Virus record (IMG/VR): IMGVR_UViG_3300027770_000027
Location: 62,001-126,000 of that record
Strand: one strand, 5' to 3'
Length of the DNA stretch: 64,000 bases
Numbering within the stretch: the stretch's first letter is position 1; every line of letters starts with the position of its first letter. The notes beneath the pieces are model-generated. The model did not search any database and was not told where the DNA came from. It worked only from the letters and a program-made list of their open reading frames with translations. Position numbers and translations under genes: made by a program. Of the stretch, positions 1 to 64,000 are shown one piece after another.

Positions 1-60
1 TGTTCATCTTGTTTTTCATCATGTAATAATATTAACGGACGTTGGGGGGAACTGCAAGGA

Positions 61-333
61 CTACTTCCGAGCTCTGGCCTTCTTGAACTGAGCCCTCACC
101 TTTGCAAAGGTCTCGTCCTGCTCGGGCTCCGGGTAGAACCAGTTCCAGGTGTTGCGGACTCCCTTGACCAGGAGCTCGAGGAGGCACAGAGGGATGAGGA
201 TCGGGGAGAGCACCACGGTGAGCAGAGCGGTGACAACGATCGTGGTGATACAGGCGCTCGCTAGTGCGTTGATCGTGGACTGGTGGCGGAGGCGGAAAGC
301 GAAGGCTTCGGTGGGTGTCATGGTGTCTTTCAT
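61..333 (-). CDS. hypothetical membrane protein
   Basis: 90-aa ORF with a hydrophobic stretch, directly behind a TTCCCC promoter. Confidence 0.8.
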   Translation of the reverse strand: MKDTMTPTEAFAFRLRHQSTINALASACITTIVVTALLTVVLSPILIPLCLLELLVKGVRNTWNWFYPEPEQDETFAKVRAQFKKARARK

Positions 334-375
334 CTTGTATATATCTTAGGTGAGGAGAGGGGGAACCGCACGGAC

Positions 376-468
376 TTAGTTGAGGTCGAAGAGGTAGATA
401 AAGGTCGCGCCGAGGCCTACGAGAAGGACGAAGTGAACTGTCACGGCTACTACTTGGAACGTTGTCAT
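376..468 (-). CDS. 30-aa single-TM microprotein (MTTFQVVAVTVHFVLLVGLGATFIYLFDLN)
   Basis: Not in the ORF track. Starts 7 nt after the -10 box of a TTCCCC promoter and its stop abuts the next promoter. Confidence 0.75.
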   Translation of the reverse strand: MTTFQVVAVTVHFVLLVGLGATFIYLFDLN

Positions 469-500
469 TGTTAAGATATTAAAGGATGTACTGGGGAACC

Positions 501-695
501 TCAAGCGAAGACTTCGTGGGCGATCCCGGACTCTGGCTGCTCGTAGGACTCGATGAAGAACCTCTTAGAGTCCTTCCGTTGCCAGATCCACTCCTCCGCG
601 GACTTCCGATCGAAGAAGACTCCGATGAACTCATTGCCGCCGTTGGAGAAGGCTCCGGCTTCCTTGAACACGATATGGACTTGGGTCTTGGTCAT
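501..695 (-). CDS. small hypothetical protein, paralog of 734-898 and of the C-terminus of 16880-17218
   Basis: V(H/Y)IV...FIGVF...A pattern; own TTCCCC promoter. Confidence 0.8.
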   Translation of the reverse strand: MTKTQVHIVFKEAGAFSNGGNEFIGVFFDRKSAEEWIWQRKDSKRFFIESYEQPESGIAHEVFA

Positions 696-733
696 AGTTC
701 TATTATGGGTTAGGAACTGGGGAAGCTCAACGC

Positions 734-898
734 TTATCGTCCGAGAGCAGGCAGGGGCTTCTGAACAGTCACCCAGTGGAGGATCTCGGTCGGGACTCGG
801 AACACCTTAGCTGCCTGCTCTGCGTCCTCGCGCTTGGCGTAAGCTCCGAGGAAAGCCTGATTGTCTTCGCGAACGAGAATGTAAACGGTGTCTTTCAT
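734..898 (-). CDS. small hypothetical protein (start revised to MKDTVY)
   Basis: TTCCCC-N11-TAAGAT module places the start at 898. Confidence 0.75.
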   Translation of the reverse strand: MKDTVYILVREDNQAFLGAYAKREDAEQAAKVFRVPTEILHWVTVQKPLPALGR

Positions 899-930
899 TG
901 TTAATATCTTAGTGGATCTAACGGGGAAGC

Positions 931-1128
931 TCAAGCCTCAAGAGCGAGGACGTTGAACGGGACCTGGACTACCTGATTGCTGGGAAGTTCCACGCAGACA
1001 TCCAGCTCGGTGTTCTTCTCCAGGCGAGCGGCCACGGACATGGCCTGCCAGAGAGTCTCGTGGGATGTGTGGATCCGGTAGGGCTTGTTGGGGTAGAGAG
1101 GGGAGCGAGTGAGGACGTTGTAGGTCAT
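931..1128 (-). CDS. hypothetical protein
   Basis: 65-aa ORF in a tightly packed run. Confidence 0.7.
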   Translation of the reverse strand: MTYNVLTRSPLYPNKPYRIHTSHETLWQAMSVAARLEKNTELDVCVELPSNQVVQVPFNVLALEA

Positions 1129-1140
1129 GGTGATTGGGAA

Positions 1141-1242
1141 TTAGAGGTTATGCTTAGCTGCTACGTAGGTCACGAAGACTGCGGCGACTCCGGTGAGAGC
1201 GACTCCGGTGAACATCAGGATGGGAAGGACTGTTTCAATCAT
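1141..1242 (-). CDS. 33-aa single-TM microprotein (MIETVLPILMFTGVALTGVAAVFVTYVAAKHNL)
   Basis: Not in the track; leaderless ATG 6 nt after TAAGAT. Confidence 0.75.
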   Translation of the reverse strand: MIETVLPILMFTGVALTGVAAVFVTYVAAKHNL

Positions 1243-1281
1243 GTAATAATCTTAGCACATGACTGGGGGAACCTCCCGCCC

Positions 1282-1530
1282 TCAATAGTGCCGTGTCTTT
1301 GACTCTGTCTTGACTCGCTCATACTCTGCTCGCGTCCTCTCGTCTTCCAAAGAGAGGAGTAGCCGGTGGAGTTGGCCTGCAGCAACCTGATAGGCCTTCT
1401 CGGCGGTGTAGGCTTCCCGGCGAAGGGCATTGACGGCATCCAGCTTATCTGTCTTGTGAGCAGAGAGACTGTCCAGGAGGTCGAGTTGTTGGCGGACGCC
1501 GGGGTTATTGAGGATGTCTTGGTTATTCAT
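1282..1530 (-). CDS. hypothetical coiled-coil protein
   Basis: 82-aa helical ORF. Confidence 0.7.
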   Translation of the reverse strand: MNNQDILNNPGVRQQLDLLDSLSAHKTDKLDAVNALRREAYTAEKAYQVAAGQLHRLLLSLEDERTRAEYERVKTESKTRHY

Positions 1531-1554
1531 AGATTTATTGGTTGTGGGGAAAGA

Positions 1555-1731
1555 TTAGTGGCGGTTCCGGGGATTGATTCCCTTCCCGGCGTTCTCCTGC
1601 CGGTGGATGATGACCCCGGCGATCACGAAGAGGACAATCACAGGCCAGAAGTTCACGGCGAGCTTGAGGAAGACCTGGCCAATGAGGGAAAGCTTGTCTG
1701 TGAGGGTCATGTCGAAGTGTTCTTGAATCAT
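1555..1731 (-). CDS. 58-aa membrane protein (MIQEHFDMTLTDKL...)
   Basis: Not in the track; TTCCCA-N11-CATAAT-N6-ATG; one TM segment. Confidence 0.75.
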   Translation of the reverse strand: MIQEHFDMTLTDKLSLIGQVFLKLAVNFWPVIVLFVIAGVIIHRQENAGKGINPRNRH

Positions 1732-1788
1732 GTTTCTATTATGGCTGGGAATGCTGGGAAGGGAACGGCTGACTTTAACATTGAGGTC

Positions 1789-1971
1789 CTACTTGCACAG
1801 GCAGTAGACTCCGAAGAGGGCCAGCCCTCCCACGATGAGGCCGTGGTTCCCCAGGAACGCGAGACATAGGGTTCCCAGGGCGGTTCCGGCCATCGCCATT
1901 CCTAGGAAGGCGGACGGGCATAGGAACCAGAGGGCTGCGAGAACGGCGAGGAACATCATTACTTTCATCAT
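1789..1971 (-). CDS. 60-aa hydrophobic membrane protein
   Basis: Almost entirely hydrophobic; MMK leaderless start. Confidence 0.8.
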   Translation of the reverse strand: MMKVMMFLAVLAALWFLCPSAFLGMAMAGTALGTLCLAFLGNHGLIVGGLALFGVYCLCK

Positions 1972-2032
1972 GTATATATCTTACAGGACTTGAGGGGGAA
2001 GGGAACGCCGGAACGGGAAGGAAGGGAAGCGG

Positions 2033-2057
2033 GGGAGCCCCCACACAGGAGCTCCCC
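2033..2057 (-). terminator. GC-rich hairpin after 2072-2719 (weak U-tract)
   Basis: GGGAGCTCC...GGGGCTCCC stem on the minus strand. Confidence 0.4.
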
Positions 2058-2071
2058 TATGATGAAAGTGA

Positions 2072-2719
2072 TTAGGCTTTGCGCCGGGGGCCTTTGGTTC
2101 CCTTCCGGGTATCCTCAGGCTTGCGCTTCATGTCCTTGGAGTTGCAGAGACAGAACTCAGACAGAGGACATTGGGAACAACCAGCGTCTAGGAAGATATC
2201 GGGGCGCTGGCAGACCCCACGCGTGAGTTCTTCCACGGCTTCTCTAGACTTGAAATCAATCTTAACACCCTTGGCATCAGGATTAAACTTTGGGAGCTCA
2301 GCACGGACCTTGTCTTTACGGTCCTCCATATCTTCTCGAGTAAGGTAGTCCTCCTTAACATTACTACCCACCGTGATATTATCCTCTTTGGCTTTACGGA
2401 CCTTCGGAACTTTAACTTGTTTCGCAGGAGTACTAGCCTTACGACAATCTCCACATACGAACTTAGTAAGAAGTAATTCAATGGTGTTATACTCCGGCTT
2501 AGCCAACTGGCGTTTCAGGTTATCCCCGAACATGGAGGTCTGCTTATTCTTACAGCAAGAGCAATTGATCTTCTGTACCGGGAGGCGATCATTCTCCTTA
2601 TAGAAGGCAACCCACTCCTTAAGGTTCTTGAACTGATCGCCTCCCGAGGCCTGCTTGATGGCCACCTTAGCGGCTTTGGCTGCTGCACCGAACTTCTTAC
2701 GATATACTTTCTTCATCAT
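2072..2719 (-). CDS. Lys-rich protein with several Cys clusters (putative Zn-binding nucleic-acid-binding early protein)
   Basis: CSCC, CGDC and CQRP...CSQC...CLC motifs; basic termini. Confidence 0.8.
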   Translation of the reverse strand: MMKKVYRKKFGAAAKAAKVAIKQASGGDQFKNLKEWVAFYKENDRLPVQKINCSCCKNKQTSMFGDNLKRQLAKPEYNTIELLLTKFVCGDCRKASTPAKQVKVPKVRKAKEDNITVGSNVKEDYLTREDMEDRKDKVRAELPKFNPDAKGVKIDFKSREAVEELTRGVCQRPDIFLDAGCSQCPLSEFCLCNSKDMKRKPEDTRKGTKGPRRKA

Positions 2720-2757
2720 GTAATAATCTTAGCTGAAGTTGTGGGGAAGGGACCGAC

Positions 2758-2991
2758 TTACTTGCCGCAGTAGGCTTCGTCGTACACCGCGTTCATCTCC
2801 TGAGCCGCTTCGAGGCCTTCGCTATATCCTTTGTCTCGGCCAGCTTCAAAGGTCTTCTTCACCAGGGTGACCAGGGAACCGATGTACACGTCCCGGAAGT
2901 CCAGGCGATCCATATTACGGACCGCAATCGTTTCGATCTCGGTGTCGATGTGCTTCTGCAGGAGGGAAAGGATTTCGTCGTTCTTCATCAT
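2758..2991 (-). CDS. DUF6900-like small protein
   Basis: IETIAVRNMDRLDFRDV...FEAG matches the recalled family pattern TLETRNSDxLDFHDV. Confidence 0.65.
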   Translation of the reverse strand: MMKNDEILSLLQKHIDTEIETIAVRNMDRLDFRDVYIGSLVTLVKKTFEAGRDKGYSEGLEAAQEMNAVYDEAYCGK

Positions 2992-3029
2992 GTAATAATC
3001 TTAGCTGAAGTTGTGGGGAAGCTCCCGGC

Positions 3030-3212
3030 TTATCGGCCGAGGTTGTTTAGCTTGCGAATGGCGGCGTGAACTGCCCTAAGCTGGTTTACCAGGGGGTCTC
3101 CCAGACCGACGAGGCCTCCGTCTAGGACGATCTCGTCGATCTGCTTGTTGATGTCCCTGGACCGGTCCTTAAGTGCCGCCAGGGTCTTTGCTCTCTTCAT
3201 CTTGCTCATCAT
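3030..3212 (-). CDS. hypothetical protein (start revised to MMSKMK)
   Basis: TTCCCC-N11-TATGAT-N6-ATGATG. Confidence 0.75.
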   Translation of the reverse strand: MMSKMKRAKTLAALKDRSRDINKQIDEIVLDGGLVGLGDPLVNQLRAVHAAIRKLNNLGR

Positions 3213-3265
3213 GTAATAATCATAGAGCAGAATATGGGGAAGCGCAAGCGCGAATTTGCGTCTCC

Positions 3266-3478
3266 TCAATCAAGGGGGTATAGTTTCTCCTCCTGATCTT
3301 GGTGGGTCATATAAGCCACCGCGTCTGGGGAGAGTTGCGCATGGAGGAGGTCCTGCTCTAATTGCCACCCCATGTGAGGGCATATTCGGCGGGGCATGCC
3401 CTCCTGAGGTGGCGGACGTTCCTGGGCGACCTTCCGACCCATCGGGCCCCATTGCGCTGCGGGTGTATCATCTGACAT
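3266..3478 (-). CDS. hypothetical protein (start MSDDTP)
   Basis: TTCCCG...TATAAT-N6-ATG promoter at 3479-3510. Confidence 0.55.
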   Translation of the reverse strand: MSDDTPAAQWGPMGRKVAQERPPPQEGMPRRICPHMGWQLEQDLLHAQLSPDAVAYMTHQDQEEKLYPLD

Positions 3479-3588
3479 GCTATCATTATAGCGCAGGGTC
3501 ACCGGGAAGGCAATCGGAGCTTCGGGTTCCCCATGATTTTATAATTTGGTAGTTGCAAAAATTTTTTTTGTGATTAGACTTCCCCTAA

Positions 3589-3634
3589 CCGAAATACTGG
3601 CCGAAATCGAGACCGACAATCATCAGGCCGAAAT
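3589..3634. repeat. short direct repeats CCGAAAT (3589, 3601, 3628; variant CCGACAA at 3613)
   Basis: Read directly, in non-coding DNA at the GC boundary. Confidence 0.6.
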
Positions 3635-3673
3635 ACAAACCTGATCTCCTCTTACCATTACTGTTCTATAGAT

Positions 3674-3751
3674 CTACCAGATACCTAACAACAAACTAAT
3701 AACGGCCAAGCCTATTAGAAGTACTTGCAAGGTATCTGATAGATGATTCAT
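3674..3751 (-). CDS. 25-aa TM microprotein (MNHLSDTLQVLLIGLAVISLLLGIW)
   Basis: ATGA overlap with the upstream micro-ORF; hydrophobic. Confidence 0.6.
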   Translation of the reverse strand: MNHLSDTLQVLLIGLAVISLLLGIW

Positions 3752-3825
3752 TCTTGTTTATGAGAACAATGATAACCTAAAACCCAGACGGCTATAAAAC
3801 CTAAGAGTCCTAAGAACTCCATCAT
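3748..3825 (-). CDS. 25-aa TM microprotein (MMEFLGLLGFIAVWVLGYHCSHKQE)
   Basis: ATGA overlaps on both sides. Confidence 0.6.
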   Translation of the reverse strand: MMEFLGLLGFIAVWVLGYHCSHKQE

Positions 3826-3905
3826 ACAATAAACAGGAAGATGAATAGATATGCCAAGATGGATATACTAAGGGCAATCTTAATAAAGTAGTGGTTATCT
3901 TTCAT
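3822..3905 (-). CDS. 27-aa TM microprotein (MKDNHYFIKIALSISILAYLFIFLFIV)
   Basis: Downstream of TTGAGT...TGnTATAAT at 3941-3968. Confidence 0.6.
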   Translation of the reverse strand: MKDNHYFIKIALSISILAYLFIFLFIV

Positions 3906-3976
3906 GGTCTAATATTTTAAGCTGTATTAACTTATACGGTATTATAACATACCTCTCTATTAACTCAAGATCTTTC

Positions 3977-4600
3977 TTAGGCTTTAATGGCTCTTCCTTC
4001 TTTGTCTACTAGATATCCATAGAAGTCCACCTCAGGATACTCATCTCCTAATTGTTTGAATGCTTCTATATTCTTTTCCGCGTCGTCATATAATCTAGCC
4101 ACATCAAACTCTTTACTATCTAGATACCTTCTAATGATAACCGCTTTCTTCTCTGCTATATTCAGATTAGGAATCTGTAGATTACCAGCGCGTTCCACAT
4201 ATACCATATCAATGTTGATCCCATGCTTTCTAAAGGTATCTAGGAATACTTCTTTGTTATCGAAATCCGAACGGGCTGTAATAATGATTACTCTACTCTT
4301 AGGATTCCTATGGACATTACCTAGAATACCAATCATCTTATTCACCATAGAAGGAATGGGAACACTCTCCTGATTAAACTTCTTAGCATCCTTGAACTCC
4401 TGGAAGTCTGGTTTTTCTCCCGGTTGCCACTCATAGGTATTGAACTCACTATTGCTAATAGGCTTGGTCTTTCCTTCCGAGTCTGTCACTCCCACCTTAG
4501 CCGTAGTATGGAACAAAGTATCATCTATATCAAACACCGTAAGAGACCCTAGATTATGTCTATGGGTCGTCTCCGTATAATAGTCTTGAAAGCTTTGCAT
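3977..4600 (-). CDS. HAD-superfamily phosphatase (polynucleotide 3'-phosphatase-like); start revised to MQSFQDYYTE
   Basis: FDIDDT (motif I), ITAR (II), K, YDD (IV). Confidence 0.85.
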   Translation of the reverse strand: MQSFQDYYTETTHRHNLGSLTVFDIDDTLFHTTAKVGVTDSEGKTKPISNSEFNTYEWQPGEKPDFQEFKDAKKFNQESVPIPSMVNKMIGILGNVHRNPKSRVIIITARSDFDNKEVFLDTFRKHGINIDMVYVERAGNLQIPNLNIAEKKAVIIRRYLDSKEFDVARLYDDAEKNIEAFKQLGDEYPEVDFYGYLVDKEGRAIKA

Positions 4601-4601
4601 A

Positions 4602-4814
4602 CTATTCACCGGAGATGGTCTCCTTAATATGTTTCTGTACCGCATCAAACAATTCAGTAACCAACCCGCTGATGTTTTCTTCTATCCTATAAGCCTTAAG
4701 GATGGATCTAAAAGTATCTTTCAAGGTAGCATCTTCCTTAGCATCTGGATTAGCTTCTTCCTTTAAGAGTTGTTCATAGATAGATTCTAATTGTAATTGT
4801 TCGCGGTCTTCCAT
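4602..4814 (-). CDS. small late protein with N-terminal targeting-like peptide (MEDREQLQLESIYEQLLKE)
   Basis: ATAAATA box immediately upstream. Confidence 0.75.
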   Translation of the reverse strand: MEDREQLQLESIYEQLLKEEANPDAKEDATLKDTFRSILKAYRIEENISGLVTELFDAVQKHIKETISGE

Positions 4815-4926
4815 AATCTTTATTTATCAATTCATTTATTTTAAAGTACGAGATAACTTCGTTAATAGCGCGGTATTAAAGGGTATTTTATTAGTTTCTT
4901 CTAGAAAAACCTAAAATAGAATTCCC

Positions 4927-4994
4927 TTTTTCTCACTTTTTGAGCCCTTTTTTGCGATTTTTGTCCCCTTTTTCTCAATTTTTGAAAGGTTTTT
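4927..4994. other. phased T5-6 tracts (intrinsically curved DNA)
   Basis: Tracts start at 4927, 4937, 4948, 4958, 4969, 4979 and 4990, a 10.5-bp period. Confidence 0.9.
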
Positions 4995-5011
4995 GCTATT
5001 AAAGTTAGTGT

Positions 5012-5197
5012 TTAATCCTGTTTATGCAGCAAAAAATGGTAGATATTCTTTATTTGATTTTCGAGATCTTTGACCTTTTCCTCTAGATCTTTAATCCTAT
5101 TCCTAGAGTCTTCAATCAATGCATCCCTAGAATCTTTTATTTCATGCCCATACATTTTAGCGGTAAGAGTGGGTCCTGGATAATCGTAGTCATTCAT
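5012..5197 (-). CDS. hypothetical coiled-coil protein
   Basis: ORF track; packed operon. Confidence 0.7.
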   Translation of the reverse strand: MNDYDYPGPTLTAKMYGHEIKDSRDALIEDSRNRIKDLEEKVKDLENQIKNIYHFLLHKQD

Positions 5198-5198
5198 A

Positions 5199-5561
5199 TT
5201 AATAAGAAGGTTTTCTAAAGGTTTCCTTGCCGTTTAGATAATACACTAGCTCTTCGTCTTTTTCCAGATACTTTATGGTAAAACGATAAGGTTTATTAGG
5301 CTTAAATGTAATCCCATCTACCTGATGCCTCGGCATACTATTAGTACAGACCTCGCCATCGTACTGATGCAATAGCTTCTCATCATCTTCAATGTCTGAA
5401 AGATATAGATCATTTCCGCAAGAGAACTCCATATCAAAGGCTTGTTCAATATGTTCTACTGAACCACAGGCCTTATACAATTCATTGTAGTCAGACTCTT
5501 GATCTTCAGTCAAAGGAAACATTAAATATACATCAAATACTGTGTTACTCATATCTTTCAT
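5199..5561 (-). CDS. hypothetical acidic protein
   Basis: ORF track; packed operon. Confidence 0.75.
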   Translation of the reverse strand: MKDMSNTVFDVYLMFPLTEDQESDYNELYKACGSVEHIEQAFDMEFSCGNDLYLSDIEDDEKLLHQYDGEVCTNSMPRHQVDGITFKPNKPYRFTIKYLEKDEELVYYLNGKETFRKPSY

Positions 5562-5572
5562 ATTTACTCATA

Positions 5573-5758
5573 TTAGACAAGTTTCACTGCCAGTTGAGTG
5601 TCGTAAGGGCCTTCCTTCTTACCATTATAGACAATGTACTCGTTCTGGTAGGCTTCTTGGATTTCATAAGTGCCTTCTTCATTTGTGGCAACAACAATAA
5701 GGTCTCCGTGCTTAGCTTTAAGTGCTTCCAGCTTTTCAATTAGTTCTGAGATCTTCAT
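5573..5758 (-). CDS. hypothetical protein (MKISELIEKLE..HGDL.V type)
   Basis: N-terminus typical of small phage proteins. Confidence 0.75.
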   Translation of the reverse strand: MKISELIEKLEALKAKHGDLIVVATNEEGTYEIQEAYQNEYIVYNGKKEGPYDTQLAVKLV

Positions 5759-5788
5759 ATTAGTATACTTCCTTTGATGTGTTTCGTA

Positions 5789-6016
5789 CTAGTCAACAAG
5801 ATCCACTTGAATGCTAATCCCGTTGAATGTGGCTCCGATTCCTTTGTATTGGAATCGATCATCTGCAATACACTTCAAGGCTTCTTCCACTGCTCCAGCC
5901 GTACGAAGATCAACCGTATCATGTAGTTTACTATACGTACAATTCACCATCATACGACCATCTACACCCCAGGTCCGAACGATCCGCAGCTTCTGTTTCG
6001 ATTTGATCTTCATCAT
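5789..6016 (-). CDS. hypothetical protein (start revised to MMKIK)
   Basis: TTCCCC promoter with leaderless ATGATG. Confidence 0.75.
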   Translation of the reverse strand: MMKIKSKQKLRIVRTWGVDGRMMVNCTYSKLHDTVDLRTAGAVEEALKCIADDRFQYKGIGATFNGISIQVDLVD

Positions 6017-6035
6017 GTATATATTATGTAGGAGG

Positions 6036-6257
6036 TTAGGGGGAAGGTCCACCTGGTTGTCGGCTTTCTAAGACCTCATGGGTTGCAACCTGGCGAATCA
6101 ATTCAATATGCCTATCTGGGTAATCATAACAAGTAAACTTGTAAGAGTTACGAGCAGGCTGCTCATCTTTGAATTCACCCCAACACCAGAACTCTCCATT
6201 GTTATCTCTATAGCCCACTAGATAGGTATATTGATTATCACCGGTTCTCATATCCAT
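6036..6257 (-). CDS. small paralogous-family protein
   Basis: YxxLVGYRD..W...F.DE..A...I.LIR pattern. Confidence 0.7.
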   Translation of the reverse strand: MDMRTGDNQYTYLVGYRDNNGEFWCWGEFKDEQPARNSYKFTCYDYPDRHIELIRQVATHEVLESRQPGGPSP

Positions 6258-6679
6258 TCAGACTTAATAGTTACTTCTCTTTTGACGATTCGATATGTAT
6301 CACAATAAGGTCTACCAGAGTATTCGGCAATGTAATCATAGGCCTCTTTCAAGGTGTCTAGATTATACCTACGAACATTCCATTCATCTTTCTTTTCCCA
6401 GTCTTGAACTTCAATGTCATAAGAGATTCTAGTAGTGGTTTCCGCTGGCTTAGTATTGTTCTTACGAAAACAAAAAGACCTTTTATGTTCAATCACCTGA
6501 GCATCTAGGATCAAAGGGTCTTTGAAAAGTTCTTTAATGGCTATAGAAACATCATCTACATTATGATACTCTGAGGTCCTGTCGTAATCATCAGTTTGAG
6601 TATAGACCTCTACAGCATCTCGCTTTTTATTAGTCTTAGTGACCTCAATGGTATATACAGTTTTATTTAGGTATGCCAT
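6248..6679 (-). CDS. small paralogous-family protein, apparently two tandem domains
   Basis: YTIEV... and YDIEV...W...EA...YRIVKREV. Confidence 0.75.
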   Translation of the reverse strand: MAYLNKTVYTIEVTKTNKKRDAVEVYTQTDDYDRTSEYHNVDDVSIAIKELFKDPLILDAQVIEHKRSFCFRKNNTKPAETTTRISYDIEVQDWEKKDEWNVRRYNLDTLKEAYDYIAEYSGRPYCDTYRIVKREVTIKSEWI

Positions 6680-6685
6680 ATTAAT

Positions 6686-6886
6686 TTAATCCTTTGCTCT
6701 CGCACCATATATGGTATCATATCCACTATCATATCCAATCTGATAACCAGCTTCGAATCCTTCATTCAAAGCTTCCTTAGCAATCTGCCTGAATAGCTCT
6801 CGATGGTGCTCATAAGACATAGCTTTGTGTTTAGTCTCTAGTACTTTGTTAATGATCTTGTCAATGGCTTCGTATTCTTCTTCCAT
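6686..6886 (-). CDS. hypothetical protein
   Basis: GFEAGYQIGYDSGY repeats. Confidence 0.7.
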   Translation of the reverse strand: MEEEYEAIDKIINKVLETKHKAMSYEHHRELFRQIAKEALNEGFEAGYQIGYDSGYDTIYGARAKD

Positions 6887-6887
6887 A

Positions 6888-7106
6888 TTAGTAAGGGTAA
6901 CTTGATTCTACTCCATCTTGACGCCAAAAGCTAGCTAATTCATCAAAGAAGTCTTGTTCTTTGTAACTGGTATCCCAATAGAATTCAGCACCATAAGGAC
7001 TTTTGCCTTTAATGATCCACTTTTCTAATGAAGTGTAGTATTGTACCTCAAAAGTATAAGCTGCGGCAACATGCAATAAGGTTTGGGAAGGAGGATTGGA
7101 GGTCAT
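6888..7106 (-). CDS. hypothetical protein
   Basis: ORF track. Confidence 0.65.
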   Translation of the reverse strand: MTSNPPSQTLLHVAAAYTFEVQYYTSLEKWIIKGKSPYGAEFYWDTSYKEQDFFDELASFWRQDGVESSYPY

Positions 7107-7150
7107 AATAGAATAAACAGAGAGGAAAGACCTGTATTAACACACTTGTA

Positions 7151-7477
7151 TTAGTGGTTCAATTCCAAGCTATCAACAACGTCTTGGATGGTTTCATAAT
7201 CTTCTTCGGAGATCTCATTCTTAAAATGGGTCTTAGCGATCTCTACCCAATTAACCGCATTGAGATAATCTCCAACAGCTTGATACGCCAAAGACCCCTG
7301 TTTAAGGTCTGCGAACTCCAACTCTTCCACTAGCTGCTCAAAGGCATCTGCCATATGCTCTACATCATCGAACTCCTGGTCTTCTGCCATTGACGCGAAG
7401 ATCTCCTCATACATGAGGTTGATGTTCCAGGTCTGCTTGTTCGTCCAGCCGTTGTATGTCGTATCGTTTCTCATCAT
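7151..7477 (-). CDS. conserved phage hypothetical protein (YNGWTN..TW motif)
   Basis: Motif common in phage and mobile-element proteins; TTCCCC promoter. Confidence 0.8.
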   Translation of the reverse strand: MMRNDTTYNGWTNKQTWNINLMYEEIFASMAEDQEFDDVEHMADAFEQLVEELEFADLKQGSLAYQAVGDYLNAVNWVEIAKTHFKNEISEEDYETIQDVVDSLELNH

Positions 7478-7515
7478 GTAAATATCTTATAGGAAGAAAG
7501 GGGGAACCACACGCC

Positions 7516-7926
7516 TTACAGACTGCCGACATGCAGGACCTTGTCATCCTGGGAAAATTCAAAGCCGTGGCTGTAGTAACCGTTATGTACATTCCATAGA
7601 TGAAGGAATTGTTCCTGATCTCCCTTAATCATACGAAAGACTGCCCGGTTGTCATCATCGTAGTAATCATCAATGCTAGTCGAAAGCTTTTCAAAGAACG
7701 CAGGATCAAAGGTCCAACCTTCGAGTAGTTGATTAACATCTTTACCATCCTGGATGGTGTCATTAAACAAATGATCGTGAAGGTCGGTAGTAACCTTGTC
7801 ACTAACATACCAACCAAAGCTCTCACAGCAGCTAGCTGAGAAATCATATCCGACAAGAACATTGTTCTCGTCTACGAAGTTAATCTTAGAACCCCAGCTA
7901 TCAGGATCTGCATGGAAATAACGCAT
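7516..7926 (-). CDS. conserved phage hypothetical protein (CCE...HNGYYSH motif)
   Basis: Motif recognition. Confidence 0.8.
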   Translation of the reverse strand: MRYFHADPDSWGSKINFVDENNVLVGYDFSASCCESFGWYVSDKVTTDLHDHLFNDTIQDGKDVNQLLEGWTFDPAFFEKLSTSIDDYYDDDNRAVFRMIKGDQEQFLHLWNVHNGYYSHGFEFSQDDKVLHVGSL

Positions 7927-7974
7927 AGTTGTATTGTATAGAGGTCGTGTGGTTGTATTGTTTAGAGGTAAGAC

Positions 7975-8340
7975 TTACCGCTCCATGGAAGACATGAAAC
8001 GATCTTCGAAATCATTCATGTAGAGGAACTCTGGGTCATTCACCGGAGCATCAAAGGTTGGTTCAAACTTCCCGGCACTTTCAGGAAACTTAGCTTCTCC
8101 TGCCACTTTCCCGTTAATCAAGATACGGACACAACGAAGCTCGTTCGGGTGGCAGACATATTGCCGGGAGTTATTAACAACCCAATCCATCTCCCGCTTG
8201 AGGTCTTGCAGAGCACTGGCTCGGGTCATTCCCACGACCGAATAGATCGTATTCCAATGAATTACTCCAGTATCAGTGAAGACCTGGATCTGAAGGCGAC
8301 CGACGACTGTTTCTTCTGCGAATGATTGTGTTTCCATCAT
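7975..8340 (-). CDS. hypothetical protein
   Basis: Leaderless MM start behind a TTCCCC promoter. Confidence 0.8.
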   Translation of the reverse strand: MMETQSFAEETVVGRLQIQVFTDTGVIHWNTIYSVVGMTRASALQDLKREMDWVVNNSRQYVCHPNELRCVRILINGKVAGEAKFPESAGKFEPTFDAPVNDPEFLYMNDFEDRFMSSMER

Positions 8341-8382
8341 GTATATATCTTAGACGAGGTTGTGGGGAACCGCAAGGACTAC

Positions 8383-8601
8383 TTAAAGGACCACCTGCTC
8401 TGGCTCACTGGCCTGACACACTAGCTCGAGCACCTCCTCCATGTAGGAGACTCCTGCGGCGAAGTTCGCGCGGCCACGGTTGTCGGAGACGTACTGGAGG
8501 ATCACCTGGACTGCTTCAGCCACTGAGACGTGGTTGGCCTTGAGGATCTCTGCGGCGGCGGACTTGGCTGCTTCGGACTGGATGTATTCGTTCTTCATCA
8601 T
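8383..8601 (-). CDS. hypothetical protein
   Basis: MMKN start, own promoter, GC-rich codons. Confidence 0.8.
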   Translation of the reverse strand: MMKNEYIQSEAAKSAAAEILKANHVSVAEAVQVILQYVSDNRGRANFAAGVSYMEEVLELVCQASEPEQVVL

Positions 8602-8643
8602 GTTTATATCTTAGAGGAGGTAATGGGGAAACTCAACGCTTAC

Positions 8644-8904
8644 TTAGATGCCCTGGGCAAGTACGGCGTCCTCTGGGCTCTGCCAGTAGGTCTTCGAGAA
8701 GGTCACTATCCAGGTGTCTCTGTTCACTCGAAGGGCTTTGAACACCAGAGCATTGTCCTCATTGTCCAGCACCGTGATGGCATCCACTGAAGAGGGATGG
8801 AAGACGCGGACCTTGTTGACGATGTACTGGACGCGCTTGGCTTCCTTGGCGAGGACGTTGACTTGCTTCGTGCTGAGGACTCGTGTGTATGTGTTCTTCA
8901 TCAT
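8644..8904 (-). CDS. hypothetical protein
   Basis: MMKN start, own promoter. Confidence 0.8.
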   Translation of the reverse strand: MMKNTYTRVLSTKQVNVLAKEAKRVQYIVNKVRVFHPSSVDAITVLDNEDNALVFKALRVNRDTWIVTFSKTYWQSPEDAVLAQGI

Positions 8905-8913
8905 GTATATATC

Positions 8914-9135
8914 TTAGACGAGGTTGTGGGGAAACGCAAGGGCTTCTGCCTTCTCAAGTGCTTCTTCTCCATCCATTCCCAGCTTCTCGATCTGCTCGAT
9001 CGTGGCGTTGGCTGCTTCACAAGCGGACCTGCGGAGCTTTGCGGCTTCATCCCCCCAAACACCGTCCAGGTCGAAAGCCTGTTGGAGTTGCAAGGTGAGC
9101 TGCTCAAGGAGAATGTCGATCGTGTTTTTCATCAT
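8914..9135 (-). CDS. hypothetical protein
   Basis: MMKN start; C-terminus runs through the next promoter. Confidence 0.8.
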   Translation of the reverse strand: MMKNTIDILLEQLTLQLQQAFDLDGVWGDEAAKLRRSACEAANATIEQIEKLGMDGEEALEKAEALAFPHNLV

Positions 9136-9144
9136 GTAATAATC

Positions 9145-9345
9145 TTAGTCGATCTTAGGGGGAACCGCACGAGCATTGTGCTGCTGGGTCTCATAGCTCC
9201 ACATGACTTGTTCCCAATACTTGATTTCTAATTCCAGGTGTCTAGGAATTAAACATAAGTCTATCTTTCTTCTAGGAAGTTGATCATCTAATTCATTCAA
9301 TCGAGCAATGGCTTGTTCGTAATGTTCTCGAGATATAGGAATCAT
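9145..9345 (-). CDS. hypothetical protein
   Basis: ATGA overlap with the upstream gene. Confidence 0.7.
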   Translation of the reverse strand: MIPISREHYEQAIARLNELDDQLPRRKIDLCLIPRHLELEIKYWEQVMWSYETQQHNARAVPPKID

Positions 9346-9716
9346 TTGCTTTGTAACAATGCTACTCTTTCAGGAACTTCTAGTAACCAGGTTAATCTAA
9401 ACTCACCACCAAATCGATCGGAGATGTAATTTAAGCTACCTTCAATTGAATCAATGGATTCGTAACCATAGGTCTCATCTCCTGTTCGACGATCTGGTTC
9501 GTATGGTGTTATGCTTTTGTATTTTTTGCAGGTTCTTATGTTTCTTTGTTCAAGATAAGACCGATACTTGATAATAACATTCTGATGTTTAATGATTCGT
9601 TCACAGATCTTTTCTAGGTTCCAGTGATAATAAAAGTCTTCAAAGACCTGGTTAGCAATAACTGATCGCCAGGTTTTGGCTTTCTTCTCTAGTCGCTTAA
9701 AGGTCTTGTTCTTCAT
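9342..9716 (-). CDS. hypothetical protein
   Basis: ORF track. Confidence 0.7.
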   Translation of the reverse strand: MKNKTFKRLEKKAKTWRSVIANQVFEDFYYHWNLEKICERIIKHQNVIIKYRSYLEQRNIRTCKKYKSITPYEPDRRTGDETYGYESIDSIEGSLNYISDRFGGEFRLTWLLEVPERVALLQSK

Positions 9717-9717
9717 A

Positions 9718-9981
9718 TTACTTCTCTACAATAGTAACGATGCCTTCTAATACACCGTAAGTAGACTTCTCAGTATACTTGTAAGTGTCTGGTTGTTCTC
9801 CTTCTTTACGTACTCGTGTTAGAATCCAAAGGTCTGTTTGTTTCCAGGAGCAATTGATAAGCTTCTGATCCTTTTCAAGTTCTACGGTCATATTACCACC
9901 AACTGCTCGAGTAAAATAGTTACAGGAAGAAAGAGAAAGAATGGAAACAAGGCCGATTACTTTAAGAATGTTATTGATCAT
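9718..9981 (-). CDS. putative lipoprotein
   Basis: Signal peptide with LSSC lipobox; GG.MTV.L...WK..LW.LTR pattern. Confidence 0.75.
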   Translation of the reverse strand: MINNILKVIGLVSILSLSSCNYFTRAVGGNMTVELEKDQKLINCSWKQTDLWILTRVRKEGEQPDTYKYTEKSTYGVLEGIVTIVEK

Positions 9982-10023
9982 ACGTTAATAATACATGCTG
10001 TGATGGGGAAGAGCAACGTGGTA

Positions 10024-10272
10024 TTAACGAGAAACTCGACTGGTCAATGCTGTCTCATACTTGAGAGCATTACGAACTTCTTCAGGAGTTCCCCCGGTTG
10101 TTGCCAGGGTAACCAAATGGCGTAGAGCTGAGGTAAGAACCCCAGTTGCATAGGGGTAATTGATTGCACCATCTCCTTTACGGCGAGCAGCGTCTTCTAC
10201 TTCATTCAGGTAGTTGCGAAGCAGTTCGTTGATCTCTGAGACGCTGACGGTGTTCTTCTTTCTTTTCATCAT
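10024..10272 (-). CDS. hypothetical protein
   Basis: MMK start, TTCCCC promoter. Confidence 0.8.
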   Translation of the reverse strand: MMKRKKNTVSVSEINELLRNYLNEVEDAARRKGDGAINYPYATGVLTSALRHLVTLATTGGTPEEVRNALKYETALTSRVSR

Positions 10273-10303
10273 GTAATAATCTTACATGATGATGGGGGGA
10301 ACG

Positions 10304-10849
10304 TCACTGTTGAACGCCGTAGAGACTCGCGAGCAAGGACTCGGCTTTATTCAAAGCACCTGGAATACTTGTCTTGTCTACTTTCAATTCTTTAGATGGC
10401 ATAATACCAAATGAATCATAAGCTCTGATGAGTATATGACTTGAGTTATGTATTAAAGTAACTGTGTTGGTAATGTCAGTTAATTGAGCAGTACGACCCT
10501 TGTTTGGATGTTCTGGATCTAATACCTTATGAGTGCTAAGAAAGATACGAGTCCAATCATAACCTTGTTTGCTTAAATCTTTAATCACTTGCGGGGCTTC
10601 CATCAATAGATCTTGAAGGTTTCCATTCTTTAGGTCTTTACTAATAGACTTCTCTCTAGACCAATCTTCTTCACCAAAAACCAAACCATGTATAGAACCA
10701 AAGAACTCTGCTCTAGTAGATAGGTATTGAAACATCTTTGCCAGGACTTCAGGGTCTCTATTAACCTTTGCCTTATTAACGCTCAAAGCATTGGACTCTA
10801 GGACCTTTGCGTAGGCCTGTTCTAATAAAATGGAGTCTTTGGTTCTCAT
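10304..10849 (-). CDS. putative internal virion protein with MRTKDSILLEQAY leader
   Basis: Shared N-terminal peptide; late operon. Confidence 0.8.
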   Translation of the reverse strand: MRTKDSILLEQAYAKVLESNALSVNKAKVNRDPEVLAKMFQYLSTRAEFFGSIHGLVFGEEDWSREKSISKDLKNGNLQDLLMEAPQVIKDLSKQGYDWTRIFLSTHKVLDPEHPNKGRTAQLTDITNTVTLIHNSSHILIRAYDSFGIMPSKELKVDKTSIPGALNKAESLLASLYGVQQ

Positions 10850-10853
10850 ATGA

Positions 10854-11408
10854 TTAACGTTTCATTCCACCGATTCTAAAGCTTTGTCCAGCTTTTGCAT
10901 GAACTTCTGCAGGGGAGTCTTCCAGGAAACGAACACTAACTGTGGTGCCTTGATTTACATTATAGTCCTGACCTTTAATGGTTAAAATTAAATTACCGTT
11001 CTTTGTGTAATCTTGATCTCCGGAAGATCTCTTAACATCCTGAATAACGCCTTGAGCAAATACTCCATCCTCTAATTCAAACTTTGTATGAGCAACACTA
11101 CCACCAGATCCAGGCACTGTAGCACTACCATCATCACGACCATAACCAGAGGTTTGTTTATGACCAGTGACTCTAGACAAAGACACTTCTTTACCAACCA
11201 GGGTCTTTAGTTTAGCAAAGGCATTATCCTTTTCAAAAGATGGGAGCATATTGAATCTAGGAATAAGATTATTAGCTTCGTCTTCAGATATAGGAGCTTG
11301 TTGATCCTTGAAATGCATTGCATCAATCTCTTTAGCTCTCCTGGAACTAATCCCTTCTTGGACAGTTTCATAGGCTTGCTCAAGTAAAATAGTGTCTTTA
11401 GTTCTCAT
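10854..11408 (-). CDS. putative internal virion protein with MRTKDTILLEQAY leader (start revised)
   Basis: ATAAATA 9 nt upstream of the ATG at 11408. Confidence 0.8.
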   Translation of the reverse strand: MRTKDTILLEQAYETVQEGISSRRAKEIDAMHFKDQQAPISEDEANNLIPRFNMLPSFEKDNAFAKLKTLVGKEVSLSRVTGHKQTSGYGRDDGSATVPGSGGSVAHTKFELEDGVFAQGVIQDVKRSSGDQDYTKNGNLILTIKGQDYNVNQGTTVSVRFLEDSPAEVHAKAGQSFRIGGMKR

Positions 11409-11419
11409 TGTTATATTAT

Positions 11420-11770
11420 TTATTCTCCTTGTTCGTCTTCTTCTGTAGGATGAGACATATAATCCCACTTATCCCAGCTACTCATTTCAGGTTCTTCTTC
11501 TTCATCTTGATCATTGCTTTGATCCTTAGCTTTAATGAGAGCGGCTAGTTGAACTGCTAACTTGGCAATCTCTGGGTCCATTACTCTTTGATGCCCGTAT
11601 TGACCCCAATGAGCTAGTTCATCCAATACAGCTTCCATACTATGAGGAAGAGTCCCACTTGGTTTATTTGGATTTGCTAGGATATCTTTAGCCTCTTTCT
11701 CTGGATTGAATTCCATGACAAGCTTATAAGCTTCATGTATATTGGTTAATTCTTTACTCGGGAGTCTCAT
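11420..11770 (-). CDS. putative internal virion protein (MRLPSKELTNIHEAYKLVME)
   Basis: ATAAATA upstream; variant leader; acidic tail. Confidence 0.75.
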   Translation of the reverse strand: MRLPSKELTNIHEAYKLVMEFNPEKEAKDILANPNKPSGTLPHSMEAVLDELAHWGQYGHQRVMDPEIAKLAVQLAALIKAKDQSNDQDEEEEPEMSSWDKWDYMSHPTEEDEQGE

Positions 11771-11832
11771 TTGTTTTTATTATTTATCCTCAAAGAGCAT
11801 CATAAACACAAACCAAAATAAGATTAAAGCAA

Positions 11833-12063
11833 TCATTTGTTGGCGTTGCATTTGTAATGTTCGTACAAAGCTTCTTCGATTTCTCTACGTTCTTTTCTAT
11901 TAAATTGACTAGTGACATCATCACATTCCCAGTTTTGAATCCTTACTGAATGTGGACAACCTTGTTGATCTAGATATTCAAATACGAATAGTCTGTAGTC
12001 ATCATATACAATTTCTGTGACTCGTTCAATGATAGCTCGAAGGGTTGATTTAACAATTTTCAT
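11833..12063 (-). CDS. hypothetical protein
   Basis: ORF track. Confidence 0.65.
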   Translation of the reverse strand: MKIVKSTLRAIIERVTEIVYDDYRLFVFEYLDQQGCPHSVRIQNWECDDVTSQFNRKERREIEEALYEHYKCNANK

Positions 12064-12182
12064 TTAAGCAAATAAGCAATAAGAATGGTGGCTGTGACTG
12101 CTCCTGTGAATGATGCTACAACTACTCCTAGAAACATAAGAGTATAGCGAAGGTATGGTTTGTCTGTATTAAACGTTTTCAT
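12060..12182 (-). CDS. 40-aa single-TM protein
   Basis: Not in the track; ATGA overlap with 11833-12063. Confidence 0.6.
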   Translation of the reverse strand: MKTFNTDKPYLRYTLMFLGVVVASFTGAVTATILIAYLLK

Positions 12183-12228
12183 TATTCCGGATAGTGGACT
12201 TCAACTACTTTATGTACTTTGGTTTGTT

Positions 12229-12579
12229 CTACCAATTGATGTCTTTATTTTCAACAATGCCGACAGGAGAACCATCTGTACGAAAGATGACAATCCGGAA
12301 ATCTTCCTTAGCTTTGCTCCAAGCTTCTAATTGGTCAAACTCTTTATTACCAAACATCATCAACGTATGGCCCCGACGCAATTCAGCTCGAAAAGTACTC
12401 AAAGCTACTGAAGGAATATTAGATGACAAAGCTATAAGAGTCTTACCCAGATCAATAAGATCTTCTGCAAATTCAGAGACATCATTATCTCCTTGAGTGT
12501 CATTCAAGAAATCCATCATGGCTTCCTGATACCGTGTGATCATGTCTTCTGCGTTAGCAATCAATGTGTTCTTCATCAT
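12229..12579 (-). CDS. hypothetical protein
   Basis: MMKN start, TTCCCC promoter. Confidence 0.8.
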   Translation of the reverse strand: MMKNTLIANAEDMITRYQEAMMDFLNDTQGDNDVSEFAEDLIDLGKTLIALSSNIPSVALSTFRAELRRGHTLMMFGNKEFDQLEAWSKAKEDFRIVIFRTDGSPVGIVENKDINW

Positions 12580-12617
12580 GTAAATATATTAGTTAAAGTT
12601 ATGGGGAACCTCAAGGC

Positions 12618-12938
12618 TTACTTGCAGAGAGCCTTGCGAATCGGATCTACTCCGGTCAGGCGAACCAACTGCCTCGCATACACCGGGACCTTCCTCATTA
12701 CGAGGGCTAGCTGCTTGGGAGTCAATCTCCCGTATTGCTGGAAGGCTTTGGCCATGCGAGTGAGGATGAAAGCATCACAGCAACGGAACCCCACTCCATT
12801 GTGCATCTCTGTGCGGTCCTTATCTTGCTCCTCATCAGTCTGCTCCTTGGCGATGCGGACCAAGGCTCGAACAGCCCATGCTTCATCGGTGGCGAGCTTG
12901 TTTTGGAGAGCGGCGATAACGTCTTCTTGTTTCATCAT
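12618..12938 (-). CDS. conserved phage hypothetical protein (NGVGF...DA..LT...LTPKQ)
   Basis: Motif recognition; own promoter. Confidence 0.8.
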   Translation of the reverse strand: MMKQEDVIAALQNKLATDEAWAVRALVRIAKEQTDEEQDKDRTEMHNGVGFRCCDAFILTRMAKAFQQYGRLTPKQLALVMRKVPVYARQLVRLTGVDPIRKALCK

Positions 12939-12976
12939 GTAAATATATTAGCAGAGGATGGAGGGAACCTCCCGCT

Positions 12977-13441
12977 CTATTCCAGTGTCACGAGACCTGG
13001 AGCGATGCGATACACGATACAACCGAGGACTTCGGTTCCCTGCTTCCAATGAGCTTCACAGCGGTAAACTCCTTCTTCTACAAGCTTATTACAAAACACG
13101 GTAATCTCTAAATCACGACCGGTCTTAACCTTAAAAGCATAAGCTCCTTCACCAGGAGATTCTACTCGAACGATACGAGTACGAACCTTAAAGCCTGCAT
13201 GCTTCTGAGGAATGGGGTTGCCGTTGATCATCGTGGGCAGAGAAAACTTCCCGGGAGTATCATAGGTGACCACTCCACTCTGCTCGCCGCCTACAACAAC
13301 CTCCGGAATGTTATTGCGGTTGGAAGGCGTAAACAAAGTCCCTCGATCAGCATGTGCAAGAGCGTAGCTGAGGACATAGATCACGTTGCGGTTGTGCTGC
13401 TTCTGATTGTTCTGCGTAGGCTTGAAGGTGTTTCTCATCAT
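12977..13441 (-). CDS. hypothetical protein
   Basis: MM start, own promoter. Confidence 0.8.
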   Translation of the reverse strand: MMRNTFKPTQNNQKQHNRNVIYVLSYALAHADRGTLFTPSNRNNIPEVVVGGEQSGVVTYDTPGKFSLPTMINGNPIPQKHAGFKVRTRIVRVESPGEGAYAFKVKTGRDLEITVFCNKLVEEGVYRCEAHWKQGTEVLGCIVYRIAPGLVTLE

Positions 13442-13453
13442 GTAAATATCTTA

Positions 13454-13882
13454 TCAGACCAAGTGGGGAACCTCACGCGCGATCTCAGCTTTCAGTTCAG
13501 CTTCGAACTTTTCGCTGTTAATTAGCCGAGAGAGCTCGTCCGCCTCTTCTGGGGTTACGAACATGTCGACCCAGAAATTTCTCCCGTAAGTGTTAAGTTC
13601 GTGTTTGACGATATATCCCTGAGAACAACCACAGGAACACCCAGCCTTGGAGGAGAACTTAATACTACAAGCATCCGGGAACAACTCCTTCAAAGCCTTC
13701 GAGTTTGCTTTACTAGCCAAGGCTTTGACCTTACCCCAGGTCTTACATTTGAAGGGGAGGTTGTAGATCTGGTTCTTATCAAACCAAGCATCCACTACCT
13801 TATCTAGGAAGGATTCAACATAGACAATGCTGTTCCCGATTTTGTTGCGCTGACTGGATTGGGTGATCGTTGCTTTCATCAT
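13454..13882 (-). CDS. hypothetical protein (FS.KAGCSCGCS.G motif)
   Basis: Cys motif seen in phage proteins; own promoter. Confidence 0.8.
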   Translation of the reverse strand: MMKATITQSSQRNKIGNSIVYVESFLDKVVDAWFDKNQIYNLPFKCKTWGKVKALASKANSKALKELFPDACSIKFSSKAGCSCGCSQGYIVKHELNTYGRNFWVDMFVTPEEADELSRLINSEKFEAELKAEIAREVPHLV

Positions 13883-13911
13883 GTAATAATCTTACATGAT
13901 GATGGGGGGAA

Positions 13912-14673
13912 CTACACGGCAGATTTGCTCAATTCAAACTCAACCTGGTAACTACTCCTGAAGACATCTAAATCCCATTGAGGTCCTAATTTGTTCTTTA
14001 GTTGTTGAGCTAATCTTTTGTATAAAGTAACTTTGCCGTGATCAGAAGACTTAGCTGAGAATCCAATGATGGTATACTTCTTAGAGTTCTTAGACAAATA
14101 TTCATTCACTATCTTCAACACAGTGGCCATAACTCTAAATGCTTTACCAGTGCCAGTCATGTCTGCGGTGCCTTGAATATTCTTATCCTCATCTGTATAA
14201 TGGAACATAATAGTTAACCTTTGAGGATATTCCGGATCTTCTAATGTCAGTACGGTGTATAAAACTTTTGGGTTATTAGGATCAGGGAAGAATATAAAAC
14301 CCCCATCCCTTTCAGACCATTGGTATGGATAGGGATTATCCATAGATTCTTCTACTACACTTTCAGGTACACAGTTAGGTACTTGTTTACCATTCTTGGT
14401 CTTAGTGCCTATTGGTTTATAACCATCCCAACAGGTGTTTTTCATTCTCTTTTTTTCTTCCAGATACTCTGAGAATGTAGGAATGGTTGCTTCTGTATGA
14501 GAATGATACTTGGCTAACCGTTTCTTTAACATCTTAACCCAACCAATGTTATTAGTACGTTTAGCCTCTTTCATATCCTTATGAGCTGCTGCAGCTTTGT
14601 GAGACCAGAACTGTTTTTTATCTGTGTTGGATTCTTTCTTGCCCGGCTTAGCTTTCTTGGATATATCACTCAT
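13912..14673 (-). CDS. modular late protein with CWDGY...KVPNCVP motif (start revised to MSDISK)
   Basis: ATAAATA upstream of 14673; internal IPTFSEYLEE and VVEES. Confidence 0.8.
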   Translation of the reverse strand: MSDISKKAKPGKKESNTDKKQFWSHKAAAAHKDMKEAKRTNNIGWVKMLKKRLAKYHSHTEATIPTFSEYLEEKKRMKNTCWDGYKPIGTKTKNGKQVPNCVPESVVEESMDNPYPYQWSERDGGFIFFPDPNNPKVLYTVLTLEDPEYPQRLTIMFHYTDEDKNIQGTADMTGTGKAFRVMATVLKIVNEYLSKNSKKYTIIGFSAKSSDHGKVTLYKRLAQQLKNKLGPQWDLDVFRSSYQVEFELSKSAV

Positions 14674-14677
14674 ATAT

Positions 14678-15136
14678 CTATTTATTGTTTGATCCCCTCT
14701 TTCCAAAGGCAGGTAATAAATCAAAGGCTATACCATCTTCAATCAATTGAAGAACCGGATCTGATACTTCATACTCTTTAATAGTAATCTTTACTTGTCC
14801 AGTGAACCAATCTTTAAGATGAAGGGCATATGTCTTTTGAGGGCCTAAGCCGGCGTGTTGTAATAACCTGTCCTTAAGATTCTTTCTAGAAGATCCTACA
14901 TACATTACATCTGAAGCACAGTTAAGCTTGGGCATAGCTACATACTCTTTATATTTAAGAGCCAAAAAATCTGCCCGGGTCTTAATCTTATCCCCATTGA
15001 CTTCTTCGATGATATAAACTCCTCTAGTAATGGTTAATGATTTAATATCCTCTAGGTCTGTAATAACCACCTCTTTCTTAGGAACAGCTTTAAGGGCTAA
15101 CTCTGTATCCTTAATAAGGTTTTCGAGATACTTCAT
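14678..15136 (-). CDS. GIY-YIG-like nuclease
   Basis: GVYII...MYVGSS...L.DRL.QH...IE. Confidence 0.6.
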   Translation of the reverse strand: MKYLENLIKDTELALKAVPKKEVVITDLEDIKSLTITRGVYIIEEVNGDKIKTRADFLALKYKEYVAMPKLNCASDVMYVGSSRKNLKDRLLQHAGLGPQKTYALHLKDWFTGQVKITIKEYEVSDPVLQLIEDGIAFDLLPAFGKRGSNNK

Positions 15137-15303
15137 TTTACTATTACTCTTGGTTCTCCGGTGTCTGAGGGAGTATTAGCAATAACTTGTTTATAGAAAG
15201 CACTTACAGCTTTACAACAACTTGGAGGTATACTCAAAGCAGTTCCTACAAAGAGCCATACCAAACCTATCTTTACCAAACTATCTTTTATTTCTTCTCT
15301 CAT

Positions 15304-15753
15304 TTAAGTTGTTTTATTAATAAAATATTCTTCTACGGCTTCTTTACCATATCGTTCAATTGCGTGGGTATCACACAAAGTTTTAATCCATCCAAGAGAA
15401 ATGCGCCTACCAGGGCACCCACATTTCTCACAAGTAACACTACTTAGCAACTCAGCATATCTAACAAGGTGACTAGTAACACTGTTTCCCCCATCACAAT
15501 ATAAACGAAGAGTTCCGAACTTTTCTTTAATTTGAACAAATACCGGGAGTTCCTTTTTAATTGCTTCTAATTGAGTAGAATCTTCTTGTCTTTTAAAATG
15601 TTCATAATCCATACAAATGGTTTTGCATAGACCGTGAATAATATTAAACCAACCAATGCCACATTCAAATCCATAATGTAAAGATCTTTTAGTAGAATCC
15701 TTATGGTTGAATAAGAGGGGATAATCTGCTTCTAATAGTTTATAGTTTTTCAT
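15304..15753 (-). CDS. conserved phage protein (QIKEKFGTLR...CEKCG)
   Basis: Motif recognition. Confidence 0.85.
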   Translation of the reverse strand: MKNYKLLEADYPLLFNHKDSTKRSLHYGFECGIGWFNIIHGLCKTICMDYEHFKRQEDSTQLEAIKKELPVFVQIKEKFGTLRLYCDGGNSVTSHLVRYAELLSSVTCEKCGCPGRRISLGWIKTLCDTHAIERYGKEAVEEYFINKTT

Positions 15754-18700
15754 TTTGTTCTCTCAAATCATCTAATTTATTAAACATCTCACAAGACTTT
15801 AAAGTGTGATACGAAGCCAATAAACGGATAACTCCCATCAACACGGTATCCTCTTCACTACAGAAATCGTCTACATAGGCTCCAATTACCCCAAGCATTC
15901 GACTATGAGACTTGAGCTCTTCAAATTGTTCTTCTGTCAATTCTTTCATATTAACCTATTTGTTTTTTACTTCTTTCTTATTATAGTATAAATTGATAGG
16001 AACATCACCGTACACCTATCACTTTTTGCATCTCTTCAAGAGCTTTTTTGACATCATCACAACCTCTATTATAATGCCAATCGTTCTTAGCTCCTAACCA
16101 ACAATCAAAATCTGAGTAATTCCAAGTTTCAAATCTGACGTATTTAAATGCTTCAAATTCTGTAACCTTTACCCATTCTTCGGTGAATGATATTCCTGCT
16201 TTTGGTCCTTTGTAATCTTTTGGATAATCTGTTCTCATTTATTCCTTTTGCTATTTTCTTTCAGCCAATTATATTGAGCCAATGCTTCTTCTGTAGTAAC
16301 AATTCGTCTGATGATTTCATTTTCTTTTACTACAAGATGCCCACCATCAACCTTAAATTTATACTCAACACAATCAACATCAAAATAATGAGGAGTAAGA
16401 ACAGTTTCCACAAAAGTTCCAACATCTTCATATGTTTTACCAGCAAACTCATATCGAAGCAAGTATCTTTTATCTTCTTTAGGAATCATAACAAATTCAC
16501 TCCATGTGATGCAGCATCATATCCGAATAATATTCTACAGATTCTTTTTAGTTTAGCAATCTCTTCTCTCTGCTCATCAATGATCCTTTGTTTATCCTGC
16601 TCTCTAATGTCCATCATTTTAATCCTATCTGCTGCGTGCATTGCTAATGATGCAGCAGTATTAGGTGCAACACAAACTCCATCAGCTTCTGTAGCATTAG
16701 GAAAGTTCGTTGGATCATCTTTGTACCAAGGATATCCCAATGCTTTGCCTAAGATTTGTTCAATTTGATGAAATTCTTCCAGCATCTTATCTCTCACACG
16801 TTTGAGCCTGAGAATATCATCTATCCCTCCGTCGATGATAGCTGCATAATCTTTTAGTAGTTGATCTCTGTCTGTCATATTAGTAAATCTCTTTGCTTCT
16901 TCCGTTATCAGTTTCTTCGAAGACTTCTATCTCGTATGAATTTGATCTTGATTTTCTAGAAATATATTTTTTTGCTGCGTCTTCTGTAAAGAATACATCA
17001 ATAAATGGACGAGAATCATATCCGTTAAAGAATACGAGGTAAACTCTTTGCTTCTTTATCACTCGTTCTTCAACCATATGTGGGGCAAAAAGTTCTTCTT
17101 GATCTACACGCTCTCTATTATTACCCAATCTCTCGTCTAGTCTATCTCGTTCCATCTTTCTCCGTTCAGCCAAAGCATCAATACCTTCTGTTAGTTCATT
17201 CATAAGATTGCGGTTCATTATCTTTATTGACCAGAATAAGACTTTAACAATCCTTCTAATGCTTGTTCTAAAATAAGCTTTTCGTTTTTGAGGATTTCTA
17301 AATACTTTTTATTTTTTCTATCAACATAATCATTATCGTGAATGTAAATCTCGTCATTTACATGCTCAAGACCGATACGAATTGCTTGTTGCGCTGCATA
17401 AATGTCGTCTTTTAGCATTACCCATGTTTCTGGGGCGTAGCCTTGACTATAATTAGGTGTTTCTTCGTTCATAAGGTTACGTTTCATATTTTTCAATAGC
17501 ATCTGCGTAGCTAACTAAATTATCATCACATTCTTCCCAAGATTTAGCTGTTCTCTCTTTTTCTGCCTCAACTAGACGCTGAACTACTTCCTTTACCTTT
17601 TCTGGAAGAGTTTCGATTTCATGTTTTGGGTATAGTACAGACAATTCTTTCATTATGTCAATTAAGATGCCATAAAGGTTTGTATTCTTTTTTGCAAGAT
17701 CTGTAGTACTTTCTACAAGGTTAATGAGTTGTTCGTTATTCATAGTTCTCTGTATTTCATCAACTCTGCCAAAAATTTATCTGCCATCAGTACCCATTGT
17801 TCGTTTTGTTTTTTAAGTGTTTCTAATTCTTCTTCTAAATTTTCTGCTTTGATCTGAGCTTTGTCTAGTTCTTTGGAAAGTAGATGTATTTGATTCACAA
17901 AATCATCATACTCAACTCTAAACTTATCTTCCATAATCGTAGCAACAATATTCACCATCTCTGGAACTTCAAGATATTTTCGGTATCCAGCTTCATCATT
18001 AACTTCTTTGATTTTTTGAAGAGTTAGTTCTTCAAGGTGTTCTCTGTTGAATTTCATACATCAATTATTTTTCAAAAATTATTAAAATCATCTTCTGTTG
18101 GATGAGTTCTCCAAGTGTTATAGGAATAGTATTTCACTTTACGTAATATTTTTTGGGGTCTAATTCATAAATGAACCAAGATTCAACCTTAACAATTCTC
18201 TTCATTACTCTGAGTTTGATAGGACATCCCCATCTACCTTCTTTAGCAATCGCTATGGCTTTATGAATAGCTGTTTGCTCATCTTTGTATCTGTATTCAT
18301 TACCAAAAGGATCTTGTAGTTCTTTCCATAGATAAGACATTTTTCCTGTTACATGGTCTACGTAACCAGCTTCAAATTCTATGCAGTAAAATTGTGTATC
18401 TTCATTCATATTAAGCAACGCTTAATTCTTCTCCAATATACCAAAGAATAGCTGTAAATTTGTTATTATCAAATTTACCTTCTTCATCGTATACATCTAA
18501 AATTTCATGATCTAGACAAATATCTTCAATTCTAGATTCAAGATCTCGTGCAATCTTTTCGAGCAATACTTTTTGCTCTGAAGTTAAAGTGTAGTTTGAC
18601 ATTCCCATATTAATTTTTTAGTTGAGCTGCAATTTGATCAATTACTTTTTGACCAGAAAGTTCATCCCGTTCAGACTTAGAAAACAATACATTGTGTTTT

Positions 18701-19066
18701 GTAGCATTATGTAAAAGTGTTCGAATAAATTCTAATTGTTCTGGAGTCAGATCTTCTAGAGTCAAATCTGCTGTATACTCAATAAGTACGAGGCTTGTTT
18801 GTTTTAATTTGTATTGTACTTTCATATTATAAATTGTTAGCTACATTCTTGACATGCTCTATAACATTAGACTTCATGCAAGTTAGTTTACTAATAACTT
18901 CAACAAAATTAATTTCAATATCATCAATACTATTTAAAATGTCTTCTTTTGTTACTGTACCATCTGCAATCATTCGATTAAAATCATTCTGCACCCAACC
19001 TTTCAAGTCGTCAACTTTGAGTGCTAGATTTTTGATGTCGTTAAATAGTTCTTTTTGAGTTTTCAT
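15740..19066 (-). other. run of 12 small AT-rich hypothetical CDSs (15740-15949, 16005-16238, 16235-16489, 16486-16878, 16880-17218, 17224-17487, 17477-17743, 17740-18057, 18134-18409, 18411-18608, 18610-18825, 18827-19066)
   Basis: Abutting or overlapping start and stop codons; no recognisable function. Confidence 0.75.
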
Positions 19067-19107
19067 TTATACGCTAGATTGGATAAAATTAAGTTATACG
19101 GTAGATC

Positions 19108-19138
19108 GAATATTACTCTGTTTCCTGTGGAATGTCAA
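19108..19138 (-). promoter_or_regulatory. sigma70-type promoter TTGACA-TTCC..N17-TAATAT
   Basis: Near-identical copy at about 20589-20617 (TTGACA-N17-TAGTAT-N6-ATG). Confidence 0.75.
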
Positions 19139-19505
19139 GCTTCGTTTCAAAAATGTTTCCTACTACGTTAAAAAACTGATCATATTCAATTAGATCTTGA
19201 AATGTTTCAAATGCTTTATCTATTACAACTCCAAAAGAACCAAACTCTTTAAAATATTGAACTTCACCAACAAATTGCATACCATCATCTCGATAAGCAA
19301 ACTCTAACAAGTCACCTTCATAGATCTCTTTGCCATTCTTATCAACAAGCCCTGTGAATTGCTGAAAGACTGCATCCTTATAACCACCTCGTTCCCAATT
19401 ACCCAAGTAAACATGCAGTTCTCCTTCTTTAGGATATTCTAACATATCAAACTCACCATGACCTCCCCAATGCTTAACATAAACTCTATATTTTGGTGTT
19501 CTCAT
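19113..19505 (-). CDS. YopX family protein
   Basis: QFTGLVDKNGKEIYEGD...VVGNIFE. Confidence 0.9.
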   Translation of the reverse strand: MRTPKYRVYVKHWGGHGEFDMLEYPKEGELHVYLGNWERGGYKDAVFQQFTGLVDKNGKEIYEGDLLEFAYRDDGMQFVGEVQYFKEFGSFGVVIDKAFETFQDLIEYDQFFNVVGNIFETKLDIPQETE

Positions 19506-19536
19506 TTTTTATTCAGCGTATACTTGGATGCTCATG

Positions 19537-22391
19537 TTAACATAGAATAGTTTCGTATTCTACATACGTTTTTTTAGTTACTTCTAATAGTTTGTATATA
19601 TTGTCTGTATACTTTTCAGACATACGATGGTAAGCTATTTTAGCTTCATCGCAAAATTCATACTCTGCTAATTTCTCCCAACGGTCTGGTGCTGTTTTTA
19701 GAGCCCATCTCAATTCAAAAGTAATTTCTGGTTCCATATTAGTCCTCTCTATCATATTTCGCCATTTCCAACATGTAAACGGAATTTTCTAGTTCTTTGA
19801 TTCTTTCCGCATTATCTCTAGTCGTATCTTCTAGTTCTTTAAGTCTGTTGAAGATTTCTATATATTTTGATACCCTTAGTCTTATTGTTTCTTCCATACT
19901 AATCTTTGATCCATTCTACAGGCACATCGACCCATTTAACTTCCTGTTTGGTAATGACATAATTCCCAAAAGTGCTAATTGTTACTTGTTGTTGGAGAAT
20001 TAACTCCTGACTACCTTTCTCTTTTTGTCTCCACCGAATCTGTCCTGTATAGGAAGTTTGAGTGTATACATTATCTTCTACCTTATTGTTAGAACTATTC
20101 ATATCTGTTGGGGTTTGCAAATAAGCTTTGACGCCGCTCTTGTAGTTTATCCATAAACTTCTTAAAGGTTTCTTCTACAAAGTAATCTGTAGCCTCTTTA
20201 GGGTTATCCTTACCATGATGCATTACTATTTTCAACAATTCCATATTATGTCCAAAGAGAGCATATGTATCAAACAAAGTACCTCCCTTAATCTTCAACA
20301 ACTGTTTAGAGTCTTGTTCTAATACATAATAGACATCAAAGTCATATCCTGTAGGTTCTGTTCTAATGGTGTAGCTCATATTATTATTCGGTTTACTCGC
20401 GATCTCCAATGTATTCAGCATTCAATTTAATTTCATTTCTTGCTAGAGTATCAAGCAAACCTAATGCTAGATCTTTGATTGCTTTTTCACCATTACCACC
20501 AGCTTGTTCTATTGCTTCTTTCAAAGCAAGATAATTATTATGGTATAGCAGATCTCTTTTTGATTCAAAAACGTAACTCATGATACAATACTATTCTGTT
20601 TCCTCTGGAATGTCAACAAAATTGTTGATGCTGCAAACTTCTTCTCCATTTTCGTCAGTTTGTTGTTCATTTTTTTAATTTGTGATCAAAAGCTTTTAAT
20701 ATAAGACTGATATCGGTATCATACAACTTCATCAAATCTGAACACTTATCGCAAGCTTCTAAATTTACTCTATCTCTGATATCTTTTAAAGAAGTGTATT
20801 CATACTTTTCAATAGATTGCTGCTCTTCGGTTGTTAATTCTTTAACGTAATCAAAGAAACTCAAAGAGAATTTATGTTCTGGAAATTCTTTTAATACTAC
20901 TCCACACCAACTAGATGCTAATTCTAATTTGGAGATTGTGTATTCTTTGCCAACCTCTAGAAGCTCATTAGCATCTTTGACAATGTTAACAAACCAGAAC
21001 ATTGTTGTTCCTTTGAAGGTTACTTTACTATTAATTTTGGGCCACTGTTTCATAAAATTATAAAGACCAAGTATCTTCGCCTTGTTCGTTTTGTCCAACT
21101 ATCTCTACTTCAATTCCTAAGTGCTTGAGCACAGCCATCCATCCATTATCTTCACAAGGGCTACGATGTACAAGCTCTCCGTCCACATACCATTCTGTAC
21201 CCCATTCACTACAGCATCCATCACCACATTCATAAGAGTAATCTTTTTGTACAATTTTACGTTTCATGTCCTGTGAACAAATGCTCCTCTCCAAAGATAT
21301 CTTCCACATTGTTCAAAGGTCATATACAAAACCATATCTCGAGTTTTGCATTGTACATTAAGAAGAAATATTTTCATCTCATGCAAACTATCGAAAGTTT
21401 GAGTTTCTGCTTCTACAGCTTTGTTTTTAAACAACCCAACCGGGCCAATCATAAACCCCTTTGCTGCGTTAATGATTTCATCATCAAAAAGGATTGTTGT
21501 CTCTACGGGATAAGGCCAAAAACTTTTATCCTTGTCAGCATCAAAGACTTCTTTATGTTCATCATAAACTTTCTGAATTTGAATTTTATGGTTGTCCATA
21601 GCCTTAAACCACTCTTCCTTAGTGATGTCATTGGCACAGATAGGATTAGTAGCATTACCCTCTTCTACTTCCTTTTCAATCTTAGTCATCTCAATGCTTA
21701 CTAGGTTTGAAATATCAGATTCATCCCCCTCTAATTCTTCTGGAGCATACGCAGGTCGAGGAGTTCCAGAAAGACTCTTATAATATCCAGTAAGTCCTAA
21801 AGCTTGTCTGGCTAACATTTGTAGATAGTTACAAGAACTTATAAATTCTTTTTCATGTTCTACATTTTGAGGCTGTGTATAAACCTTTTCCAAGGCTTCT
21901 GCTAATTGTTTGTTTTGGTTATCTATCTTATTGATAACATCCAAGATTTGTTCTTTTTTATTCCTTTGTGTTGTATTCATAAACTATAATTTCACTGATT
22001 TCTTTTTTAAGAGTTTCTCTTTGTTTACCGGTGTTTTCTAAACTAATTTCTATTTGCAATGCTTTGTTTTTATCTTCTAATTTGCCCACTTTATAGATAT
22101 GTTCAAGATGTTTTAAATATTTGTATACCTGATCTAGATAATGAAGTTCATCTGTCTTTGCGATGATGAGAGACGTTTTGATACGTTTTTTTGTTTCTGC
22201 ATCCATGGTTAAGGAAGCTCGTCTCCGTGAATGTCTACGGCTTCTTCCGGATTAACTAGATCTTTAATCTCGGCTTGCAGGCGTTTAATCTCATCATTAA
22301 ACGCACTGACTACTTGCTTCTTACGTTTTTTAGTCTCTTCCAATTCTGTGCAGAGTTGGAACACTTTAGCTGCATTATTAGTTTCACTCAT
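19537..22391 (-). other. run of small hypothetical CDSs (19537-19755, 19899-20120, 20095-20379, 20393-20581, 20667-21098, 21058-21267, 21264-21980, 21958-22206, 22209-22391)
   Basis: ORF track, packed on one strand; 21058-21267 has a CGDGCC motif. Confidence 0.7.
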
Positions 22392-22527
22392 GTTTAAATT
22401 ATAAATTAAAATAAGAAAAATACTAGTAATATTTGCTCATAAGTAGAATTATGCGCTCTTTCTTTATTGTTATTTTAATACTGTTAATGATTGGTTTGTG
22501 TATTCATTGGGAACACCATTTGTAACT

Positions 22528-22767
22528 TTATTTTTTATGGGTCTTTAGACCAACGTAAGTTCCAAAGAAAGATCCTATACATGCTGGTATTAAAGTCCAA
22601 TGATTGGTGGTATAATTAATAACAGCTACACTTGCCATGACACTAATTAAAAAAGACCAAGTAGAAGCTTTCCATGGTTTGTTGTCTTCTACGGCTTTTA
22701 TGTAATGAGCATAAAAGACATTGGTAAAAAATACAGATAAAAATGTTAAAAGACCTTCTAATATCAT
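22528..22767 (-). CDS. small multi-TM membrane protein
   Basis: Three hydrophobic segments, G.F.GTYVG. Confidence 0.75.
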   Translation of the reverse strand: MILEGLLTFLSVFFTNVFYAHYIKAVEDNKPWKASTWSFLISVMASVAVINYTTNHWTLIPACIGSFFGTYVGLKTHKK

Positions 22768-24851
22768 TGTTTGATCTGATAATAATCAGCAAAGGAAACT
22801 GATTCACTCGTAGGAGCATCATCCAAAACTGCTCGAGTAAGAACGGTTTGTTTAGTTACCTTACCTGTCTGCTTGTTGGCATACTCTTTATGGTTCTTAA
22901 CCAAGGCTCGAGTGATGATAAGTTTTTGACCCTTCTCTACTTCCATAGAGCCATTGGCAAAGTATACATATACATTGCCTTTATCATCTAACATATTGAC
23001 CATGGTAGTAGAACCACCAGTGTCATAATAACCGTAACCCTGTCTTTCAAAGCCCCTGGAACCTGTAACGGTTACTTGAATAGGGCCGTTGTAAGGAAAG
23101 CCGTCCAATCCTTCTACACCCATCTTTTTAAGCTTACGCTTATCATTATAAGACAATTCTCCGATAGGCCCTCCAACAGAACCTACATACTCACTTACCT
23201 GCTCTCCTCTTTCTTTAGAGAGCTTATCCTGATCCTGAGCATCAATGGCTTTGTTATAAGCCGGAAGAATGGAAATCAAATAACCAAGATACTTCTCTGG
23301 AATAGCTCCACTAGATGCTGCACCATTAAGAATGGTTTGAAGATTCTTAAAGTACTCCGTCATATTGGAAGGTCTTTCCAACTGTTTAGCAATATACTCT
23401 TTACCCCATTCAATGACCTTATCAGCCTCATCATTGTACTTCTCTTTATTATTTCTGTAATCATCCAGAGCATTCAACTCTGCCATAGCACCACCACCAG
23501 CTTTAGCTGGACCACCTGCCTTAGCAATGATATCTTCCAATTCACCTGTAATGCCTTTAACAATCTTAGCACTGGTGGGTTCACTGTAATTACCATTTTC
23601 ATTATCTGCATTGGCCTTGGATCTGCTAACGTAACCCAGCTTACGAACATAGGCTAAGGCTACTCCCAAGGTTTCTTTAATGCGGAAGCTATCGTATTTA
23701 GATCTCCCACCTCCACCACCACCTTCACTATCATAATCTCCTTCACCACCCTTCTCTTCCCATTCCCTAAGGCCTTCTGCAATCTTGGAAAGATAATCTG
23801 CAAAGTCCAACATCTTCTTAACACCTTGTTCTCCGCCGGGCAGATAGTCTTTCAGACATTGGCGACCGATGCGCTTGAGTTTGCTCTGCTCGTCTTGCAC
23901 CACAAAGGTAGATGTCCTCTTGCGAGTAGTGTTACAGTGATCACAGAAGCTTGGCTGAGAATTGCCGTAGAGTCTGTGGAGGTCTTCTTCGTGTCCGCTA
24001 TTAGGAACACTGACGATCAGGTTACCGATGTCTGTATGATCTACACGACCGATAAACTTCCATCCACCTGGCAATTGAAGCTGCGGCACTCTGATACGGA
24101 ACTTAACCTTTTTAAGCATCACTCCTCGGCGAGAGTTAACCTTACTTGGGTCATATCTCTTCTCTACCATCTCCTCACCAGTTCTCTCAACGGTGATCAA
24201 AGGAATGCCCTTCTTAGTGGCTCTTTTATTAAGAGCATCTACCTGCTCTACAACCTTATCATACAACTCTTCAACCATAGAAAATTCTTGGTCGAGGATG
24301 TCTGTTACTTCTTTGGTTTCTCCGCCACCAGCTGCAGGAACTTCTTCTGCTTTCTTTTCTGGTTGTGGTTCTGGTTGTACCTGGGTCACAACCTCTGCAG
24401 AGGACTGTGCAGCTTGCGTAGCAATTTGAACAGCTTTAGCGGGAGTTTCTTCTGCGGCCTTAGCAGCTACTGCAACGGTCTGTGCTACGGCTTGTTTAGA
24501 AGAATTTGGCTGAGATTTCAAGGTGTCTAGTAATTGTTTGACTGCTCTCTTAGAAATGACTTCTGAGGTAGTAGGACTCATAGAACCCGCTCGGAAAGCT
24601 TTAATCAATTCAGCTGCCAAGTCTTTGTCTTCAATCTCTGCTAGATTAGGATCCTTGGAAATCTCTAGGACCGCATTCTTAATCAAGGTCTGCAACTGTT
24701 CTGAGCTATACTTCTTTCCGTATTTGTTCTGGAAAACACTACTAGTGTCATTGAACTCTGGATGAGCATAGGAAGGCCAGTTAGAAAGATCAGACACTTT
24801 AACTTGAGCCATTTCGTCTAGAAGATTTTGTACAAAAGAATTGAACTGCAT
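22764..24851 (-). CDS. large late protein with Zn-ribbon (CDHC...GRQC) and C-terminal OB-like domain; start revised to MQFNSF
   Basis: ATAAATAAATA upstream of 24851; Ala/Gln/Pro linker. Confidence 0.8.
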   Translation of the reverse strand: MQFNSFVQNLLDEMAQVKVSDLSNWPSYAHPEFNDTSSVFQNKYGKKYSSEQLQTLIKNAVLEISKDPNLAEIEDKDLAAELIKAFRAGSMSPTTSEVISKRAVKQLLDTLKSQPNSSKQAVAQTVAVAAKAAEETPAKAVQIATQAAQSSAEVVTQVQPEPQPEKKAEEVPAAGGGETKEVTDILDQEFSMVEELYDKVVEQVDALNKRATKKGIPLITVERTGEEMVEKRYDPSKVNSRRGVMLKKVKFRIRVPQLQLPGGWKFIGRVDHTDIGNLIVSVPNSGHEEDLHRLYGNSQPSFCDHCNTTRKRTSTFVVQDEQSKLKRIGRQCLKDYLPGGEQGVKKMLDFADYLSKIAEGLREWEEKGGEGDYDSEGGGGGGRSKYDSFRIKETLGVALAYVRKLGYVSRSKANADNENGNYSEPTSAKIVKGITGELEDIIAKAGGPAKAGGGAMAELNALDDYRNNKEKYNDEADKVIEWGKEYIAKQLERPSNMTEYFKNLQTILNGAASSGAIPEKYLGYLISILPAYNKAIDAQDQDKLSKERGEQVSEYVGSVGGPIGELSYNDKRKLKKMGVEGLDGFPYNGPIQVTVTGSRGFERQGYGYYDTGGSTTMVNMLDDKGNVYVYFANGSMEVEKGQKLIITRALVKNHKEYANKQTGKVTKQTVLTRAVLDDAPTSESVSFADYYQIKQ

Positions 24852-24862
24852 ACTATATTTAT

Positions 24863-25078
24863 TTATCGAGTTAACTCTTTTTCGTCTTCGCAAAAGATAG
24901 ACTCCCATTCTTCAGCAGTGATACCAGACTTAATAAACTCTCTCTCACTTGGACTTAAGTTAGGAAATGCTACTTGGAGAAGAGCTCCATCCTCATATGC
25001 TTCTAACTGCTCTCGAGTGACATCAAGGTTTAGGATTCTTGGAATATGGCTGAGTTGGGATACACGTGCGATTAACAT
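24863..25078 (-). CDS. conserved phage hypothetical protein (Q.AFPNLS..EREFI.SGI...EW)
   Basis: Motif; TTCCCC promoter. Confidence 0.8.
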   Translation of the reverse strand: MLIARVSQLSHIPRILNLDVTREQLEAYEDGALLQVAFPNLSPSEREFIKSGITAEEWESIFCEDEKELTR

Positions 25079-25116
25079 AATTCAATACTAAGTCTAAGTA
25101 TGGGGAATCTCAACCT

Positions 25117-25764
25117 TTAAGATTTCGTGTTACGAGCGCTCTTCTTAGCGGCCGGTGCTAGGACCATGTCTTCTCGGAGATCGCCTGTTTTAAGCGCGGT
25201 TTTGCGCGATTTCTTTAGTAGAACTGGAGGCTCCAAGAGAGCGGCACGCTGCACAAACTCTCTCACCTCTTCATCTTGGATTGCCTTCCCTTCATGCACT
25301 ATAGAGACCACTTCGCGATAGATCTTCACGGCATGTCGCTCAAAGAATCGATCTGCTTCTTCCTTACCCAAAGCATCATACCAACACTGAGCCTGGGGAA
25401 ATTGAGGAGCGGCGTGAAAGATGCATCCATTATGGAAATTACCAATCCAACACAGAAGAAAGATACCACCCTTAATATCTTTGTCCTTACACATAAATTC
25501 AAAGAACACAGCTCTTTCCTCTGGAGCCTTGCCTACATAGCGATTAAGCTTTGTAATATATTCTCCATCTAGGAATACAATAGACCTGCCCTTAGATGTA
25601 ACGTATTTCTTTAGAACTGAAACGTTATCATCATTCATATAAGCCTTACGAATAGTGGGCCAAGCTACTTTATTCTTGCGCATAGCAAAGAACGGAGAAG
25701 AGGCATTACCCTGACGGTTCATTGAAACCTTCTTATTCTTACGAGGATCTTTAGTGCTTATCAT
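25117..25764 (-). CDS. hypothetical basic protein
   Basis: Own TTGCGG-TTCCCC promoter. Confidence 0.8.
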   Translation of the reverse strand: MISTKDPRKNKKVSMNRQGNASSPFFAMRKNKVAWPTIRKAYMNDDNVSVLKKYVTSKGRSIVFLDGEYITKLNRYVGKAPEERAVFFEFMCKDKDIKGGIFLLCWIGNFHNGCIFHAAPQFPQAQCWYDALGKEEADRFFERHAVKIYREVVSIVHEGKAIQDEEVREFVQRAALLEPPVLLKKSRKTALKTGDLREDMVLAPAAKKSARNTKS

Positions 25765-25802
25765 ATTTATATCTTAAAGGAAGACTGGGGGAACCGCAAG
25801 AC

Positions 25803-26255
25803 TTACCAAGATGCTTGATAGGTAATCCACCATTTCTTAGCGTCTGGACTCTTTAGAATCTTATCTAGCTTCTCTACGGTCCTCTGAAGATCCCGTTCAT
25901 AGTACTCATCATACTCATAAGAGCCAAAAAAGAAACCTTTCTGAGAAGGTAAAAGAGTAGGAGCCAAACTAATATCTTCTAGAACCTTAGCACACACATC
26001 ACGAAGCTTTGTTAGGTGATCCAAAGACACATAAGACTTCTGGCATTCGTCTTTACCTTCCTGAATATTTGTTACAAACCAATTGTGGATAGCATTAGCT
26101 TTACGCCAATAAGCAATCTCAAAACTAACATTCTTAGGCCTAAATTCTCCTAGACCTAAAGGAGCATTCTCTTTAATAGCCTCCTGCAAAGGCTTATCTT
26201 TTTCATCATAATCCGTTACGTATAGTTCGGCCTCTAGGTACATGTCTAATCCCAT
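25803..26255 (-). CDS. conserved phage protein (MGLDMYL...YWRKANAIHNWF)
   Basis: Motif recognition. Confidence 0.85.
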   Translation of the reverse strand: MGLDMYLEAELYVTDYDEKDKPLQEAIKENAPLGLGEFRPKNVSFEIAYWRKANAIHNWFVTNIQEGKDECQKSYVSLDHLTKLRDVCAKVLEDISLAPTLLPSQKGFFFGSYEYDEYYERDLQRTVEKLDKILKSPDAKKWWITYQASW

Positions 26256-26269
26256 ATATTTTCTTTCTA

Positions 26270-26548
26270 TTATTCTACTGTAAAGGTTTTAATTACTTCT
26301 GTTTTAACTGTTACTTGTCGTTCAACTACTTGATATTCCAAACAAAAAGGTTCATGTATACCAGCATCTTTAGATTCTTTTATTCTCACCAAGATGTCTC
26401 GAACATCTTTACAAGCCTCCACATAGGACTTATAGATTCCGCGAGCAGTGGGTCCAAAACATTTCCATGTTTCTGGATCCTTCTTATCACGATACTGAAG
26501 CTCGTAGTAGCTCTCAAATTCTGGTCTACCTGGTTTCGTCTCAATCAT
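26270..26548 (-). CDS. small paralogous-family protein (start revised to MIETK)
   Basis: TTCCCC promoter; YELQYRD...W...EA...YQVVERQV. Confidence 0.75.
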   Translation of the reverse strand: MIETKPGRPEFESYYELQYRDKKDPETWKCFGPTARGIYKSYVEACKDVRDILVRIKESKDAGIHEPFCLEYQVVERQVTVKTEVIKTFTVE

Positions 26549-26659
26549 GTAATAATCATAGATGATGATATGGGGAAGCTCCCGTCTTTTGTTGAAAGTG
26601 GGGTTAAATGAAGGTCTACAAATAGTATATGCAGACTTTTTAACCAAATAATATATGGA

Positions 26660-26905
26660 CTAAGATGTTAGTACATATTCTGTTTGTTCCTGCATGACAA
26701 CTCTATACAAACTTAAAGGTTCTGTTTTGAGTTTTTCTCTCCAAGCATTTAATGCCTCCTGGCCATCTGTATACATTCTTACAGATGACCATTCGAGGTC
26801 TTTATTAAAGAACTCTAGAAAAAATAATTTTGAATCACTGATACAAGTAGAAAGATATCTACCAGATTCTATTAATTCATTATAAGTGGCAGAGCTGTTT
26901 ATCAT
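26660..26905 (-). CDS. small paralogous-family protein
   Basis: FLEF...W...Y....EA...YRVV. Confidence 0.7.
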   Translation of the reverse strand: MINSSATYNELIESGRYLSTCISDSKLFFLEFFNKDLEWSSVRMYTDGQEALNAWREKLKTEPLSLYRVVMQEQTEYVLTS

Positions 26906-26933
26906 ATCACTACTTATCTAGATTTGACCGTTA

Positions 26934-27224
26934 TTACAGTTTCTGTAGAGGACTAATTTGCTGTGTACTAAGACTATTAATATCTTTAGTGGTTAATGTT
27001 GGAAAAGAATTATTACCATAACAAAAATTAGGAATATTCAAATTTTCAAGACTTCGGAGAGCAACTTTGGTTTCATTTAAAACCTTGAAAGAAGCTACTT
27101 CTGCTTCTAATGTGGAAGTTCTGTTCTTATAGAAAGAAAGGGCTTCTGTCAAAGCTTTATTAAGTTCTGTGAGAACAGTAACTTCTGTGCGAGGAAACAA
27201 ATGGGATGGGTATGGATTGTACAT
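26934..27224 (-). CDS. hypothetical protein
   Basis: ORF track. Confidence 0.6.
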   Translation of the reverse strand: MYNPYPSHLFPRTEVTVLTELNKALTEALSFYKNRTSTLEAEVASFKVLNETKVALRSLENLNIPNFCYGNNSFPTLTTKDINSLSTQQISPLQKL

Positions 27225-27238
27225 ATTTATATTATATT

Positions 27239-27562
27239 TTATTTGGTTTTTAATTCAACTACATTGTCTACTTTAGAATTCTCTTTAACTAAATTTTGTA
27301 TTTGGCGTTTTCTCCATCCTGAACCTTCTTTAGTGCTATTACTATCAAGAAATTGATAGAAACCAACACCTTGAGGACAATCTTCTGCATGAAAGATTGG
27401 TCCTGCTGCATCATCTAATTGAACCCAGAGCTTATCATAATCAATGTGATAAACTGTTCGTAGAATAGTTTGTCCAGATCCTGGATAATTCAAATCTGGC
27501 CAATTGACTTTGGAGTTTTTGCTGGTGACCTGATGGCTAATTACTAATATAACGTCTTTCAT
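27239..27562 (-). CDS. hypothetical protein
   Basis: ORF track. Confidence 0.7.
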   Translation of the reverse strand: MKDVILVISHQVTSKNSKVNWPDLNYPGSGQTILRTVYHIDYDKLWVQLDDAAGPIFHAEDCPQGVGFYQFLDSNSTKEGSGWRKRQIQNLVKENSKVDNVVELKTK

Positions 27563-27566
27563 AAAA

Positions 27567-27863
27567 TTATTCTTCTACAGCTGCTAGATTACCTTCTTCA
27601 TCTCTTTCAGGTCCATAAGCGGTTTCAATTGGTTTACTACATTCAACACAATCAAAGACCCCTTCCCAAAGAACATCTACACGGACATTCCAAGGACCTA
27701 CATTCATTCGGGTGTCATTAACAATGACCTTGAAATCTCTTCGCACACATTCAGAACAAAGAACTCCGTCATGTACCAGGAAAGCTTTTGGATAAGCACC
27801 GGGCCATGTGTAAGGCTGACGGAGAGCTTCTTTGATATTTTCGACTCTTTTATTTTTCATCAT
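27567..27863 (-). CDS. Zn-binding hypothetical protein (YTWPGAYP, CxxC x2)
   Basis: Motifs; own promoter. Confidence 0.8.
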   Translation of the reverse strand: MMKNKRVENIKEALRQPYTWPGAYPKAFLVHDGVLCSECVRRDFKVIVNDTRMNVGPWNVRVDVLWEGVFDCVECSKPIETAYGPERDEEGNLAAVEE

Positions 27864-27899
27864 GTCTAATATTACCCTGTGATGTGGGGAAGCTCCCGG

Positions 27900-28253
27900 T
27901 TAATGTGAATCTGGAAACCGATGCTCGCAAAAGGAGCAGCGTAGTGTAGTACTACCTTCCTCTACTGGAGACAAAGCTCCGGCTTGACAATCTGGACAAT
28001 GTCTTGTTTCTTGAATACTAGAATCATATTCCGTTGCTGAATGAGACATTTGAGTATAAGAACGTCCATCACCTACCACCGGACATATTGCTATATTATA
28101 TTCTCGACGAGGAGTTGGGGAGACATTAGTCAATACTACCTGAGCTGGTTTTTCAATAAAAGAAACTTCTGGTTCCGAAGGTTTATTACCAAAGTCTGTA
28201 AACCCTAAGCCCGCTACCAAACTAGTCACTACTACAAATATTTCTCTTTTCAT
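27900..28253 (-). CDS. exported or anchored protein with C-terminal Zn ribbon
   Basis: N-terminal hydrophobic segment; CPDC...CSFC. Confidence 0.7.
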   Translation of the reverse strand: MKREIFVVVTSLVAGLGFTDFGNKPSEPEVSFIEKPAQVVLTNVSPTPRREYNIAICPVVGDGRSYTQMSHSATEYDSSIQETRHCPDCQAGALSPVEEGSTTLRCSFCEHRFPDSH

Positions 28254-28283
28254 ATGATTATTCTATCTTGTTATTTCTTTATA

Positions 28284-29195
28284 TTAAGCTGCGAACCAAA
28301 CAGTATCTGCTGCGCGACCTTGTTTAACAAGGAATCCAGCATTAACTAAATCTTTCATTACTTTCTGAACTTTCGATACGTCTCCACACACCTTAGCTGC
28401 ATTAGCTGCATTAATGGATCCGTTCTTCTGGACATATTCAAGGACATCATCAGAAGCTTTCTTAGCTTTCGAAACCTTAGGCTTCTTTTCATCACTATCT
28501 ACTTCAACGGATTCAAATACGAAACCGGTTTCAGACATTGGAAAAGAGGTAAATCCAGCCATTCCAAAACGATTCTTCGTAACTTCAATCTCACGGATAG
28601 CATAATCTTCTTCTGATTTACGAATCATAATATTCGCATCAACCGAATGAGGAAGAAGGGTAGAACCTTTATACTTTCCTTGCTTGGTAATATGCAGAAC
28701 AACTCCAACAACCACTTCTAATTCTTTCGCTTTCGTGGTAATAAAATTTGTAAGATATTCTTCAAGAGCTTTACCAGAAAGATCTTCATCACGCGAACGC
28801 ATAGAAGGAAGAGAATCAAGAATAACCATTCCGAAACCATTCTCTTTAACCGATTCAAAGATATCTTCGATACAGGTCATATTAGCAATCGAAACCATCT
28901 TTAGCTGTAAACGCTTAGCTGCAAACGCAAGCTGGTAGATAGATTCTTCTCCAGAGATATAAGCGGTACGCTTACCAGCTCTTTCAAGCAATTCGAGAAC
29001 CTGCAGAAGCAAGGTTGTCTTACCAGCTCCAGGCTCTCCCGCGAGGGTAAAGGTAGATCCAGGAACAAACCCATCCCCACCCAAGGCGACATCAAGATCC
29101 GCGACACCGGTCTTAAAACGACGATTGAAGACATCAGGAATCACAACTTCACTGACGCGTTGGAACTTCGTAGCTGCTTTAATTACTTTCATCAT
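28284..29195 (-). CDS. radA: RadA/Sms-like RecA-fold ATPase lacking the Zn finger and Lon domain
   Basis: GEPGAGKTT, YISGEES, ILDS, KNRFG signature. Confidence 0.85.
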   Translation of the reverse strand: MMKVIKAATKFQRVSEVVIPDVFNRRFKTGVADLDVALGGDGFVPGSTFTLAGEPGAGKTTLLLQVLELLERAGKRTAYISGEESIYQLAFAAKRLQLKMVSIANMTCIEDIFESVKENGFGMVILDSLPSMRSRDEDLSGKALEEYLTNFITTKAKELEVVVGVVLHITKQGKYKGSTLLPHSVDANIMIRKSEEDYAIREIEVTKNRFGMAGFTSFPMSETGFVFESVEVDSDEKKPKVSKAKKASDDVLEYVQKNGSINAANAAKVCGDVSKVQKVMKDLVNAGFLVKQGRAADTVWFAA

Positions 29196-29233
29196 GTATA
29201 TATCTTAAGGGTTTATGTGGGGAACTGCAAGGT

Positions 29234-29320
29234 CTATCGAAGGTTCAACTCGAGGATCTCATTCAGTACAGCGGTGGCCTTGTTGCGGAGAACTGCGAGT
29301 GTCTTCTTTGCTTCCTTCAT
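29234..29320 (-). CDS. 28-aa microprotein
   Basis: Own TTCCCC promoter; not in the track. Confidence 0.6.
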   Translation of the reverse strand: MKEAKKTLAVLRNKATAVLNEILELNLR

Positions 29321-29360
29321 CGTGTAATAATCTTAATAAAAGATGTGGGGAAGAGCCCGC

Positions 29361-29564
29361 TTATGATGTGAGGAAGCGCTCCTCGAACGCCGCCATCTCC
29401 TCATAGACAGACTGCTCTGCGACGATCTCCGAAGCCCAATCATCTGCACATTGCTGAGCATTGTCTCGAGAGAAGAATCCTCCCTCCACGAGACGATCGT
29501 TAATGAACACACCCCAATTCTTAGAACCTTGTTCTGTTTGTTTCTTGACGGTGATGTTAGTCAT
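29361..29564 (-). CDS. hypothetical protein
   Basis: ORF track. Confidence 0.75.
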   Translation of the reverse strand: MTNITVKKQTEQGSKNWGVFINDRLVEGGFFSRDNAQQCADDWASEIVAEQSVYEEMAAFEERFLTS

Positions 29565-29574
29565 ATTTAAAATC

Positions 29575-29706
29575 TTAAAGGTTCTCTACTTTAAATTTAC
29601 TCTTGCGTTGATATGTCTTGCGGTTCATGTAAACCACCTTGATCTGTCGATTACCAAACTGGGCTGTCTTTGCATATACCTTGTCTCCAACTTTGAGTGT
29701 TTTCAT
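29575..29706 (-). CDS. 43-aa basic microprotein
   Basis: Promoter nearly identical to that at 2991-3025; not in the track. Confidence 0.65.
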   Translation of the reverse strand: MKTLKVGDKVYAKTAQFGNRQIKVVYMNRKTYQRKSKFKVENL

Positions 29707-29746
29707 CTTGTAATAATCTTAGCTGAGGTTGTGGGGAAGCTCCCGA

Positions 29747-29995
29747 CTATAAAGAGAATCTCTTTTGAAACGCCTGCATCAACAAATCATACATTGTCTC
29801 TCGGAATATTGAGAACTGCCAGGGCTCCTTGAGATACTGTGTTTCTGTAATCCATAGTTTAAGATTATGAGAGTCTCTAATAAACTGGACATAACTTTCA
29901 CCCTGGAAATTAAAACTCTCTGCAGTATTAAACAATGTTGTCAGACGATCCAGGACATCATTAAGCTCTTCACTGATAACATCATATCTATCCAT
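29747..29995 (-). CDS. hypothetical protein
   Basis: Own TTCCCC promoter. Confidence 0.75.
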   Translation of the reverse strand: MDRYDVISEELNDVLDRLTTLFNTAESFNFQGESYVQFIRDSHNLKLWITETQYLKEPWQFSIFRETMYDLLMQAFQKRFSL

Positions 29996-30052
29996 ACTTT
30001 AATACTACATGATGATGTGGGGAAGGTCACTGTTGTATTAACGAGAGTTGTA

Positions 30053-30238
30053 TTAAAGAATACAAGATCCGTGACGGCTTATAATATATGTTTTAATTCG
30101 ACACTGATGTAGATCTTCTAACCATTTGATAATATCTTTATCTGGTAATTGTCCAATAATCAAGGGAGGTATTACTTGAAAAGGAAGACTTCTTTTATCA
30201 GACTCCCATTCTATATTTTTAAGATGTGTCCAGTTCAT
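30053..30238 (-). CDS. hypothetical protein
   Basis: ATGA overlap with the phosphoesterase. Confidence 0.65.
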   Translation of the reverse strand: MNWTHLKNIEWESDKRSLPFQVIPPLIIGQLPDKDIIKWLEDLHQCRIKTYIISRHGSCIL

Positions 30239-30978
30239 TGACTATTGTCTATTGATTCAAATGAATCTTTATCAAGATTAAATAAGAGAACTTCTGCTAG
30301 ATGACAATCAACATTAATATTTGTAGAATTAGTTTCCGGATGTGTAGAAGTAATTATTTTTCTAGAAGGAGTATGTCCTACAATCTGAGTGACATTATCA
30401 AAGAATTCTGAATTGTGCCAATCATTCCAAAGTAATCCACCCTTCTTATGTCTTCCACCTCTTATACGATCTGCTGCATACAAACAAGCAATGTCCCAGT
30501 CTCCTGTAGGAGCCTTTAAGGTTCTCTTGGCGTTTTCTATATTATAATTAATAGTATCTACAGTAACTCCCTTAAGAGGATGTTCAAACCAAAGTTTTGT
30601 AATACCCGCATGAGAGAACCAATACTCTTTATCTTTACCTTTAATGGAATGAAAGTATAAGAGTTTTTCCCAATCATCTGGTGTGAGAATTTTATTAATA
30701 ATTTCATGTTTCCAGTAAGCAAAACCGGAACAATACAACTTACCAATAGGTACCATATAATGAATGTCATGGTTACCCATTAAATGAAGACGCTTGGGAT
30801 TGGATAAAGATTCTTTAAGCCAATGTGCCATTGCTTCTACTTCAATAGCATTATCATCAAAGTCATCAAAGTAATCTCCTATAAAAATAGTTTGATCCAC
30901 TTCTGGTTCTCTTTTGAGAGCTTGCTCTACCAGAGCTACTTTTTGATGGACATCTCCAATAATTAAAAATTGATTCAT
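30235..30978 (-). CDS. calcineurin-like metallophosphoesterase
   Basis: GDVH, GDYFD, GNHD, HAG, GHT. Confidence 0.9.
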   Translation of the reverse strand: MNQFLIIGDVHQKVALVEQALKREPEVDQTIFIGDYFDDFDDNAIEVEAMAHWLKESLSNPKRLHLMGNHDIHYMVPIGKLYCSGFAYWKHEIINKILTPDDWEKLLYFHSIKGKDKEYWFSHAGITKLWFEHPLKGVTVDTINYNIENAKRTLKAPTGDWDIACLYAADRIRGGRHKKGGLLWNDWHNSEFFDNVTQIVGHTPSRKIITSTHPETNSTNINVDCHLAEVLLFNLDKDSFESIDNSQ

Positions 30979-31395
30979 ATATTAGGAACAAAGAGCTTTA
31001 CACCAAGAAGACCAATCATGGACAGATTTTGTTTCAATTTTTGTTTCCTCTGCAAGTTGTTTTTGGGTCTCTTCTATTTCTAGATAGGTTTCTTCAAGGG
31101 CGAGGATGTCGTCAAAGGTCTCAATGTTGCTCATCATGTTCTAATAATAACTGCTCTTTAGGGGAAGAGCAACTAGATTTACATCTAGAACATTCCGAGC
31201 CCATTAATATGTCATACGCCTTGTCCAAGGCTAACTTATATTGTTCAAAGGTTTCCTCCAGCATAATTTTTTTCTCTCTAATTTCAAGCAAAGCTCTATA
31301 TAATAATATTGCTTGAACCGATACCATTAACAACCAAAAGAACGCTAGAAGAGCATCAAGAGTAAACATAACAATACTATATACCAAAGCAATAA

Positions 31396-31426
31396 AAAAG
31401 GTCTAGACTTTAGATCTAGACCTTTT
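31396..31426. terminator. intrinsic terminator, possibly bidirectional
   Basis: AAAAGGTCTAGA-N7-TCTAGACCTTTT. Confidence 0.8.
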
Positions 31427-31449
31427 CAAATTCTGGGAGAGAATTTTAT

Positions 31450-31614
31450 TTAGAAACCCTTAGCGGCTGCTGTGTTCTTTTTAGACTTTTTACAAGCCGG
31501 ACATGTACATTTTTCATTTTTACATTTCTTACCCACTGTGCAAGGGCAAGGTGTTTTGGCTTCGTGAACAATTTGATAAGCTTGTTCTAATAGAATAGTG
31601 TCTTTGGTTCTCAT
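31450..31614 (-). CDS. MRTKDTILLEQAY-leader peptide with Cys/Lys-rich metallothionein-like body (start revised)
   Basis: CPC..C...CTC..C in the C-terminal 35 aa. Confidence 0.75.
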   Translation of the reverse strand: MRTKDTILLEQAYQIVHEAKTPCPCTVGKKCKNEKCTCPACKKSKKNTAAAKGF

Positions 31615-31618
31615 AAAA

Positions 31619-31798
31619 TTACATTTGTTCTCTGCGCCACCAATTTTCAAAATCAATTTGATCTTGGGATTTTACATCAGTGGGTTTTACATCAGCAAGT
31701 TTTGCTGCGGGAGGTTTAATAGGAGCAACAACTTCAGGAGTTTTGGTGTCGACAACTGGAGGAAGCTCTACTGGAGTTAAATTGTTATCAGCTGGCAT
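31619..31798 (-). CDS. 59-aa Pro-rich protein (MPADNNLTPVELPP...)
   Basis: Not in the track; TAAGTA box upstream. Confidence 0.65.
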   Translation of the reverse strand: MPADNNLTPVELPPVVDTKTPEVVAPIKPPAAKLADVKPTDVKSQDQIDFENWWRREQM

Positions 31799-31822
31799 AT
31801 GATATACTTACCCTAAAAGGGG

Positions 31823-31903
31823 TACGGACGGAGAGACTCGAACTCTCATGCCTTTCGGCGCCAGTTCCTAAGACTGGAGTGTCTGCCATTCCACCACGTC
31901 CGC
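31823..31903 (-). tRNA. trnL: tRNA-Leu(TAG)
   Basis: Cloverleaf, CCAGT-CTTAGGA-ACTGG, long V-arm, no encoded CCA. Confidence 0.95.
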
Positions 31904-31925
31904 TTTTATGTATTTATCCAGAAAA

Positions 31926-32016
31926 TGGTACACCGGGTGGGAATTGAACCCACACCTAGGAGTTATCTACTCAGTACGTGTATAAGACGTCTTGCTCTAC
32001 CGTGAGCTACCGGTGC
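31926..32016 (-). tRNA. tRNA with TAT anticodon (Ile?) and long variable arm
   Basis: ACGT-CTTATAC-ACGT; V-arm GAGT..ACTC; canonical T-arm; ACCA end. Confidence 0.8.
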
Positions 32017-32036
32017 CTGTTGGGTTAAGTATTGTT

Positions 32037-32411
32037 ATGATTAGATTGGTTAAAGCTATCGGAGAAAAATTAAAAGGCAAGCCATTGGCAATGAGATCTC
32101 CTCATTGGGCAACTACTAGACGTCATCACTTAAAAGATCATTCTACATGTGCAGCTTGTGGTGGTACAGAAAAATTACAAGTACACCACAAACAGCCTTA
32201 TCATCTACATCCAGATTTAGAATTGGAACCTACTAATTTGATTACCTTGTGTGAATTTGGAGATATTGATTGTCATTATAATATAGGTCATCATAGAGAC
32301 TGGAAATCTTTTAATCCAAATGTAGTACAAGATGCTGCCGCCAACCTAACAATTATTAACGAAAAGAAAGTGCGCCCGGTTGGGATTGAACCAACGACCA
32401 AGGAATTATGA
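32037..32411 (+). CDS. HNH endonuclease (start revised to MIRLVK)
   Basis: CAACG..L.VHH...NLITLC....CH; TAAGTA box upstream. Confidence 0.9.
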   Translation: MIRLVKAIGEKLKGKPLAMRSPHWATTRRHHLKDHSTCAACGGTEKLQVHHKQPYHLHPDLELEPTNLITLCEFGDIDCHYNIGHHRDWKSFNPNVVQDAAANLTIINEKKVRPVGIEPTTKEL

Positions 32412-32443
32412 GTTCCCTGCTCTGACCACTGAGCTACAGGCGC
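32371..32443 (-). tRNA. tRNA-CAT, probably Ile2 (lysidine type)
   Basis: GGGAA-CTCATAA-TTCCT; body resembles bacterial tRNA-Ile2. Confidence 0.85.
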
Positions 32444-32484
32444 TTATGATAAAATTATAATATATCGTAAGAGGGAAATCAACC

Positions 32485-32668
32485 AGGATGATGTGTTTTT
32501 CTCGCGAGTGTCTGTCACATCGTTCAACGGCCGACCAGCTTGAGCCAATCCATTACCGTCTAAGACCAGTGTTTAAGAAACACCCCTTTCACTAGGGTGT
32601 ACAGCTAGAGGTACTAACTTCAAACTGGACTAACTCTCTCTAGGTTGTCCGGCTAAGCCGGCTCGGAT
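32485..32668 (-). ncRNA. candidate structured RNA of about 185 nt
   Basis: ORF-free and GC-rich; several hairpins with G-U pairs on the minus strand; ATAAATA upstream. Confidence 0.55.
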
Positions 32669-32669
32669 T

Positions 32670-32900
32670 CTATTTATCTAGTTGTTCTACAATATCTTCT
32701 TCTGAAAAAAGACCAGTAGGAGTAAACCCCAAATCTGCTTCAAGTTCTTCAAATCTATAAAGAAATCCTTTAGAGAGATCTTGCTCATCACTATCTTCTT
32801 CAATCTCTCCGGTATACAGACCTTCTCCTCGATATGAGGCGTCTGGCCACTTAGGATCTACATAGTCAATATAATAACGTTTACCGGTTACTGGAATCAT
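32670..32900 (-). CDS. hypothetical acidic protein
   Basis: ORF track. Confidence 0.75.
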   Translation of the reverse strand: MIPVTGKRYYIDYVDPKWPDASYRGEGLYTGEIEEDSDEQDLSKGFLYRFEELEADLGFTPTGLFSEEDIVEQLDK

Positions 32901-32935
32901 ATTTATATATTATAAGAACATTTAAAATATATCAA

Positions 32936-33202
32936 CTATGCTTTGGGTTTTCTTTTAAGAAACTCTGAAACAACTTTGTCTGCTGCTTTGAATTCTGTTG
33001 TATGATTAGCAACTGGCTCGATGTAACGATCCCAAAAGACTTCTGTATCAGGTTCACTACCGAACCTATTCTTGTAATCTACAACAAGAAAGCAACCTTC
33101 CTTTATGTTCACTCTAAACGCCTTCGTTTCTGGACCATCATATACACATTCAGTGCGGACATCCAACAATTGCTTACCTGAAGTTTGAGTTTGCTTTGTC
33201 AT
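32936..33202 (-). CDS. hypothetical protein
   Basis: ORF track. Confidence 0.7.
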   Translation of the reverse strand: MTKQTQTSGKQLLDVRTECVYDGPETKAFRVNIKEGCFLVVDYKNRFGSEPDTEVFWDRYIEPVANHTTEFKAADKVVSEFLKRKPKA

Positions 33203-33226
33203 GTTTAATACTTATAGAAAATAAAT

Positions 33227-33313
33227 CCAACGGCGCTCATGTCTCTGTCTCCCAACCACGGGACACACCAGAGAAATTATACATGGGTCGATGGTATAAT
33301 GAGATTCCGTTGG
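33227..33313 (-). ncRNA. candidate three-way-junction RNA
   Basis: CCAACGG/CCGTTGG and CTCAT/ATGAG closing stem with two inner hairpins. Confidence 0.55.
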
Positions 33314-33432
33314 CCACCAGAAGAGCTCACCGGGTCTTATATGTTACTGGTTAGATAACTTTTGTCCCTTTAAGTGATTTTTTTAAGTGAATCAACACCG
33401 GATCTTGTTTTAAGTGAAAGCCAACACTAAGC

Positions 33433-33532
33433 TTTTCCAGGTTGGATTCGAACCAACGGCGAGCGCTTTGTCCCGGCATTTTGGCCCTTAACCATGAGGG
33501 AGCACTAGATCTACCAACTGAGTTACTGGAAA
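33433..33532 (-). ncRNA. tRNA-like RNA with expanded, anticodon-less arm
   Basis: Perfect acceptor stem and T-arm GTTGG-TTCGAAT-CCAAC; extra hairpin replaces the anticodon loop. Confidence 0.75.
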
Positions 33533-33536
33533 ATTA

Positions 33537-33634
33537 TGGAGACTAGGTTGGTCATTTCATCCAACATCCTGTACTGGTTCCTCAGAGTTTTATACTTAAA
33601 CTACTAGTCATTTGAAATTAAAGTGTCTAGTCTC
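33537..33634 (-). ncRNA. candidate structured RNA ending in CCA
   Basis: GAGACTAG/CTAGTCTC closing stem; motif shared with 34991-35029. Confidence 0.5.
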
Positions 33635-33641
33635 TCCCAGT

Positions 33642-33708
33642 GTCACACAACTACTTTACCAGATTAATCCGGTTACTCACTCCACATTGTGTAGAGGGCA
33701 TGTGTCGC
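33642..33708 (-). ncRNA. candidate small three-way-junction RNA
   Basis: CTCTACA/TGTGGAG and ACCGGA/TCTGGT hairpins within an ACACA/TGTGT stem. Confidence 0.45.
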
Positions 33709-33715
33709 AAAAAAA

Positions 33716-33803
33716 TGGTCGCCTAGGCCGGACTCGAACCGGCACGAGGAGTGCTCCTCGACAGATTTTAAGTCTGTTGTGTCTGCCATTTCACCACTAG
33801 GCG
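33716..33803 (-). tRNA. trnL: tRNA-Leu(TAA)
   Basis: Cloverleaf, long V-arm, CCA. Confidence 0.95.
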
Positions 33804-33806
33804 TGT

Positions 33807-33818
33807 CTATCAAAGATC
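33807..33818 (-). promoter_or_regulatory. boxA-like element GATCTTTGATAG
   Basis: Just downstream of a TTCCC promoter; identical copy at 35052-35063. Confidence 0.6.
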
Positions 33819-33871
33819 ATTTATTATGTTAATATCTTAACATCACTTACTGGGAAGGTCACCTGGGAAAT

Positions 33872-33945
33872 TGGTAGTCCGCCCAGGGCTCGAACCTGGA
33901 ATAAGAGATTCAAAATCTCCTGTGTTACCATTACACCAACGGACT
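33872..33945 (-). tRNA. trnQ: tRNA-Gln(TTG)
   Basis: Cloverleaf, CCA. Confidence 0.95.
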
Positions 33946-33948
33946 ATA

Positions 33949-34024
33949 TGGTCGTGATGGAGAGACTCGAACTCTCGATACCTTGGTCCCAAACCAAGTG
34001 CCATAGCCGCTAGGCGACATCACG
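33949..34024 (-). tRNA. trnP: tRNA-Pro(TGG)
   Basis: Cloverleaf, CCA. Confidence 0.95.
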
Positions 34025-34035
34025 TTATCTAAAAA

Positions 34036-34109
34036 TGGTTGACCATGAAGGTAACGCTCCTTCGTCCTTCGATTATCAGTCGAGAGCTCTACTTTTAAGC
34101 TAATGGTCA
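34036..34109 (-). tRNA. trnI: tRNA-Ile(GAT) with non-canonical D- and T-loops
   Basis: T-loop AGCGTTA, D-loop AAAAGTA; CCA. Confidence 0.85.
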
Positions 34110-34112
34110 ATA

Positions 34113-34187
34113 TGGAGCCAACAGTCGGGATTGAACCGACGACCGGTGGTTTACAAAACCACTGCTCTACCACTGAGCTATGCTGGC
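34113..34187 (-). tRNA. trnT: tRNA-Thr(TGT)
   Basis: Cloverleaf, CCA. Confidence 0.95.
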
Positions 34188-34191
34188 AATG

Positions 34192-34264
34192 TGGAGCCTA
34201 AGGGATTCGAACCCTTCACCTATAGCTTGCAAAGCTACCGCTCTACCGAATGAGCTAAGACCCC
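34192..34264 (-). tRNA. trnA: tRNA-Ala(TGC)
   Basis: G3-U70 pair; no encoded CCA. Confidence 0.95.
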
Positions 34265-34270
34265 TTAAAA

Positions 34271-34344
34271 TGGTGGACCATGAGGGTAACGCTCCCTCTT
34301 GATTCGGTTAAAAGCCGAGTGCTTTACTTTTAAGCTAATGGTCC
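34271..34344 (-). tRNA. trnK: tRNA-Lys(TTT) with non-canonical D- and T-loops
   Basis: Same scaffold as tRNA-Ile(GAT); CCA. Confidence 0.85.
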
Positions 34345-34348
34345 GAAA

Positions 34349-34424
34349 TGGTTGCACAGGTCGGATTCGAACCGACGATCTTTTGGTTATGAGCCAAATG
34401 AGTTGACCTCTTCTCTACCGTGCG
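34349..34424 (-). tRNA. initiator-type tRNA-Met(CAT)
   Basis: C1-A72 mismatch; anticodon stem has only two G-C pairs. Confidence 0.85.
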
Positions 34425-34431
34425 ATTAAAA

Positions 34432-34506
34432 TGGCTCCTGGAGTAGGACTCGAACCTACAACGTCCTCGTTAACAGCGAGGTGCTCTACCATTGAGCTAT
34501 CCAGGA
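34432..34506 (-). tRNA. trnN: tRNA-Asn(GTT)
   Basis: Cloverleaf, GCCA end. Confidence 0.95.
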
Positions 34507-34510
34507 ATGT

Positions 34511-34580
34511 AAGACCCGAGAGGAATTGAACCTCTAAACAGAAAGACTCATCTATCTGCCGACTTCCTTTCGGCGGGTCT
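34511..34580 (-). ncRNA. tRNA-like RNA with a 4-nt loop instead of an anticodon loop
   Basis: AGACCCG/CGGGTCT acceptor; AGAGG-TTCAATT-CCTCT T-arm; CAGATAGA-TGAG-TCTTTCTG arm. Confidence 0.75.
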
Positions 34581-34591
34581 ATTAAAATTAT

Positions 34592-34855
34592 TTATAGTTC
34601 ATAGACAGCATTGCTGTCAGATTCTTCACAAAACTCAACAAATCGTTTAAAATCTTCAACTGCATCAAGAGTACTTTCAAATTGATCCCAATAGCTGACA
34701 CCGTCCTGGTGTTCCGCTTCTGTAATATACTCTGCCAATAGATCTTCTAGAGGTTCTTTCCAAGAGACAACAGTCATGGCTGCATCAATAAAAGAAGTCT
34801 TCAAAGGATGTTCAAGGGTGTTCATGTCGTGGTGATTAGGATTGGTGTTTTTCAT
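34592..34855 (-). CDS. hypothetical acidic protein within the tRNA cluster
   Basis: Own TTCCC promoter. Confidence 0.75.
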   Translation of the reverse strand: MKNTNPNHHDMNTLEHPLKTSFIDAAMTVVSWKEPLEDLLAEYITEAEHQDGVSYWDQFESTLDAVEDFKRFVEFCEESDSNAVYEL

Positions 34856-34898
34856 TGTTTATATATTAGAGGTTTATTATGGGAAGGTCACTAAAAAA

Positions 34899-34984
34899 TG
34901 GTGGGAGATGTGGGTAACGATCCCACCGAGCATGAATGCGCCAGATTTACAGTCTGGACCGTCTCCTTAACGGTATACTCTCCC
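34899..34984 (-). tRNA. trnY: tRNA-Tyr(GTA), atypical T-loop ATCGTTA
   Basis: CCAGA-CTGTAAA-TCTGG, V-arm, CCA. Confidence 0.9.
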
Positions 34985-35127
34985 AAAAACTCCTAGGGGT
35001 TGGTCTCATTATTAAGAGGTGCCCTAGGACATGATGAAAACTGCTATGTAACTATCAAAGATCTAACTTAATTATGGTTTAAGTATACCAGCAGTCATGG
35101 GGAACTGCTCCTGGAAATTTATTTATC

Positions 35128-37030
35128 CTACACGTTGCTGATTTCCAAATTAATTTCTTCATCACTTAGTCGGCAATAAAGAGTTTCACCTGTGTCTGGA
35201 CAAATTTGAATCTTTACAAAACCTTCAGCTACCATGTATTTCAGATTTCGCATAATTGCTTCGCGAAGATATTCTTTATATTCTTTGTCGGTCATCATCA
35301 TTTCATCGTCTTTCATTGTTAGAATCTTAAAGGATCTTACCGGGAAAGGCACCTTGTTATTCAAGGCGGTGAGAACTGAAACGATGAGGAAATTTTTTAT
35401 CTATGCAAATAAATTCAATAGGCCCAAATCCTCTTTGTACTGCTAGGTACTCTTTATTGATCAGGGTAATTACTTTGTAATGAGTAACTTCTTCTTCTTC
35501 CTTGGGGGAATTCTTATCGGAAGCAAGTGCCGGAATAAAAACTGCGGCGGCTAATAGTAAACTTAAAGTCAATTTCATAGGTTGTTTTTATTATAGTCTT
35601 TTATTTGTTCTTTGCAAGCTTCTTTTCTCGCCGTTGATCTAAAAAGGCGATTATTTCTACACCAAGAACAACGACCATGATTGCGGCAAGTCCAGTCAAA
35701 AGTCTTACTGGTACGTCCATAATAGGGTTTGCGGTTTTCTTTACCATGTAAAATAGATTTATCTAAGCTCATGTAAAAATTACCGGATGATGTGCTTCTT
35801 TTTTAGCTAAAAAACAAGGTACACAAGATACTCTATTTTCTACACGATAACGGGCAAATCTTTTATCTAGACGCAATCCACAATGAACACAGGATTCATC
35901 AACAATTACCGGTTCATCATTAAACATTAGAACTTGTTTGTTCTTTTGGTTTTTGCTCATTTTTTTTCGACCAGTCTATTTCAGACCAATTTTCTACTAT
36001 TTTTTTAAGATTTTCTTTACGGCGTTTACTTCCTTTTCCGTTTGACATAATCTATTCAACCAAAACAGCGGCATTGAGTCGATCAACCTCTGAAAGAATA
36101 GCACCGTCAACGTCTTCTACAACTTCACCGATTACTCGCTGAGTACTTTCTGGGTGATAAGAATAGAATCCTTGATCATTGCGAACAATTTCACCTAGTA
36201 CAGAGCCATTACGGTTATCATAGACGTCAAAACGACTTCCTGTCTTAGTTTGGATATGGATTAGTTTATTCATGTGTATTTATTTTATATGTAGTTTAGT
36301 AAGAGTCACCGGAGTCTGAAGAATTAATACAATCTAATGCAAGCCACACATCAGAACTTATTTTAGGAGTTGTTGTTACAAGAGTTGCAGTAGCCCCGGA
36401 TGCAAATGATAGAGTGTATAGATGTTTGTTGTTACGTGTGAAGGTTCCTAGCAAAACATTTGTAGTAGTTCTGTAAAAATTGTAGGTGAGATATGTATCA
36501 TATTGTACATATATGGTAGAAAGGGAAGGGAATCTCATCTTATATTTAGGAAATAATGAATATAGTACAGAGAATAAGAATACTAAAGCCTAAACTTAAA
36601 CATCCCAGGATTACTACTTTTTGTTTATATGAAAACATTTCTGTATTTCTATAAGGTAAAGGGGAATAAATAGGCCGGCCGTTGTCATAACTAATTAAAT
36701 ATTTCATAGGTGATTACCATTTTTAAGTTCTTCCAAATAACCACACAGGTGTAATACTTTATAGAAAGCTTTTTTATTATTTTGCTTCTTATTAAAACGG
36801 GCAGTATCTGGACAAATATGTTCAGCCATGGCTGTATGAGGGCCTCCTGCAAAAATACCCGCCGGAATAGTAACCTTGCACAAAGTAGAACCTCCTAGAT
36901 GAGACAATCTTTTAGATTGGTCCATGCGTTTTTGTCCAAATGGAGGTTCTACGTAACGACGCCAATGGCGAAAGGTGATCTTCCACCCGTGTTTCTTCAA
37001 GCTATTGTAGTCTAGTGGTTGCTTGCTCAT
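35128..37030 (-). other. small hypothetical CDSs (35128-35316, 35357-35578 with signal peptide, 35575-35772, 35769-35960, 36052-36273, 36296-36538, 36704-37030)
   Basis: ORF track with overlaps; 35575-35772 has a CRNHG.C.WC motif. Confidence 0.7.
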
Positions 37031-37039
37031 GATTTTATA

Positions 37040-37678
37040 TTAGGTAGAAATGATGGGAACTTCAATGCTCTTGTGGTGTATATCATTAGCATTTTTTGTT
37101 CTCATAATTTTCTCTACCTCTTTTGAAAGTGATATGGGTTTACGAAATACATCCCAACCACAATCTAAGATTTTGCTTTCCTTGTTTTGAGGAAGGGAAT
37201 ACTGAAGATCTCCATGACTATGTCCACAAAGATGAAAGGCCCCTTTACCCCGACCATCCCAAACTTGAATAGGAAAGTGGAAACAAACAAAGAATTTACC
37301 ATTAGAGGTAAATGTAAAATAATGGCCCAGAAACTTAACTTTACAAGTTAACCCCATGGCAGTATAATCTGCAGCTGCCCTATTCCAAGGATTATTATGA
37401 TTACCGTGCAGCATCCAAATCTCTCCAATTCTCAATTGTCTTAGAATATCTTTATAACGATCCCAAGAAGTGTTTAGGCAAAAATCGCCCAAGTGCAAAA
37501 GAATACCATCCGGGCCTACGGTTTTATTAATAGTTTGAATGATGTCTTCATCCATTTCTTGAGGAGATTTATATCCCCTCTTTGCATAAAGAAATTCTTT
37601 ATTATGACCAAAATGTGTGTCTGAGGTGACAAACATCCTATCATATTCTTCTGTCGGAGATTTATACATTACTTCCAT
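37040..37678 (-). CDS. metallophosphoesterase (type often found beside RNA ligases)
   Basis: SDTHFGH, HLGDF, GNH, HFP, GHSH. Confidence 0.9.
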   Translation of the reverse strand: MEVMYKSPTEEYDRMFVTSDTHFGHNKEFLYAKRGYKSPQEMDEDIIQTINKTVGPDGILLHLGDFCLNTSWDRYKDILRQLRIGEIWMLHGNHNNPWNRAAADYTAMGLTCKVKFLGHYFTFTSNGKFFVCFHFPIQVWDGRGKGAFHLCGHSHGDLQYSLPQNKESKILDCGWDVFRKPISLSKEVEKIMRTKNANDIHHKSIEVPIIST

Positions 37679-37711
37679 AACTTTTACAATTTTTGACCTA
37701 AATAATATTAT

Positions 37712-37981
37712 ATGAAATTTAATGAACTAGTCAATTTTTTATTAGAAAAATACAGTAAACCATGTACTAAAGTAACCGGGCAACAATCTTCTACTCGAGA
37801 TGATAAAAAATATATGAGATGTGCTAAAGTAGATGGTAAACTTAAAAGAGTTCATTATGGAGACCCTAATATGAGAATTAAGAAGTCTAACCCTAAAAAC
37901 CGCAAAAGTTATAGGGCTAGACATCATTGTAGCTCAGCCAAACCAGGAACTCCCGAATATTTTAGCTGCAAGAACTGGTAA
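37712..37981 (+). CDS. small basic late protein (DUF5754/DUF6321-like) with MKFNELVNFLLE leader
   Basis: V.YGD..M....RKSYRARH.C...SC..W; TAAATA upstream. Confidence 0.8.
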   Translation: MKFNELVNFLLEKYSKPCTKVTGQQSSTRDDKKYMRCAKVDGKLKRVHYGDPNMRIKKSNPKNRKSYRARHHCSSAKPGTPEYFSCKNW

Positions 37982-39074
37982 AGGCTTTCCAATACTTGTG
38001 GGGAGAGATTTCTTTGCCATCTAGTATAGCAAATGCTATGCCACTACAATCGGAAAGATATTGCAAGATCTTTTGAGCCTTTCCCTTTCGATCTAAAGTA
38101 ACAAAATCTGGTTTGGTGAAATATATTTTAATTCTGTTAATTTCAATATTAATTTTATTCATCTTCAAATATAACTCATCCATTAAAGATTCCAGAGTTA
38201 CAACTAACTCCCAATCAAAATTAGCAGCTAACAATGCTTCAAAGTTCTCTCTTTGAGGTTGTCCATACTCTACAAATAAATCAAATAAATGATCTACGGT
38301 CTTTACACCTGTAAAGATTCGATGTAGCTGAAGATAACGAAGAGTCTTAATCTTCTTCAAGATTTGGCCACCACCATATCCAGGAGCATCATCATAAATA
38401 ACCACTCCTTCAATGTCAGCCAGTGGCTCAATGCGCTTTTTAATATCTTCAATACTACCCCCTAAACTAATACCGTAAGACTTGGGTCGTTCAACACCCA
38501 TTTCTTTTGCATAGGTGTCAAGGTTGTGTTGGTTAACATATGAATAATCTGGGTGATAAACCATTCCAATCAACCACAAGGTGGGTTCGGTAGATTCATT
38601 CAATACAATTCTATTAGTTGGTGTAGTCCACTCAAACAGTAAAGTATATAAACCACAATCCAACCATTCCAACCATTCATTATCAAAAACTTTGGGATAC
38701 TTCTTCTTGAGAAATTCAATTTCATGACCATTTTCAAGCTGAGAGGCATCAACTGTGCCTCGGGTGCGAATAATAAGTTCACCCCTGTATCTGCTAACAA
38801 TTAAACAAGACCCATCAATTTTCTGAATTGCTCTAACACCATCTTCTGGATTTAGAGGTTCAAATTCTGGCTTCTCACCATAGTTCATGAACTTCCGGAA
38901 ACCTAGAGACACTGGCATCATATCAGACTTGCGCCATATAGAAGAACGGAAGAACTTATTTTCTTCGGTCCATTCTACACCCATGTTCTTGGGGGTAACC
39001 AGAACACATTCATCCCCTGCAATGACACAATCCTTGAGGTGAAATTGGTCTGAATTGGGAAGTTCTATTTTCAT
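37962..39074 (-). CDS. RNA ligase, T4 Rnl1-like
   Basis: KF.NYGE, KIDGS (motif I), LFEW, EGVVI, KIK. Confidence 0.85.
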   Translation of the reverse strand: MKIELPNSDQFHLKDCVIAGDECVLVTPKNMGVEWTEENKFFRSSIWRKSDMMPVSLGFRKFMNYGEKPEFEPLNPEDGVRAIQKIDGSCLIVSRYRGELIIRTRGTVDASQLENGHEIEFLKKKYPKVFDNEWLEWLDCGLYTLLFEWTTPTNRIVLNESTEPTLWLIGMVYHPDYSYVNQHNLDTYAKEMGVERPKSYGISLGGSIEDIKKRIEPLADIEGVVIYDDAPGYGGGQILKKIKTLRYLQLHRIFTGVKTVDHLFDLFVEYGQPQRENFEALLAANFDWELVVTLESLMDELYLKMNKINIEINRIKIYFTKPDFVTLDRKGKAQKILQYLSDCSGIAFAILDGKEISPHKYWKAFTSSCS

Positions 39075-39775
39075 ATACTATGAGGATATAGCAAATGATT
39101 GACAAAGTCCAGCAGCAAATCGTGAAGAAGGGGATTTTTCCACCCTTCATGAACCTGAGACTGGGAATAGAACCACCAGCGCATAGCTTCTGGATGAGGA
39201 CCAATTACTCCAATAGAACCCTTCCATAGGTGTTGGATCAGAGCCGCTGCATCGCCGTTCTCATAGAAGGCGTGTATGGTAGCATAACACGCTTTCTCTC
39301 TGCCCTCTGAGACAACAAAAGAAGCTCCGTCATGAAAATAGGTTAAAAGAGGTCCTTCATTCCTCCAAGTCAAAGGAACAATGGCGGCTCCACTTCTCCG
39401 AGTAGATGCCCCTGGTCTTTTAATATGTTGCACTGCTTCTATATCTCCAAGGAGATCAAAGTAGTGTTTACTAGCAAAGTAAGCTCCTTGACAAATACCT
39501 AAATAACAACCACCCTCTGCAATATAATCATAAACCATTTGTTTGTAGTTTATAAGATTTTCATCAAATTGATCTGCATCTCCTAAGCCTCCCGGAAAGA
39601 CTATGCAAGCTGCTTTAGAAATATTTTCTTTATTAAATTCTAGATAAGGATAGGAACTAGGACCTATCATCATAATGTCATACAAACCTGAACCACTCAA
39701 AACCTCACAAGTGGCATCAGCACAATCAATGCTGCACATTGGATGGTCTGTATAAACCAATATCAACGGTTTCAT
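39071..39775 (-). CDS. stand-alone BPL-N / class I glutamine-amidotransferase-like protein
   Basis: FPGG, YLGICQGAY, GPHPE. Confidence 0.8.
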   Translation of the reverse strand: MKPLILVYTDHPMCSIDCADATCEVLSGSGLYDIMMIGPSSYPYLEFNKENISKAACIVFPGGLGDADQFDENLINYKQMVYDYIAEGGCYLGICQGAYFASKHYFDLLGDIEAVQHIKRPGASTRRSGAAIVPLTWRNEGPLLTYFHDGASFVVSEGREKACYATIHAFYENGDAAALIQHLWKGSIGVIGPHPEAMRWWFYSQSQVHEGWKNPLLHDLLLDFVNHLLYPHSI

Positions 39776-39806
39776 ACTACCATATTAGTATAGAAAGAAG
39801 AGAAAA

Positions 39807-40178
39807 TCACTTCTGTTTGTGATTTTTGTTTGTAGGGGTAATTCTAGACCTTGATTTTTGTTTGGGGTTTGATCTTTTTAAAGCAGCCGCTTTTTTAATT
39901 TCTTGAAATTGTTCCCATTGCCACCAGGATAACCAAAAAAACGTCAAAGACATACCCACATTCAATAAAATCTCTGTGATATTGGGAGTTGATATTGTTA
40001 ATACATTTGTAATGGCTCCACATGTAGTGACAGTTAAACCAAATTTAGCTAGATAGGCTTTAATTTTATTATCCCATATTTTATTATCCGGATCACCAAA
40101 AATATGAATAAGAAGTGCTAGAGAGGAAAATGCTATAGTACAATTGGAGATAATATTGATAATTGAGTATATAGACAT
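39807..40178 (-). CDS. three-TM membrane protein (holin-like)
   Basis: TM segments with a basic tail. Confidence 0.6.
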   Translation of the reverse strand: MSIYSIINIISNCTIAFSSLALLIHIFGDPDNKIWDNKIKAYLAKFGLTVTTCGAITNVLTISTPNITEILLNVGMSLTFFWLSWWQWEQFQEIKKAAALKRSNPKQKSRSRITPTNKNHKQK

Positions 40179-40183
40179 ATAAT

Positions 40184-40534
40184 TTATTTATGTCGACGGA
40201 CTCTTCTTGTCGGTTTTGTTACTGGTTTTGTTTCAGGTTCAAGAATATGGTCCGGTAATATTTTGCTGCTGAAATATTCTATACCTTTGAGCCCCAAAAA
40301 TCCTAATAAAAAAGCTATTCCATAATGATAATGGCTCTCATCTAACTTAGTTAAATTAATAACAATTGGTGTTATATAGTTAGCACTAGCTGCGCCTCCA
40401 ACTAAACAAGAAATGGTTCTAGTCAGATTCATGGCGGAACCTTTAGAGGTTAAAAGAATTGCTCCGAACAGACCACTGATCAACAATCCAATGTCTATAC
40501 CATATTCCTTCAAATTAACTTGTGGAGCCTCCAT
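40184..40534 (-). CDS. putative holin
   Basis: Three TM segments, AFLLGFLG, basic C-terminus; TAAGTA upstream. Confidence 0.6.
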   Translation of the reverse strand: MEAPQVNLKEYGIDIGLLISGLFGAILLTSKGSAMNLTRTISCLVGGAASANYITPIVINLTKLDESHYHYGIAFLLGFLGLKGIEYFSSKILPDHILEPETKPVTKPTRRVRRHK

Positions 40535-40568
40535 GAAGATACTTACACCACAAGCTGGGTCTTTGTCT

Positions 40569-41042
40569 TTAAAGACCTCTGTGTATACAATAGTAGATAT
40601 TAGACCAATCCGGAGGCATGGATAGATCCCACCGTTGAATCATCTTATCTATAACGTGTTGAGGCACATTGTGGATATTTTTACGAAAACCTTCAACAAC
40701 TGGAATTTCACTCATTTCATGAATTTCAATTTTAGCCCCTAATTCTCTGGCCATTTTAACATAGGGCTCCATTTCTTTGATGGTGCTGAAAGTGTTAGAC
40801 ACATACACCTTACCACCATTTGTTAAGGCTTCTCGAGTTCTAAATAGACACATTTCATGTGCTTCTTTTAAACGAGAGGCATCAAAGCGATATTCAAATT
40901 GACGAGACAAACTATTATGAACTTCAAAATACATATCTGCCTCAAAATGATAGCTGTATTCTACATTATCTGTCTGTCGCTGGTTGTTTACGAAAGTAGT
41001 CTTTCCGGAACCGGGAATACCACGAACAAGAATTAATTTCAT
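40569..41042 (-). CDS. AAA_33 P-loop kinase (polynucleotide-kinase-like)
   Basis: RGIPGSGKTT, EADMYF, VSNTF, HNVP. Confidence 0.85.
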   Translation of the reverse strand: MKLILVRGIPGSGKTTFVNNQRQTDNVEYSYHFEADMYFEVHNSLSRQFEYRFDASRLKEAHEMCLFRTREALTNGGKVYVSNTFSTIKEMEPYVKMARELGAKIEIHEMSEIPVVEGFRKNIHNVPQHVIDKMIQRWDLSMPPDWSNIYYCIHRGL

Positions 41043-41197
41043 AATATTATTTTATATCAGTCCTCAAAGAAAGACCCGACAATTCTGAAATTGTGTGTAA
41101 AAGATTTCCCAGACCACAATCACAAGAGTCTGTGGTTACACTATCACTAGTACATTCCTTATCATGTTCTACATAAGACAATAATACTAGAAGTAAA

Positions 41198-42466
41198 CTA
41201 TTGATTGAATCCGAAACCAACTTTTCGTTTGGGTTTGTGCCCTTCTTCATTGTTTGAGTATTGTTTTTCATGATTAAAAATATCAGCTAATGTCATATCA
41301 TCTTCTACAAGGATATCATGCCCTAAATTATTCATAAGAATTTGAGATTTTTCTTTACTAAGTTTGTGAAATCTATATTCAGACTTTAATCTTCCCTTTC
41401 GCAACAAGGCGGGATCAATCAAATTACGATCACAATTATAGGTTGCTATAATGGCTGATTTTGTCAAATCCGCATATAAACCATCTGTAAGATTTAATAC
41501 ACTAGACACTAAGGTTGAATTAGAAAATCCATCACCTTCCTCTCTTTTCATCAAAGCCTTTTCAGCATCTTCCAAAACTAATACACATCCCTTATGGTCT
41601 CTGGTAAGAATATCTGTAAATTCTGGTGAAGACAAAGAATGGATCATCTGAGGAGGTATAAAAATAAATTCTCTATCCACAACAGACAACAAATGTCGAA
41701 TAGCAGATGACTTACCTGTACCAGGTTCTCCGTGCATTAAGTAAAGCCCTGCCTGTTCATCTGATAATTGATCTTGGAGATTATTTAAATATCCCTCAAA
41801 ATCATCGTTATAATAACCACTGTCATAAACATTAGAATTGTCTAATTCCATTTTTCCAACATATGGTCCATATTTGTTTTGTTTAATGATACCAATGCTG
41901 GCTTTCTCTGGTTTGTCTGCCAATTTGTATTTTAAAATTTCTTCTATAATTGGAGGGGTGTCAATATTAGACCAAGTCCAAATACTACCAAGTACTGGAG
42001 TATCGCTAAATGATCCCGCACCTCCTGGAATATAATGACCAACTGCATGATGACAAACATGCACTACATGTTTCTTATATAAGAAATAATAATTGATCTG
42101 TGTGTCTTCTGTGTCAGTACTTCCCCATTCTGTACATTTACGAACCATTAAAGTTCCATTTACAAATAGGTCCTGAATAAATCGCTCATCATAATATCCG
42201 GGATATCCTACTTCACTTGGAATAGTTTTTGCATACTTACTCCATATATCAAATCCAAGATCTATATAACCATCCGTACGATGGTCCAATTCTGTATCTG
42301 TCAATATAAGTTTATCTGTATAAATTAAAGCCTTAGAAACGGCTTCAATACCTCGGACAGTTCTACCAACTTTTTCAAACTTTCTCTTTTTTGAGACAGT
42401 TTTTCTACCAGTTGAAAATTCAATGGTATCAGATCGATCAAAAAGTCTGTCTAAAATATCACTCAT
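41198..42466 (-). CDS. AAA+ ATPase
   Basis: GEPGTGKS, LEDAE, LN.TDG, DPALLRKGR. Confidence 0.9.
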   Translation of the reverse strand: MSDILDRLFDRSDTIEFSTGRKTVSKKRKFEKVGRTVRGIEAVSKALIYTDKLILTDTELDHRTDGYIDLGFDIWSKYAKTIPSEVGYPGYYDERFIQDLFVNGTLMVRKCTEWGSTDTEDTQINYYFLYKKHVVHVCHHAVGHYIPGGAGSFSDTPVLGSIWTWSNIDTPPIIEEILKYKLADKPEKASIGIIKQNKYGPYVGKMELDNSNVYDSGYYNDDFEGYLNNLQDQLSDEQAGLYLMHGEPGTGKSSAIRHLLSVVDREFIFIPPQMIHSLSSPEFTDILTRDHKGCVLVLEDAEKALMKREEGDGFSNSTLVSSVLNLTDGLYADLTKSAIIATYNCDRNLIDPALLRKGRLKSEYRFHKLSKEKSQILMNNLGHDILVEDDMTLADIFNHEKQYSNNEEGHKPKRKVGFGFNQ

Positions 42467-42509
42467 ATTGGAAAAATTATTATAATTCTTTTTTAATTAT
42501 TAATCAACG

Positions 42510-43547
42510 TTAGTCTTTGTAATTTTGATTAATAATTTTTACACTTAACATCTTATTGAGAGTTTCGCTGTATCTCAAATCTCCATTTAAATTATAACCT
42601 CGAATAACAATACCTTCTGCGGGTTTACCATTTTTAACATAAGTCATTTCATTGGCCAGAGTTTGTAATTTTTCTAACGTCAAATTTGGGATTTCGCTTG
42701 CTGTAAAAGATTCTACAAATGGTACAGAAAGACACATATGTGAAAAATCTGATTTCATTACATCTTGAGCTTCTTTATATACTCCAGTTGACAAGTCTTT
42801 TACATTAAAATGAAAGAAAGAAAGCTGCTGAAGGCCAGCTGGATTTCCTTGAATACCTGGTCCACAAATTTCTCCCTGCACTGCGGTGCCTAGTGGTAGA
42901 TAACTTTCAATTTGATATTTCTTAGCCATTTGCCAGTAAACACTGTCTGGTGTCTCCCTTAGCTCTAAGTTACGAGAACATACTTTAAAGTTTCCTTCGT
43001 GATCTTTGATGTAAGTAACAGAAGTCCCATCCATCTTGAGGGTAACACGGACAAACGCAGATGCTTTTAATTCTTCCAATACTTTAATATTAGACAAAAG
43101 GTTGTCTTCATCTGTTCTGCTTATGAATTGAGTAGGAAAATTACCAGCTACTTCCCCTCGTAAATTAGCTGGGATGGGTTTTTCGTATTTGGTAATACCT
43201 AACATCCCTGCAATAGAGGTGTCTTCTTCTGGATCATCTGAATGGTCCCAGATTTCTTGAGCACTAATTAGAGATCTAGGAAAAATAAGTCCTTGAGAAA
43301 CCGTACCTCGAAGCTTAACGGTTTTTACTCGAATAGGTTTGGTAGGATCATTCTTATCCCACAGAAATTCATTCCATACTCTCGGCTGGAGTACGGTATC
43401 AATAGGTACAAAAATTACTCCATCTCCTACCTTATATTCTCCCTTTTTGATAACGCTCTGCCACCCCTGCACTCGAGCAATCTCAATACGGTCTGCTCCT
43501 TCGATAGGAAGGATTTCTGTGATGGTTTCATATGACGCAAGTTCCAT
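42510..43547 (-). CDS. RNA ligase, DRB0094 family with N-terminal OB domain
   Basis: PIEGADRIE, SQGL, KMDGTS, QGE..GPGIQGN, EGIVI, K.IN. Confidence 0.9.
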   Translation of the reverse strand: MELASYETITEILPIEGADRIEIARVQGWQSVIKKGEYKVGDGVIFVPIDTVLQPRVWNEFLWDKNDPTKPIRVKTVKLRGTVSQGLIFPRSLISAQEIWDHSDDPEEDTSIAGMLGITKYEKPIPANLRGEVAGNFPTQFISRTDEDNLLSNIKVLEELKASAFVRVTLKMDGTSVTYIKDHEGNFKVCSRNLELRETPDSVYWQMAKKYQIESYLPLGTAVQGEICGPGIQGNPAGLQQLSFFHFNVKDLSTGVYKEAQDVMKSDFSHMCLSVPFVESFTASEIPNLTLEKLQTLANEMTYVKNGKPAEGIVIRGYNLNGDLRYSETLNKMLSVKIINQNYKD

Positions 43548-43585
43548 GTTACAAGATTAATATGGATACCGGGGAAGGGCAACAA

Positions 43586-43617
43586 AAAACCCTCTTGGAT
43601 TTTGCCAAGAGGGTTTT
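43586..43617. terminator. intrinsic terminator
   Basis: AAAACCCTCTTGG-N6-CCAAGAGGGTTTT. Confidence 0.85.
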
Positions 43618-43642
43618 GTTTTTTGTGCTTCTATAGGAATTG

Positions 43643-44035
43643 TTACATTGGAGGAAACTCTTCGCCGTCAGTTTCTCCTTCACCGGTTTCACTATCTACG
43701 GGAAATTCTTCACCACCAGCTTCTCCTTCTCCTTGATCTTGAGGTAATCTTTCTTGTAAACTACCAACAGCTGCCTGCACTGCTGATACAGCTGCAATCA
43801 ATCCTTGAAATTCTTCACTCATATCACCTTGTTCAAAGGTACCTATTAGAGGTTGGATGGTTTCTAGATGTGCTGCAGTTGCGTTTAAATCTTCTGTGAT
43901 GGCTTTGATTAGAGTTTTTTCAACTGCTAACGCCTTGGCGTCTTCTCCTGCTACTTGGCTTTCTGGACCAGCGGCGCGGGACTCTAGGACCATTCTATAG
44001 GATTTTTCTAATTGGATTGAATCTTTGTCTCTCAT
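43643..44035 (-). CDS. putative internal virion protein (MRDKDSIQLEKSYRMVLES leader)
   Basis: ATAAATA upstream; acidic tail. Confidence 0.8.
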   Translation of the reverse strand: MRDKDSIQLEKSYRMVLESRAAGPESQVAGEDAKALAVEKTLIKAITEDLNATAAHLETIQPLIGTFEQGDMSEEFQGLIAAVSAVQAAVGSLQERLPQDQGEGEAGGEEFPVDSETGEGETDGEEFPPM

Positions 44036-44233
44036 ATATTGTTTATATTTATTCTAACAGATACCCGAAGCATAAGCCATATAAAAAAACACAATTGTGT
44101 AAGTTGAAAGCCTATAAAGGAATAAAACAACCAATTCGGAATATCTGAATTGGATTTGTTGCCCATGTTAATATTTAGGCAACATCGTAAGAATTTTCGT
44201 GAGGTTCCCTAAAAAAATTTTTAGTATGTATAT

Positions 44234-44581
44234 ATGAAAATAACAAAAGAATGGATTCGCAAATGGGGTCTAATAAGTGTTATAGCGGCTGGCAATTATT
44301 TTGCAGGGTCCTTGACCTACCACTTGGCTTACAAACGAGGATATGAGGAAGGATATCAACAAGCTCAACAAGAGTGGCGTCTGGCTTTAATAGACGCAGA
44401 TTTTGCAGAGTATGACAGGAGAACTGGTAATTGGAAATTTCGAAGTATGGAAGAAGTTCTGATGGTGGGTACCATCATGGGTCAAATGCCGATATCCGGC
44501 ATATTTCCAGAACCGCCGGTGGATAAAGAAGATGTCAAATTTGCTCTGAGAAAAGCTTCTTTAAAATCTAAAATTAGATAG
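44234..44581 (+). CDS. membrane-anchored hypothetical protein
   Basis: Plus-strand TTCCCT-N11-TAGTAT-N6-ATG promoter. Confidence 0.8.
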   Translation: MKITKEWIRKWGLISVIAAGNYFAGSLTYHLAYKRGYEEGYQQAQQEWRLALIDADFAEYDRRTGNWKFRSMEEVLMVGTIMGQMPISGIFPEPPVDKEDVKFALRKASLKSKIR

Positions 44582-44897
44582 TTTCTTTTAATTTATTGAG
44601 AATTTGTTCGTGATATTCTTCTGGAAAATTCTTAAGTAAGTCCTCTATAATATTAGCTGTCACTCTAGCAGTTAAGGTATCTATTGCTTTGTCTGACTCT
44701 TCCTTAAGAGGAGGACATCCTAAACTGGCGTTTGAACCCTTCATTACAGCATTTAACAATTGGTTTTTTTGAAATTCTTGATTAATTTCCTCTGGAGGGG
44801 ATGTACATTTAGAAGATGTTTTAACTGTTGAGGAGTTATTTAAATTGTCTGACAGGGCTATAGTGTGGCGAAATTCTTCGGGAATATAATCTTCCAT
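44574..44897 (-). CDS. hypothetical protein (start MEDYIP)
   Basis: ORF track, start revised. Confidence 0.6.
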   Translation of the reverse strand: MEDYIPEEFRHTIALSDNLNNSSTVKTSSKCTSPPEEINQEFQKNQLLNAVMKGSNASLGCPPLKEESDKAIDTLTARVTANIIEDLLKNFPEEYHEQILNKLKETI

Positions 44898-44952
44898 AAA
44901 ATAATTTAGCAAAAAAGTCTTGTAATCAAGGTAAATTAAATTATAATAAATT

Positions 44953-45144
44953 ATGATTCTTGTATTATATGTAATTGCAGCAAATCTTTTGGCTATAACT
45001 TGCATAGCAGCTGCTACATATTTACAAGCCACTGGGCGTGAAGGATTTTGGGCTATGATTATTTTAGCCTGGTTGTCGGCAAGACTACCATATGGTCAAA
45101 CTACTTTTAACAATCAACCCAACAAAGATGAAAAATCAAATTGA
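44953..45144 (+). CDS. small membrane protein
   Basis: Two TM segments. Confidence 0.65.
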   Translation: MILVLYVIAANLLAITCIAAATYLQATGREGFWAMIILAWLSARLPYGQTTFNNQPNKDEKSN

Positions 45145-45361
45145 AATGAACAGTGGTGGTAATTTTTGTACCATATTACAAACTGCATTAATAATATTAA
45201 AATTAACTGGATCTATTACCTGGTCTTGGTGGTGGGTTCTAAGTCCAATGTGGGCTCCTATAGTTTTTATATTATTGTTATGTGGTTTGTTTTTAGCGGC
45301 ATTAATTGTAGCTGCGTGTTGTATTTTATTAACTAGTTCAGATAAAGATGAAGAATATTAA
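45128..45361 (+). CDS. membrane protein (LKLTG.I.WSWWWVLSP.W family)
   Basis: Motif common in phages. Confidence 0.8.
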   Translation: MKNQIEMNSGGNFCTILQTALIILKLTGSITWSWWWVLSPMWAPIVFILLLCGLFLAALIVAACCILLTSSDKDEEY

Positions 45362-45792
45362 GCTCCTGGTTTATCATATTTTGTAGATAATACAAACACA
45401 AATCCTTTTCGTTCCATATCAAACTCTAAGACATATGTCTTAGAGTTTTTTCTTTCTAAAATAGCTCCAGCAAAATTACCTCCTTTGGCCAATACAAACC
45501 CAAAAGTAGTATCATCAACGTTATTAATTTTTCCGTATACTTTATAATGAGTATCTGCTTCTTCAATTTCTGTAATCATTCCATTATAACAAAATCCGTC
45601 TGTTCTATAAATTTTTATTAATTTGCCAATAGGAACTTTAATAACTTGTCCGGGAACTACTATTCCATTTTTATCGGTAAGATAGGTTTCTTCTTCTAAT
45701 TGAAGTTTAAATCCCGGAATGGTTTGTTTGTCTGTAGATAAACCAGCAAACAATAATTGAGGAATTAATAGCATTGATAATATATATTTCAT
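45358..45792 (-). CDS. exported protein
   Basis: Signal peptide ending LFA. Confidence 0.7.
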   Translation of the reverse strand: MKYILSMLLIPQLLFAGLSTDKQTIPGFKLQLEEETYLTDKNGIVVPGQVIKVPIGKLIKIYRTDGFCYNGMITEIEEADTHYKVYGKINNVDDTTFGFVLAKGGNFAGAILERKNSKTYVLEFDMERKGFVFVLSTKYDKPGA

Positions 45793-46007
45793 TTTTTCTT
45801 TCTCCTTTTTTTGGGATCTTCTAGTTGGGGTTTACAAACATATTCGTGTCCAAAATATGTTATACGAAAGGGTTCTTCGAAATTTTCAAAACCTTCAGCT
45901 ATTAAATAATTCTTAAGTCTGCTCACATGTTCTTGATATTCATCTGAAGTATAAAAATCATGATCAAATACTCCATTTGCATCTATAGGATCTACACGGA
46001 AATTCAT
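45789..46007 (-). CDS. hypothetical protein
   Basis: ATGA overlap. Confidence 0.7.
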   Translation of the reverse strand: MNFRVDPIDANGVFDHDFYTSDEYQEHVSRLKNYLIAEGFENFEEPFRITYFGHEYVCKPQLEDPKKRRKKK

Positions 46008-46026
46008 GTAAAATAATTAGTCTCTT

Positions 46027-46061
46027 AAAAAGAAAAAGCCCCATCTTTTGAAGAAGGGGCT
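46027..46061 (-). terminator. intrinsic terminator downstream of the Hsp20 gene
   Basis: AGCCCC...GGGGCT followed by a T-run. Confidence 0.7.
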
Positions 46062-46120
46062 AAATCTTGGATTCGGCTACGTGAATCCGAAAAGGGATCT
46101 CTGGGACTCTTGTGTGTTGT

Positions 46121-46624
46121 TTAGTCTATCTGAATGGTTATATCTGTTGACTTTGGTAAAGAGACTGGAATAGTTACTTTAAGAAGTCCGTTGATAAATT
46201 TACTATGGATATTTTGTGCTTCTACTTTATCTGAGAGGGAGAATTCTAGTGTAGCTTTGCGAGCACTAATTCCACTTCGTAGATAAGATATAAAATGATC
46301 TTTGGGTGGAATTTCTTCCTGAGGATCTATATTAATGGTCAATCTATCTTCTTTGACCTTAATTTTAATATCTTGTTTATCTAAACCAGCAAGTGCTATG
46401 TGTACCTCATACTCATATACTTCATTAGTGTCGCAGGTTTTGCGAGATATGATGTCATATGGATAATGAACATTTGGAACATCAAAGGCTTTGGTCAGAC
46501 TCTTGTCAAAGTCTGCAAAGAATGTATTAAACCAATTATCGTTAAACAATGCAGGTAATTGATTGAAACCATGCAAAGTGTCCGTTAGGACCCTATTTGG
46601 GGTGTGTATTATTTTAGTTGTCAT
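46121..46624 (-). CDS. hsp20: small heat-shock protein (Hsp20/alpha-crystallin)
   Basis: YPYDI...IALAG..K.DI...GIS.R...NGLL.V. Confidence 0.92.
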   Translation of the reverse strand: MTTKIIHTPNRVLTDTLHGFNQLPALFNDNWFNTFFADFDKSLTKAFDVPNVHYPYDIISRKTCDTNEVYEYEVHIALAGLDKQDIKIKVKEDRLTINIDPQEEIPPKDHFISYLRSGISARKATLEFSLSDKVEAQNIHSKFINGLLKVTIPVSLPKSTDITIQID

Positions 46625-46697
46625 ATTACTCCTTATTTCTAAGCAAGTTATGTTTTGATTCTAGTCCACAAGAGCCCCAGAATCAAAAATATTTACC

Positions 46698-46892
46698 CTA
46701 AGAAGCGATCAAATCAACAATTTCTGCTACACAATCGAGCATGGCTTGCTTGGCCTCTTTGACACACATAGATTCCCTCCAATACTTTTCACACATATCA
46801 TTGGGAATGTCTAGAGGTGTGAGTCCGTAGAGTTTCTTGCACTCTTTTAATACCATTTTTTCAAAATCCTCAAATTGAATATGGACACTCAT
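46698..46892 (-). CDS. hypothetical protein
   Basis: ORF track. Confidence 0.7.
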   Translation of the reverse strand: MSVHIQFEDFEKMVLKECKKLYGLTPLDIPNDMCEKYWRESMCVKEAKQAMLDCVAEIVDLIAS

Positions 46893-46900
46893 AATTAGTT

Positions 46901-47755
46901 TTAATTGTTACCGATGAGAAGAGTTTTGCGAGGCCTGTCTTTCTTAGGAAAGAGAGCCCTTAAAGAAGAATCTAAATCTGTTCCTCCGTATGATAGGGCT
47001 TTATCAGCACCTGTCCAAAGTTCCTGATTGAACCTAGTATCGTCCTGGAATTGGGTAATTCCCTTGCCTAGAGAATTTCCACCACCACGAGACACATTTT
47101 CCTGAATGACGTTAAAGGTCTTCCATAAGTCATCTCCGGCGTCGAAATCACGGCGAGGTTTGAGAACTTCTTCAAAATCAAATTTCTTAGGCTGCATCAT
47201 GCGATAACGAAACCGAATGTAGTAGGCGTAACGAGCCAAAATTGTCTTTTCTTGTGGTGTCAAGATTCTATTCCTCATAGCATCAATTTTTGAAGTCATG
47301 GTAGAATAATCGGCAAAACTAGATTCCAACAAAGGAAGTAGGTCATCAAAATTACCTCCTTCTTTCTGACGATGTACCATCGGGCGAAGGTTGGAACAAA
47401 CTCCAGAAGGAGCAATGAGACCATTTTTGCAAACTAAACGAAAGAATCCCAAAGCCATAGAAAATTTCTTAGACAGGTTGTGACTATTTGAAATCAGTAC
47501 TTGAGGATATCCTTCAAGGGAAGAGATATCTTTATGCAACTGTGAAGTGTGGACTAGAGTCACTCGGTGTTGACCTGTGAGTCCTCCACGGTCCTGAGCT
47601 GCCTTATTAATTGCCCATCCATTTTCCAAGGCCTTGTCAATAATTTGACGAGTGGAGATGAAGGAGTAGCGAGCCGAAGCCTTTGCAGCTGGTGCGGTGG
47701 CGTTAATTGCAGGGCAACGGCTGATGGCTTGTTCGAGTGTCAGTGTTTCAATCAT
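46901..47755 (-). CDS. DUF932/DUF945 family protein
   Basis: Y.FIST, NSH, G.FRLVC.NGL, DLW.TFNVIQEN. Confidence 0.88.
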   Translation of the reverse strand: MIETLTLEQAISRCPAINATAPAAKASARYSFISTRQIIDKALENGWAINKAAQDRGGLTGQHRVTLVHTSQLHKDISSLEGYPQVLISNSHNLSKKFSMALGFFRLVCKNGLIAPSGVCSNLRPMVHRQKEGGNFDDLLPLLESSFADYSTMTSKIDAMRNRILTPQEKTILARYAYYIRFRYRMMQPKKFDFEEVLKPRRDFDAGDDLWKTFNVIQENVSRGGGNSLGKGITQFQDDTRFNQELWTGADKALSYGGTDLDSSLRALFPKKDRPRKTLLIGNN

Positions 47756-47976
47756 GTATCTATAGTAACCCCAGATGCGGGGAACCTCAACGGTAAAAAA
47801 ATGTGACAGATACTTTACGGTCGGATCTATTATTGACTCGATGGTCTAGATAAACAAACCCCTTACCCTCAATTTCATTACGATGTTGTTGAATTTGTCT
47901 ATTGACAGAAGTTTCTCTTTCTGCAAATCCCAAACCCGGAGCTATCGTAAGTGCTGTTGTGTATTCTAACATATAG

Positions 47977-48744
47977 TTATTTATTACCGAATCCAAAAGG
48001 GCAAGATGCTTTAGTCTTGGTTTCAACCTCTTTAAATTCTTTTGTACTTCTAAAGAATCTAGAGTATCTGTCAAAAAATACAGTATGAGCTTTATCCCAT
48101 GTTTTTTTCAAGATTCCTTCCTCATCCCACCCACAGGTAGCCGTAAAAGATTCTCTCTTAAAGGGAATAACCTGAATAATTGGAGTATCTTTTGGTATAA
48201 GACCACTAAATCCTTTACGCAGAAAGAATGGAAAATTTACAGGTGTGGGGTGTTTATCTGTATCTACCATCGCTGATAAACATCTAAATGGCAATTCCTC
48301 ATGATGTTGAGGATGGACAAACAAGCAAGACCATCCCGGTGGAGTTTTAACTATCCATTGATTAACCCATTTAAATACAGAAGGATAACATCCTAATGAT
48401 ACTGGATATGTTTGATGTTGATCTGGTTTCTGTAAAGTTACAATATCTCCTAGCTCCCACGACCACTTAAATGATAGGTTATTAGGACCATTATTATCTA
48501 CCCACACATCACTACACAGGGGAATATGATATCCGGCAGACATCATATCAACAACCGGCATACACTTTTTAATAGTACTAGTGGGATCACTAAACGAATC
48601 AACATCCTTTTCCCCGTTAACGTAGCGAGAAGTTTTTTTAAACCATTCCGGAAAAGCCTTAGATGCAAGATAAGGTTTTTCTACAATTTCTAAAATTTCT
48701 TTCGAGGTAGATATAAATTCAATATTGACTTTACGAGAAAACAT
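47977..48744 (-). CDS. DUF6065-like protein
   Basis: TIKKCMP..D....GY.IPL, KTPPGWS.LF.HP, TPIIQVIPFKRE. Confidence 0.75.
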   Translation of the reverse strand: MFSRKVNIEFISTSKEILEIVEKPYLASKAFPEWFKKTSRYVNGEKDVDSFSDPTSTIKKCMPVVDMMSAGYHIPLCSDVWVDNNGPNNLSFKWSWELGDIVTLQKPDQHQTYPVSLGCYPSVFKWVNQWIVKTPPGWSCLFVHPQHHEELPFRCLSAMVDTDKHPTPVNFPFFLRKGFSGLIPKDTPIIQVIPFKRESFTATCGWDEEGILKKTWDKAHTVFFDRYSRFFRSTKEFKEVETKTKASCPFGFGNK

Positions 48745-48811
48745 ACAGTTTATAATACTAGGATTTGTAAAAAAGTCTAGTAAAAATTGAATAATACCAT
48801 AAGTTTATTAT

Positions 48812-49087
48812 ATGGCGGATGAAGTAGTAATTATTACTGATTATGTAAAAGATGGCCAACCCATTAATGGTCGGTTTCCTATTACTGTAAAGGGATATCT
48901 CAACTGTCCATTAAAAGGACAATTAGAAACTGATCAAATTTTACTAAAGCAAAGACTTCACATTTTATCAGAAGAACCGGATGAAATTAATGAAATAGGG
49001 GATCATTATATGGTGTCAATTAAGGATAAAGACACCCAATATGTATCAGTTGATGGATCCGATGATGTGTATTTGTATCTTTCGTAA
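48812..49087 (+). CDS. hypothetical structural-region protein
   Basis: ORF track. Confidence 0.7.
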   Translation: MADEVVIITDYVKDGQPINGRFPITVKGYLNCPLKGQLETDQILLKQRLHILSEEPDEINEIGDHYMVSIKDKDTQYVSVDGSDDVYLYLS

Positions 49088-49099
49088 TAAATAATAAAT

Positions 49100-50800
49100 A
49101 TGGCCACTAAGAGTTTTTTAAATTTTACCACAAAAGGAGACATAGGAGTTCCTATAAAATCTTTAGATTATATAGTAGGATACCGACCTGCTTCATCGGG
49201 TGATGTAAACACTCCATATGAAATACAGTTTACTATTAAAAATTTAGTAACTTCTTTAGATGCTTACTTAGAAAATAAATCTATTAACGGCAATAAAATA
49301 TATTTTACTCCGTTTGGATTAGATATTCTTAGACTTGATGTTGTTGAAAAATTAAATGATGTGAGGGCAACTACAGACTACCTTTCTCCAGCAGCTGCTG
49401 GTATTGCTTGCAGAGGTAAACGATTGTTTGTAGCAAGAGAACTACAGGACCAAAAAATAACAACAGATGTAACTATTATAGTACCATCTACCGGTGCCAG
49501 TAATTTGGCTGAAGCTTTGTATAATATTGCTGGATGGCACATTGAAGCTGGCAACTCTGTAACTATAAGATTAACTCAAGACCAAGACATATCTAGTGCC
49601 TATAATTTAAACCATCCTCAAGGTTCTCAAATAAGAATAATAGGGGATAAAAATGGTGCGGGGGGAATGGTTAACATATCAACCAGTAATGCAGGAATAA
49701 CCTATAACGCATTTGAATGCACAAACGGTAACAAATGGGGTTTAATTGATAATGTTAATATTACTGGGTTTTCTGGTCAATACAGTGATGGCTGGTCTGT
49801 TAATAGATATGCCGCGATATATGCGTCTTACGGTTCTTATATAAATTTGGGATCAAATGTTCAAATTAGCTACTGGTATTATGGACTTAATGCTAGTTAT
49901 GGTTCAGTTATCAATGCTCCCAATGTGATTGTATCTTATTGTGGAGAAGCTGGTATATATGCCACTTGTGGTTCTCAAATTACTTCTACAAGAGCTTCTG
50001 TTAGTAGCTGTAGAATTTATGGATCAGATGTTGGTTACGGATATAAAGCAGAATACAATTCTCAAATAAATTGCAATTTATCTAAAGCAGAAAGTAATAA
50101 AGTTGCTGGGTATGCAGCATTTTCAAATTCACAAATTAAAGCAAATGGAGGGTATGCACGAGCTAATGGATATCTTACAGGAGATCCTTCCACCAACTCT
50201 GCGGGATTTATGGCTCGAGAAGGGGGTGAAATAGAATGTTATAATTATGTTAGTGGAAATACCACCACCAATACCAATTCAGACGGAAACAATGGTTTTG
50301 GATATGATATGTCTAGTGGGGGATATATTGCGGGGTCTCTTAATGCTTCTGGAAATCGAACCAGGGCTACAAATTTTAAAGTAACTGCTTCTTGGGCGGG
50401 TTCCTATCCAAATGATTACGCAAATGTTTCTGCAAGTGCTGGAAAATTAGTGGTTAGTACTAGTGACTCTAGTCCTGTTATCTTTAATACAAGCAATACT
50501 AGAACACAGGCAATTATTCAAGACAATGGGTATAATACTACTACCTATATTACAATGGCAGGTGGTGATTCTAGCACACATGTACCAACCATTTCTTCTG
50601 GTGGAGCTGGCACCAATATAAATTTAAACCTCAGATCTAAAGGATTTTCTTCTTTTGTTACATTAGGATCTGCTGTTCAATTTGGAGCATATTCAACAAC
50701 TAATTTAGCATTGTCAACTTTTCCCACTGGATATATTACTATAAGAGATAGTGTTAACAACTATGAATATAGATTACTTGCAGTGAGGGGTACAGTGTAA
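49100..50800 (+). CDS. tail fibre or spike with parallel beta-helix repeats
   Basis: G(I/Y)xA..xS.I repeats; TAAATA upstream. Confidence 0.75.
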   Translation: MATKSFLNFTTKGDIGVPIKSLDYIVGYRPASSGDVNTPYEIQFTIKNLVTSLDAYLENKSINGNKIYFTPFGLDILRLDVVEKLNDVRATTDYLSPAAAGIACRGKRLFVARELQDQKITTDVTIIVPSTGASNLAEALYNIAGWHIEAGNSVTIRLTQDQDISSAYNLNHPQGSQIRIIGDKNGAGGMVNISTSNAGITYNAFECTNGNKWGLIDNVNITGFSGQYSDGWSVNRYAAIYASYGSYINLGSNVQISYWYYGLNASYGSVINAPNVIVSYCGEAGIYATCGSQITSTRASVSSCRIYGSDVGYGYKAEYNSQINCNLSKAESNKVAGYAAFSNSQIKANGGYARANGYLTGDPSTNSAGFMAREGGEIECYNYVSGNTTTNTNSDGNNGFGYDMSSGGYIAGSLNASGNRTRATNFKVTASWAGSYPNDYANVSASAGKLVVSTSDSSPVIFNTSNTRTQAIIQDNGYNTTTYITMAGGDSSTHVPTISSGGAGTNINLNLRSKGFSSFVTLGSAVQFGAYSTTNLALSTFPTGYITIRDSVNNYEYRLLAVRGTV

Positions 50801-50811
50801 TATTTCTTTTT

Positions 50812-53800
50812 ATGTCTGTATCTTATAATACAAACTCACCATATTCTTATCTTGAATGGACAATGCGACAGAATTCTCTTGTTAAGGGATTTTCTGAAAC
50901 TGAATATTTAATATATTTAAAAAATTGGTATAAAGAAAAAAATATTACCTTACCAAAAACCTCTTTAGTAAAGGCAGAATATATACAAATGTTAAAGGAT
51001 CTTAATTACTTGTTTGGTCAAGTAGAATCTGATCCATTTATAAGTGATATAGATTATGATAATGATGAAGATCTTATATTAGCAATTCCCTTTTTTGCAA
51101 AAAAACTTAAAGACATCTCTAGAGTTCTTAACAATAAAAGAGATTCTATTAAAAAGGCAAAATCTAAATACAATTTAATAGGGTCTAATAAAGGTCTTCA
51201 AACTTTATTATATGAATATGTATTAAAAACTTTCACAAAAAAGGACGGCTATATTACACAAGTTCCGGCTCTTACTATTCAAAGTATTTTTCCAGAATTA
51301 TCTTCTATTAAAGATACTTTCTATTTAGAAATTGAAGAATTACATGACCCATCAAATTATCACGATTCTGATAATACCGTCAAAGTTTCTGAATATTTAG
51401 ACCCTTCTCAATTAACCGATTTATTTCCATTAATTGATCCAGAAAATCCAATATCAGAACAAGAAATTCTCAACATATTGTCTAGTAGATTTTTTCCAAA
51501 AGCTGCTAATTCTCCGTTATCTCAAGTTTTTAAAGATTATATTACGTTATCCACCCAATTTCCAGCACTGTCTGATGAAGCTGGTATGAAATTTAGTAAT
51601 CAAATAGCTATAAATCAAAAATATCTAGGAGAAACTGTATATGGATTGTCTGCCGTAAAAATAGAAGATATTCGTCAACCAGATTATTTGTTAGATTTAC
51701 ACTTTACTACTGGTAGTAATTGGTTTTTATGGCCTAGTGGTTATCAGGCGTTAAATGACAATGTATATAATAATGCATATTCTCCTATTTTGTTAATAGA
51801 TTCTAATCTAGAATATTCCGGTGCAACTGCCGGTACACATTACACAACATCTGATATTATTTTTACAGACAAAAACGGAATAGTAGAAGGAGCGTGGCTG
51901 CAAGGAGATTATACCATACCAGTGAAGGGTAATACTCTCATAACATTAAAATCTGGAGAAACTATGGAATTCTTATTTCCATTTGTAGGTTTTGACGTTT
52001 CTTCTCAAGGACTTGCTTTCGGCACTCATACATTAACAGAAAGAGATGTAAAGTTTTTTAGAAATTTAAGCACTCCACAGCAGGAAGAATTACTAAAAGC
52101 CTATTATACATATTTTACACCCAAATCTGCATCCGATCCCATATATTTAAATCAATCTACTTTGGTTCTCGATGGGGCGTATGCTGGTAAATTTCATGAT
52201 GAAGCTGATTCTATAACCAGAAGAACCCATGAACATTTATTATTTGATGTAAGACCAGATTCAAAATGGGGTGACACGGAACAAGCCTTTCTATTCAAAT
52301 TTGATCGCACAGATCTTCCCATCTCTCCAGGAGACACCAACATTTTATGGCCCGTCACAACCTTCGGAGCTGGAGATAATATACCAGTTTCTTTAAATAC
52401 AAAAACTAGTTTACCGGTACGTTTATCAAATCTCAAATCTTGTTATAGTTTTGATGGAGCAATTGCTGGTTTAAATTTTGCTACAGCAGATGTTATATAC
52501 AAAACATCCATAAGAGGACAGAAAAGTTCTGCCATAGAAGCTGCTTGGTTGGGTGCGGAATTATTGGATAATTTGAATCAAGGAGATTTAAACGTCTATG
52601 GAGATACTGTTGCTATACAATGTCCCCATTACGTAGAAGGTCCTATACAAGATTCTTTAAGTTTCTTGTGTGGTCCAGGAGAACGTGTATCATTTATATG
52701 GTGCGGTCCGGATACATTTGCTGACAATGTTTTTAAATACGTAGAACACACGGATGGTTGCGAATACGGCAAGACTTATCCTCATGATTATTATAACGAT
52801 CAAGATTATATCAATCCAACTCCTTTAAATGATCAAAGTTATTGGACAAAGTGTACGTGTAAAGCCGTAAAATATTCTCCCATTGGACACGCTGGAAATA
52901 TTGTGTCGGATTACAACGGGATTACAGATTATTTGTATGCAGATCCTTATGGCCTGGGTAATAAATTTACATTTAATAATTGGACAGATACTAGAAATTT
53001 TACAGTTAAAAATAGTCCACAATTTAGTTTTTTCCAATTAGATACAGTTAGAATAGGAGACCAAGAAGTAGGATATGGTCATGGGAGATGGAAGTCTTCA
53101 AATAGTACCCTGACTTCATTAGGAGATCGTATGGTATTGAAAACTGGAAAAAGATATACCTATTACAGAACCAATTTACGTAGAAATGAAACAAGCGGCA
53201 CCTATGATGGTACCACTCTCCAAGTTCCATCGCCTGGATTGGTTGTTAAACATATTTACAACACCTTAGACGGCGCTATGTGTGATGACGGTACCAATTA
53301 TGATATTATTATTTTAATGGATATAAGCCGGTCAATGACTTATGACTTTGATCAAATTAGAAACTCTGTTGCAACTATATGCGAGAAGGCTATTAAAGGT
53401 AAAACCAAGAAAACTCAAATAGGAGTGGTTACCTTTGGCACCAAGGCCTCTTACATTAATTATTTAACAACTGGAGCGTATGAACTAGCAATAGAAGTGC
53501 AGTCTATCCAACAACCAGTCACCTATGATAGTTATCAAACAGATATATATGCTGGATTAGTGATTGCCGATTCTATTCTCTCTTCTTCTATATACACCGG
53601 TTCCAAGTCTTTATTAGATCTAAGAACTTTGTGTTCTAATTTAAACGTAACAATACAAAATGAATCTAAGATTGTTAAAGATATTAATACACCTCGTATT
53701 AATGCTTTAAAGAAAATAGTGGTAATAAGTGATGGAGTCCATAACCTAGATATAGACAAAACCATACCATATGCCCAAACTTTAAAAAACAAAGGTATAG

Positions 53801-56016
53801 AAATTTCTACAATTGATATAGGACCTCTCAGTAAGACTAATGGAGTAATGGCAGAACTGGCTAGTACTCCGTCTCATTATTTTGACCTACAACAATTTTT
53901 AACGTCTGGGGATGGTGATTATGATACTTTTGTGTCTTATGTTTCTCGTAGGCTTAATGGATGTTTACCATACCAACCAGTATGGAGGAAGGCTATTAAA
54001 AACAATTTAGGACAATGGGAGGGTATAAATGAAATTTCTGACATGGCAGTGGGTCCTAGTGATCTTTTAATATACAGCCATCAAAAGGGAATTGTTTATA
54101 ACGATACCTTTGCAAATACTACATTCACCCAAACGGGTATATCTTTTACAATCAATGTAAAATTAGATGGCTGGGATTATGAAACTAATACTTTTTCAGA
54201 TCAGTTCATAGGTCCAGAATACGGGGCTAAACCTTTTTGGGGTAATGTTCCAGTTGCTCCTGTGAGTGTTGGAGGTGTTATAAAATTTGTAGATGATTAT
54301 GTTCCAGTTCATCAACCAGATATTTCTAAGATGGTGTTGAAGCATGTAGATTTTATACAGTATAATAGATTAGGAAAAGAGGATATGGTATGGAACCAGC
54401 CATTATCCTTTATGGTCTCTCTTAGCGGTCACGGATGGAGCAAGATAAATTTACATAAAACATATTCAAATTTAGCAGATTTTCTAAAATCTGGTAAGAT
54501 GGATATAATGATAGACGGTTCTACAGAACCGAGTGACATGTTGTTGGAGGGGTATTCTCAATATAAACCAGCTCGTTATCATTACATATCTCAGTCAGAT
54601 TTTCATTACACAGAAAATTTATATCTAAGAAACAAATGTTATAATTCATTTATGGTGTTAATGACTTCTACATTGTTGGCACCAGTGGAACCATATGCTA
54701 ATTTAAATAATAGGTTTGCTCCTACAGTTGCAACTGTTTCATTTCCTTCAATGGCTGTGACAGAAAAACAGACAGGTGGTTATTTATTACCAGAAAATCT
54801 AGGAGTCTCTACATATAGAGGAAGGGGTTATCACTATGAATTAGATACAAATTCTCTTTCTGCTATAGATTCTTTAAATCAGGAAAGGATATTTATAGAT
54901 CCTCAGAAGTACGGTATCAGATCCCGTGGTTTAACACATAAAGACAACCTGTCTCCTCATGTTCTGGCATCTATTGACAGCAAATGGGTCATGGAACCCT
55001 TTGGCACAGGAGATAAGGCCGGTGTTATGATTAATTCAAGAATTAATCAAAAATTTACACCATATCAAAGTTCTTATGAAACTCTAAATTGTAACTATGA
55101 TGGAGTATCAAGACAAGATGATGATTTTACTTTTTGGAAATTTGAAGGCAATAATATTAAATGGAATAATCCAAAAGATATAACAAATTTTAGAAAAGAA
55201 TATGCAGATGGTATTTATCAGGAAAGAATTGCTGGATTATTGACCAATAAGGGATCTATGGTTCAATGGAAAAAAGATATATTGGGTAATGATTATGCAT
55301 TATTTAAGCATATACCAGCAACTCCAGATGACATAGTTAGGACATTAAGATTGCCTCCAGAAATAACATATCAAAGTTCTGATAAAAGGATATATGTGAA
55401 TTCTTTCAATACCTTAAATGTAAGTGTATCTGGTACTGCTCCGTTTTCTTATCAATGGTATAAAGACAATAAATTAATTCGCTCGAAGGCCAGGGATGTG
55501 TATACCATTTACAGAGCAACTTTTGCAGATACTGGTACTTATAGATGTGTGGTTTCTAATGTAGTTGGAAAGGTTGCTAGCAAAGAAATATATGTAACAA
55601 TTACACCACCGCCAGAATTTAAATGGTTACTGCAACCAGTTTCTTATACAAAAGATCTAGAGGGATATGCAGTATTAAAAGCCGTTGCTGGCGGTACCGA
55701 AACTGGAGATATCACATATGAGTGGAAAAAATATGATACCTCAGAACATGCAGATCCTTTAGGCCAACCAACTAGCTTGTCTGGTACTAACAGTATTTAT
55801 TATGAAAAATATAATTTAGATCCAGAAGATCTTGGAGACTTTGTTTGTGTTGCTAGTTGTCAACTAGGTTCTTTGACTAGTAATAAAGTATCCCTACTGA
55901 CTGACGGGTATGTGTTATCACAAACATACCATGAATTCCTTAGAGGAGATGAAACTCCTACACTTGCAAATCCGGATCCAAAAATATGGATCAAATATAA
56001 TCCAGAAATTGTTTAA
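50812..56016 (+). CDS. large virion protein with a VWA domain and two C-terminal Ig-like domains
   Basis: DISRSM (MIDAS), ISDG; YQWYKD...D.GTYRCVVSN. Confidence 0.85.
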   Translation: MSVSYNTNSPYSYLEWTMRQNSLVKGFSETEYLIYLKNWYKEKNITLPKTSLVKAEYIQMLKDLNYLFGQVESDPFISDIDYDNDEDLILAIPFFAKKLKDISRVLNNKRDSIKKAKSKYNLIGSNKGLQTLLYEYVLKTFTKKDGYITQVPALTIQSIFPELSSIKDTFYLEIEELHDPSNYHDSDNTVKVSEYLDPSQLTDLFPLIDPENPISEQEILNILSSRFFPKAANSPLSQVFKDYITLSTQFPALSDEAGMKFSNQIAINQKYLGETVYGLSAVKIEDIRQPDYLLDLHFTTGSNWFLWPSGYQALNDNVYNNAYSPILLIDSNLEYSGATAGTHYTTSDIIFTDKNGIVEGAWLQGDYTIPVKGNTLITLKSGETMEFLFPFVGFDVSSQGLAFGTHTLTERDVKFFRNLSTPQQEELLKAYYTYFTPKSASDPIYLNQSTLVLDGAYAGKFHDEADSITRRTHEHLLFDVRPDSKWGDTEQAFLFKFDRTDLPISPGDTNILWPVTTFGAGDNIPVSLNTKTSLPVRLSNLKSCYSFDGAIAGLNFATADVIYKTSIRGQKSSAIEAAWLGAELLDNLNQGDLNVYGDTVAIQCPHYVEGPIQDSLSFLCGPGERVSFIWCGPDTFADNVFKYVEHTDGCEYGKTYPHDYYNDQDYINPTPLNDQSYWTKCTCKAVKYSPIGHAGNIVSDYNGITDYLYADPYGLGNKFTFNNWTDTRNFTVKNSPQFSFFQLDTVRIGDQEVGYGHGRWKSSNSTLTSLGDRMVLKTGKRYTYYRTNLRRNETSGTYDGTTLQVPSPGLVVKHIYNTLDGAMCDDGTNYDIIILMDISRSMTYDFDQIRNSVATICEKAIKGKTKKTQIGVVTFGTKASYINYLTTGAYELAIEVQSIQQPVTYDSYQTDIYAGLVIADSILSSSIYTGSKSLLDLRTLCSNLNVTIQNESKIVKDINTPRINALKKIVVISDGVHNLDIDKTIPYAQTLKNKGIEISTIDIGPLSKTNGVMAELASTPSHYFDLQQFLTSGDGDYDTFVSYVSRRLNGCLPYQPVWRKAIKNNLGQWEGINEISDMAVGPSDLLIYSHQKGIVYNDTFANTTFTQTGISFTINVKLDGWDYETNTFSDQFIGPEYGAKPFWGNVPVAPVSVGGVIKFVDDYVPVHQPDISKMVLKHVDFIQYNRLGKEDMVWNQPLSFMVSLSGHGWSKINLHKTYSNLADFLKSGKMDIMIDGSTEPSDMLLEGYSQYKPARYHYISQSDFHYTENLYLRNKCYNSFMVLMTSTLLAPVEPYANLNNRFAPTVATVSFPSMAVTEKQTGGYLLPENLGVSTYRGRGYHYELDTNSLSAIDSLNQERIFIDPQKYGIRSRGLTHKDNLSPHVLASIDSKWVMEPFGTGDKAGVMINSRINQKFTPYQSSYETLNCNYDGVSRQDDDFTFWKFEGNNIKWNNPKDITNFRKEYADGIYQERIAGLLTNKGSMVQWKKDILGNDYALFKHIPATPDDIVRTLRLPPEITYQSSDKRIYVNSFNTLNVSVSGTAPFSYQWYKDNKLIRSKARDVYTIYRATFADTGTYRCVVSNVVGKVASKEIYVTITPPPEFKWLLQPVSYTKDLEGYAVLKAVAGGTETGDITYEWKKYDTSEHADPLGQPTSLSGTNSIYYEKYNLDPEDLGDFVCVASCQLGSLTSNKVSLLTDGYVLSQTYHEFLRGDETPTLANPDPKIWIKYNPEIV

Positions 56017-56501
56017 TATTGATCTACCGTCTTAGGAACTTGAATCATTGATAGCAAGTAATTTGTTTTGTTTATACGAGATAAAATATCTTCTTTAGTG
56101 TTATTAAGTCCTGAAATCACAGATTTAATATAAACATCCAATTCTCTTGAATTTATTATTGCTACTATTTTTATGGCAGTTTCATTATATAAATCTAGAA
56201 GAGCTGCAGTGTCTGAAGGATACTGTTCTGTATCTTCTAAGTTAAAAATCTCTGGATGAAATCCGGGAAATAAAATTTTCTGAGATTTAGAAGTACCTAT
56301 AATTTCTTCTTGAAGTTTGTCGAATAAATCATCCAGGTCTGAATACAAACTACCCAAAATTTCATGTACATTAAAATCTGTAGAATACCAATGTATCATG
56401 TGTATAATTGATAAAGATTTAGATAAAATAATACCAAAATATTTGGTAGATTCTAGAGACATTTCCTCATTTGACTGGGTGCGGATAATTTCAATTTCCA
56501 T
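56013..56501 (-). CDS. Dps/ferritin-like protein (DUF5856-like)
   Basis: HW....F..H..LG.LY..L..L.D.L.E. Confidence 0.75.
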   Translation of the reverse strand: MEIEIIRTQSNEEMSLESTKYFGIILSKSLSIIHMIHWYSTDFNVHEILGSLYSDLDDLFDKLQEEIIGTSKSQKILFPGFHPEIFNLEDTEQYPSDTAALLDLYNETAIKIVAIINSRELDVYIKSVISGLNNTKEDILSRINKTNYLLSMIQVPKTVDQY

Positions 56502-56502
56502 A

Positions 56503-56991
56503 TTAAGGTTTTGATTTATAGATTAATGTTTTGATTAAAAGATTTTCAACTTTATTTTCACTGTCACTAATAATAAAATATTTATCCATATCATGGTTTG
56601 CTGGATATGTGGGAGGATCTATGGCGTTTGGATTTCTTTTATTTTCAACCCTCACAGATAATAAGCTTCCTTTCTCAGTATCTGCAGCAACGACATAACC
56701 ACCAGCTTCTAGTTCTTCGACCAAAGAATCCATCATTTCTTTATTGGTCTTGAAAAACAAACGCCAAAAACGAAACGGAAATAATATATTCAAGGCCTTT
56801 GATCTCTTGTCACAAGCGCCACAAGGTTTGTCTTTACCGGTAATTAATTTAGTTAGCCATCCGAGTGCCTTGGAATGAAGAATGCAAGCAATGATATCAC
56901 CCAAGCCAGCAGCGTATTTAAATTTTAAATTAGGATCTTTGAGGTTCTCCATAAGATTTTCTATATTTAATTCTTTTATCTCTTTTTTCAA
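56503..56991 (-). CDS. hypothetical protein (GLGD.I...CG.C..R...LN motif)
   Basis: Motif seen in phage tail regions. Confidence 0.75.
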   Translation of the reverse strand: MKKEIKELNIENLMENLKDPNLKFKYAAGLGDIIACILHSKALGWLTKLITGKDKPCGACDKRSKALNILFPFRFWRLFFKTNKEMMDSLVEELEAGGYVVAADTEKGSLLSVRVENKRNPNAIDPPTYPANHDMDKYFIISDSENKVENLLIKTLIYKSKP

Positions 56992-57346
56992 TGGCTGGTA
57001 AAATATATTCCGCCATATCCATAAAATGGGGGTCTTGTATTGTGGTGGGTTGGTGTTTAGATATTTGATATATCTGTTTTATAAGATAGGTTAATTGAAT
57101 TCCTAAAGGATATCGACGAGCCATTTCTTCAAATACTAATTTTTCTTCTGTATCTTCGCCTTCTGTCACTTTGTGAATATCCAGTACATTTTCCACCATT
57201 CTTCCGGAATCATAGTCTCCAACCCATTTCCAACGTAACAGGTCTCTTTGGTTTTCTGGAATTTCTCTAGTAAAGATTGTAGGATTTGGTTGTATGTCTG
57301 GGCTATAACCTATGAACTCTTTTGAGCTATTAAAAATAACAAACAT
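56930..57346 (-). CDS. putative tail-fibre chaperone
   Basis: Directly downstream of the fibre gene. Confidence 0.5.
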   Translation of the reverse strand: MFVIFNSSKEFIGYSPDIQPNPTIFTREIPENQRDLLRWKWVGDYDSGRMVENVLDIHKVTEGEDTEEKLVFEEMARRYPLGIQLTYLIKQIYQISKHQPTTIQDPHFMDMAEYILPAIEKRDKRIKYRKSYGEPQRS

Positions 57347-57354
57347 GTTTTATT

Positions 57355-58782
57355 TTACAACAAATCACCTTTGGTTTCACCGGGAACTGCCCAATAAACA
57401 TTGGGATTTCCTAACAAATAATATCCGGCAGCTCCTCCAAGAGCAGAATTGCTGTCTAAGGCTCTTTCTCCAATATTTCCACCATCTGTACCTTTAGCCA
57501 AATCAGAAGCAAGAGAAGTACTAGCATCTGCATTTTGAATACGAGCATTAACATCACATAGTCCGGGTCCACCACTTCCACCAGAAGTATCTGCTCCAGG
57601 TGTAGAATCAGTTATTATGAGATTTTTGCTTTTAAATATAGCATTAACACCCCGACGACCGCCCTTTCCTCCAAATACCCCTGCTCCACCGCCGCCACCT
57701 CCACCGGTACTATTAGATCCTGTAACACCCCCGGTGCCTCCCGCGCCTCCGCCTCCGCCTCCATATATTCTTCCGTGATTTTCTATAATAGTAGGCACAA
57801 AAGCCGCTATAGCGGTGCCTCCACGAGACCCGTTATTACCCTTAACACTACCAGTATCAGGAGCATTTCCTCCATTTCCTCCAGTGCCACCAGCCCCGAT
57901 GATTAAACCATAATTGAAAATAATAACAGAATCTCCCGTTCTTAAATTTGCCAACGTCATTGCTGGAGAGTCTACAGACTTACTACCCACAATTGCAGAA
58001 GATGATATGTGTATTACCACGTCTGTTTTGCCGGCAACGTAATCTTTTCTGAGCACAACATCAGCTACATTATAATTGTTTACATTACTATTGATGTTAA
58101 TAGTAATTTGAGTACGATTTGTTTGAGAAGGGACTGTAGGTTCTATAATATTGATTAAAGTCCAAACTCCATCAGCATTAGCAAATTTTAAAATTCTTCC
58201 GTATTCAAAATGAACATCTTTGCGTCCAAAATATCCAGTTACGTATCGTTGCCAAAAAGAGAATTCCTTGTTAGTGTATGTTTGGGTTGCTAACCCGTCC
58301 ATGTTTAGGGAATCCCCTTCTCTATATGGAGTCACCGTTTGAGTATACAAAAACATACAAACATTAACCTTAGTACCAGTGGGAAAATTTTTGGTTGGGA
58401 AATTTTTATTTAAATAAAGAGTACTCAGAAATGTCAAATGTTCCACTGGATTAAACACGGTGGGTTGGATAAAATCTTGATTTACTTTTGTGCTTATATT
58501 TAATTCATATAAAACAGAAAATTCATGATGACCCCAGTGAGTAGACAGCAAACTAACAGTGGTACTAGCTGTATTATACCTCCCAACATTTCCGTATAAA
58601 AATACAGTGTCCATTTGTTCTGAGAAAGCACTTAATGCTAGCAGAGAGGTGTCTGTGTTAAAAAATTGAGAAGATATATTACATACTTTAGTTTCTAAAC
58701 TTAAAGCATTAAAATTGTGTTTACCAACATCATTGCCTACACAATCTTCTTCAAAGAGTTCAAATGTATATTGTCTTGTCAT
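57355..58782 (-). CDS. tail-fibre/adhesin protein with Gly-rich C-terminus
   Basis: GGGGGGAGG repeats as in gp38-type adhesins. Confidence 0.75.
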   Translation of the reverse strand: MTRQYTFELFEEDCVGNDVGKHNFNALSLETKVCNISSQFFNTDTSLLALSAFSEQMDTVFLYGNVGRYNTASTTVSLLSTHWGHHEFSVLYELNISTKVNQDFIQPTVFNPVEHLTFLSTLYLNKNFPTKNFPTGTKVNVCMFLYTQTVTPYREGDSLNMDGLATQTYTNKEFSFWQRYVTGYFGRKDVHFEYGRILKFANADGVWTLINIIEPTVPSQTNRTQITININSNVNNYNVADVVLRKDYVAGKTDVVIHISSSAIVGSKSVDSPAMTLANLRTGDSVIIFNYGLIIGAGGTGGNGGNAPDTGSVKGNNGSRGGTAIAAFVPTIIENHGRIYGGGGGGAGGTGGVTGSNSTGGGGGGGAGVFGGKGGRRGVNAIFKSKNLIITDSTPGADTSGGSGGPGLCDVNARIQNADASTSLASDLAKGTDGGNIGERALDSNSALGGAAGYYLLGNPNVYWAVPGETKGDLL

Positions 58783-58787
58783 AAAGA

Positions 58788-59690
58788 TTACCGAATTACA
58801 GAATCAAAGGTCCATCTACAATTTTTTACTTTAAATCTTAAGCCGTTAATTGTGGGGTGTTCTCTGGTGTCGTTATATTTTATGTATAATGTAGCTTGTA
58901 TGGACGAAAACGCTTTATTTCCATCTGTACCATATTCTGTTATTATTTCTGGTGGAGGATTGGTTACAATTGTGTTGTAATTGGCATCTACAGTTATTAT
59001 CGATGGTTTGGCTATAGATCGTGTATAATACCCGTCATCCATTATATAAGGAGTAAACGGATATGTGTTGTAATAACACTCTGTACTAGCAGTTTGAGGA
59101 CAAGTTGTATATTGACCATCACAGGACATGTCACCATTACTACAAAAAGCTACTCCAAACAGATCTGTGCGGCAATTAGCATACGCTGTTACGTCTGCAG
59201 TTGTACAGGTGGTCCGATCTATTAAAACTTCAGTTCTATCTATAGCAGTTGATAATTGTGGATCTGAGTAAAAATTGTATATAACAGCCACTTGATTTTC
59301 AACATAAATAGGATCTCTTAAAAAGTCTGAAGTTACTGGAAAATAGTTATTAAGCCAAGTGTCTACCACATCTCTAATGTCGGCAACACCAGTACCCAAT
59401 GGAAAAATTCCGGGATAATACAAAGATAATGGGGTCAACCATTTAGCACTATTTAATTCCACAGTACTTGACATACTGATCCACTTGGCACTGTTTTGTT
59501 GAGCCAATGTATAAGATGTCCTCCATTCTTCTTGACGTTCTGTAAAAAGATCTAATAGAGGAGCCCACATTCTAACGGCACTGGATTGTACAGATGTTGT
59601 CCATTTATCTAAATCTAAATAAGATTGATTTATCGTTGCCAGAGTATCCCCTATGGCTAATGATGTGTCTATGAGATTGATATTACGCAT
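58788..59690 (-). CDS. structural protein, paralog of its neighbours
   Basis: LID....IGD.L..IN N-terminus; Cys-rich insert. Confidence 0.75.
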   Translation of the reverse strand: MRNINLIDTSLAIGDTLATINQSYLDLDKWTTSVQSSAVRMWAPLLDLFTERQEEWRTSYTLAQQNSAKWISMSSTVELNSAKWLTPLSLYYPGIFPLGTGVADIRDVVDTWLNNYFPVTSDFLRDPIYVENQVAVIYNFYSDPQLSTAIDRTEVLIDRTTCTTADVTAYANCRTDLFGVAFCSNGDMSCDGQYTTCPQTASTECYYNTYPFTPYIMDDGYYTRSIAKPSIITVDANYNTIVTNPPPEIITEYGTDGNKAFSSIQATLYIKYNDTREHPTINGLRFKVKNCRWTFDSVIR

Positions 59691-59691
59691 T

Positions 59692-60519
59692 TTAGTTAAG
59701 TAGTTGCCAATTGTAATTTACATTTTTAAAACGTATTCTGCGAACATAAGCCACTGAGGTATCATATGATTTTAAATTGTATGATACCTTTAAAGTTCTT
59801 GCTCCATAACTAGGACACCCCGCATAGGATACGTGTCCCGCGTTTGAGTGAGTACAATAATCATAAGCATTGTCACAACCTCTCGAACCAGCTCGACCAC
59901 CGTGGTGATTACATCCTCGATATAACTTAATGCCTTTGTCTAAAAAACAATCTTGACACGTAATGGATGCTCCTCCATTAGATACTAAACAAGGTTCATA
60001 CAATTCTCTATAAAAATTCCAGGAGAAGGGGCGAGCTTCGAAGAAATTTACAAACAAAGAAATTACCTGGTCTAAACAATAGTTAGACGCTGGAAAATTA
60101 AGTTTTAACCAAGGAAGCCAATATGACGTAGAATATGAAAGATTTATAGTATAATCATTACTACTACCCTTAGCTGTCACAAAATCTGGTAAGCTCATTA
60201 TTGTGGGATAGTATAAAGAAAATTCTAAGCTCCAGTTGGCACTTAAGGTGTTAACAGTTGTGTAAGAATTGTTCCAATTACCGCTATATTCTTGTAGATG
60301 AGAAGCGGATGCTAACCATCTACTACTGGTTGCTTGAAATTTGGCATATATGTTATTCCAAGATGAACTACGTTTTTCTATATCAACTAATCGAGAACTT
60401 AACGCTACAAAATTATAATTGATAATATCTGCAGAATTTTTCAAACATAGATTTTCATCTATTAAATATACAGTCGAACATTCTAAATCTATTTTTTCTG
60501 GTATGGGAACGGTAGACAT
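59692..60519 (-). CDS. structural protein, paralog of its neighbours
   Basis: LIDE..C..NS...IN.NF; Cys-rich insert. Confidence 0.75.
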   Translation of the reverse strand: MSTVPIPEKIDLECSTVYLIDENLCLKNSADIINYNFVALSSRLVDIEKRSSSWNNIYAKFQATSSRWLASASHLQEYSGNWNNSYTTVNTLSANWSLEFSLYYPTIMSLPDFVTAKGSSNDYTINLSYSTSYWLPWLKLNFPASNYCLDQVISLFVNFFEARPFSWNFYRELYEPCLVSNGGASITCQDCFLDKGIKLYRGCNHHGGRAGSRGCDNAYDYCTHSNAGHVSYAGCPSYGARTLKVSYNLKSYDTSVAYVRRIRFKNVNYNWQLLN

Positions 60520-60520
60520 A

Positions 60521-63500
60521 TTATAACCAATTAATTTTATATAAAGATGTATATACTGGACTTATTTTTTCAATATTTTTTCTAATAGCATCTTCTATTA
60601 AACTTCTTACTTCTGGTGAGACTTCTAGGTTGTGAATATTAATGTTGTAATACTTGCTCTTACTTCCGGGAAGTTGCATTTGAAACCAGTGTTTAATTTC
60701 TTCTACATAGTTGCGACCACCAGATTTCATATTCCATATTAAATCCGATCTTTCATCTGAATATTTAGAGGAGAAATATAATTGTTCAACGTCGCCAGAT
60801 TGCAGAGCTTTGTTGTAAATTTTTAAATCTGAAACCTGCCCTATAAATTTATAAGCATTTTGAATTCCTATAAGATCATTTAAAGTACTATTTTTTATAG
60901 AATCTGCTCCTAACAAAAATGAAGAGCGGTATGTGTAACATAAAAATTTATTTTCCGGAATATTGACCCGATCTACTTCAACAGAATCTATATAAAATTT
61001 TGCAACATTTGAGGTAGCATCAAAAGTAAGCACAAAATGATGCCACCCACTATGCAAGGCTGCAGCATCATATGTCAATGAAAGATATTCTGGAGAATTT
61101 CCGGTAGGTTCTGCAACCTTCATTCTCCAACTTAAATTTTTGCTTTCTGCACCAAATTTGCGCAACAATTGATATCCAGTAAAGTCTCCATTTGCAGCAA
61201 ATTTAAAATTGTTAGGATTTTTTAAATTTTGTAAATTTGTTAAATCTATTCGAGATATAATATCTCCATTTAAATCCATTAATATTAATTCATTGTCTCT
61301 GGTATCTATAAGAACCAATAGATCTTTAAATTCTTGTTTTTTACAAGTCTTTATAGGAGTTTTGAGAAAATTAATATATCGATATCTTTCTGTAATTTTT
61401 TCGCAAGGATCTTCTTCCGTGCCGGCTCTTTTACCAATTCTAAATGTTGTAAAGGCTCCCTTTGGATCTAATTTAGAAATTTTATCCTGATCATGTAAAA
61501 TCCAAATATTATTTGAAGCGTCACAAGTAATTTGTTGGGTGGGTCCTACTGTTGCAAAAATAGAAGGAACCCCGTGACCAGAAGATTTACTGAATGGAGT
61601 TTTATATAAATTATTGCCCAGAGATTGCCAAATGTTTCCATTGTTATCAATAACAGAAGCATTTCCTAAAATTTCTCTTATGATAATTTTTTGACCGTGA
61701 AACTGAGCTTGTGTTTTGGGTACTCTGAACAATTCAATTCTCTTGATGTCCTGGCTAGAAAGCAAGTAATCCGCTCCTTGATAGAGTTTGCCTTCAGAAT
61801 TGAGGATAACCACTATTTGTCTATCTGGAATCAGTAGATATAACTTTAAGTCTTCATCAACTTCAATTTGGGTTACTCCATAATATTTGTCTGTTGTTCC
61901 TATTAGTCTTCCTTCAACGTCATATTTGGTACCTATCCCTGCAGTGGTATCAAATATCCAGGAACTAAAATCTGGATATCTAATAATAAACAAATTATTT
62001 GTAGAAGATTTTACTGTCGTTTGATTTATATTTGTTATTTTTAAATTATAATTTAGGTTATAACATTGACCATTAATAGAATCTACTAAAGATAAGATAG
62101 GTGCTGTATTTGCGGTATCATTTACTAACCCATAACCACTATTATAAAAATTACCAAATATTTGATATCCGTGAATATCTGCCCAGTCTTCTGTTTTTAA
62201 CCAAAGAGAAGTGGTAAAGTGAGTAGTTTCTAGTAAAGAAGTTCTAGAGGGAAACACTGCATGAGTAGTACCATCTAAATCCCAAAAAGAAGTGTCTTGA
62301 TCCTTTAGATTTTCTGAATATATTAAACCATTGTTGTGATAATCTGATTGGTCTCTCAGAGGATTAGTGTTCCACGCAGTTATTTCTAGAGTCTTAGAAC
62401 CTGTACTAGCACCTCTCACATTGTTTAAAAATGGTAAATAAGATTTACTAGTTTCTAGTCCAGCATGATAATATCTGTAAAATGCGCCAGGTTCCAAAAA
62501 CATAGTTGATGGTCTGTCTATAATAAAATTCTCCCCAGCATCAAGTCTTGAATTGTATACTTCTGTCTGGGCGGATAATGCTTGGTCTAGGGTATAATAA
62601 GCAGAATTGTAAAATCTGTCCATCCATTGTTTTGTTCCTGTGTTGGAACCGGATAACCAAGCACATAACCAGGTAGTAGAAGTTTTTGAAATACTAGCCG
62701 GCTGTAAAAACCCTGGTAACTTGTTGCTATAATCTGTTTGTTTTAAATATATGCGATCTGATATATAAGGATGATGAGAAGCAATGGCTCCATCTTCTAT
62801 AAAACCAGCATTATTTAAAAGAGTTCTTTCTGCAGTTGGCGGAAAACTAAAAAATGTTTCCCGATCTCTTTCGAATTTTTTTTCTAGAGTATGGGCTTCA
62901 TATCCGAGGTAGAGAGATTCAAGTCCGCCTCTTTGATTAGTACCTGCAAAAATGGCATCATAAGATCTATGAACCCCTTTTAATCCATCCACATAATCCG
63001 TATTAAAACTATAATTGTATTCTGGAGTTTGATAATTTTTTAATCCGTGAATATGTAAATCATATATGGCGGTATTTTCTTTAATAGTGGGAAATTCTAG
63101 AGGAAACATGCCCATATAATTTTGAGCATATAAAGCATTGCTGGTAGTCGCGTCTGGAAGCAATTCTTGTTGATAATCCAATTTATTAATTAAGTATCGA
63201 GTTAAATAACTGTCAGTTACATGGGAAGCATCTGGTAAATCTTTTTTAAATGAAACAAATTTTAAGTAAGAATCTGTTGGAAGGTTAGAACCAGCATTTA
63301 AAGCCAATTGTTGTAAATTAAATTCTGGAGAATCTAAAGATTTTTTTACTATCCAAGTATAGTTTGTATTTGGCTTAAATAAATAAATTCCTTCATCTCC
63401 TAAAATGTAAGCAAATTTTTGAGAATAGCTTTCTGGATAAATCCGAGCTTTAAAGGAAACAGATTTTGATAGGTTATTCCAGGTTAAAACAAATTTATGA

Positions 63501-64000
63501 GGAGCGTCTTTAGTACCAGCCGAAGAAGTTTGGGTTTCTACCATTACCAATTCATCTTCTGCATCTTCAAACACATGAGTATTATCTTTAGAAAATATAA
63601 AATTCAAACTGTCTTGAGATGAAAAATTTGAAGGATAACCGGTCTCGTTATATGCTGCTTTGGATGTTATGAATAATTTATTATTACCAACAACACCCTT
63701 TGCCGTATTTGCCCGGGAAGATATGCTTATTACCTTATCAAAAGGAAACCCGATAGTTGCAACCGGAGTCAAAATTTCTGATAATTCTTGTCTATCTTTT
63801 GGAGGTATAAGAGCTTCAAAAGCTGCTGAAGAATTAATCAGTGTTGTTAGAAACAATCCGGTTTTTTTGTTTATAGCAACATCTTTATAATTTTTAAGAC
63901 AATCATTGAGAATAAACTTAACCCCATACTGAAAAGTAATGGGTGTGTGTTTAAGTTGATACTGGTTGCCCGTTACATTGAAGGTAATTGGTAACCAGGG
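60521..64000 (-). CDS. large virion protein with LamG/ConA-like and beta-propeller-like segments (5' end outside the window)
   Basis: Frame open to 64000; FT.S.W.K, GWHHFVLTFD, F.G.VSDLKIYNKAL. Confidence 0.85.
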   Translation of the reverse strand, partial: PWLPITFNVTGNQYQLKHTPITFQYGVKFILNDCLKNYKDVAINKKTGLFLTTLINSSAAFEALIPPKDRQELSEILTPVATIGFPFDKVISISSRANTAKGVVGNNKLFITSKAAYNETGYPSNFSSQDSLNFIFSKDNTHVFEDAEDELVMVETQTSSAGTKDAPHKFVLTWNNLSKSVSFKARIYPESYSQKFAYILGDEGIYLFKPNTNYTWIVKKSLDSPEFNLQQLALNAGSNLPTDSYLKFVSFKKDLPDASHVTDSYLTRYLINKLDYQQELLPDATTSNALYAQNYMGMFPLEFPTIKENTAIYDLHIHGLKNYQTPEYNYSFNTDYVDGLKGVHRSYDAIFAGTNQRGGLESLYLGYEAHTLEKKFERDRETFFSFPPTAERTLLNNAGFIEDGAIASHHPYISDRIYLKQTDYSNKLPGFLQPASISKTSTTWLCAWLSGSNTGTKQWMDRFYNSAYYTLDQALSAQTEVYNSRLDAGENFIIDRPSTMFLEPGAFYRYYHAGLETSKSYLPFLNNVRGASTGSKTLEITAWNTNPLRDQSDYHNNGLIYSENLKDQDTSFWDLDGTTHAVFPSRTSLLETTHFTTSLWLKTEDWADIHGYQIFGNFYNSGYGLVNDTANTAPILSLVDSINGQCYNLNYNLKITNINQTTVKSSTNNLFIIRYPDFSSWIFDTTAGIGTKYDVEGRLIGTTDKYYGVTQIEVDEDLKLYLLIPDRQIVVILNSEGKLYQGADYLLSSQDIKRIELFRVPKTQAQFHGQKIIIREILGNASVIDNNGNIWQSLGNNLYKTPFSKSSGHGVPSIFATVGPTQQITCDASNNIWILHDQDKISKLDPKGAFTTFRIGKRAGTEEDPCEKITERYRYINFLKTPIKTCKKQEFKDLLVLIDTRDNELILMDLNGDIISRIDLTNLQNLKNPNNFKFAANGDFTGYQLLRKFGAESKNLSWRMKVAEPTGNSPEYLSLTYDAAALHSGWHHFVLTFDATSNVAKFYIDSVEVDRVNIPENKFLCYTYRSSFLLGADSIKNSTLNDLIGIQNAYKFIGQVSDLKIYNKALQSGDVEQLYFSSKYSDERSDLIWNMKSGGRNYVEEIKHWFQMQLPGSKSKYYNINIHNLEVSPEVRSLIEDAIRKNIEKISPVYTSLYKINWL

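What the first reader, a model, noticed from the sequence alone, without database searches (positions are those of the whole stretch)
31926..32016. UAU-anticodon tRNA with a long variable arm; three Ile-type tRNAs in one cluster
Seen: loop CTTATAC, an irregular top of the anticodon stem and a class-II-like V-arm. CAT (Ile2-like) and GAT tRNAs are also present. Known: bacteria normally read AUA with lysidine-modified CAU, and long V-arms are Leu/Ser/Tyr identity features. Inference: TilS-independent AUA decoding for ATA-rich late genes, or mischarging.
Basis: partly seen in the sequence, partly recalled or inferred. Interest (0 to 1): 0.6.

Follow-up and report, generated by a model that had tools for sequence, protein, structure and literature searches.

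The report
Phage AUA tRNA with second anticodon-like arm
The flagged gene is a real phage tRNA that reads the isoleucine codon AUA, and its "long variable arm" is a second anticodon-like hairpin displaying GAU. This design recurs in hundreds of phages and in a bacterial clade that has lost the usual AUA-decoding enzyme TilS.

Summary
**Observation: confirmed.** Window 31926-32016 (minus strand) encodes a 91-nt tRNA with:
- anticodon loop CUUAUAC (anticodon UAU)
- a mismatched top of the anticodon stem
- an extra hairpin before the T arm.

**The extra hairpin is not a class II variable arm.** It has a 7-nt loop, UAGAUAA, followed by a 6-nt spacer.

**It belongs to a large family.**
- In an unbiased scan of viral contigs, 62 of 68 unique long tRNA(UAU) genes carry a hairpin loop NNGAUNN. 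Only 3 of 238 Leu/Ser/Tyr tRNAs do.
- The reverse scan, starting from the loop, finds UAU upstream in 109 of 120 matches.
- All helices covary.
- Cultured Vibrio, Acinetobacter, Lactobacillus and Sinorhizobium phages carry it, annotated simply as tRNA-Ile.

**A bacterial clade uses it in place of TilS.**
- Five of 121 sampled genomes related to Actinomyces timonensis carry it.
- Those five lack TilS and the third CAU tRNA.
- Their rare ATA codons align mostly with Ile in orthologues.

**Conclusion.** This is a functional, TilS-independent AUA decoder. The phage genome is ATA-rich (33% of Ile codons).

**Inference, untested.** The GAU loop gives IleRS the anticodon it needs, because E. coli IleRS charges UAU about 360-fold worse than its normal substrate. 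Mischarging is not supported. I found no description of this arm in the literature searched.

The parts
31926..32016 (-). Whole tRNA(UAU) gene: 91 nt, 7/5 acceptor/T configuration, CCA encoded
   Evidence: ARAGORN; Rfam RF00005, 47.3 bits.
32010..32016 (-). Acceptor stem, 5' strand GCACCGG. It pairs with 31930-31936, and the first pair is G1.U72.
   Evidence: Read from the sequence. G1.U72 is the commonest first pair in the family, 31 of 54.
31994..32007 (-). D arm GCUC / ACGGUA / GAGC: class I type, 4-bp stem
   Evidence: U12-A23 is found in 40 of 54 relatives.
31975..31991 (-). Decoding anticodon arm. Stem GACGU/ACGUA with a G.A mismatch at the top; loop CUUAUAC at 31980-31986; anticodon UAU at 31982-31984.
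   Evidence: The same 16-mer arm occurs in ordinary 74-76-nt phage tRNA(UAU) genes.
31960..31972 (-). Second, anticodon-arm-like hairpin. Stem GAG/CUC; 7-nt loop UAGAUAA at 31963-31969; GAU at 31965-31967.
   Evidence: Family motif NNGAUNN in 62 of 68 relatives against 3 of 238 controls. All four stem pairs covary. The motif is coupled to UAU in 109 of 120 reverse-scan matches.
31954..31959 (-). 3' spacer CUAGGU, the counterpart of the class I variable loop (nt 44-48)
   Evidence: The spacer is 5 nt in 81 and 6 nt in 33 of 127 relatives. Its last base covaries with base 15: A-U 42, G-C 5 of 54.
31937..31953 (-). T arm GUGGG / UUCAAUU / CCCAC
31926..31929 (-). Discriminator A73 plus encoded CCA
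   Evidence: A73 is found in 53 of 54 relatives.
32370..32443 (-). Neighbouring tRNA(CAU) of Ile2 type, the TilS-dependent AUA decoder
   Evidence: ARAGORN and Rfam, 69.9 bits. 87-88% identical to E. coli genes annotated tRNA-Ile.
34039..34109 (-). tRNA-Ile(GAU) of the same cluster, with loop CUGAUAA
   Evidence: Rfam, 50.2 bits. Not called by ARAGORN.
31821..31903 (-). tRNA-Leu(UAG), 22 nt downstream on the same strand

Best explanation
**What it is.** This is a working phage tRNA that decodes AUA with a genomically encoded UAU anticodon, so it does not need lysidine formation by TilS.

**Its family.** It belongs to a widespread family that I could not find described. In this family a class I tRNA body carries two anticodon-arm-sized hairpins in tandem between position 26 and the variable loop.
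- The first hairpin has a proper anticodon loop: C/U32, U33, UAU, A37.
- The second has a 7-nt loop Y-A-G-A-U-N-A that displays GAU, the anticodon of the major tRNA-Ile. It lacks U33 and usually lacks a purine at position 37, so it is not built for decoding.

**Proposed mechanism.** The second loop gives isoleucyl-tRNA synthetase the G34-A35-U36 triplet it requires, because a UAU anticodon is a very poor IleRS substrate. The first loop then reads AUA on the ribosome. The phage thereby supplies AUA-decoding capacity for its ATA-rich genes regardless of host TilS or tRNA-Ile2 levels.

**Shown here:**
- the gene and its structure
- the family, its covariation and the motif
- the coupling of the motif to UAU
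- replacement of TilS plus tRNA-Ile2 by this design in a bacterial clade
- Ile-like usage of ATA in that clade.

**Inferred:**
- that IleRS reads the second loop
- that the window's copy is expressed, processed and charged.

**Confidence split.** About 0.85 that this is a functional TilS-independent tRNA-Ile for AUA. About 0.45 that the second arm works specifically as an IleRS handle.
For: **Gene and fold.**

**Family.**
ARAGORN called 76 tRNA(UAU) genes of 77-95 nt in them, all but one of 80 nt or more.
- 62 of 68 unique sequences have a hairpin loop NNGAUNN, against 3 of 238 Leu/Ser/Tyr tRNAs from the same loci.
- Loop composition over those 62: Y32' in 62, A33' in 57, A38' in 49. The pair equivalent to 29-41 is C-G in 52.
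- The reverse scan from CAGAUUA plus the T loop found UAU upstream in 109 of 120 matches and no other recurrent anticodon.
- Other sporadic long-arm phage tRNAs show no such mimic.

**Structure.**
- 94.5% of cells are paired. Covariation is 0.85 against 0.21 in shuffles, and slid controls reach only 36-50% paired. All four pairs of the second hairpin show double changes.
- Dimensions of the second hairpin: 7-nt loop in 99 of 127, 4-5 bp stem in 107 of 127, 5-6 nt 3' spacer in 114 of 127.
- The last spacer base covaries with base 15 like the 15-48 pair.

**Ile identity elements outside the anticodon.** A73 in 53 of 54, U12-A23 in 40 of 54, C4-G69 in 35 of 54. The published identity set is in PMC9976931.

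**Why a handle would be needed.** E. coli IleRS has a 360-fold lower kcat/Km for UAU than for LAU, the lysidine-modified anticodon (PMC3575796).

**Cellular use.**
- 5 of 5 carrier genomes lack TilS, against 1 of 116 non-carriers.
- Carriers have 2 CAU tRNAs; TilS-positive relatives have 3.
- The two-hairpin gene is their only UAU tRNA. It sits beside tRNA-Leu(UAA) in all five, with diverged flanks.
- ATA sites align with Ile at 14, Leu at 6 and Val at 6 of 36 sites. CTA sites align with Leu at 83% and ATT sites with Ile at 64%.

**Demand in the phage.** ATA is 23.3 per 1000 codons and 33% of Ile codons. The phage has no TilS.

**Selection.**
- Small phages with only one or two tRNAs carry this one: Vibrio phage henriette 12B8 and Acinetobacter phage qsb1.
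- A strain variant in another lake metagenome has SNPs at 31749, 31790 and 32048 but none inside the tRNA.
Against: **No direct evidence for the window's tRNA.**
- The metatranscriptome run holds the cluster only as an assembled contig. That cannot show transcription, processed ends or charging.
- The window's copy has a G.A mismatch at the top of the anticodon stem, with A.C above it.
- Its second hairpin is only 3-4 bp and has G-C where most relatives have C-G.

**Against the IleRS-handle step.**
- Position 37' is U in 40 of 62 loops, so the loop cannot carry t6A37. That modification is a strong determinant for bacterial-type IleRS.
- A33' replaces U33.
- Class I synthetases are known, from established structures, to approach the face of the tRNA away from the variable loop. 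How the second loop would reach the anticodon-binding domain is therefore unclear.
- Ordinary class I tRNA(UAU) genes without the extra arm also exist in phages.
- The carrier Actinomyces have the type 2 IleRS, as do their TilS-positive relatives. This type has been suggested elsewhere to tolerate UAU.

**ATA sites.** They are less Ile-dominated (39%) than ATT sites (64%).
Confidence: 0.55

Rival explanations
1. The tRNA is an isoleucine AUA decoder, but the second hairpin serves something other than IleRS recognition. Options: a recognition or anti-recognition element for a U34 or A37 modification enzyme; a decoy or shield against host anticodon nucleases; a folding or stability element; or a processing signal.
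For: - The loop departs from a true tRNA-Ile anticodon loop at positions 33' (A in 57 of 62) and 37' (U in 40 of 62).
- The window's phage carries an Rnl1-like ligase, a second RNA ligase and a metallophosphoesterase near the cluster. This suggests pressure from tRNA-cleaving defences.
- Class I tRNA(UAU) genes without the arm exist in phages.
- In the window's copy the second loop contains AUA, which could pair with the UAU anticodon.
Against: - The invariant part of the loop is exactly G-A-U, and the motif occurs only with UAU anticodons.
- A codon mimic would need AUA, but position 37' is A in only 13 of 62 loops.
- The design occurs in very different phages and in free-living bacteria. Its reader is therefore probably a universal host factor and not a phage-specific protein or a particular defence system.
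Confidence: 0.28
2. Mischarging or recoding. The extra arm makes the tRNA a substrate for LeuRS, SerRS or TyrRS, so AUA is read as a non-isoleucine residue. This would parallel the nematode nev-tRNA-Ile(UAU), which LeuRS charges in vitro.
For: - Precedents exist: nev-tRNA(UAU) charged with Leu (PMC3333845), and allo-tRNAs, in which UAU is a predominant anticodon and Ser or Ala is inserted (PMC5389517).
- A73 is also the tRNA-Leu discriminator.
- Bacterial LeuRS does not read the anticodon (established knowledge).
- 6 of 36 ATA sites align with Leu.
Against: - The D arm and core are of class I type.
- The extra hairpin sits before a 5-6 nt variable-loop-like spacer and has a 7-nt loop, unlike class II arms.
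- A73 argues against Ser.
- Anticodon base A35 argues against Tyr.
- The configuration is 7/5, not the 8/4 or 9/3 of allo-tRNAs.
- The conserved GAU has no role in Leu, Ser or Tyr identity.
- In TilS-less carriers ATA sites align with Ile more than twice as often as with Leu. True Leu codons give 80-83% Leu.
Confidence: 0.05
3. The window's copy is a decaying or inactive member of the family, a pseudogene, even though the family as a whole is functional.
For: - The top of the anticodon stem has a G.A mismatch, with A.C above it.
- The second hairpin is short (3-4 bp).
- The D loop is short and has C at position 15.
- The fold z-score is only -1.85.
- The phage also has an Ile2-type CAU tRNA, which could cover AUA.
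Against: - Acceptor, D, T and both hairpins are intact, and CCA is encoded.
- The nearest relative, L080, has the same extra A after the D stem, the same A.C, a G.U where the window has G.A, and the same CUAGGU spacer. These are subgroup traits and not decay.
- The tRNA is identical in an independent viral contig and in a second lake metagenome whose flanks carry SNPs.
Confidence: 0.05
4. The roles are reversed. The GAU hairpin is the decoding arm, reading AUU and AUC, and the UAU hairpin is the accessory arm.
For: - The second hairpin is followed by a canonical-looking variable loop and T arm.
- In the Actinomyces copies its loop is a perfect CUGAUAA.
Against: - In phages position 33' is A in 57 of 62 loops and position 37' is a pyrimidine in 45 of 62. 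Both are incompatible with a normal decoding loop.
- The first hairpin always has U33 and A or G at 37.
- Carriers are exactly the genomes that need a new AUA decoder, not another AUY decoder.
Confidence: 0.03

Closest known systems
tRNA-Ile2(UAU) of Mycoplasma mobile and other TilS-less bacteria (PMC3575796)
   Same: A genomically encoded UAU anticodon reads AUA without lysidine. It occurs where TilS and tRNA-Ile(CAU) are missing, or alongside them.
   Different: The known examples are described as ordinary tRNAs whose IleRS has adapted: Arg865 in M. mobile, or a eukaryote-type enzyme elsewhere. Here the tRNA carries an additional GAU-bearing hairpin, and nothing suggests an adapted synthetase in the many different phage hosts.
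Class II tRNAs (Leu, Ser, Tyr) with long variable arms
   Same: There is an extra stem-loop between the anticodon arm and the T arm, and the total length is about 85-95 nt.
   Different: - Class II arms have 3-5-nt loops, sit after nt 44-45, and leave only 1-2 nt before the T stem.
- Here the loop is 7 nt, the stem 4-5 bp, and the 3' spacer 5-6 nt behaving like the whole class I variable loop.
- The D arm is of class I type, and the loop sequence is conserved (GAU).
Nematode nev-tRNA-Ile(UAU) (PMC3333845, PMC4300185)
   Same: A UAU anticodon combined with an extra arm.
   Different: nev-tRNAs are eukaryotic, derive from tRNA-Leu, and are charged by LeuRS in vitro. This family has a tRNA-Ile-like body, A73 and a GAU loop, and ATA behaves as Ile in carrier bacteria.
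Bacterial allo-tRNAs (PMC5389517)
   Same: Non-canonical long-arm tRNAs from metagenomes and phages, with UAU among the commonest anticodons.
   Different: Allo-tRNAs have 8/4 or 9/3 acceptor/T branches, a long D stem with a tetraloop, G73 or U73, and Ser/Ala identity. This tRNA is 7/5 with A73 and an ordinary D arm.
Anticodon mimics placed off the canonical arm in viral tRNA-like structures, such as the BMV TLS-Tyr (10.1101/2020.09.18.302638, PMC10870377)
   Same: Precedent for a synthetase identity element presented by a helix other than the canonical anticodon arm.
   Different: Those are 3' ends of plant RNA virus genomes and do not decode. Here the molecule is a translating tRNA that would keep decoding and identity on separate arms.

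Membership tests
Canonical tRNA (Rfam RF00005) | Cloverleaf with a 7-bp acceptor stem, D arm, anticodon arm with 7-nt loop, and T arm with a GTTCRANYC-type loop | tested here: met
   47.3 bits against a cut-off of 29, model positions 1-71 matched with an 18-nt insertion. ARAGORN cloverleaf.
TilS-independent tRNA-Ile(UAU) AUA decoders | UAU anticodon in a loop with U33 and A37 | tested here: met
   Loop CUUAUAC; anticodon at 31982-31984.
TilS-independent tRNA-Ile(UAU) AUA decoders | Isoleucine identity outside the anticodon (A73; minor C4-G69, U12-A23) | tested here: met
   The window has A73, C4-G69 and U12-A23. In the family: A73 53 of 54, U12-A23 40 of 54, C4-G69 35 of 54. The identity set is from PMC9976931.
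TilS-independent tRNA-Ile(UAU) AUA decoders | Can stand in for TilS plus tRNA-Ile(CAU) | tested here: met
   Tested for the family, not for the window's unknown host. Five carrier genomes lack TilS and the third CAU tRNA, and this is their only UAU tRNA.
TilS-independent tRNA-Ile(UAU) AUA decoders | Charged with isoleucine and reads AUA on the ribosome | not testable with these tools
   Indirect only: ATA sites in carriers align with Ile at 14, Leu at 6 and Val at 6 of 36 sites.
Class II tRNA (Leu/Ser/Tyr type) | Variable arm inserted after nt 44-45 with a short (3-5 nt) loop and at most about 2 nt before the T stem | tested here: not met
   In the window the loop is 7 nt, the 5' spacer 1-2 nt and the 3' spacer 6 nt. 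In the family: loop of 7 nt in 99 of 127, 3' spacer of 5-6 nt in 114 of 127.
Class II tRNA (Leu/Ser/Tyr type) | Leu, Ser or Tyr anticodon with the matching discriminator (G73 for Ser) | tested here: not met
   Anticodon UAU and A73.
allo-tRNA | 8/4 or 9/3 acceptor/T-stem configuration, long D stem with a tetraloop | tested here: not met
   7-bp acceptor, 5-bp T stem, 4-bp D stem with a 6-nt loop. Defining features from PMC5389517.
Two-hairpin tRNA(UAU) family, defined here | Second hairpin with a 7-nt loop NNGAUNN between the UAU arm and a 5-6-nt spacer, plus A73 | tested here: met
   The window has loop UAGAUAA, spacer CUAGGU and A73.

The most novel reading that the evidence does not exclude
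Identity and decoding are physically split in a natural tRNA. A duplicated anticodon arm frozen as a non-decoding GAU display is what IleRS recognises, while a separate UAU arm reads AUA. This would let phages, and at least one bacterial clade, bypass lysidine/TilS without any change in the synthetase.
Probability: 0.45. Interest if true: 0.92.

Novelty: new variant of a known kind. Interest (0 to 1): 0.8.

Why it matters
**The AUA problem.** AUA is the one sense codon that nearly all bacteria can read only after an essential enzyme, TilS, rewrites a CAU anticodon. The known exceptions rely on altered synthetases or ribosomes.

**What is new here.**
- A portable tRNA design that solves the problem by itself would explain how phages with AT-rich genomes translate ATA in many unrelated hosts.
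- It would explain how a bacterial lineage could lose TilS.
- It would be a natural example of separating a tRNA's synthetase identity from its codon specificity. Synthetic biologists try to engineer exactly this for codon reassignment.

**Practical points.**
- These genes are currently annotated as plain tRNA-Ile, or missed altogether, in phage genomes.
- TilS is discussed as an antibacterial target, so a mobile bypass is relevant to that idea.

Tried and rejected
**Searches that gave nothing useful.**
- Near and distant BLAST of the window's tRNA against cultured phages and E. coli genomes found nothing useful. Family members from other loci were needed to reach cultured phages.
- The exact-16-mer hit L010/L011 is the same phage, 100% identical over 4.9 kb, so it is uninformative.
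- Protein-level relatives of the neighbouring ATPase (69-70% identity) hold no tRNA cluster in the DNA available.
- ARAGORN in intron mode gives the same model, so there is no intron reading.

**Readings considered and rejected.**
- Loop-loop pairing, with the second loop as an AUA codon mimic. It fits the window's copy but only 13 of 62 relatives.
- An RNase E-like AGAUU site. Rejected because position 37' varies.

**Tests that were uninformative or inconclusive.**
- IleRS comparison. Carriers and TilS-positive relatives both have the type 2 enzyme at about 65% identity, with the C-terminal DERK motif kept.
- First ATA-meaning test on 80 kb per genome: 19 sites, inconclusive. It was enlarged to about 400 kb per genome.
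- The IleRS genes themselves contain no ATA codon.
- Laid sequencing runs are contigs only. They show presence in a lake metatranscriptome library but not transcription, processing or ends.

- The large protein searches, structure prediction and complex prediction were not used. Nothing in the question rested on a protein.
- No alternative genetic code was invoked.
- Read laying was given 3601 letters, under the 6000 limit.

Full report
**1. The observation**

The window is bases 62001-126000 of a 227,352-bp viral record that is rated complete.

- ARAGORN finds 11 tRNA genes in the window, all on the minus strand. One is tRNA-Ile(tat) at 31926-32016.
- Rfam's tRNA model matches 31929-32016 at 47.3 bits against a cut-off of 29. 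The alignment shows one extra base after position 26, a non-standard pair at the top of the anticodon stem, and an 18-nt insertion before the T arm.

Read 5' to 3', the RNA has these parts:

| Part | Sequence |
|---|---|
| Acceptor stem | GCACCGG, with G1.U72 |
| Positions 8-9 | UA |
| D arm | GCUC / ACGGUA / GAGC |
| Linker | AA |
| Anticodon stem | GACGU/ACGUA, with G.A at the top |
| Anticodon loop | CUUAUAC |
| Linker | CU |
| Second hairpin | GAG / UAGAUAA / CUC |
| 3' spacer | CUAGGU |
| T arm | GUGGG / UUCAAUU / CCCAC |
| 3' end | A73, CCA |

- The CAU gene at 32370-32443 matches E. coli genes annotated tRNA-Ile at 87-88% identity.
- A GAU tRNA at 34039-34109 is found by Rfam at 50.2 bits. 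ARAGORN misses it.

**2. It is one of a large family**

*Starting point.*
- A 16-mer from the anticodon arm found ordinary 74-76-nt phage tRNA(UAU) genes with the same arm, plus a second copy of this same phage.

*Forward scan.*
- I then scanned the viral contigs with a pattern that fixes only the UAU loop and the T loop and demands 20-32 nt between them.
- ARAGORN called 76 tRNA(UAU) genes of 77-95 nt in them, all but one of 80 nt or more.
- The pattern says nothing about the inserted region. Even so, 62 of the 68 unique sequences have there a hairpin of at least 3 bp with a 7-nt loop NNGAUNN.
- Only 3 of 238 Leu/Ser/Tyr tRNAs from the same loci do.

*Loop composition in those 62.*

| Loop position | Bases |
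|---|---|
| 32' | C 44, U 18 |
| 33' | A 57 |
| 34'-36' | G-A-U (fixed by the test) |
| 37' | U 40, A 13, C 5, G 4 |
| 38' | A 49 |

*Reverse scan.*
- This scan was keyed on CAGAUUA plus the T loop.
- It found a UAU loop just upstream in 109 of 120 matches.
- The remainder are chance matches inside unrelated tRNAs.
- The GAU loop and the UAU anticodon are therefore coupled in both directions.
- Other occasional long-arm phage tRNAs (Asn, Thr, Met, Trp and others) show no such mimic.

**3. Architecture**

Across 127 unique members:
- the second hairpin has a 7-nt loop in 99
- it has a 4-5 bp stem in 107
- it is followed by 5 nt in 81 and by 6 nt in 33
- it is preceded by 0-5 nt in most members, 2 nt being the commonest.

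These are the dimensions of an anticodon arm followed by a class I variable loop, not of a class II variable arm.

In a 54-sequence non-redundant alignment:
- 94.5% of cells are paired across the five helices.
- The covariation score is 0.85 against 0.21 in shuffles. Sliding the partners drops pairing to 36-50%.
- All four pairs of the second hairpin show double substitutions.
- The last base of the 3' spacer covaries with D-loop base 15 (A-U 42, G-C 5 of 54), as the 15-48 tertiary pair does.
- A73 is present in 53 of 54. G1.U72 is the commonest first pair, in 31 of 54.

The window's nearest relative, L080, shares its extra A after the D stem, the A.C, and the CUAGGU spacer. It has G.U where the window has G.A. 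The 'irregular' features are therefore traits of a subgroup.

**4. Where it occurs**

*Cultured phages with the same design.*
- Vibrio phage henriette 12B8, Vibrio phages Hades and V6Aob
- Aeromonas phage 1233
- Acinetobacter phage vB_AbaS_qsb1
- Sinorhizobium phage Phosso
- Lactobacillus phages Semele, LpeD, Lpa804 and 3-521, and Levilactobacillus phage ENFP1

It is annotated as tRNA-Ile or not annotated at all. The only tRNA in the ~3-kb stretch examined of henriette is this one. In the stretch examined of the 55-kb Acinetobacter phage the only tRNAs are this one and a tRNA-Arg.

*Bacterial genomes.*
- A scan of one genome per species returned 21 long tRNA(UAU) genes, 11 of them with the GAU loop.
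- Several of those lie on MAG contigs with 12-29 tRNAs, which look like phage DNA.
- Three are chromosomal in Actinomyces genomes.

**5. A natural experiment**

*TilS.*
- The three Actinomyces genomes gave no TilS match.
- With a covariance model of the family, I searched a sample of 121 genomes of that taxonomic family.
- Exactly five have the two-hairpin tRNA, at 78-81 bits. The best ordinary tRNAs score at most 62.
- In the same 121 genomes TilS is found in 115. It is missing in those five and in one other genome.
- If the genomes were independent this association would have p of about 3e-8. They are not independent: the carriers share about 78% IleRS identity, so this may be a single event.

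*tRNA complement.*
- The carriers have two CAU tRNAs, an initiator and an elongator Met. Five TilS-positive relatives have three.
- The two-hairpin gene is the carriers' only UAU tRNA.
- It lies next to tRNA-Leu(UAA) in all five, and the flanks have diverged.
- An order-wide sample of 151 genomes found it nowhere else.
- In these copies the second loop is a perfect CUGAUAA, followed by AAGGUC or AUGGUC.

*Meaning of ATA in the carriers.*
I fetched about 400 kb from each of four carriers, plus about 57 kb from the fifth. I selected frames by GC3 and paired reciprocal best orthologues. For each rare-codon site I then asked which residue the other carriers have there.

| Codon | Informative sites | Majority residue in orthologues |
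|---|---|---|
| ATA | 36 | Ile 14, Leu 6, Val 6, Met 3 |
| ATT | 236 | Ile 64% |
| CTA | 90 | Leu 83% |
| GTA | 129 | Val 64% |

ATA therefore behaves as a noisy Ile codon and clearly not as a Leu codon. The commonest partner codon is ATC, in 28 of 68 pairs.

**6. Why a second GAU loop?**

*What is published.*
- Isoleucine identity in E. coli rests on the anticodon and A73, with minor contributions from C4-G69, U12-A23 (printed as U12-G23 in the review) and C29-G41. t6A37 also contributes (PMC9976931).
- E. coli IleRS charges a UAU-anticodon tRNA 360-fold less efficiently than the lysidine form. Trp905 stacks on base 34. M. mobile needed an Arg at that site (PMC3575796).

*What follows from that.*
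- A phage tRNA with UAU would be poorly charged in ordinary hosts.
- The second loop conserves exactly G34', A35' and U36'. It also usually has A38', and C-G at the pair equivalent to 29-41 (52 of 62).
- It has lost the features needed for decoding, namely U33 and a purine at 37.
- The decoding arm does not conserve C29-G41.

*The inference, and its limits.*
- This pattern is what one expects if the second arm is kept for IleRS and the first for the ribosome.
- It remains an inference. U37' excludes t6A in most members, and the geometry is unknown.
- Class I UAU tRNAs without the arm also exist.

**7. Context in this phage**

- ATA makes up 33% of Ile codons, at 23.3 per 1000. The share is 37-43% at genome 100-160 kb and 17% around the tRNA region.
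- No TilS is encoded.
- The other phage tRNAs mostly have U34 and read A-ending codons.
- A lake-water metatranscriptome library contains a 2431-nt contig identical to window 31817-34247. A second lake metagenome holds a variant with SNPs in the flanks but none in the tRNA. Neither shows processing or charging.

**8. Literature**

- Seven full-text searches and the papers I read turned up nev-tRNAs, allo-tRNAs, the M. mobile system and TLS anticodon mimics.
- None describes a GAU-bearing extra arm on tRNA(UAU), or TilS loss in Actinomyces.
- The library does not cover everything, so prior description cannot be excluded.

**9. Verdict**

- 'TilS-independent AUA decoding' is well supported by comparison.
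- 'Class II arm / mischarging' is not supported.
- The extra arm is best described as a second, non-decoding anticodon arm displaying GAU.
- Its proposed role as an IleRS handle is a specific hypothesis that can be tested at the bench.

Noticed in passing
window 34039-34109 (-) and 34271-34344 (-): tRNA-Ile(GAU) and tRNA-Lys(UUU) are paralogues. They share an unusual D loop, AAAAGUA (no G18G19), and an unusual T loop, AGCGUUA (no UUC). This looks like a co-varied elbow. ARAGORN misses the Ile one.
   Followed up: partly
window 33433-33532 (-); also G001:C1:14550-14649: A 100-nt tRNA-like element. It has a good acceptor stem and T arm, a degenerate D stem and a 35-nt insert in the anticodon branch. 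It scores 28.6 bits, just under the cut-off. A similar 100-nt hit at 30.4 bits occurs in a related phage fragment. The fold energy is not exceptional.
   Followed up: partly
window 32037-32411 (+): An HNH endonuclease ORF lies antisense between the UAU and CAU tRNA genes and overlaps the CAU gene by about 40 nt. HNH genes also lie within about 0.5 kb of the UAU tRNA in Acinetobacter phage qsb1 and Sinorhizobium phage Phosso.
   Followed up: no
window 37962-39074 (-), 42510-43547 (-), 30235-30978 (-): An Rnl1-type RNA ligase, a second RNA ligase with an OB-fold domain, and a calcineurin-like phosphoesterase sit near the tRNA cluster. This is a possible tRNA-repair kit against anticodon nucleases.
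   Followed up: partly
genome G000:C1:39411-39835 (outside the window): ARAGORN calls a tmRNA-like gene with a 33-residue tag in this phage genome.
   Followed up: no
window 32454-32482 (-): A promoter-like site, TTGATT-17-TATAAT, lies just upstream of the CAU tRNA. It could drive the CAU-UAU-Leu(UAG) group. Overall the count of promoter-like sites is not above chance.
   Followed up: no
L342-L346 (Actinomyces-clade genomes G087, G112, G059, G022, G005): A small Actinomyces clade, which includes A. timonensis DSM 23838, lacks TilS and the Ile2-type CAU tRNA. In the regions sampled it uses ATA at only 0.02-0.09% of codons. One further sampled genome (G103) lacks TilS and also lacks the two-hairpin tRNA.
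   Followed up: partly
L366-L368 (IleRS genes of carrier genomes): The IleRS of carriers and relatives is the type 2 (eukaryote-like) enzyme. The C-terminal QDERK motif reads MDERK in two of the three carriers examined.
   Followed up: partly
L070 (IMGVR_UViG_3300017388_000001): ARAGORN reports a 97-nt tRNA with a 4-base anticodon call (taac) and a long insert, in a 436-kb viral contig that also carries a two-hairpin tRNA(UAU).
   Followed up: no

What the first reader, a model, noticed from the sequence alone, without database searches (positions are those of the whole stretch)
32485..32668. Candidate 185-nt late ncRNA with a possible pseudoknot
Seen on the minus strand after ATAAATA: hairpins CCGGC/GCCGG, CTAGAG/CTCTAG, ACACCC/GGGTGT, GACGGT..GATTGGC/GCTGGTC..GCCGTT (G-U rich) and GATGTG/CACATC. 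A loop CCAGT is complementary to the downstream ACTGG. The region is GC-rich amid AT-rich DNA. I cannot assign a family.
Basis: seen in the sequence. Interest (0 to 1): 0.6.

Follow-up and report, generated by a model that had tools for sequence, protein, structure and literature searches.

The report
Pseudoknotted small RNA in phage tRNA island
A 173-base stretch between a small gene and a tRNA gene of an uncultured freshwater T4-like phage encodes a conserved, folded RNA with a pseudoknot that matches no described RNA family; it sits where phage T4 keeps its own two still-unexplained small RNAs.

Summary
Folding energy alone is not better than shuffles. Six sequence variants from lake-metagenome phage contigs keep the element at 84-95% identity, against 67-81% for the adjacent gene. 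No frame is open in any of them. They support four helices, including the pseudoknot, with one compensatory pair each (95.8% of cells paired; slid controls 31-44%). The ACACCC/GGGTGT hairpin is an insertion specific to this phage, in a pseudoknot loop. No Rfam family matches, and a model of the element does not match T4 rnaC/rnaD. The element always lies on the tRNA strand inside a tRNA island, near a 76-aa ORF. The ATAAATA motif is a plausible late promoter. The genome has a gp55 homologue. The motif is about 8-fold enriched 5-10 nt before ORF starts, and the nameable ORFs are tail genes. It also precedes a tRNA and this element at the same spacing. An RNA-library contig covers the region but cannot show ends or strand. 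Best reading: a new small structured phage RNA of unknown trans function, occupying the same genomic niche as T4 RNAC/RNAD.

The parts
32489..32661 (-). Conserved core of the RNA element: 173 nt here, 155-158 nt in relatives
   Evidence: Same block in six variants. It is 84-95% identical, against 67-81% for the adjacent ORF DNA, and has no open frame. Model R1 scores 166-213 bits on the homologues.
32671..32678 (-). GATAAATA, a late-promoter-like motif (NATAAATA) 9 nt before P1. It overlaps the stop codon of orf76.
   Evidence: Genome-wide enrichment and fixed spacing before ORFs. Tail genes lie behind it. A gp55 homologue is present. The motif is conserved behind orf76 in all lineages and also lies 7 nt before tRNA-Leu.
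32649..32661 (-). P1 hairpin CCGGC-UUA-GCCGG
   Evidence: The stem is kept and the loop varies (3, 7 or 10 nt) in relatives.
32605..32643 (-). S1 of the pseudoknot: CUAGAG (32638-32643) with CUCUAG (32605-32610). Its loop holds the 5' strand of S2.
   Evidence: helix 1: 92.9% paired; pair 47-82 is A-U in 4 variants and G-C in 2.
32564..32630 (-). S2 of the pseudoknot: GUCCAGUUUG (32621-32630) with UAAA-CA-CUGGUC (32564-32575). It crosses S1.
   Evidence: helix 2: 98.3% paired; the terminal pair is A-U:2, G-C:2, G-U:2. RNAalifold finds the core helix independently. Duplex energy is -8 to -11 kcal/mol.
32580..32600 (-). Extra hairpin ACACCC-UAGUGAAAG-GGGUGU, inserted in loop 3 of the pseudoknot
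   Evidence: Present only in this phage and its identical copies; absent from the five other variants.
32526..32560 (-). P4, a bulged hairpin: outer GACGGU/GCCGUU, inner GAUUGGC/GCUGGUC
   Evidence: Helix 4 (inner) is 100% paired, with G-C to C-G in 2 variants. Helix 3 (outer) is 86% paired, with one position mismatched in 5 of 6 variants.
32490..32521 (-). P5 hairpin GAUGUG/CACAUC with a 20-nt loop
   Evidence: helix 5: 100% paired; G-C becomes A-U in L003.
32501..32508 (-). Palindrome CUCGCGAG in the P5 loop
   Evidence: Invariant in 5 of 6 variants; L086 keeps UCGCGA. Predicted loop-loop dimer gain is -17 to -19 kcal/mol. It occurs only twice in the 227-kb genome.
32454..32482 (-). Sigma-70-type promoter TTGATT-17-TATAAT directly behind the element, in front of tRNA-Met
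   Evidence: (5 sites in the window against 0.54 expected). The same promoter stands between the element and tRNA-Arg in L033/L053/L087.
32370..32443 (-). tRNA-Met (CAU), next gene downstream on the same strand
32670..32900 (-). orf76, a small acidic protein. It is always within 1.2 kb of the element, upstream or downstream.
   Evidence: No Pfam or PHROG family. The Atlas model is a small beta-barrel, which is a lead only.
32936..33202 (-). orf88, a second small ORF of the same module
   Evidence: homologues lie next to orf76 in the L033/L053/L051 lineage.

Best explanation
The stretch is a gene for a small structured RNA, read from the minus strand inside the tRNA island of a distant T4-like freshwater phage.

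**Fold (supported by comparison of six variants).** A 5' hairpin (P1) comes first. It is followed by an H-type pseudoknot, in which the loop of hairpin S1 pairs with a strand downstream of it (S2). Then come a bulged hairpin (P4) and a terminal hairpin (P5), whose large loop shows an invariant palindrome. This phage carries an extra hairpin in a pseudoknot loop.

**Synthesis (inferred).**
- In this phage, transcription starts 3-4 nt before P1, from the NATAAATA motif recognised by the phage's gp55-type late sigma factor. Read-through from the orf76 unit is also possible.
- The transcript runs on towards tRNA-Met.
- Cutting at the tRNA 5' end and trimming back to P5 would give the 3' end.
- In relatives the element follows a tRNA by 7 nt, so the same tRNA-processing nucleases would set it free.

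**Action (inferred, weakest step).** The compact fold would make it a stable trans-acting RNA that binds a protein or itself, as is suspected for T4 RNAC/RNAD and for the ROOL/GOLLD RNAs that occupy the same genomic niche. Its cellular target is unknown.
For: - **Conservation.** The element is more conserved than the flanking ORF and no frame is open. Indels of 1 nt and about 21 nt occur.
- **Structure.** 95.8% of cells are paired, against 31-44% when the partners are slid. Four pairs in four helices changed on both sides. RNAalifold recovers P1, S2, P4 and P5.
- **Strand.** 28 of 216 paired cells are G-U. These would be A-C on the other strand (derived).
- **Context.** The element is always on the tRNA strand inside a tRNA island. 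It lies 7 nt behind tRNA-Ser(gct) or tRNA-Gly(tcc) in relatives, and it is followed by a sigma-70 promoter.
- **Late promoter.** A gp55 homologue is present. 28 of 109 ATAAATA copies lie just before ORFs, mostly 5-10 nt from the ATG. The nameable ORFs are tail genes. The same motif and spacing occur before tRNA-Leu(tag) and before P1 here and in L003.
- **RNA library.** A 2431-nt contig at 100% identity spans 31817-34247 at depth 58.6. Downstream contigs have depth 3.6-9 and the upstream one 19.
- **Precedent.** T4 has rnaD and rnaC right behind tRNA-Arg, next to a homing endonuclease. Their roles are unknown and they are late RNAs (PMC3014915, PMC9697503).
Against: - There are only six variants from four lineages of one phage clade. 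Covariation amounts to one double change per helix and cannot reach statistical weight, and the shuffle control is not a probability.
- Single-sequence folding is not better than chance.
- No read-level data exist. Contigs cannot show strand, ends or level, and DNA carry-over in the RNA library is not excluded.
- The late-type motif is missing before the element in the L033/L053/L087 and L055/L086 lineages, so timing is not a conserved property.
- No target, partner or activity is known.
Confidence: 0.6

Rival explanations
1. It is a cis-acting end structure of the tRNA/orf76 transcription unit. It would act as a stabiliser, processing signal or insulator placed before the next promoter, with no trans-acting role.
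For: The element always ends just before a new start: a sigma-70 promoter in the window and in L033/L053, and the orf76 ATG in L055/L086. P5 is followed by a U run in L033/L053 and in L003.
Against: A block of 155-173 nt with a pseudoknot and many invariant unpaired bases is far more than a terminator needs. There is no U run in the window or in L055/L086. The terminator scan finds nothing on the minus strand here.
Confidence: 0.17
2. It is the RNA partner or operator of the small orf76 protein. The two would form an RNA-protein complex, or the protein would regulate itself through the RNA.
For: orf76 lies within 1.2 kb of the element in every lineage although their order changes. Relatives in runs X4 and X5 lack tRNA-Met, the element, orf76 and orf88 together (joint 32338 to 33624). 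The Atlas model of orf76 is a small beta-barrel resembling Tudor/SH3/PemK folds.
Against: All carriers are close relatives, so linkage may be plain synteny. The joint loss is of one contiguous block. The fold matches are weak (TM 0.52-0.60) and give no function. In L033/L053 a promoter, a tRNA and orf88 lie between the two.
Confidence: 0.12
3. It is a self-cleaving or otherwise catalytic RNA that helps to cut the tRNA-island transcripts.
For: It has a pseudoknotted fold with many invariant unpaired bases, and it lies among RNAs that need cutting.
Against: No known ribozyme family of Rfam matches, even at E up to 10. Host tRNA-processing enzymes suffice for such operons.
Confidence: 0.04
4. It is a DNA-level site, such as a homing-endonuclease target, a recombination site or a protein-binding site, and not an RNA.
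For: An HNH endonuclease ORF lies 80 nt away on the other strand. The conserved palindrome CTCGCGAG could bind a dimeric protein. The block is missing in some relatives.
Against: Compensatory changes and many G-U pairs point to a single, specific strand. The HNH gene is not next to the element in the other lineages.
Confidence: 0.04
5. It is a chance set of hairpins in an intergenic spacer.
For: The MFE z-scores are -0.57 and -0.69.
Against: Conservation exceeds that of the coding flank, and helices are kept through changes.
Confidence: 0.03

Closest known systems
Phage T4 small stable RNAs RNAC (species 1) and RNAD (species 2)
   Same: They are small RNAs (139 and 119 nt) encoded on the tRNA strand at the end of the phage tRNA cluster, beside a homing endonuclease gene. 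They are classed as late RNAs (PMC9697503) and their function is unknown (PMC3014915). The host phage here is a distant T4 relative, with gp43/44/46/47/55 homologues.
   Different: There is no sequence or model similarity. T4 rnaC ends in a tRNA-like T arm (GGUUCGAAUCC), which this element lacks. This element has a pseudoknot and a palindromic loop.
ROOL and GOLLD RNAs
   Same: They are structured RNAs of unknown function encoded in phages and prophages, often near tRNA islands. GOLLD was first found in lake metagenomes. Both have pseudoknots and self-interacting kissing loops (bioRxiv 10.1101/2024.12.08.627333).
   Different: They are 3-5 times larger. Their Rfam models do not match here. Self-association of this element is only suggested by its palindromic loop.
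Candidate structured RNAs predicted in bulk from IMG/VR (Fremin et al. 2023, PMC10690425)
   Same: They come from the same data source and are the same kind of object: a conserved structure in an uncultured phage.
   Different: I could not check whether this element is among the 8495 candidates, because no supplementary tables are held.

Membership tests
Any Rfam 15 family | Score at or above the family's gathering threshold | tested here: not met
   Only tRNAs pass in the window. At E up to 10 over 32300-32800, nothing credible overlaps the element.
T4 RNAC/RNAD | Location in the phage tRNA cluster, on the same strand as the tRNAs | tested here: met
T4 RNAC/RNAD | Sequence and structure homology | tested here: not met
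   Model R1 run with filters off on the T4 region gives no match on rnaC or rnaD. The alignment shows no shared blocks.
T4 RNAC/RNAD | tRNA-like 3' domain (T arm), as in rnaC | tested here: not met
   The T arm is seen in T4 rnaC. It is absent here, and ARAGORN and Rfam call no tRNA-like element within 32489-32661.
T4 RNAC/RNAD | Accumulates as a stable small RNA late in infection | not testable with these tools
   Only contigs of one RNA library are available.
ROOL/GOLLD | Match to the family model; size 500-800 nt | tested here: not met
   The element is 155-173 nt.
ROOL/GOLLD | Homo-oligomer held by kissing loops | not testable with these tools
   An 8-nt palindrome in the P5 loop gives a predicted dimer gain of -17 to -19 kcal/mol. 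That is a nearest-neighbour estimate only.
H-type RNA pseudoknot | Two helices in crossing order, each kept through sequence change | tested here: met
   Helices 1 and 2 each have one pair with changes on both sides. The loops are 7 nt, about 9 nt, and 29 nt (window) or 7-8 nt (relatives) (read).
T4-type late promoter (gp55-dependent, TATAAATA) | Motif about 6 nt before the start, a gp55 homologue in the genome, and the motif in front of virion genes | tested here: inconclusive
   - The exact 8-mer is not enriched.
- NATAAATA is enriched about 8-fold before ORFs, and the nameable ones are tail genes.
- A gp55 homologue is present.
- The site here is GATAAATA.
- No transcription start has been mapped.
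Intrinsic terminator | G+C-rich stem followed by a U run | tested here: not met
   No site on the minus strand here. A U run follows P5 in only some relatives.
   The supported fold is four short helices and a pseudoknot.

The most novel reading that the evidence does not exclude
The element is a miniature, self-associating phage RNA. The invariant palindrome in the P5 loop would let copies pair loop to loop into dimers or larger assemblies, making it a small counterpart of the ROOL/GOLLD RNA cages that also sit in phage tRNA islands. Alternatively, it is a decoy that draws a host tRNA-directed defence enzyme away from the phage's tRNAs.
Probability: 0.12. Interest if true: 0.75.

Novelty: new variant of a known kind. 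Interest (0 to 1): 0.5.

Why it matters
Small RNAs in phage tRNA clusters have been known since the 1970s (T4 RNAC/RNAD) and, in giant form, since ROOL and GOLLD. None has an assigned function.

This element offers a second, unrelated example in a distant T4 relative. It is short, has a clear pseudoknotted fold and a defined promoter-like motif, and has a constant small protein neighbour. That makes it a compact object for asking what such RNAs do.

The genome-wide NATAAATA analysis also suggests that this phage group makes nearly leaderless late mRNAs, which would be unusual for T4-like phages.

Tried and rejected
- **Single-sequence folding.** Not significant on either strand. The long MFE helix GAGUUAGUCCA/UGGAUUGGCUC is not kept in relatives, because one strand varies while the other is invariant.
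- **Exact-pattern scans.**
  - Scans of IMG/VR, JGI metagenomes and GTDB genomes returned many extra loci.
  - All were chance hits in coding DNA. The 14 loci are one protein-coding family sharing both anchors; I took it for thymidylate synthase ThyX from its peptide motif, from memory and untested.
  - Model R1 scored none of these loci.
- **Weak R1 hit in L063/L064** (17 bits). It is an intrinsic terminator plus the start of an RNA ligase gene.
- **Search for further relatives.** The search for related loci with Rnl1 gave only the same two contigs. The phage collection has no close relative; the best Rnl1 identity is about 30%.
- **Homology to T4 rnaC/rnaD.** None.
- **Late promoter.** I first rejected it because exact TATAAATA is not enriched. 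I reversed this after the NATAAATA analysis.
- **Antisense targets.** Complementarity of 10-mers to the rest of the genome is at chance level.
- **Prior report.** The supplement of PMC10690425 is not held.
- **Neighbouring proteins.** Atlas look-ups of orf76 and orf88 gave weak fold leads only.
- **P1 as an anticodon-arm mimic.** In some relatives P1 resembles the T4 tRNA-Ser anticodon arm. The loop is not conserved, being 3 nt in this phage, so I did not adopt this reading.

Full report
**Setting.** The window is bases 62001-126000 of a 227,352-base IMG/VR virus record with 36% G+C.
- The genome has homologues of T4 DNA polymerase gp43, clamp loader gp44, gp46/gp47 and the late sigma factor gp55 (41% identity over 86 residues).
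- The window also encodes Rnl1- and Rnl2-type RNA ligases, a metallophosphoesterase and tail-fibre-like proteins.
- No cultured phage is close. It is therefore an uncultured, distant T4-like phage from lake water.
- The finding lies on the minus strand between a 76-aa ORF (32670-32900, stop TAG at 32670-32672) and tRNA-Met (32370-32443). This is inside an island of 12 tRNA genes, all on the minus strand.

**Observation.**
- The element has 48.6% G+C, against about 38-40% around it.
- Thermodynamics alone gives no support: the MFE z-score is -0.57 on the minus strand and -0.69 on the plus strand.

**Relatives.** The upstream ORF led to a diverged copy, L003, with 57% protein identity. Exact-pattern scans built on blocks shared by the two sequences found further copies.
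- The sources were IMG/VR and JGI lake metagenomes, and contigs fetched through orf76 homologues.
- In all there are six distinct variants in four lineages: the window (identical in L002/L049), L003, L033/L034/L054, L053/L087/L088, L055/L050, and L086.
- Every other pattern hit was a chance match in coding DNA and was not scored by the covariance model R1.
- Two specific patterns found nothing true in 185,579 prokaryote genomes.
- The family is therefore rare and, so far, confined to one clade of freshwater phages.

**Non-coding, and selected as RNA.**
- Between lineages the element is 84-95% identical, while the DNA of the adjacent ORF is 67-81% identical.
- Every frame on both strands has stops in every variant.
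- Variants differ by a 1-nt indel and by the presence or absence of a whole hairpin of about 21 nt.

**Supported structure.**
- On the six-sequence alignment, the structure S1 + S2 + P4 + P5 has 95.8% of cells paired, against 31-44% when partners are slid by 1-3 columns.
- One pair in each of four helices changed on both sides:
  - A-U to G-C in S1;
  - G-U/A-U/G-C at the end of S2;
  - G-C to C-G in inner P4;
  - G-C to A-U in P5.
- An alternative register for the end of S2 fits slightly worse.
- RNAalifold, which cannot draw pseudoknots, independently returns P1, the long-range helix S2, P4 and P5.
- S1 and S2 cross, so together they make an H-type pseudoknot. The hairpin specific to this phage (32580-32600) sits in its third loop, a place where an insertion is tolerated.
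- Twenty-eight of the 216 paired cells are G-U. These would be A-C mismatches on the plus strand (derived). The functional strand is therefore the tRNA strand.

With only four lineages this evidence is consistent but not statistically strong, and the tool's shuffle control is explicitly not a probability.

**Context.**
- In the L033/L053/L087 lineage the element begins 7 nt after tRNA-Ser(gct). It is followed by a sigma-70-type promoter and tRNA-Arg(tct).
- In L055/L086 it begins 7 nt after tRNA-Gly(tcc) and is followed after 17 nt by the orf76 start.
- In the window and L003 it follows orf76 directly.
- In the window, TTGATT-17-TATAAT (32454-32482) stands between the element and tRNA-Met. Such sites are ten times more frequent in the window than in shuffles.
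- The element therefore closes one transcription unit of the island and is always co-oriented with tRNAs.
- orf76 is within 1.2 kb in every lineage.

**The "late" claim.**
- Exact TATAAATA is not enriched, and I first discarded the idea.
- The shorter ATAAATA, however, occurs 109 times in the genome, and 28 of these lie in the 60 nt before ORFs of 90 aa or more, which is about 3% of the sequence space. Permuted 7-mers reach 3-15%.
- The motif ends mostly 5-10 nt (mode 6) before the ATG.
- The ORFs behind it that PHROGs can name are a minor tail protein, a tail sheath stabiliser and a tail fibre or baseplate protein. The window's large ORFs at 49100 (566 aa, no family) and 60521-64000 (tail-fibre-like, Laminin_G_3) also carry it.
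- The same motif lies 7 nt before tRNA-Leu(tag) (31911-31917), 9 nt before P1 of the element (32671-32677) and 8 nt before P1 in L003.
- In the other lineages it stands at the same place behind orf76 but is followed after 6-7 nt by the ATG of a protein gene.
- Because it precedes non-coding genes at the same spacing, it marks a start of transcription rather than of translation. Together with the gp55 homologue, it is best read as this phage's late promoter.
- Between the window and L003 the motif is kept although the ORF's reading frame over it differs (GAT AAA TAG against ATA AAT AAT). This argues for selection on the DNA signal.
- Timing itself is not measured. The lineages where a tRNA precedes the element have no such motif there.

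**Expression.** One metatranscriptome run holds the region at 100% identity.
- Its contig 31817-34247 has depth 58.6 and the one at 31333-31768 has 52.
- Contigs at 29800-31346 have 3.6-9, and the one at 34218-35700 has 19.
- This uneven depth is what RNA would give. However, contigs show no strand, ends or local level, and DNA carry-over is not excluded.

**Comparison with known RNAs.**
- No Rfam family matches.
- T4 places rnaD and rnaC directly behind tRNA-Arg and next to the homing endonuclease segB. They are late RNAs of unknown role (PMC9697503, PMC3014915).
- The arrangement here is alike, including an HNH endonuclease ORF nearby. But R1 finds nothing in the T4 region, the sequences do not align, and T4 rnaC has a tRNA-like T arm that is absent here.
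- ROOL and GOLLD share the niche (phages, tRNA islands, lake samples) and use self-pairing kissing loops. They are far larger and unrelated.
- The P5 loop carries the palindrome CUCGCGAG, which is invariant in five variants and reduced to UCGCGA in L086. The predicted loop-loop dimer gain is -17 to -19 kcal/mol. This is a lead, not a result.

**Verdict.** Timing and function are still inferred. It is a new RNA family of a known kind: small structured RNAs of phage tRNA islands. It is known so far from six variants only.

Noticed in passing
whole genome G000; in the window e.g. 25764-25771, 31911-31917, 32900-32907, and before the ORF starting at 49100: NATAAATA ends 5-10 nt (mode 6) before the ATG of many ORFs, among them the large tail genes. 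If it is the gp55-type late promoter, the late mRNAs of this phage would be leaderless or nearly so, unlike those of T4.
   Followed up: partly
window 31992-32411 (+): An HNH endonuclease-like ORF (HH..CH..HH motifs) lies on the opposite strand between tRNA-Ile and tRNA-Met. Its 3' end overlaps tRNA-Met antisense. This recalls segB in the T4 tRNA cluster.
   Followed up: partly
window 32339-33623: Contigs of related phages in two other freshwater runs (X4, X5) join 32338 to 33624 with 8 other letters between. They thus lack tRNA-Met, the element, orf76 and orf88 as one block.
   Followed up: no
window 31926-32016; L003 2902-2991: tRNA-Ile with anticodon TAT is 90-91 nt long, an unusual size for an Ile tRNA.
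   Followed up: no
window 34039-34109 (-): Rfam calls a twelfth tRNA (50 bits) that ARAGORN does not list.
   Followed up: no
window 32907-32935 (-): A sigma-70-like site TTGATA-17-TAATAT ends 6 nt before the ATG of orf76, which would also give a leaderless mRNA.
   Followed up: no
window 1-3500 and 8001-9000: Stretches of 51-55% G+C in a 36% G+C genome. They hold only short ORFs without Pfam families.
   Followed up: partly
window 30235-30978, 37962-39074, 42510-43547 (-): A metallophosphoesterase, an Rnl1-type RNA ligase and an Rnl2-type RNA ligase flank the tRNA island. This looks like an RNA-repair gene set.
   Followed up: no
G000 C1:39411-39835 (outside the window): ARAGORN calls a 425-nt tmRNA with an odd 33-residue tag. 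It is unverified and may be a false call.
   Followed up: no
L053 5064-5080, L055 727-743 (P1 of relatives): In four variants P1 is CCGGU-CUUGAUA-GCCGG (CUAGAUA in the L033 variant), a 5-bp stem with a 7-nt loop. It resembles the anticodon arm of T4 tRNA-Ser (CCGGUCUUGAAAACCGG). The loop is not conserved in the window or in L003.
   Followed up: partly

What the first reader, a model, noticed from the sequence alone, without database searches (positions are those of the whole stretch)
33227..33708. Chain of unannotated structured RNAs downstream of tRNA-Leu(TAA), with a motif repeated before tRNA-Tyr
Seen: about 480 nt without a credible ORF fold into consecutive closed units (33642-33708, 33537-33634, 33433-33532, 33227-33313). 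The last has complementary loops (CGACC/GGTTG), and TTTAAGTGA occurs three times at 33368-33417. Unit 33537-33634 and hairpin 34991-35029 share CTAG..CAC..TTAAT...AATGA..CCAAC..CTAG. Known: large phage ncRNAs such as GOLLD and ROOL lie in tRNA clusters. Inference: a new small-RNA family, or one large multi-domain RNA.
Basis: partly seen in the sequence, partly recalled or inferred. Interest (0 to 1): 0.65.

Follow-up and report, generated by a model that had tools for sequence, protein, structure and literature searches.

The report
Two conserved small RNAs in phage tRNA cluster
The non-coding stretch after tRNA-Leu in this 227-kb T4-like phage holds two separate, evolutionarily conserved small RNAs, a long tRNA look-alike with no usable anticodon loop and a two-helix motif shared with unrelated phages; the rest of the proposed chain shows no sign of being structured RNA.

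Summary
The window lies in a 227-kb T4-like phage. The region sits on the minus strand inside a tRNA cluster, downstream of a promoter-like site.

- Element B (33532-33433) is a 100-nt tRNA-shaped RNA. It has a perfect acceptor stem, a canonical T arm and D loop, and a 35-nt conserved module in place of the anticodon loop. It occurs in four distinct sequence variants. Five of its 7 acceptor pairs change by compensatory double substitutions, while the rest is nearly invariant.
It occurs in at least 9 distinct viral contigs, including high-GC P22-like ones. P1 and P2 both covary.

Neither element matches Rfam, cultured phages or bacterial genomes.

Not supported:
- The closing helix of unit 2 cuts through the conserved P2 and is absent in a relative.
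- Unit 4 and the repeat spacer have no homologues.
- The motif shared with hairpin 34991-35029 is at chance level (p≈0.09).
- The whole region folds no better than shuffles (z=-0.15).
- It is not one large RNA, because A and B occur apart in other phages.

Function is unknown. The closest analogue is the pair of small RNAs RNAC and RNAD in the T4 tRNA cluster.

The parts
33834..33862 (-). Promoter-like site, GTGACC(TTCCC)-N17-TAAGAT, upstream of tRNA-Leu(UAA). It would start the transcript that runs through the region.
   Evidence: GTGACCTTCCC, or a one-mismatch variant, occurs 7 times in the genome. In the six I checked by eye, a TAnnAT hexamer lies 17 nt after the first hexamer; five of these six sit in intergenic DNA ahead of genes, the 72297 copy being unplaced. 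Inferred, not shown.
33716..33803 (-). tRNA-Leu(UAA) with encoded CCA, followed by U7. It forms the upstream border of the region.
   Evidence: ARAGORN and Rfam; 3' end listed.
33623..33710 (-). Element A, a conserved two-helix RNA motif. P1 pairs 33705-33701 with 33649-33645. The variable hairpins are H1 (33696-33680) and H2 (33673-33658). The linker GACA lies at 33644-33641. P2 is CUGG[GAGAGA]CUAG at 33640-33627, followed by ACAC.
   Evidence: Homologues were found in L051 and in 15 IMG/VR stretches. In 9 distinct long copies, 81 of 81 pair cells are paired. P1 and P2 covary in long and short copies. Five of 6 members fold to the same architecture on their own. No Rfam match.
33533..33622 (-). 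It is not conserved; its 3' end CUAGUCUC could pair with 33634-33627.
   Evidence: In L051 it is replaced by an unrelated stretch of about 35-40 nt with a CCCC/GGGG hairpin, and the 3' partner CUAGUCUC is absent. z=-0.51.
33433..33532 (-). Element B, a 100-nt tRNA-like RNA. It has a 7-bp acceptor stem, D loop AGUUGGUA, a 5-bp anticodon-type stem that encloses a conserved 35-nt module, T arm GUUGGUUCGAAUCCAAC, and no encoded CCA.
   Evidence: Rfam tRNA 28.6 bits. Four distinct sequence variants were aligned. Covariation is given. A covariance model scores 125-127 bits only in family members. My own T-arm-plus-acceptor scan also finds it.
33369..33417 (-). Three copies of UCACUUAAA in the spacer 33314-33432. 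Specific to this phage; role unknown.
   Evidence: The spacer folds worse than shuffles (z=+1.7). No homologue was found.
33227..33313 (-). An 87-nt stem-loop structure closed by CCAACGG/CCGUUGG, 24 nt before the start of ORF 33202-32936. Specific to this phage.
   Evidence: z=-2.0 on the minus strand and -2.2 on the plus strand. It is absent upstream of the 70%-identical ORF homologue in L005 and absent in L051 and L004.

Best explanation
The stretch is a transcribed part of the phage's tRNA operon on the minus strand. It holds two independent small-RNA elements and some lineage-specific spacer.

Element B (33532-33433) is a tRNA-shaped RNA. It keeps what a tRNA needs to fold into the L shape and to be cut out of the precursor by RNase P and the 3' processing enzymes: an acceptor helix, the D loop with GG, and a canonical T arm. 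Its anticodon loop, however, is replaced by an invariant 35-nt module that lengthens the anticodon arm. It therefore most likely does not decode. I take it to be a tRNA mimic that engages some tRNA-binding factor of host or phage. That role is inferred and its partner is unknown.

Element A (33710-33623) is a compact motif: helix P1 closing variable hairpins, then GAC(A), then hairpin P2 with a GAGAGA loop. It always lies in the sense orientation just ahead of tRNAs or of the first gene of an operon. I take it to be a cis-acting leader element or a small stable RNA recognised by a protein. That too is inferred.

The remaining parts show no evidence of function: the rest of unit 2, the spacer with three UCACUUAAA copies, and unit 4.
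For: Context:
- All tRNAs lie on the minus strand, with a promoter-like site at 33862-33834.
- RNA ligases of the Rnl1 and Rnl2 types lie 4-10 kb upstream.

Element B:
- Rfam tRNA scores 28.6 bits, E=6e-4.
- Homologues of 93-98% identity occur in L051, L053/L054 and L055, where the neighbouring DNA is about 71-77% identical or cannot be aligned.
- Acceptor pairs 1-5 all change by double compensatory substitutions. One pair of the anticodon-type stem does the same, and one G·U becomes G-C.
- 99.1% of pair cells are paired. None of 500 shuffles reaches the covariation score. Slid controls give 23-46% paired.
- In the 35-nt module 33 columns are invariant. The flanks cannot be aligned, so the ends of the RNA coincide with the acceptor stem.

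Element A:
- Conserved blocks and structure-keeping changes are seen against L051.
- There are 15 further IMG/VR stretches.
- P1 variants are ACACA/UGUGU, ACACC/GGUGU, ACGCC/GGCGU and ACGAC/GUCGU.
- P2 variants are CUGG/CUAG, UCUAG/CUAGA, GGCUG/CAGCC, GUCUG/CAGAC, ACCUCG/CGAGGU and CUAG/CUAG. The short copies were not selected by the search pattern.
- G·U pairs, and co-orientation with the downstream genes, point to an RNA of this strand.

Analogy: T4 packs RNAD and RNAC 1-6 nt apart at the 3' end of its tRNA cluster, and RNAC carries a canonical T arm.
Against: - Transcription, processing and stability are all inferred.
- Folding energy gives no support for either element in this window (Element B z=-0.13; Element A z=-1.05).
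- Element B rests on four distinct sequences only, and its 35-nt module shows no covariation, so its internal fold is a guess.
- The long copies of Element A were retrieved with a pattern that fixes P2. Covariation in that set is therefore small (2 pairs) and rests mainly on the adjacent short copies.
- No binding partner or activity is known for either element.
Confidence: 0.75

Rival explanations
1. Element B is a true tRNA gene interrupted by a short intervening sequence of about 28 nt. The sequence is removed by cleavage and rejoining, for example by a nuclease together with the phage's Rnl1- or Rnl2-type ligases, to give a decoding tRNA.
For: - The body is a good tRNA.
- A 4-bp helix between the first loop bases and the end of the insert, next to a 3'-side bulge, loosely recalls a bulge-helix-bulge.
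- A related phage (G036) has a tRNA-Thr-like gene with a 29-nt hairpin inside the anticodon loop. It is the only Thr gene in a cluster of about 20 tRNAs.
- RNA ligases are encoded nearby.
Against: - No way of removing part of the 35 nt leaves a 7-nt loop with U33; every variant I tried by eye has C or G at position 33.
- The insert is more conserved than the acceptor stem, which is the opposite of what is expected for a spliced-out spacer.
- The phage encodes no archaeal-type splicing endonuclease (with positive controls).
- No protein-spliced tRNA introns are known in bacteria or phages, from my own knowledge and from a paper search that found none.
Confidence: 0.12
2. The region is decaying junk: dead tRNA genes and spacer left over in a fast-changing tRNA island, with no function.
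For: - The tRNA island varies strongly between relatives. L004 has only Met-Leu-Ile and lacks the region. Thirty-three further loci anchored on Rnl1 have 0-1 tRNA near it.
- Folding energies are ordinary.
- Unit 4, the spacer and most of unit 2 have no homologues anywhere.
Against: It cannot hold for Elements A and B. Both keep their helices through compensatory changes and keep their cores nearly invariant, while the flanking DNA diverges beyond alignment. It remains the best reading for 33622-33533 and 33432-33227.
Confidence: 0.08
3. Element A is a DNA signal and not an RNA. It would be a promoter for a single-subunit (T7/SP6-type) RNA polymerase, since GTGACACT matches the core of the SP6 promoter.
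For: It lies just upstream of genes. Two copies are sometimes found in tandem.
Against: - The bases before and after GAGAGA covary to keep a hairpin, and P1 covaries over inserts of 7-66 nt. A promoter does not need this.
- There is a single copy in the 227-kb genome.
- No T7-type polymerase was found in the genome, though that search had no positive control.
- The element occurs in a T4-like phage, which uses the host polymerase.
Confidence: 0.05

Closest known systems
Bacteriophage T4 RNAC (species 1) and RNAD (species 2), the small stable RNAs of the tRNA cluster
   Same: - They are small non-coding RNAs of about 120-140 nt, packed a few nt apart directly after the last tRNA of a T4-type tRNA cluster. 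That cluster also holds a homing endonuclease gene (HNH ORF at 31992-32411 here).
- RNAC has a canonical T arm, CCGGGUUCGAAUCCCGG, and long hairpins in place of normal arms, as Element B does.
- Their roles are unknown (PMC3014915, PMC9697503).
- They are not represented in Rfam.
   Different: - There is no sequence similarity beyond the universal T loop.
- Element B has a perfect 7-bp acceptor stem and a recognisable D loop.
- Element A has no tRNA features at all, and it also occurs in phages that are not T4-like.
Canonical tRNA (Rfam RF00005)
   Same: Element B has a 7-bp acceptor stem, U8, A14, the G18G19 D loop, a 5-bp anticodon-type stem, a 4-nt variable region and a 5-bp T stem with a UUCGAAU loop.
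   Different: - It has a 35-nt module instead of a 7-nt anticodon loop.
- Two of the four D-stem pairs are mismatched, and this is conserved.
- No CCA is encoded, although 11 of 13 canonical tRNAs of the cluster encode it.
- The acceptor sequence is free to vary.
- It scores just under the Rfam threshold.
Phage tRNAs that counter tRNA-targeting defences (T5 tRNA-Lys against PARIS; phage tRNAs with altered anticodon loops)
   Same: It is a phage-encoded tRNA-shaped molecule whose anticodon region departs from the host norm, encoded next to RNA-repair genes. The concept comes from PMC10264068, PMC11464382 and PMC11555353.
   Different: Those are working tRNAs with point changes. Element B has no usable anticodon loop. 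No defence system or target is known here; this is an analogy only.
GOLLD and ROOL large phage RNAs
   Same: They are non-coding RNAs found near tRNA genes in phage genomes.
   Different: There is no covariance-model match. The elements here are about 90-100 nt, are independent of each other, and are not parts of one RNA of more than 400 nt.
Nascent-RNA antiterminators (HK022 put, about 70 nt with two stem-loops; PMC9378689)
   Same: Element A is a leader element of about 90 nt, made of helices, lying downstream of promoters and ahead of operons in phages.
   Different: No sequence comparison was made and the architecture differs (P1 encloses hairpins, and P2 follows). No functional data exist.

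Membership tests
tRNA (RF00005) | Covariance-model score at or above the curated threshold (29 bits) | tested here: not met
   Element B scores 28.6 bits, E=6e-4. Units 1, 2 and 4 give no match at E<=10.
tRNA (RF00005) | 7-bp acceptor stem and 5-bp T stem with a T-loop of the UUCRANY type | tested here: met
   Element B has UUUCCAG/CUGGAAA and GUUGG-UUCGAAU-CCAAC. The acceptor covaries in 5 of 7 pairs.
tRNA (RF00005) | 7-nt anticodon loop with U33 and a readable anticodon | tested here: not met
   The stem 27-31/67-71 encloses 35 nt. ARAGORN calls the gene only at 75% of its thresholds, and then with an implausible 5-nt intron.
tRNA gene with an archaeal/eukaryal-type intron | Bulge-helix-bulge at the splice sites and a splicing endonuclease on hand | tested here: not met
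   The phage has no tRNA_int_endo domain, and the positive controls rang. By my reading, the bulges are 4 nt and a 1x2 internal loop, and every possible joined loop lacks U33.
T4 RNAC/RNAD | Position: small RNAs packed directly after tRNAs in a T4-type tRNA cluster | tested here: met
   T4: tRNA-Arg, RNAD and RNAC lie 1-6 nt apart. Here: tRNA-Leu, U7, Element A, a 90-nt linker, then Element B.
T4 RNAC/RNAD | Sequence homology | tested here: not met
   Only GGTTCGAATCC is shared between Element B and RNAC. The other pairs are at shuffle level, except a marginal u1 versus RNAD score (p = 0.028, uncorrected among 14 tests).
T4 RNAC/RNAD | Accumulation as stable, processed RNAs in infected cells | not testable with these tools
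GOLLD / ROOL | Match to the Rfam models; one large RNA of several hundred nt | tested here: not met
   No match at gathering or E<=10 thresholds. Elements A and B occur apart in other phages.
T7/SP6-type promoter (for Element A) | Multiple copies per genome and a phage single-subunit RNA polymerase | tested here: not met
   There is one copy in 227 kb. No RNA_pol domain was found, but that search had no positive control. Hairpin covariation is unexplained by a promoter.
HK022 put-type antiterminator RNA (for Element A) | Two stem-loops that bind the RNA polymerase zinc-binding domain; sequence similarity to putL/putR | not tested
   Only the published description was read. No sequence comparison was made.

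The most novel reading that the evidence does not exclude
Element B is a new class of phage counter-defence or RNA-repair-linked molecule. It would be a tRNA mimic without an anticodon, whose invariant 35-nt arm captures a host tRNA-cleaving or tRNA-modifying enzyme as a decoy, or which serves as a substrate for the phage's own ligases. Insert-bearing tRNA genes would then be a recurrent strategy in this group of freshwater T4-like phages. Element A would be a new, widely shared phage leader RNA bound by a conserved host factor.
Probability: 0.2. Interest if true: 0.85.

Novelty: new variant of a known kind. Interest (0 to 1): 0.66.

Why it matters
Small RNAs in phage tRNA clusters have been known since T4's RNAC and RNAD, yet their roles are still unknown after fifty years.

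This work yields two new families with clean covariation:
- A tRNA look-alike that keeps everything except the anticodon loop. Its acceptor sequence is free to drift, which argues against recognition through the acceptor stem and for recognition through the invariant arm.
- A compact two-helix motif shared by unrelated phages of very different G+C content.

Both are short enough to synthesise and test. They give concrete handles on what non-decoding RNAs in tRNA clusters do. That question now links to tRNA-targeting host defences and to phage RNA repair.

Tried and rejected
I did not try another route.
- Close relatives:
  - L002/L003 and L007-L009 are identical or differ by only two bases in 1,622 (L009), with no informative variation in the region.
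  - L004 (69% Rnl1 identity) lacks the region.
  - Thirty-three further loci anchored on Rnl1 have no similarity to it.
  - Homologues of the two downstream ORFs are rare and their upstream DNA differs.
- The first conclusion from these searches, that nothing is conserved, was overturned. A metagenome scan with a pattern from the neighbouring conserved non-coding element brought in L051.
- blastn against 50,697 phage records: only generic T-arm hits for the window's region, and none for the high-G+C copy of A.
- GTDB genome scans with the cores of B and A: nothing.
- L048 shares 20 nt with the neighbouring non-coding element, but nothing else. I took this as chance.
- Similarity of unit 2 to hairpin 34991-35029: rejected.
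- Reading UCACUUAAA as a genome-wide promoter or regulatory motif: rejected.
- A remnant of the 136-aa ORF of L005 in the region: none.
- Kinship of units 1-4 with T4 RNAC/RNAD: none beyond the T loop, apart from a marginal u1 versus RNAD score (p = 0.028).
- Phage-encoded splicing endonuclease, CCA-adding enzyme and T7-type polymerase: none found.
- A weak Rfam abiF-RNA hit (26.8 bits, threshold 37) lies upstream of Element A in L089. It is outside the motif and was not pursued.
- Paper searches found nothing on short inserts in phage tRNA genes.

Full report
**Setting.** The window is bases 62001-126000 of a 227,352-bp IMG/VR virus record rated complete. It encodes Rnl1-type and Rnl2-type RNA ligases and a gp38-like tail-fibre adhesin, so it is a T4-like jumbo phage. 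A tRNA cluster lies on the minus strand from 34984 to 31821.
- ARAGORN finds 11 tRNAs and Rfam finds 12.
- With relaxed thresholds, tRNA-Tyr(GUA) at 34899-34984 and tRNA-Ile(GAU) at 34036-34109 appear as well.

The finding covers the minus-strand DNA between tRNA-Leu(UAA) (33803-33716) and the 88-aa ORF at 33202-32936. A promoter-like site lies at 33862-33834 just before tRNA-Leu. Its first hexamer, GTGACC, is part of a GTGACCTTCCC box, and TAAGAT follows 17 nt later. The box, or a one-mismatch variant, occurs seven times in the genome; in the six copies I checked by eye a TAnnAT hexamer follows at 17 nt. The region is therefore probably transcribed together with that tRNA. This step is inferred.

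**Checking the observation.** Their statistical weight is small.
- The whole stretch folds no better than shuffles (z=-0.15).
- The four units give z=-1.56, -0.51, -0.13 and -2.01, and the spacer gives +1.7. True tRNAs of the same cluster give -2.3 to -3.5.
- The motif shared by unit 2 and the hairpin before tRNA-Tyr is matched or beaten by 9% of shuffled hairpins and by 9% of all genome windows.
- The triple UCACUUAAA is a real local cluster: 3 of the 8 copies in 227 kb lie within 49 nt. It is not a genome-wide signal.

**First round of comparisons.** All results were negative.
- Contigs carrying the downstream ORF are identical to the window, apart from two substitutions in L009.
- The nearest relative in IMG/VR (L004, 69% Rnl1 identity) has Met-Leu(UAA)-Ile(UAU) directly adjacent and lacks the region.
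- A 70%-identical homologue of the 88-aa ORF is preceded by an unrelated 136-aa ORF.
- Thirty-three more distant loci anchored on Rnl1 have 0-1 tRNA there and no similarity.
- blastn against cultured phages gives only generic T-arm hits.

One thing did stand out. The non-coding DNA after the 76-aa ORF (about 32476-32662) is conserved in L004.

**The turn.** A metagenome scan with a 20-mer from that conserved neighbour found a third lineage, L051 (identical to L052 where they overlap). On the same strand it carries, in order:
- a homologue of unit 1;
- the first 17 nt of unit 2;
- a 93%-identical homologue of unit 3;
- two tRNAs;
- the neighbouring non-coding element.

**Element B (33532-33433).** Rfam's tRNA model aligns it end to end at 28.6 bits, just under the threshold of 29. 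It places 35 nt where the 7-nt anticodon loop should be.
- Distribution. The core of the insert recurs in IMG/VR in L053/L054 (one phage) and in L055. It does not recur in 185,579 bacterial and archaeal species genomes.
- Covariation. In the four distinct sequences (alignment A5) acceptor pairs 1-5 read U-A/C-G in every combination and are always paired. One pair of the stem 27-31/67-71 changes G-C to U-A, and one G·U becomes C-G. 99.1% of pair cells are paired, no shuffle out of 500 reaches the covariation score, and slid controls give 23-46%.
- Conservation. Of the 15 variable columns, 10 are the covarying acceptor positions 1-5 and their partners, and 3 lie in the anticodon-type stem. The D arm (with its two mismatched pairs), the T arm and 33 of the 35 insert columns are invariant. 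The remaining changes are single ones in the D loop, the insert, the variable region and the discriminator. The flanks cannot be aligned, so the ends of the RNA are the ends of the acceptor helix.
- Context. In L054 and L055 the element stands alone between protein genes. No member encodes CCA, whereas 11 of 13 canonical tRNAs of this cluster do.
- Model search. A covariance model of the family scores 125-127 bits only on members. Ordinary tRNAs reach at most 49 bits (Asn) and 45 bits (Lys).

I could find no way to remove part of the insert and leave a 7-nt loop with U33. The phage has no splicing endonuclease and no CCA-adding enzyme. I therefore read B as a tRNA mimic that is cut out like a tRNA but does not decode. 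The fold of the 35-nt module is not settled, because it does not vary.

**Element A (33710-33623).** Against L051, the blocks UUGCGACAC, AUCUGG, GUGUGAC and GGAGAGACUAGACACUU are conserved, and two hairpins between them keep their pairing with different sequences. RNAalifold predicts 22 pairs, 5 of which carry double changes.

A pattern from the 3' block found 15 IMG/VR stretches. Many are high-G+C contigs unrelated to T4-like phages. In L089 the element precedes a 206-aa ORF, a large terminase and a P22-type portal.

The common architecture, from 5' to 3', is:
- P1 (5 bp; ACACC/GGUGU in most copies, ACACA/UGUGU here);
- one or two variable hairpins, or in short copies only 7-14 nt;
- GAC(A);
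- P2 (4-6 bp) with a GAGAGA loop.

The evidence for it:
- The short copies sit 60-120 nt from long ones and were not selected by the pattern. They show P1 as ACGCC/GGCGU or ACGAC/GUCGU, and P2 as GGCUG/CAGCC, GUCUG/CAGAC, CUAG/CUAG or ACCUCG/CGAGGU.
- In nine distinct long copies all 81 pair cells are paired.
- Five of six members fold to this architecture on their own.
- The element always points the same way as the genes after it. In L093 a tRNA-Asn starts 5 nt after it.
- It is single-copy in this genome. It is absent from GTDB genomes, and blastn gave no significant match to the window's region or to the high-G+C copy of A in cultured phages. It is absent from Rfam.

The 8-bp closing helix of unit 2 (GAGACUAG/CUAGUCUC) competes with P2, and its 3' strand has no counterpart in L051. 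Unit 2 as drawn is therefore not supported.

**What remains.** Three stretches have no homologue in anything I could reach: 33622-33533, the spacer with the three repeats, and unit 4 (33313-33227). Unit 4 is moderately stable on both strands (z about -2). It sits 24 nt before the ORF start, but it is missing before the ORF's 70% homologue. It may be a local terminator or a 5'-UTR structure; nothing shows this.

**Comparison with what is known.** T4 has the same layout: tRNAs, a homing endonuclease gene inside the cluster, then RNAD and RNAC packed 1-6 nt apart.
- RNAC carries a canonical T arm.
- Rfam has no model that hits either RNA.
- Their roles are unknown (PMC3014915, PMC9697503).
- Element B works like RNAC in this sense, but it shares only the universal T loop with it.

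GOLLD and ROOL are excluded by the model searches and by the independence of A and B. Recent work on phage tRNAs that escape or neutralise tRNA-cleaving defences (PMC10264068, PMC11464382, PMC11555353) offers a possible frame for B, but nothing here tests it.

**Limits.**
- There are no RNA data.
- There are only four distinct sequences for B.
- The long copies of A were retrieved with a pattern that fixes P2 (ascertainment bias).
- The functions given are inferences.

Noticed in passing
window 32476-32662 (minus strand), after the 76-aa ORF 32900-32670: A non-coding element of about 185 nt is conserved in three lineages (window, L004, L051) at 71-80% identity, at least as high as the neighbouring protein gene. 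RNAalifold predicts 34 pairs, 3 of them with compensatory double changes. The window copy has an extra 20-nt hairpin. No Rfam match. It is likely a third conserved RNA of this tRNA region.
   Followed up: partly
window 34512-34580 (minus strand): A second tRNA-like gene with a perfect acceptor stem (AGACCCG/CGGGUCU) and a canonical T arm (AGAGG-UUCAAUU-CCUCU). Its anticodon arm is a hairpin of about 9 bp capped by a UGAG tetraloop, so it has no anticodon. No CCA is encoded. Rfam and default ARAGORN miss it.
   Followed up: partly
window 34899-34984, 34036-34109 and 34271-34344 (minus strand): tRNA-Tyr(GUA), tRNA-Ile(GAU) and tRNA-Lys(UUU) have unusual T loops (AUCGUUA, AGCGUUA) instead of UUCRANY. 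Default ARAGORN misses Tyr and Ile. Rfam misses Tyr even at E<=10.
   Followed up: partly
G036:38925-39025 (in locus L085); also G022:7983-8094, G007:105849-105960, G009:31163-31274: Related phages carry other long tRNA-like genes. One is a 101-nt gene with the body of tRNA-Thr(UGU) and a 29-nt hairpin inside the anticodon loop; it is the only Thr gene in a cluster of about 20 tRNAs. The other is a 112-nt family with a T arm identical to that of Element B. Insert-bearing tRNA genes seem to recur in this phage group.
   Followed up: partly
window 33852-33862 and 34881-34891 (minus strand); genome-wide: The motif GTGACCTTCCC, or a one-mismatch variant, occurs 7 times in the genome. In the six copies I checked by eye a TAnnAT hexamer lies 17 nt after GTGACC; five of these six lie ahead of genes, which makes it a likely promoter family.
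   Followed up: partly
window 33807-33818 and 35052-35063 (minus strand): The 12-mer GATCTTTGATAG occurs exactly twice in 227 kb (about 0.03 expected). One copy lies just before tRNA-Leu(UAA) and the other just before the hairpin that precedes tRNA-Tyr.
   Followed up: no
window 34991-35029 (minus strand): A stable hairpin (z=-3.55) followed by U5 lies directly upstream of tRNA-Tyr. It looks like a terminator for the upstream gene and not like a relative of unit 2.
   Followed up: partly
window 31992-32411 (plus strand): An HNH endonuclease ORF lies on the opposite strand inside the tRNA cluster, between tRNA-Ile(UAU) and tRNA-Met. This parallels segB in the T4 tRNA cluster.
   Followed up: no
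window 31926-32016 (minus strand) and L004:13011-13100: tRNA-Ile(UAU) is 90-91 nt long, with a long extra arm that is unusual for Ile. It is 89% conserved in the relative.
   Followed up: no
genome 39411-39835 and 27420-27511 (outside the window): ARAGORN calls a tmRNA-like gene with a 33-residue tag at 39411-39835. My T-arm-plus-acceptor scan flags another tRNA-like module at 27420-27511.
   Followed up: no
L051:612-695 (minus strand), L087 and L093, upstream of Element A: A further block, AUUGGAAYGUAGCAGNC(C)UGUAAAYCCUGCUGAGA, is conserved directly upstream of Element A in three AT-rich contigs. It resembles a tRNA-Tyr anticodon arm. It is absent from the window, where tRNA-Leu precedes A.
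   Followed up: no
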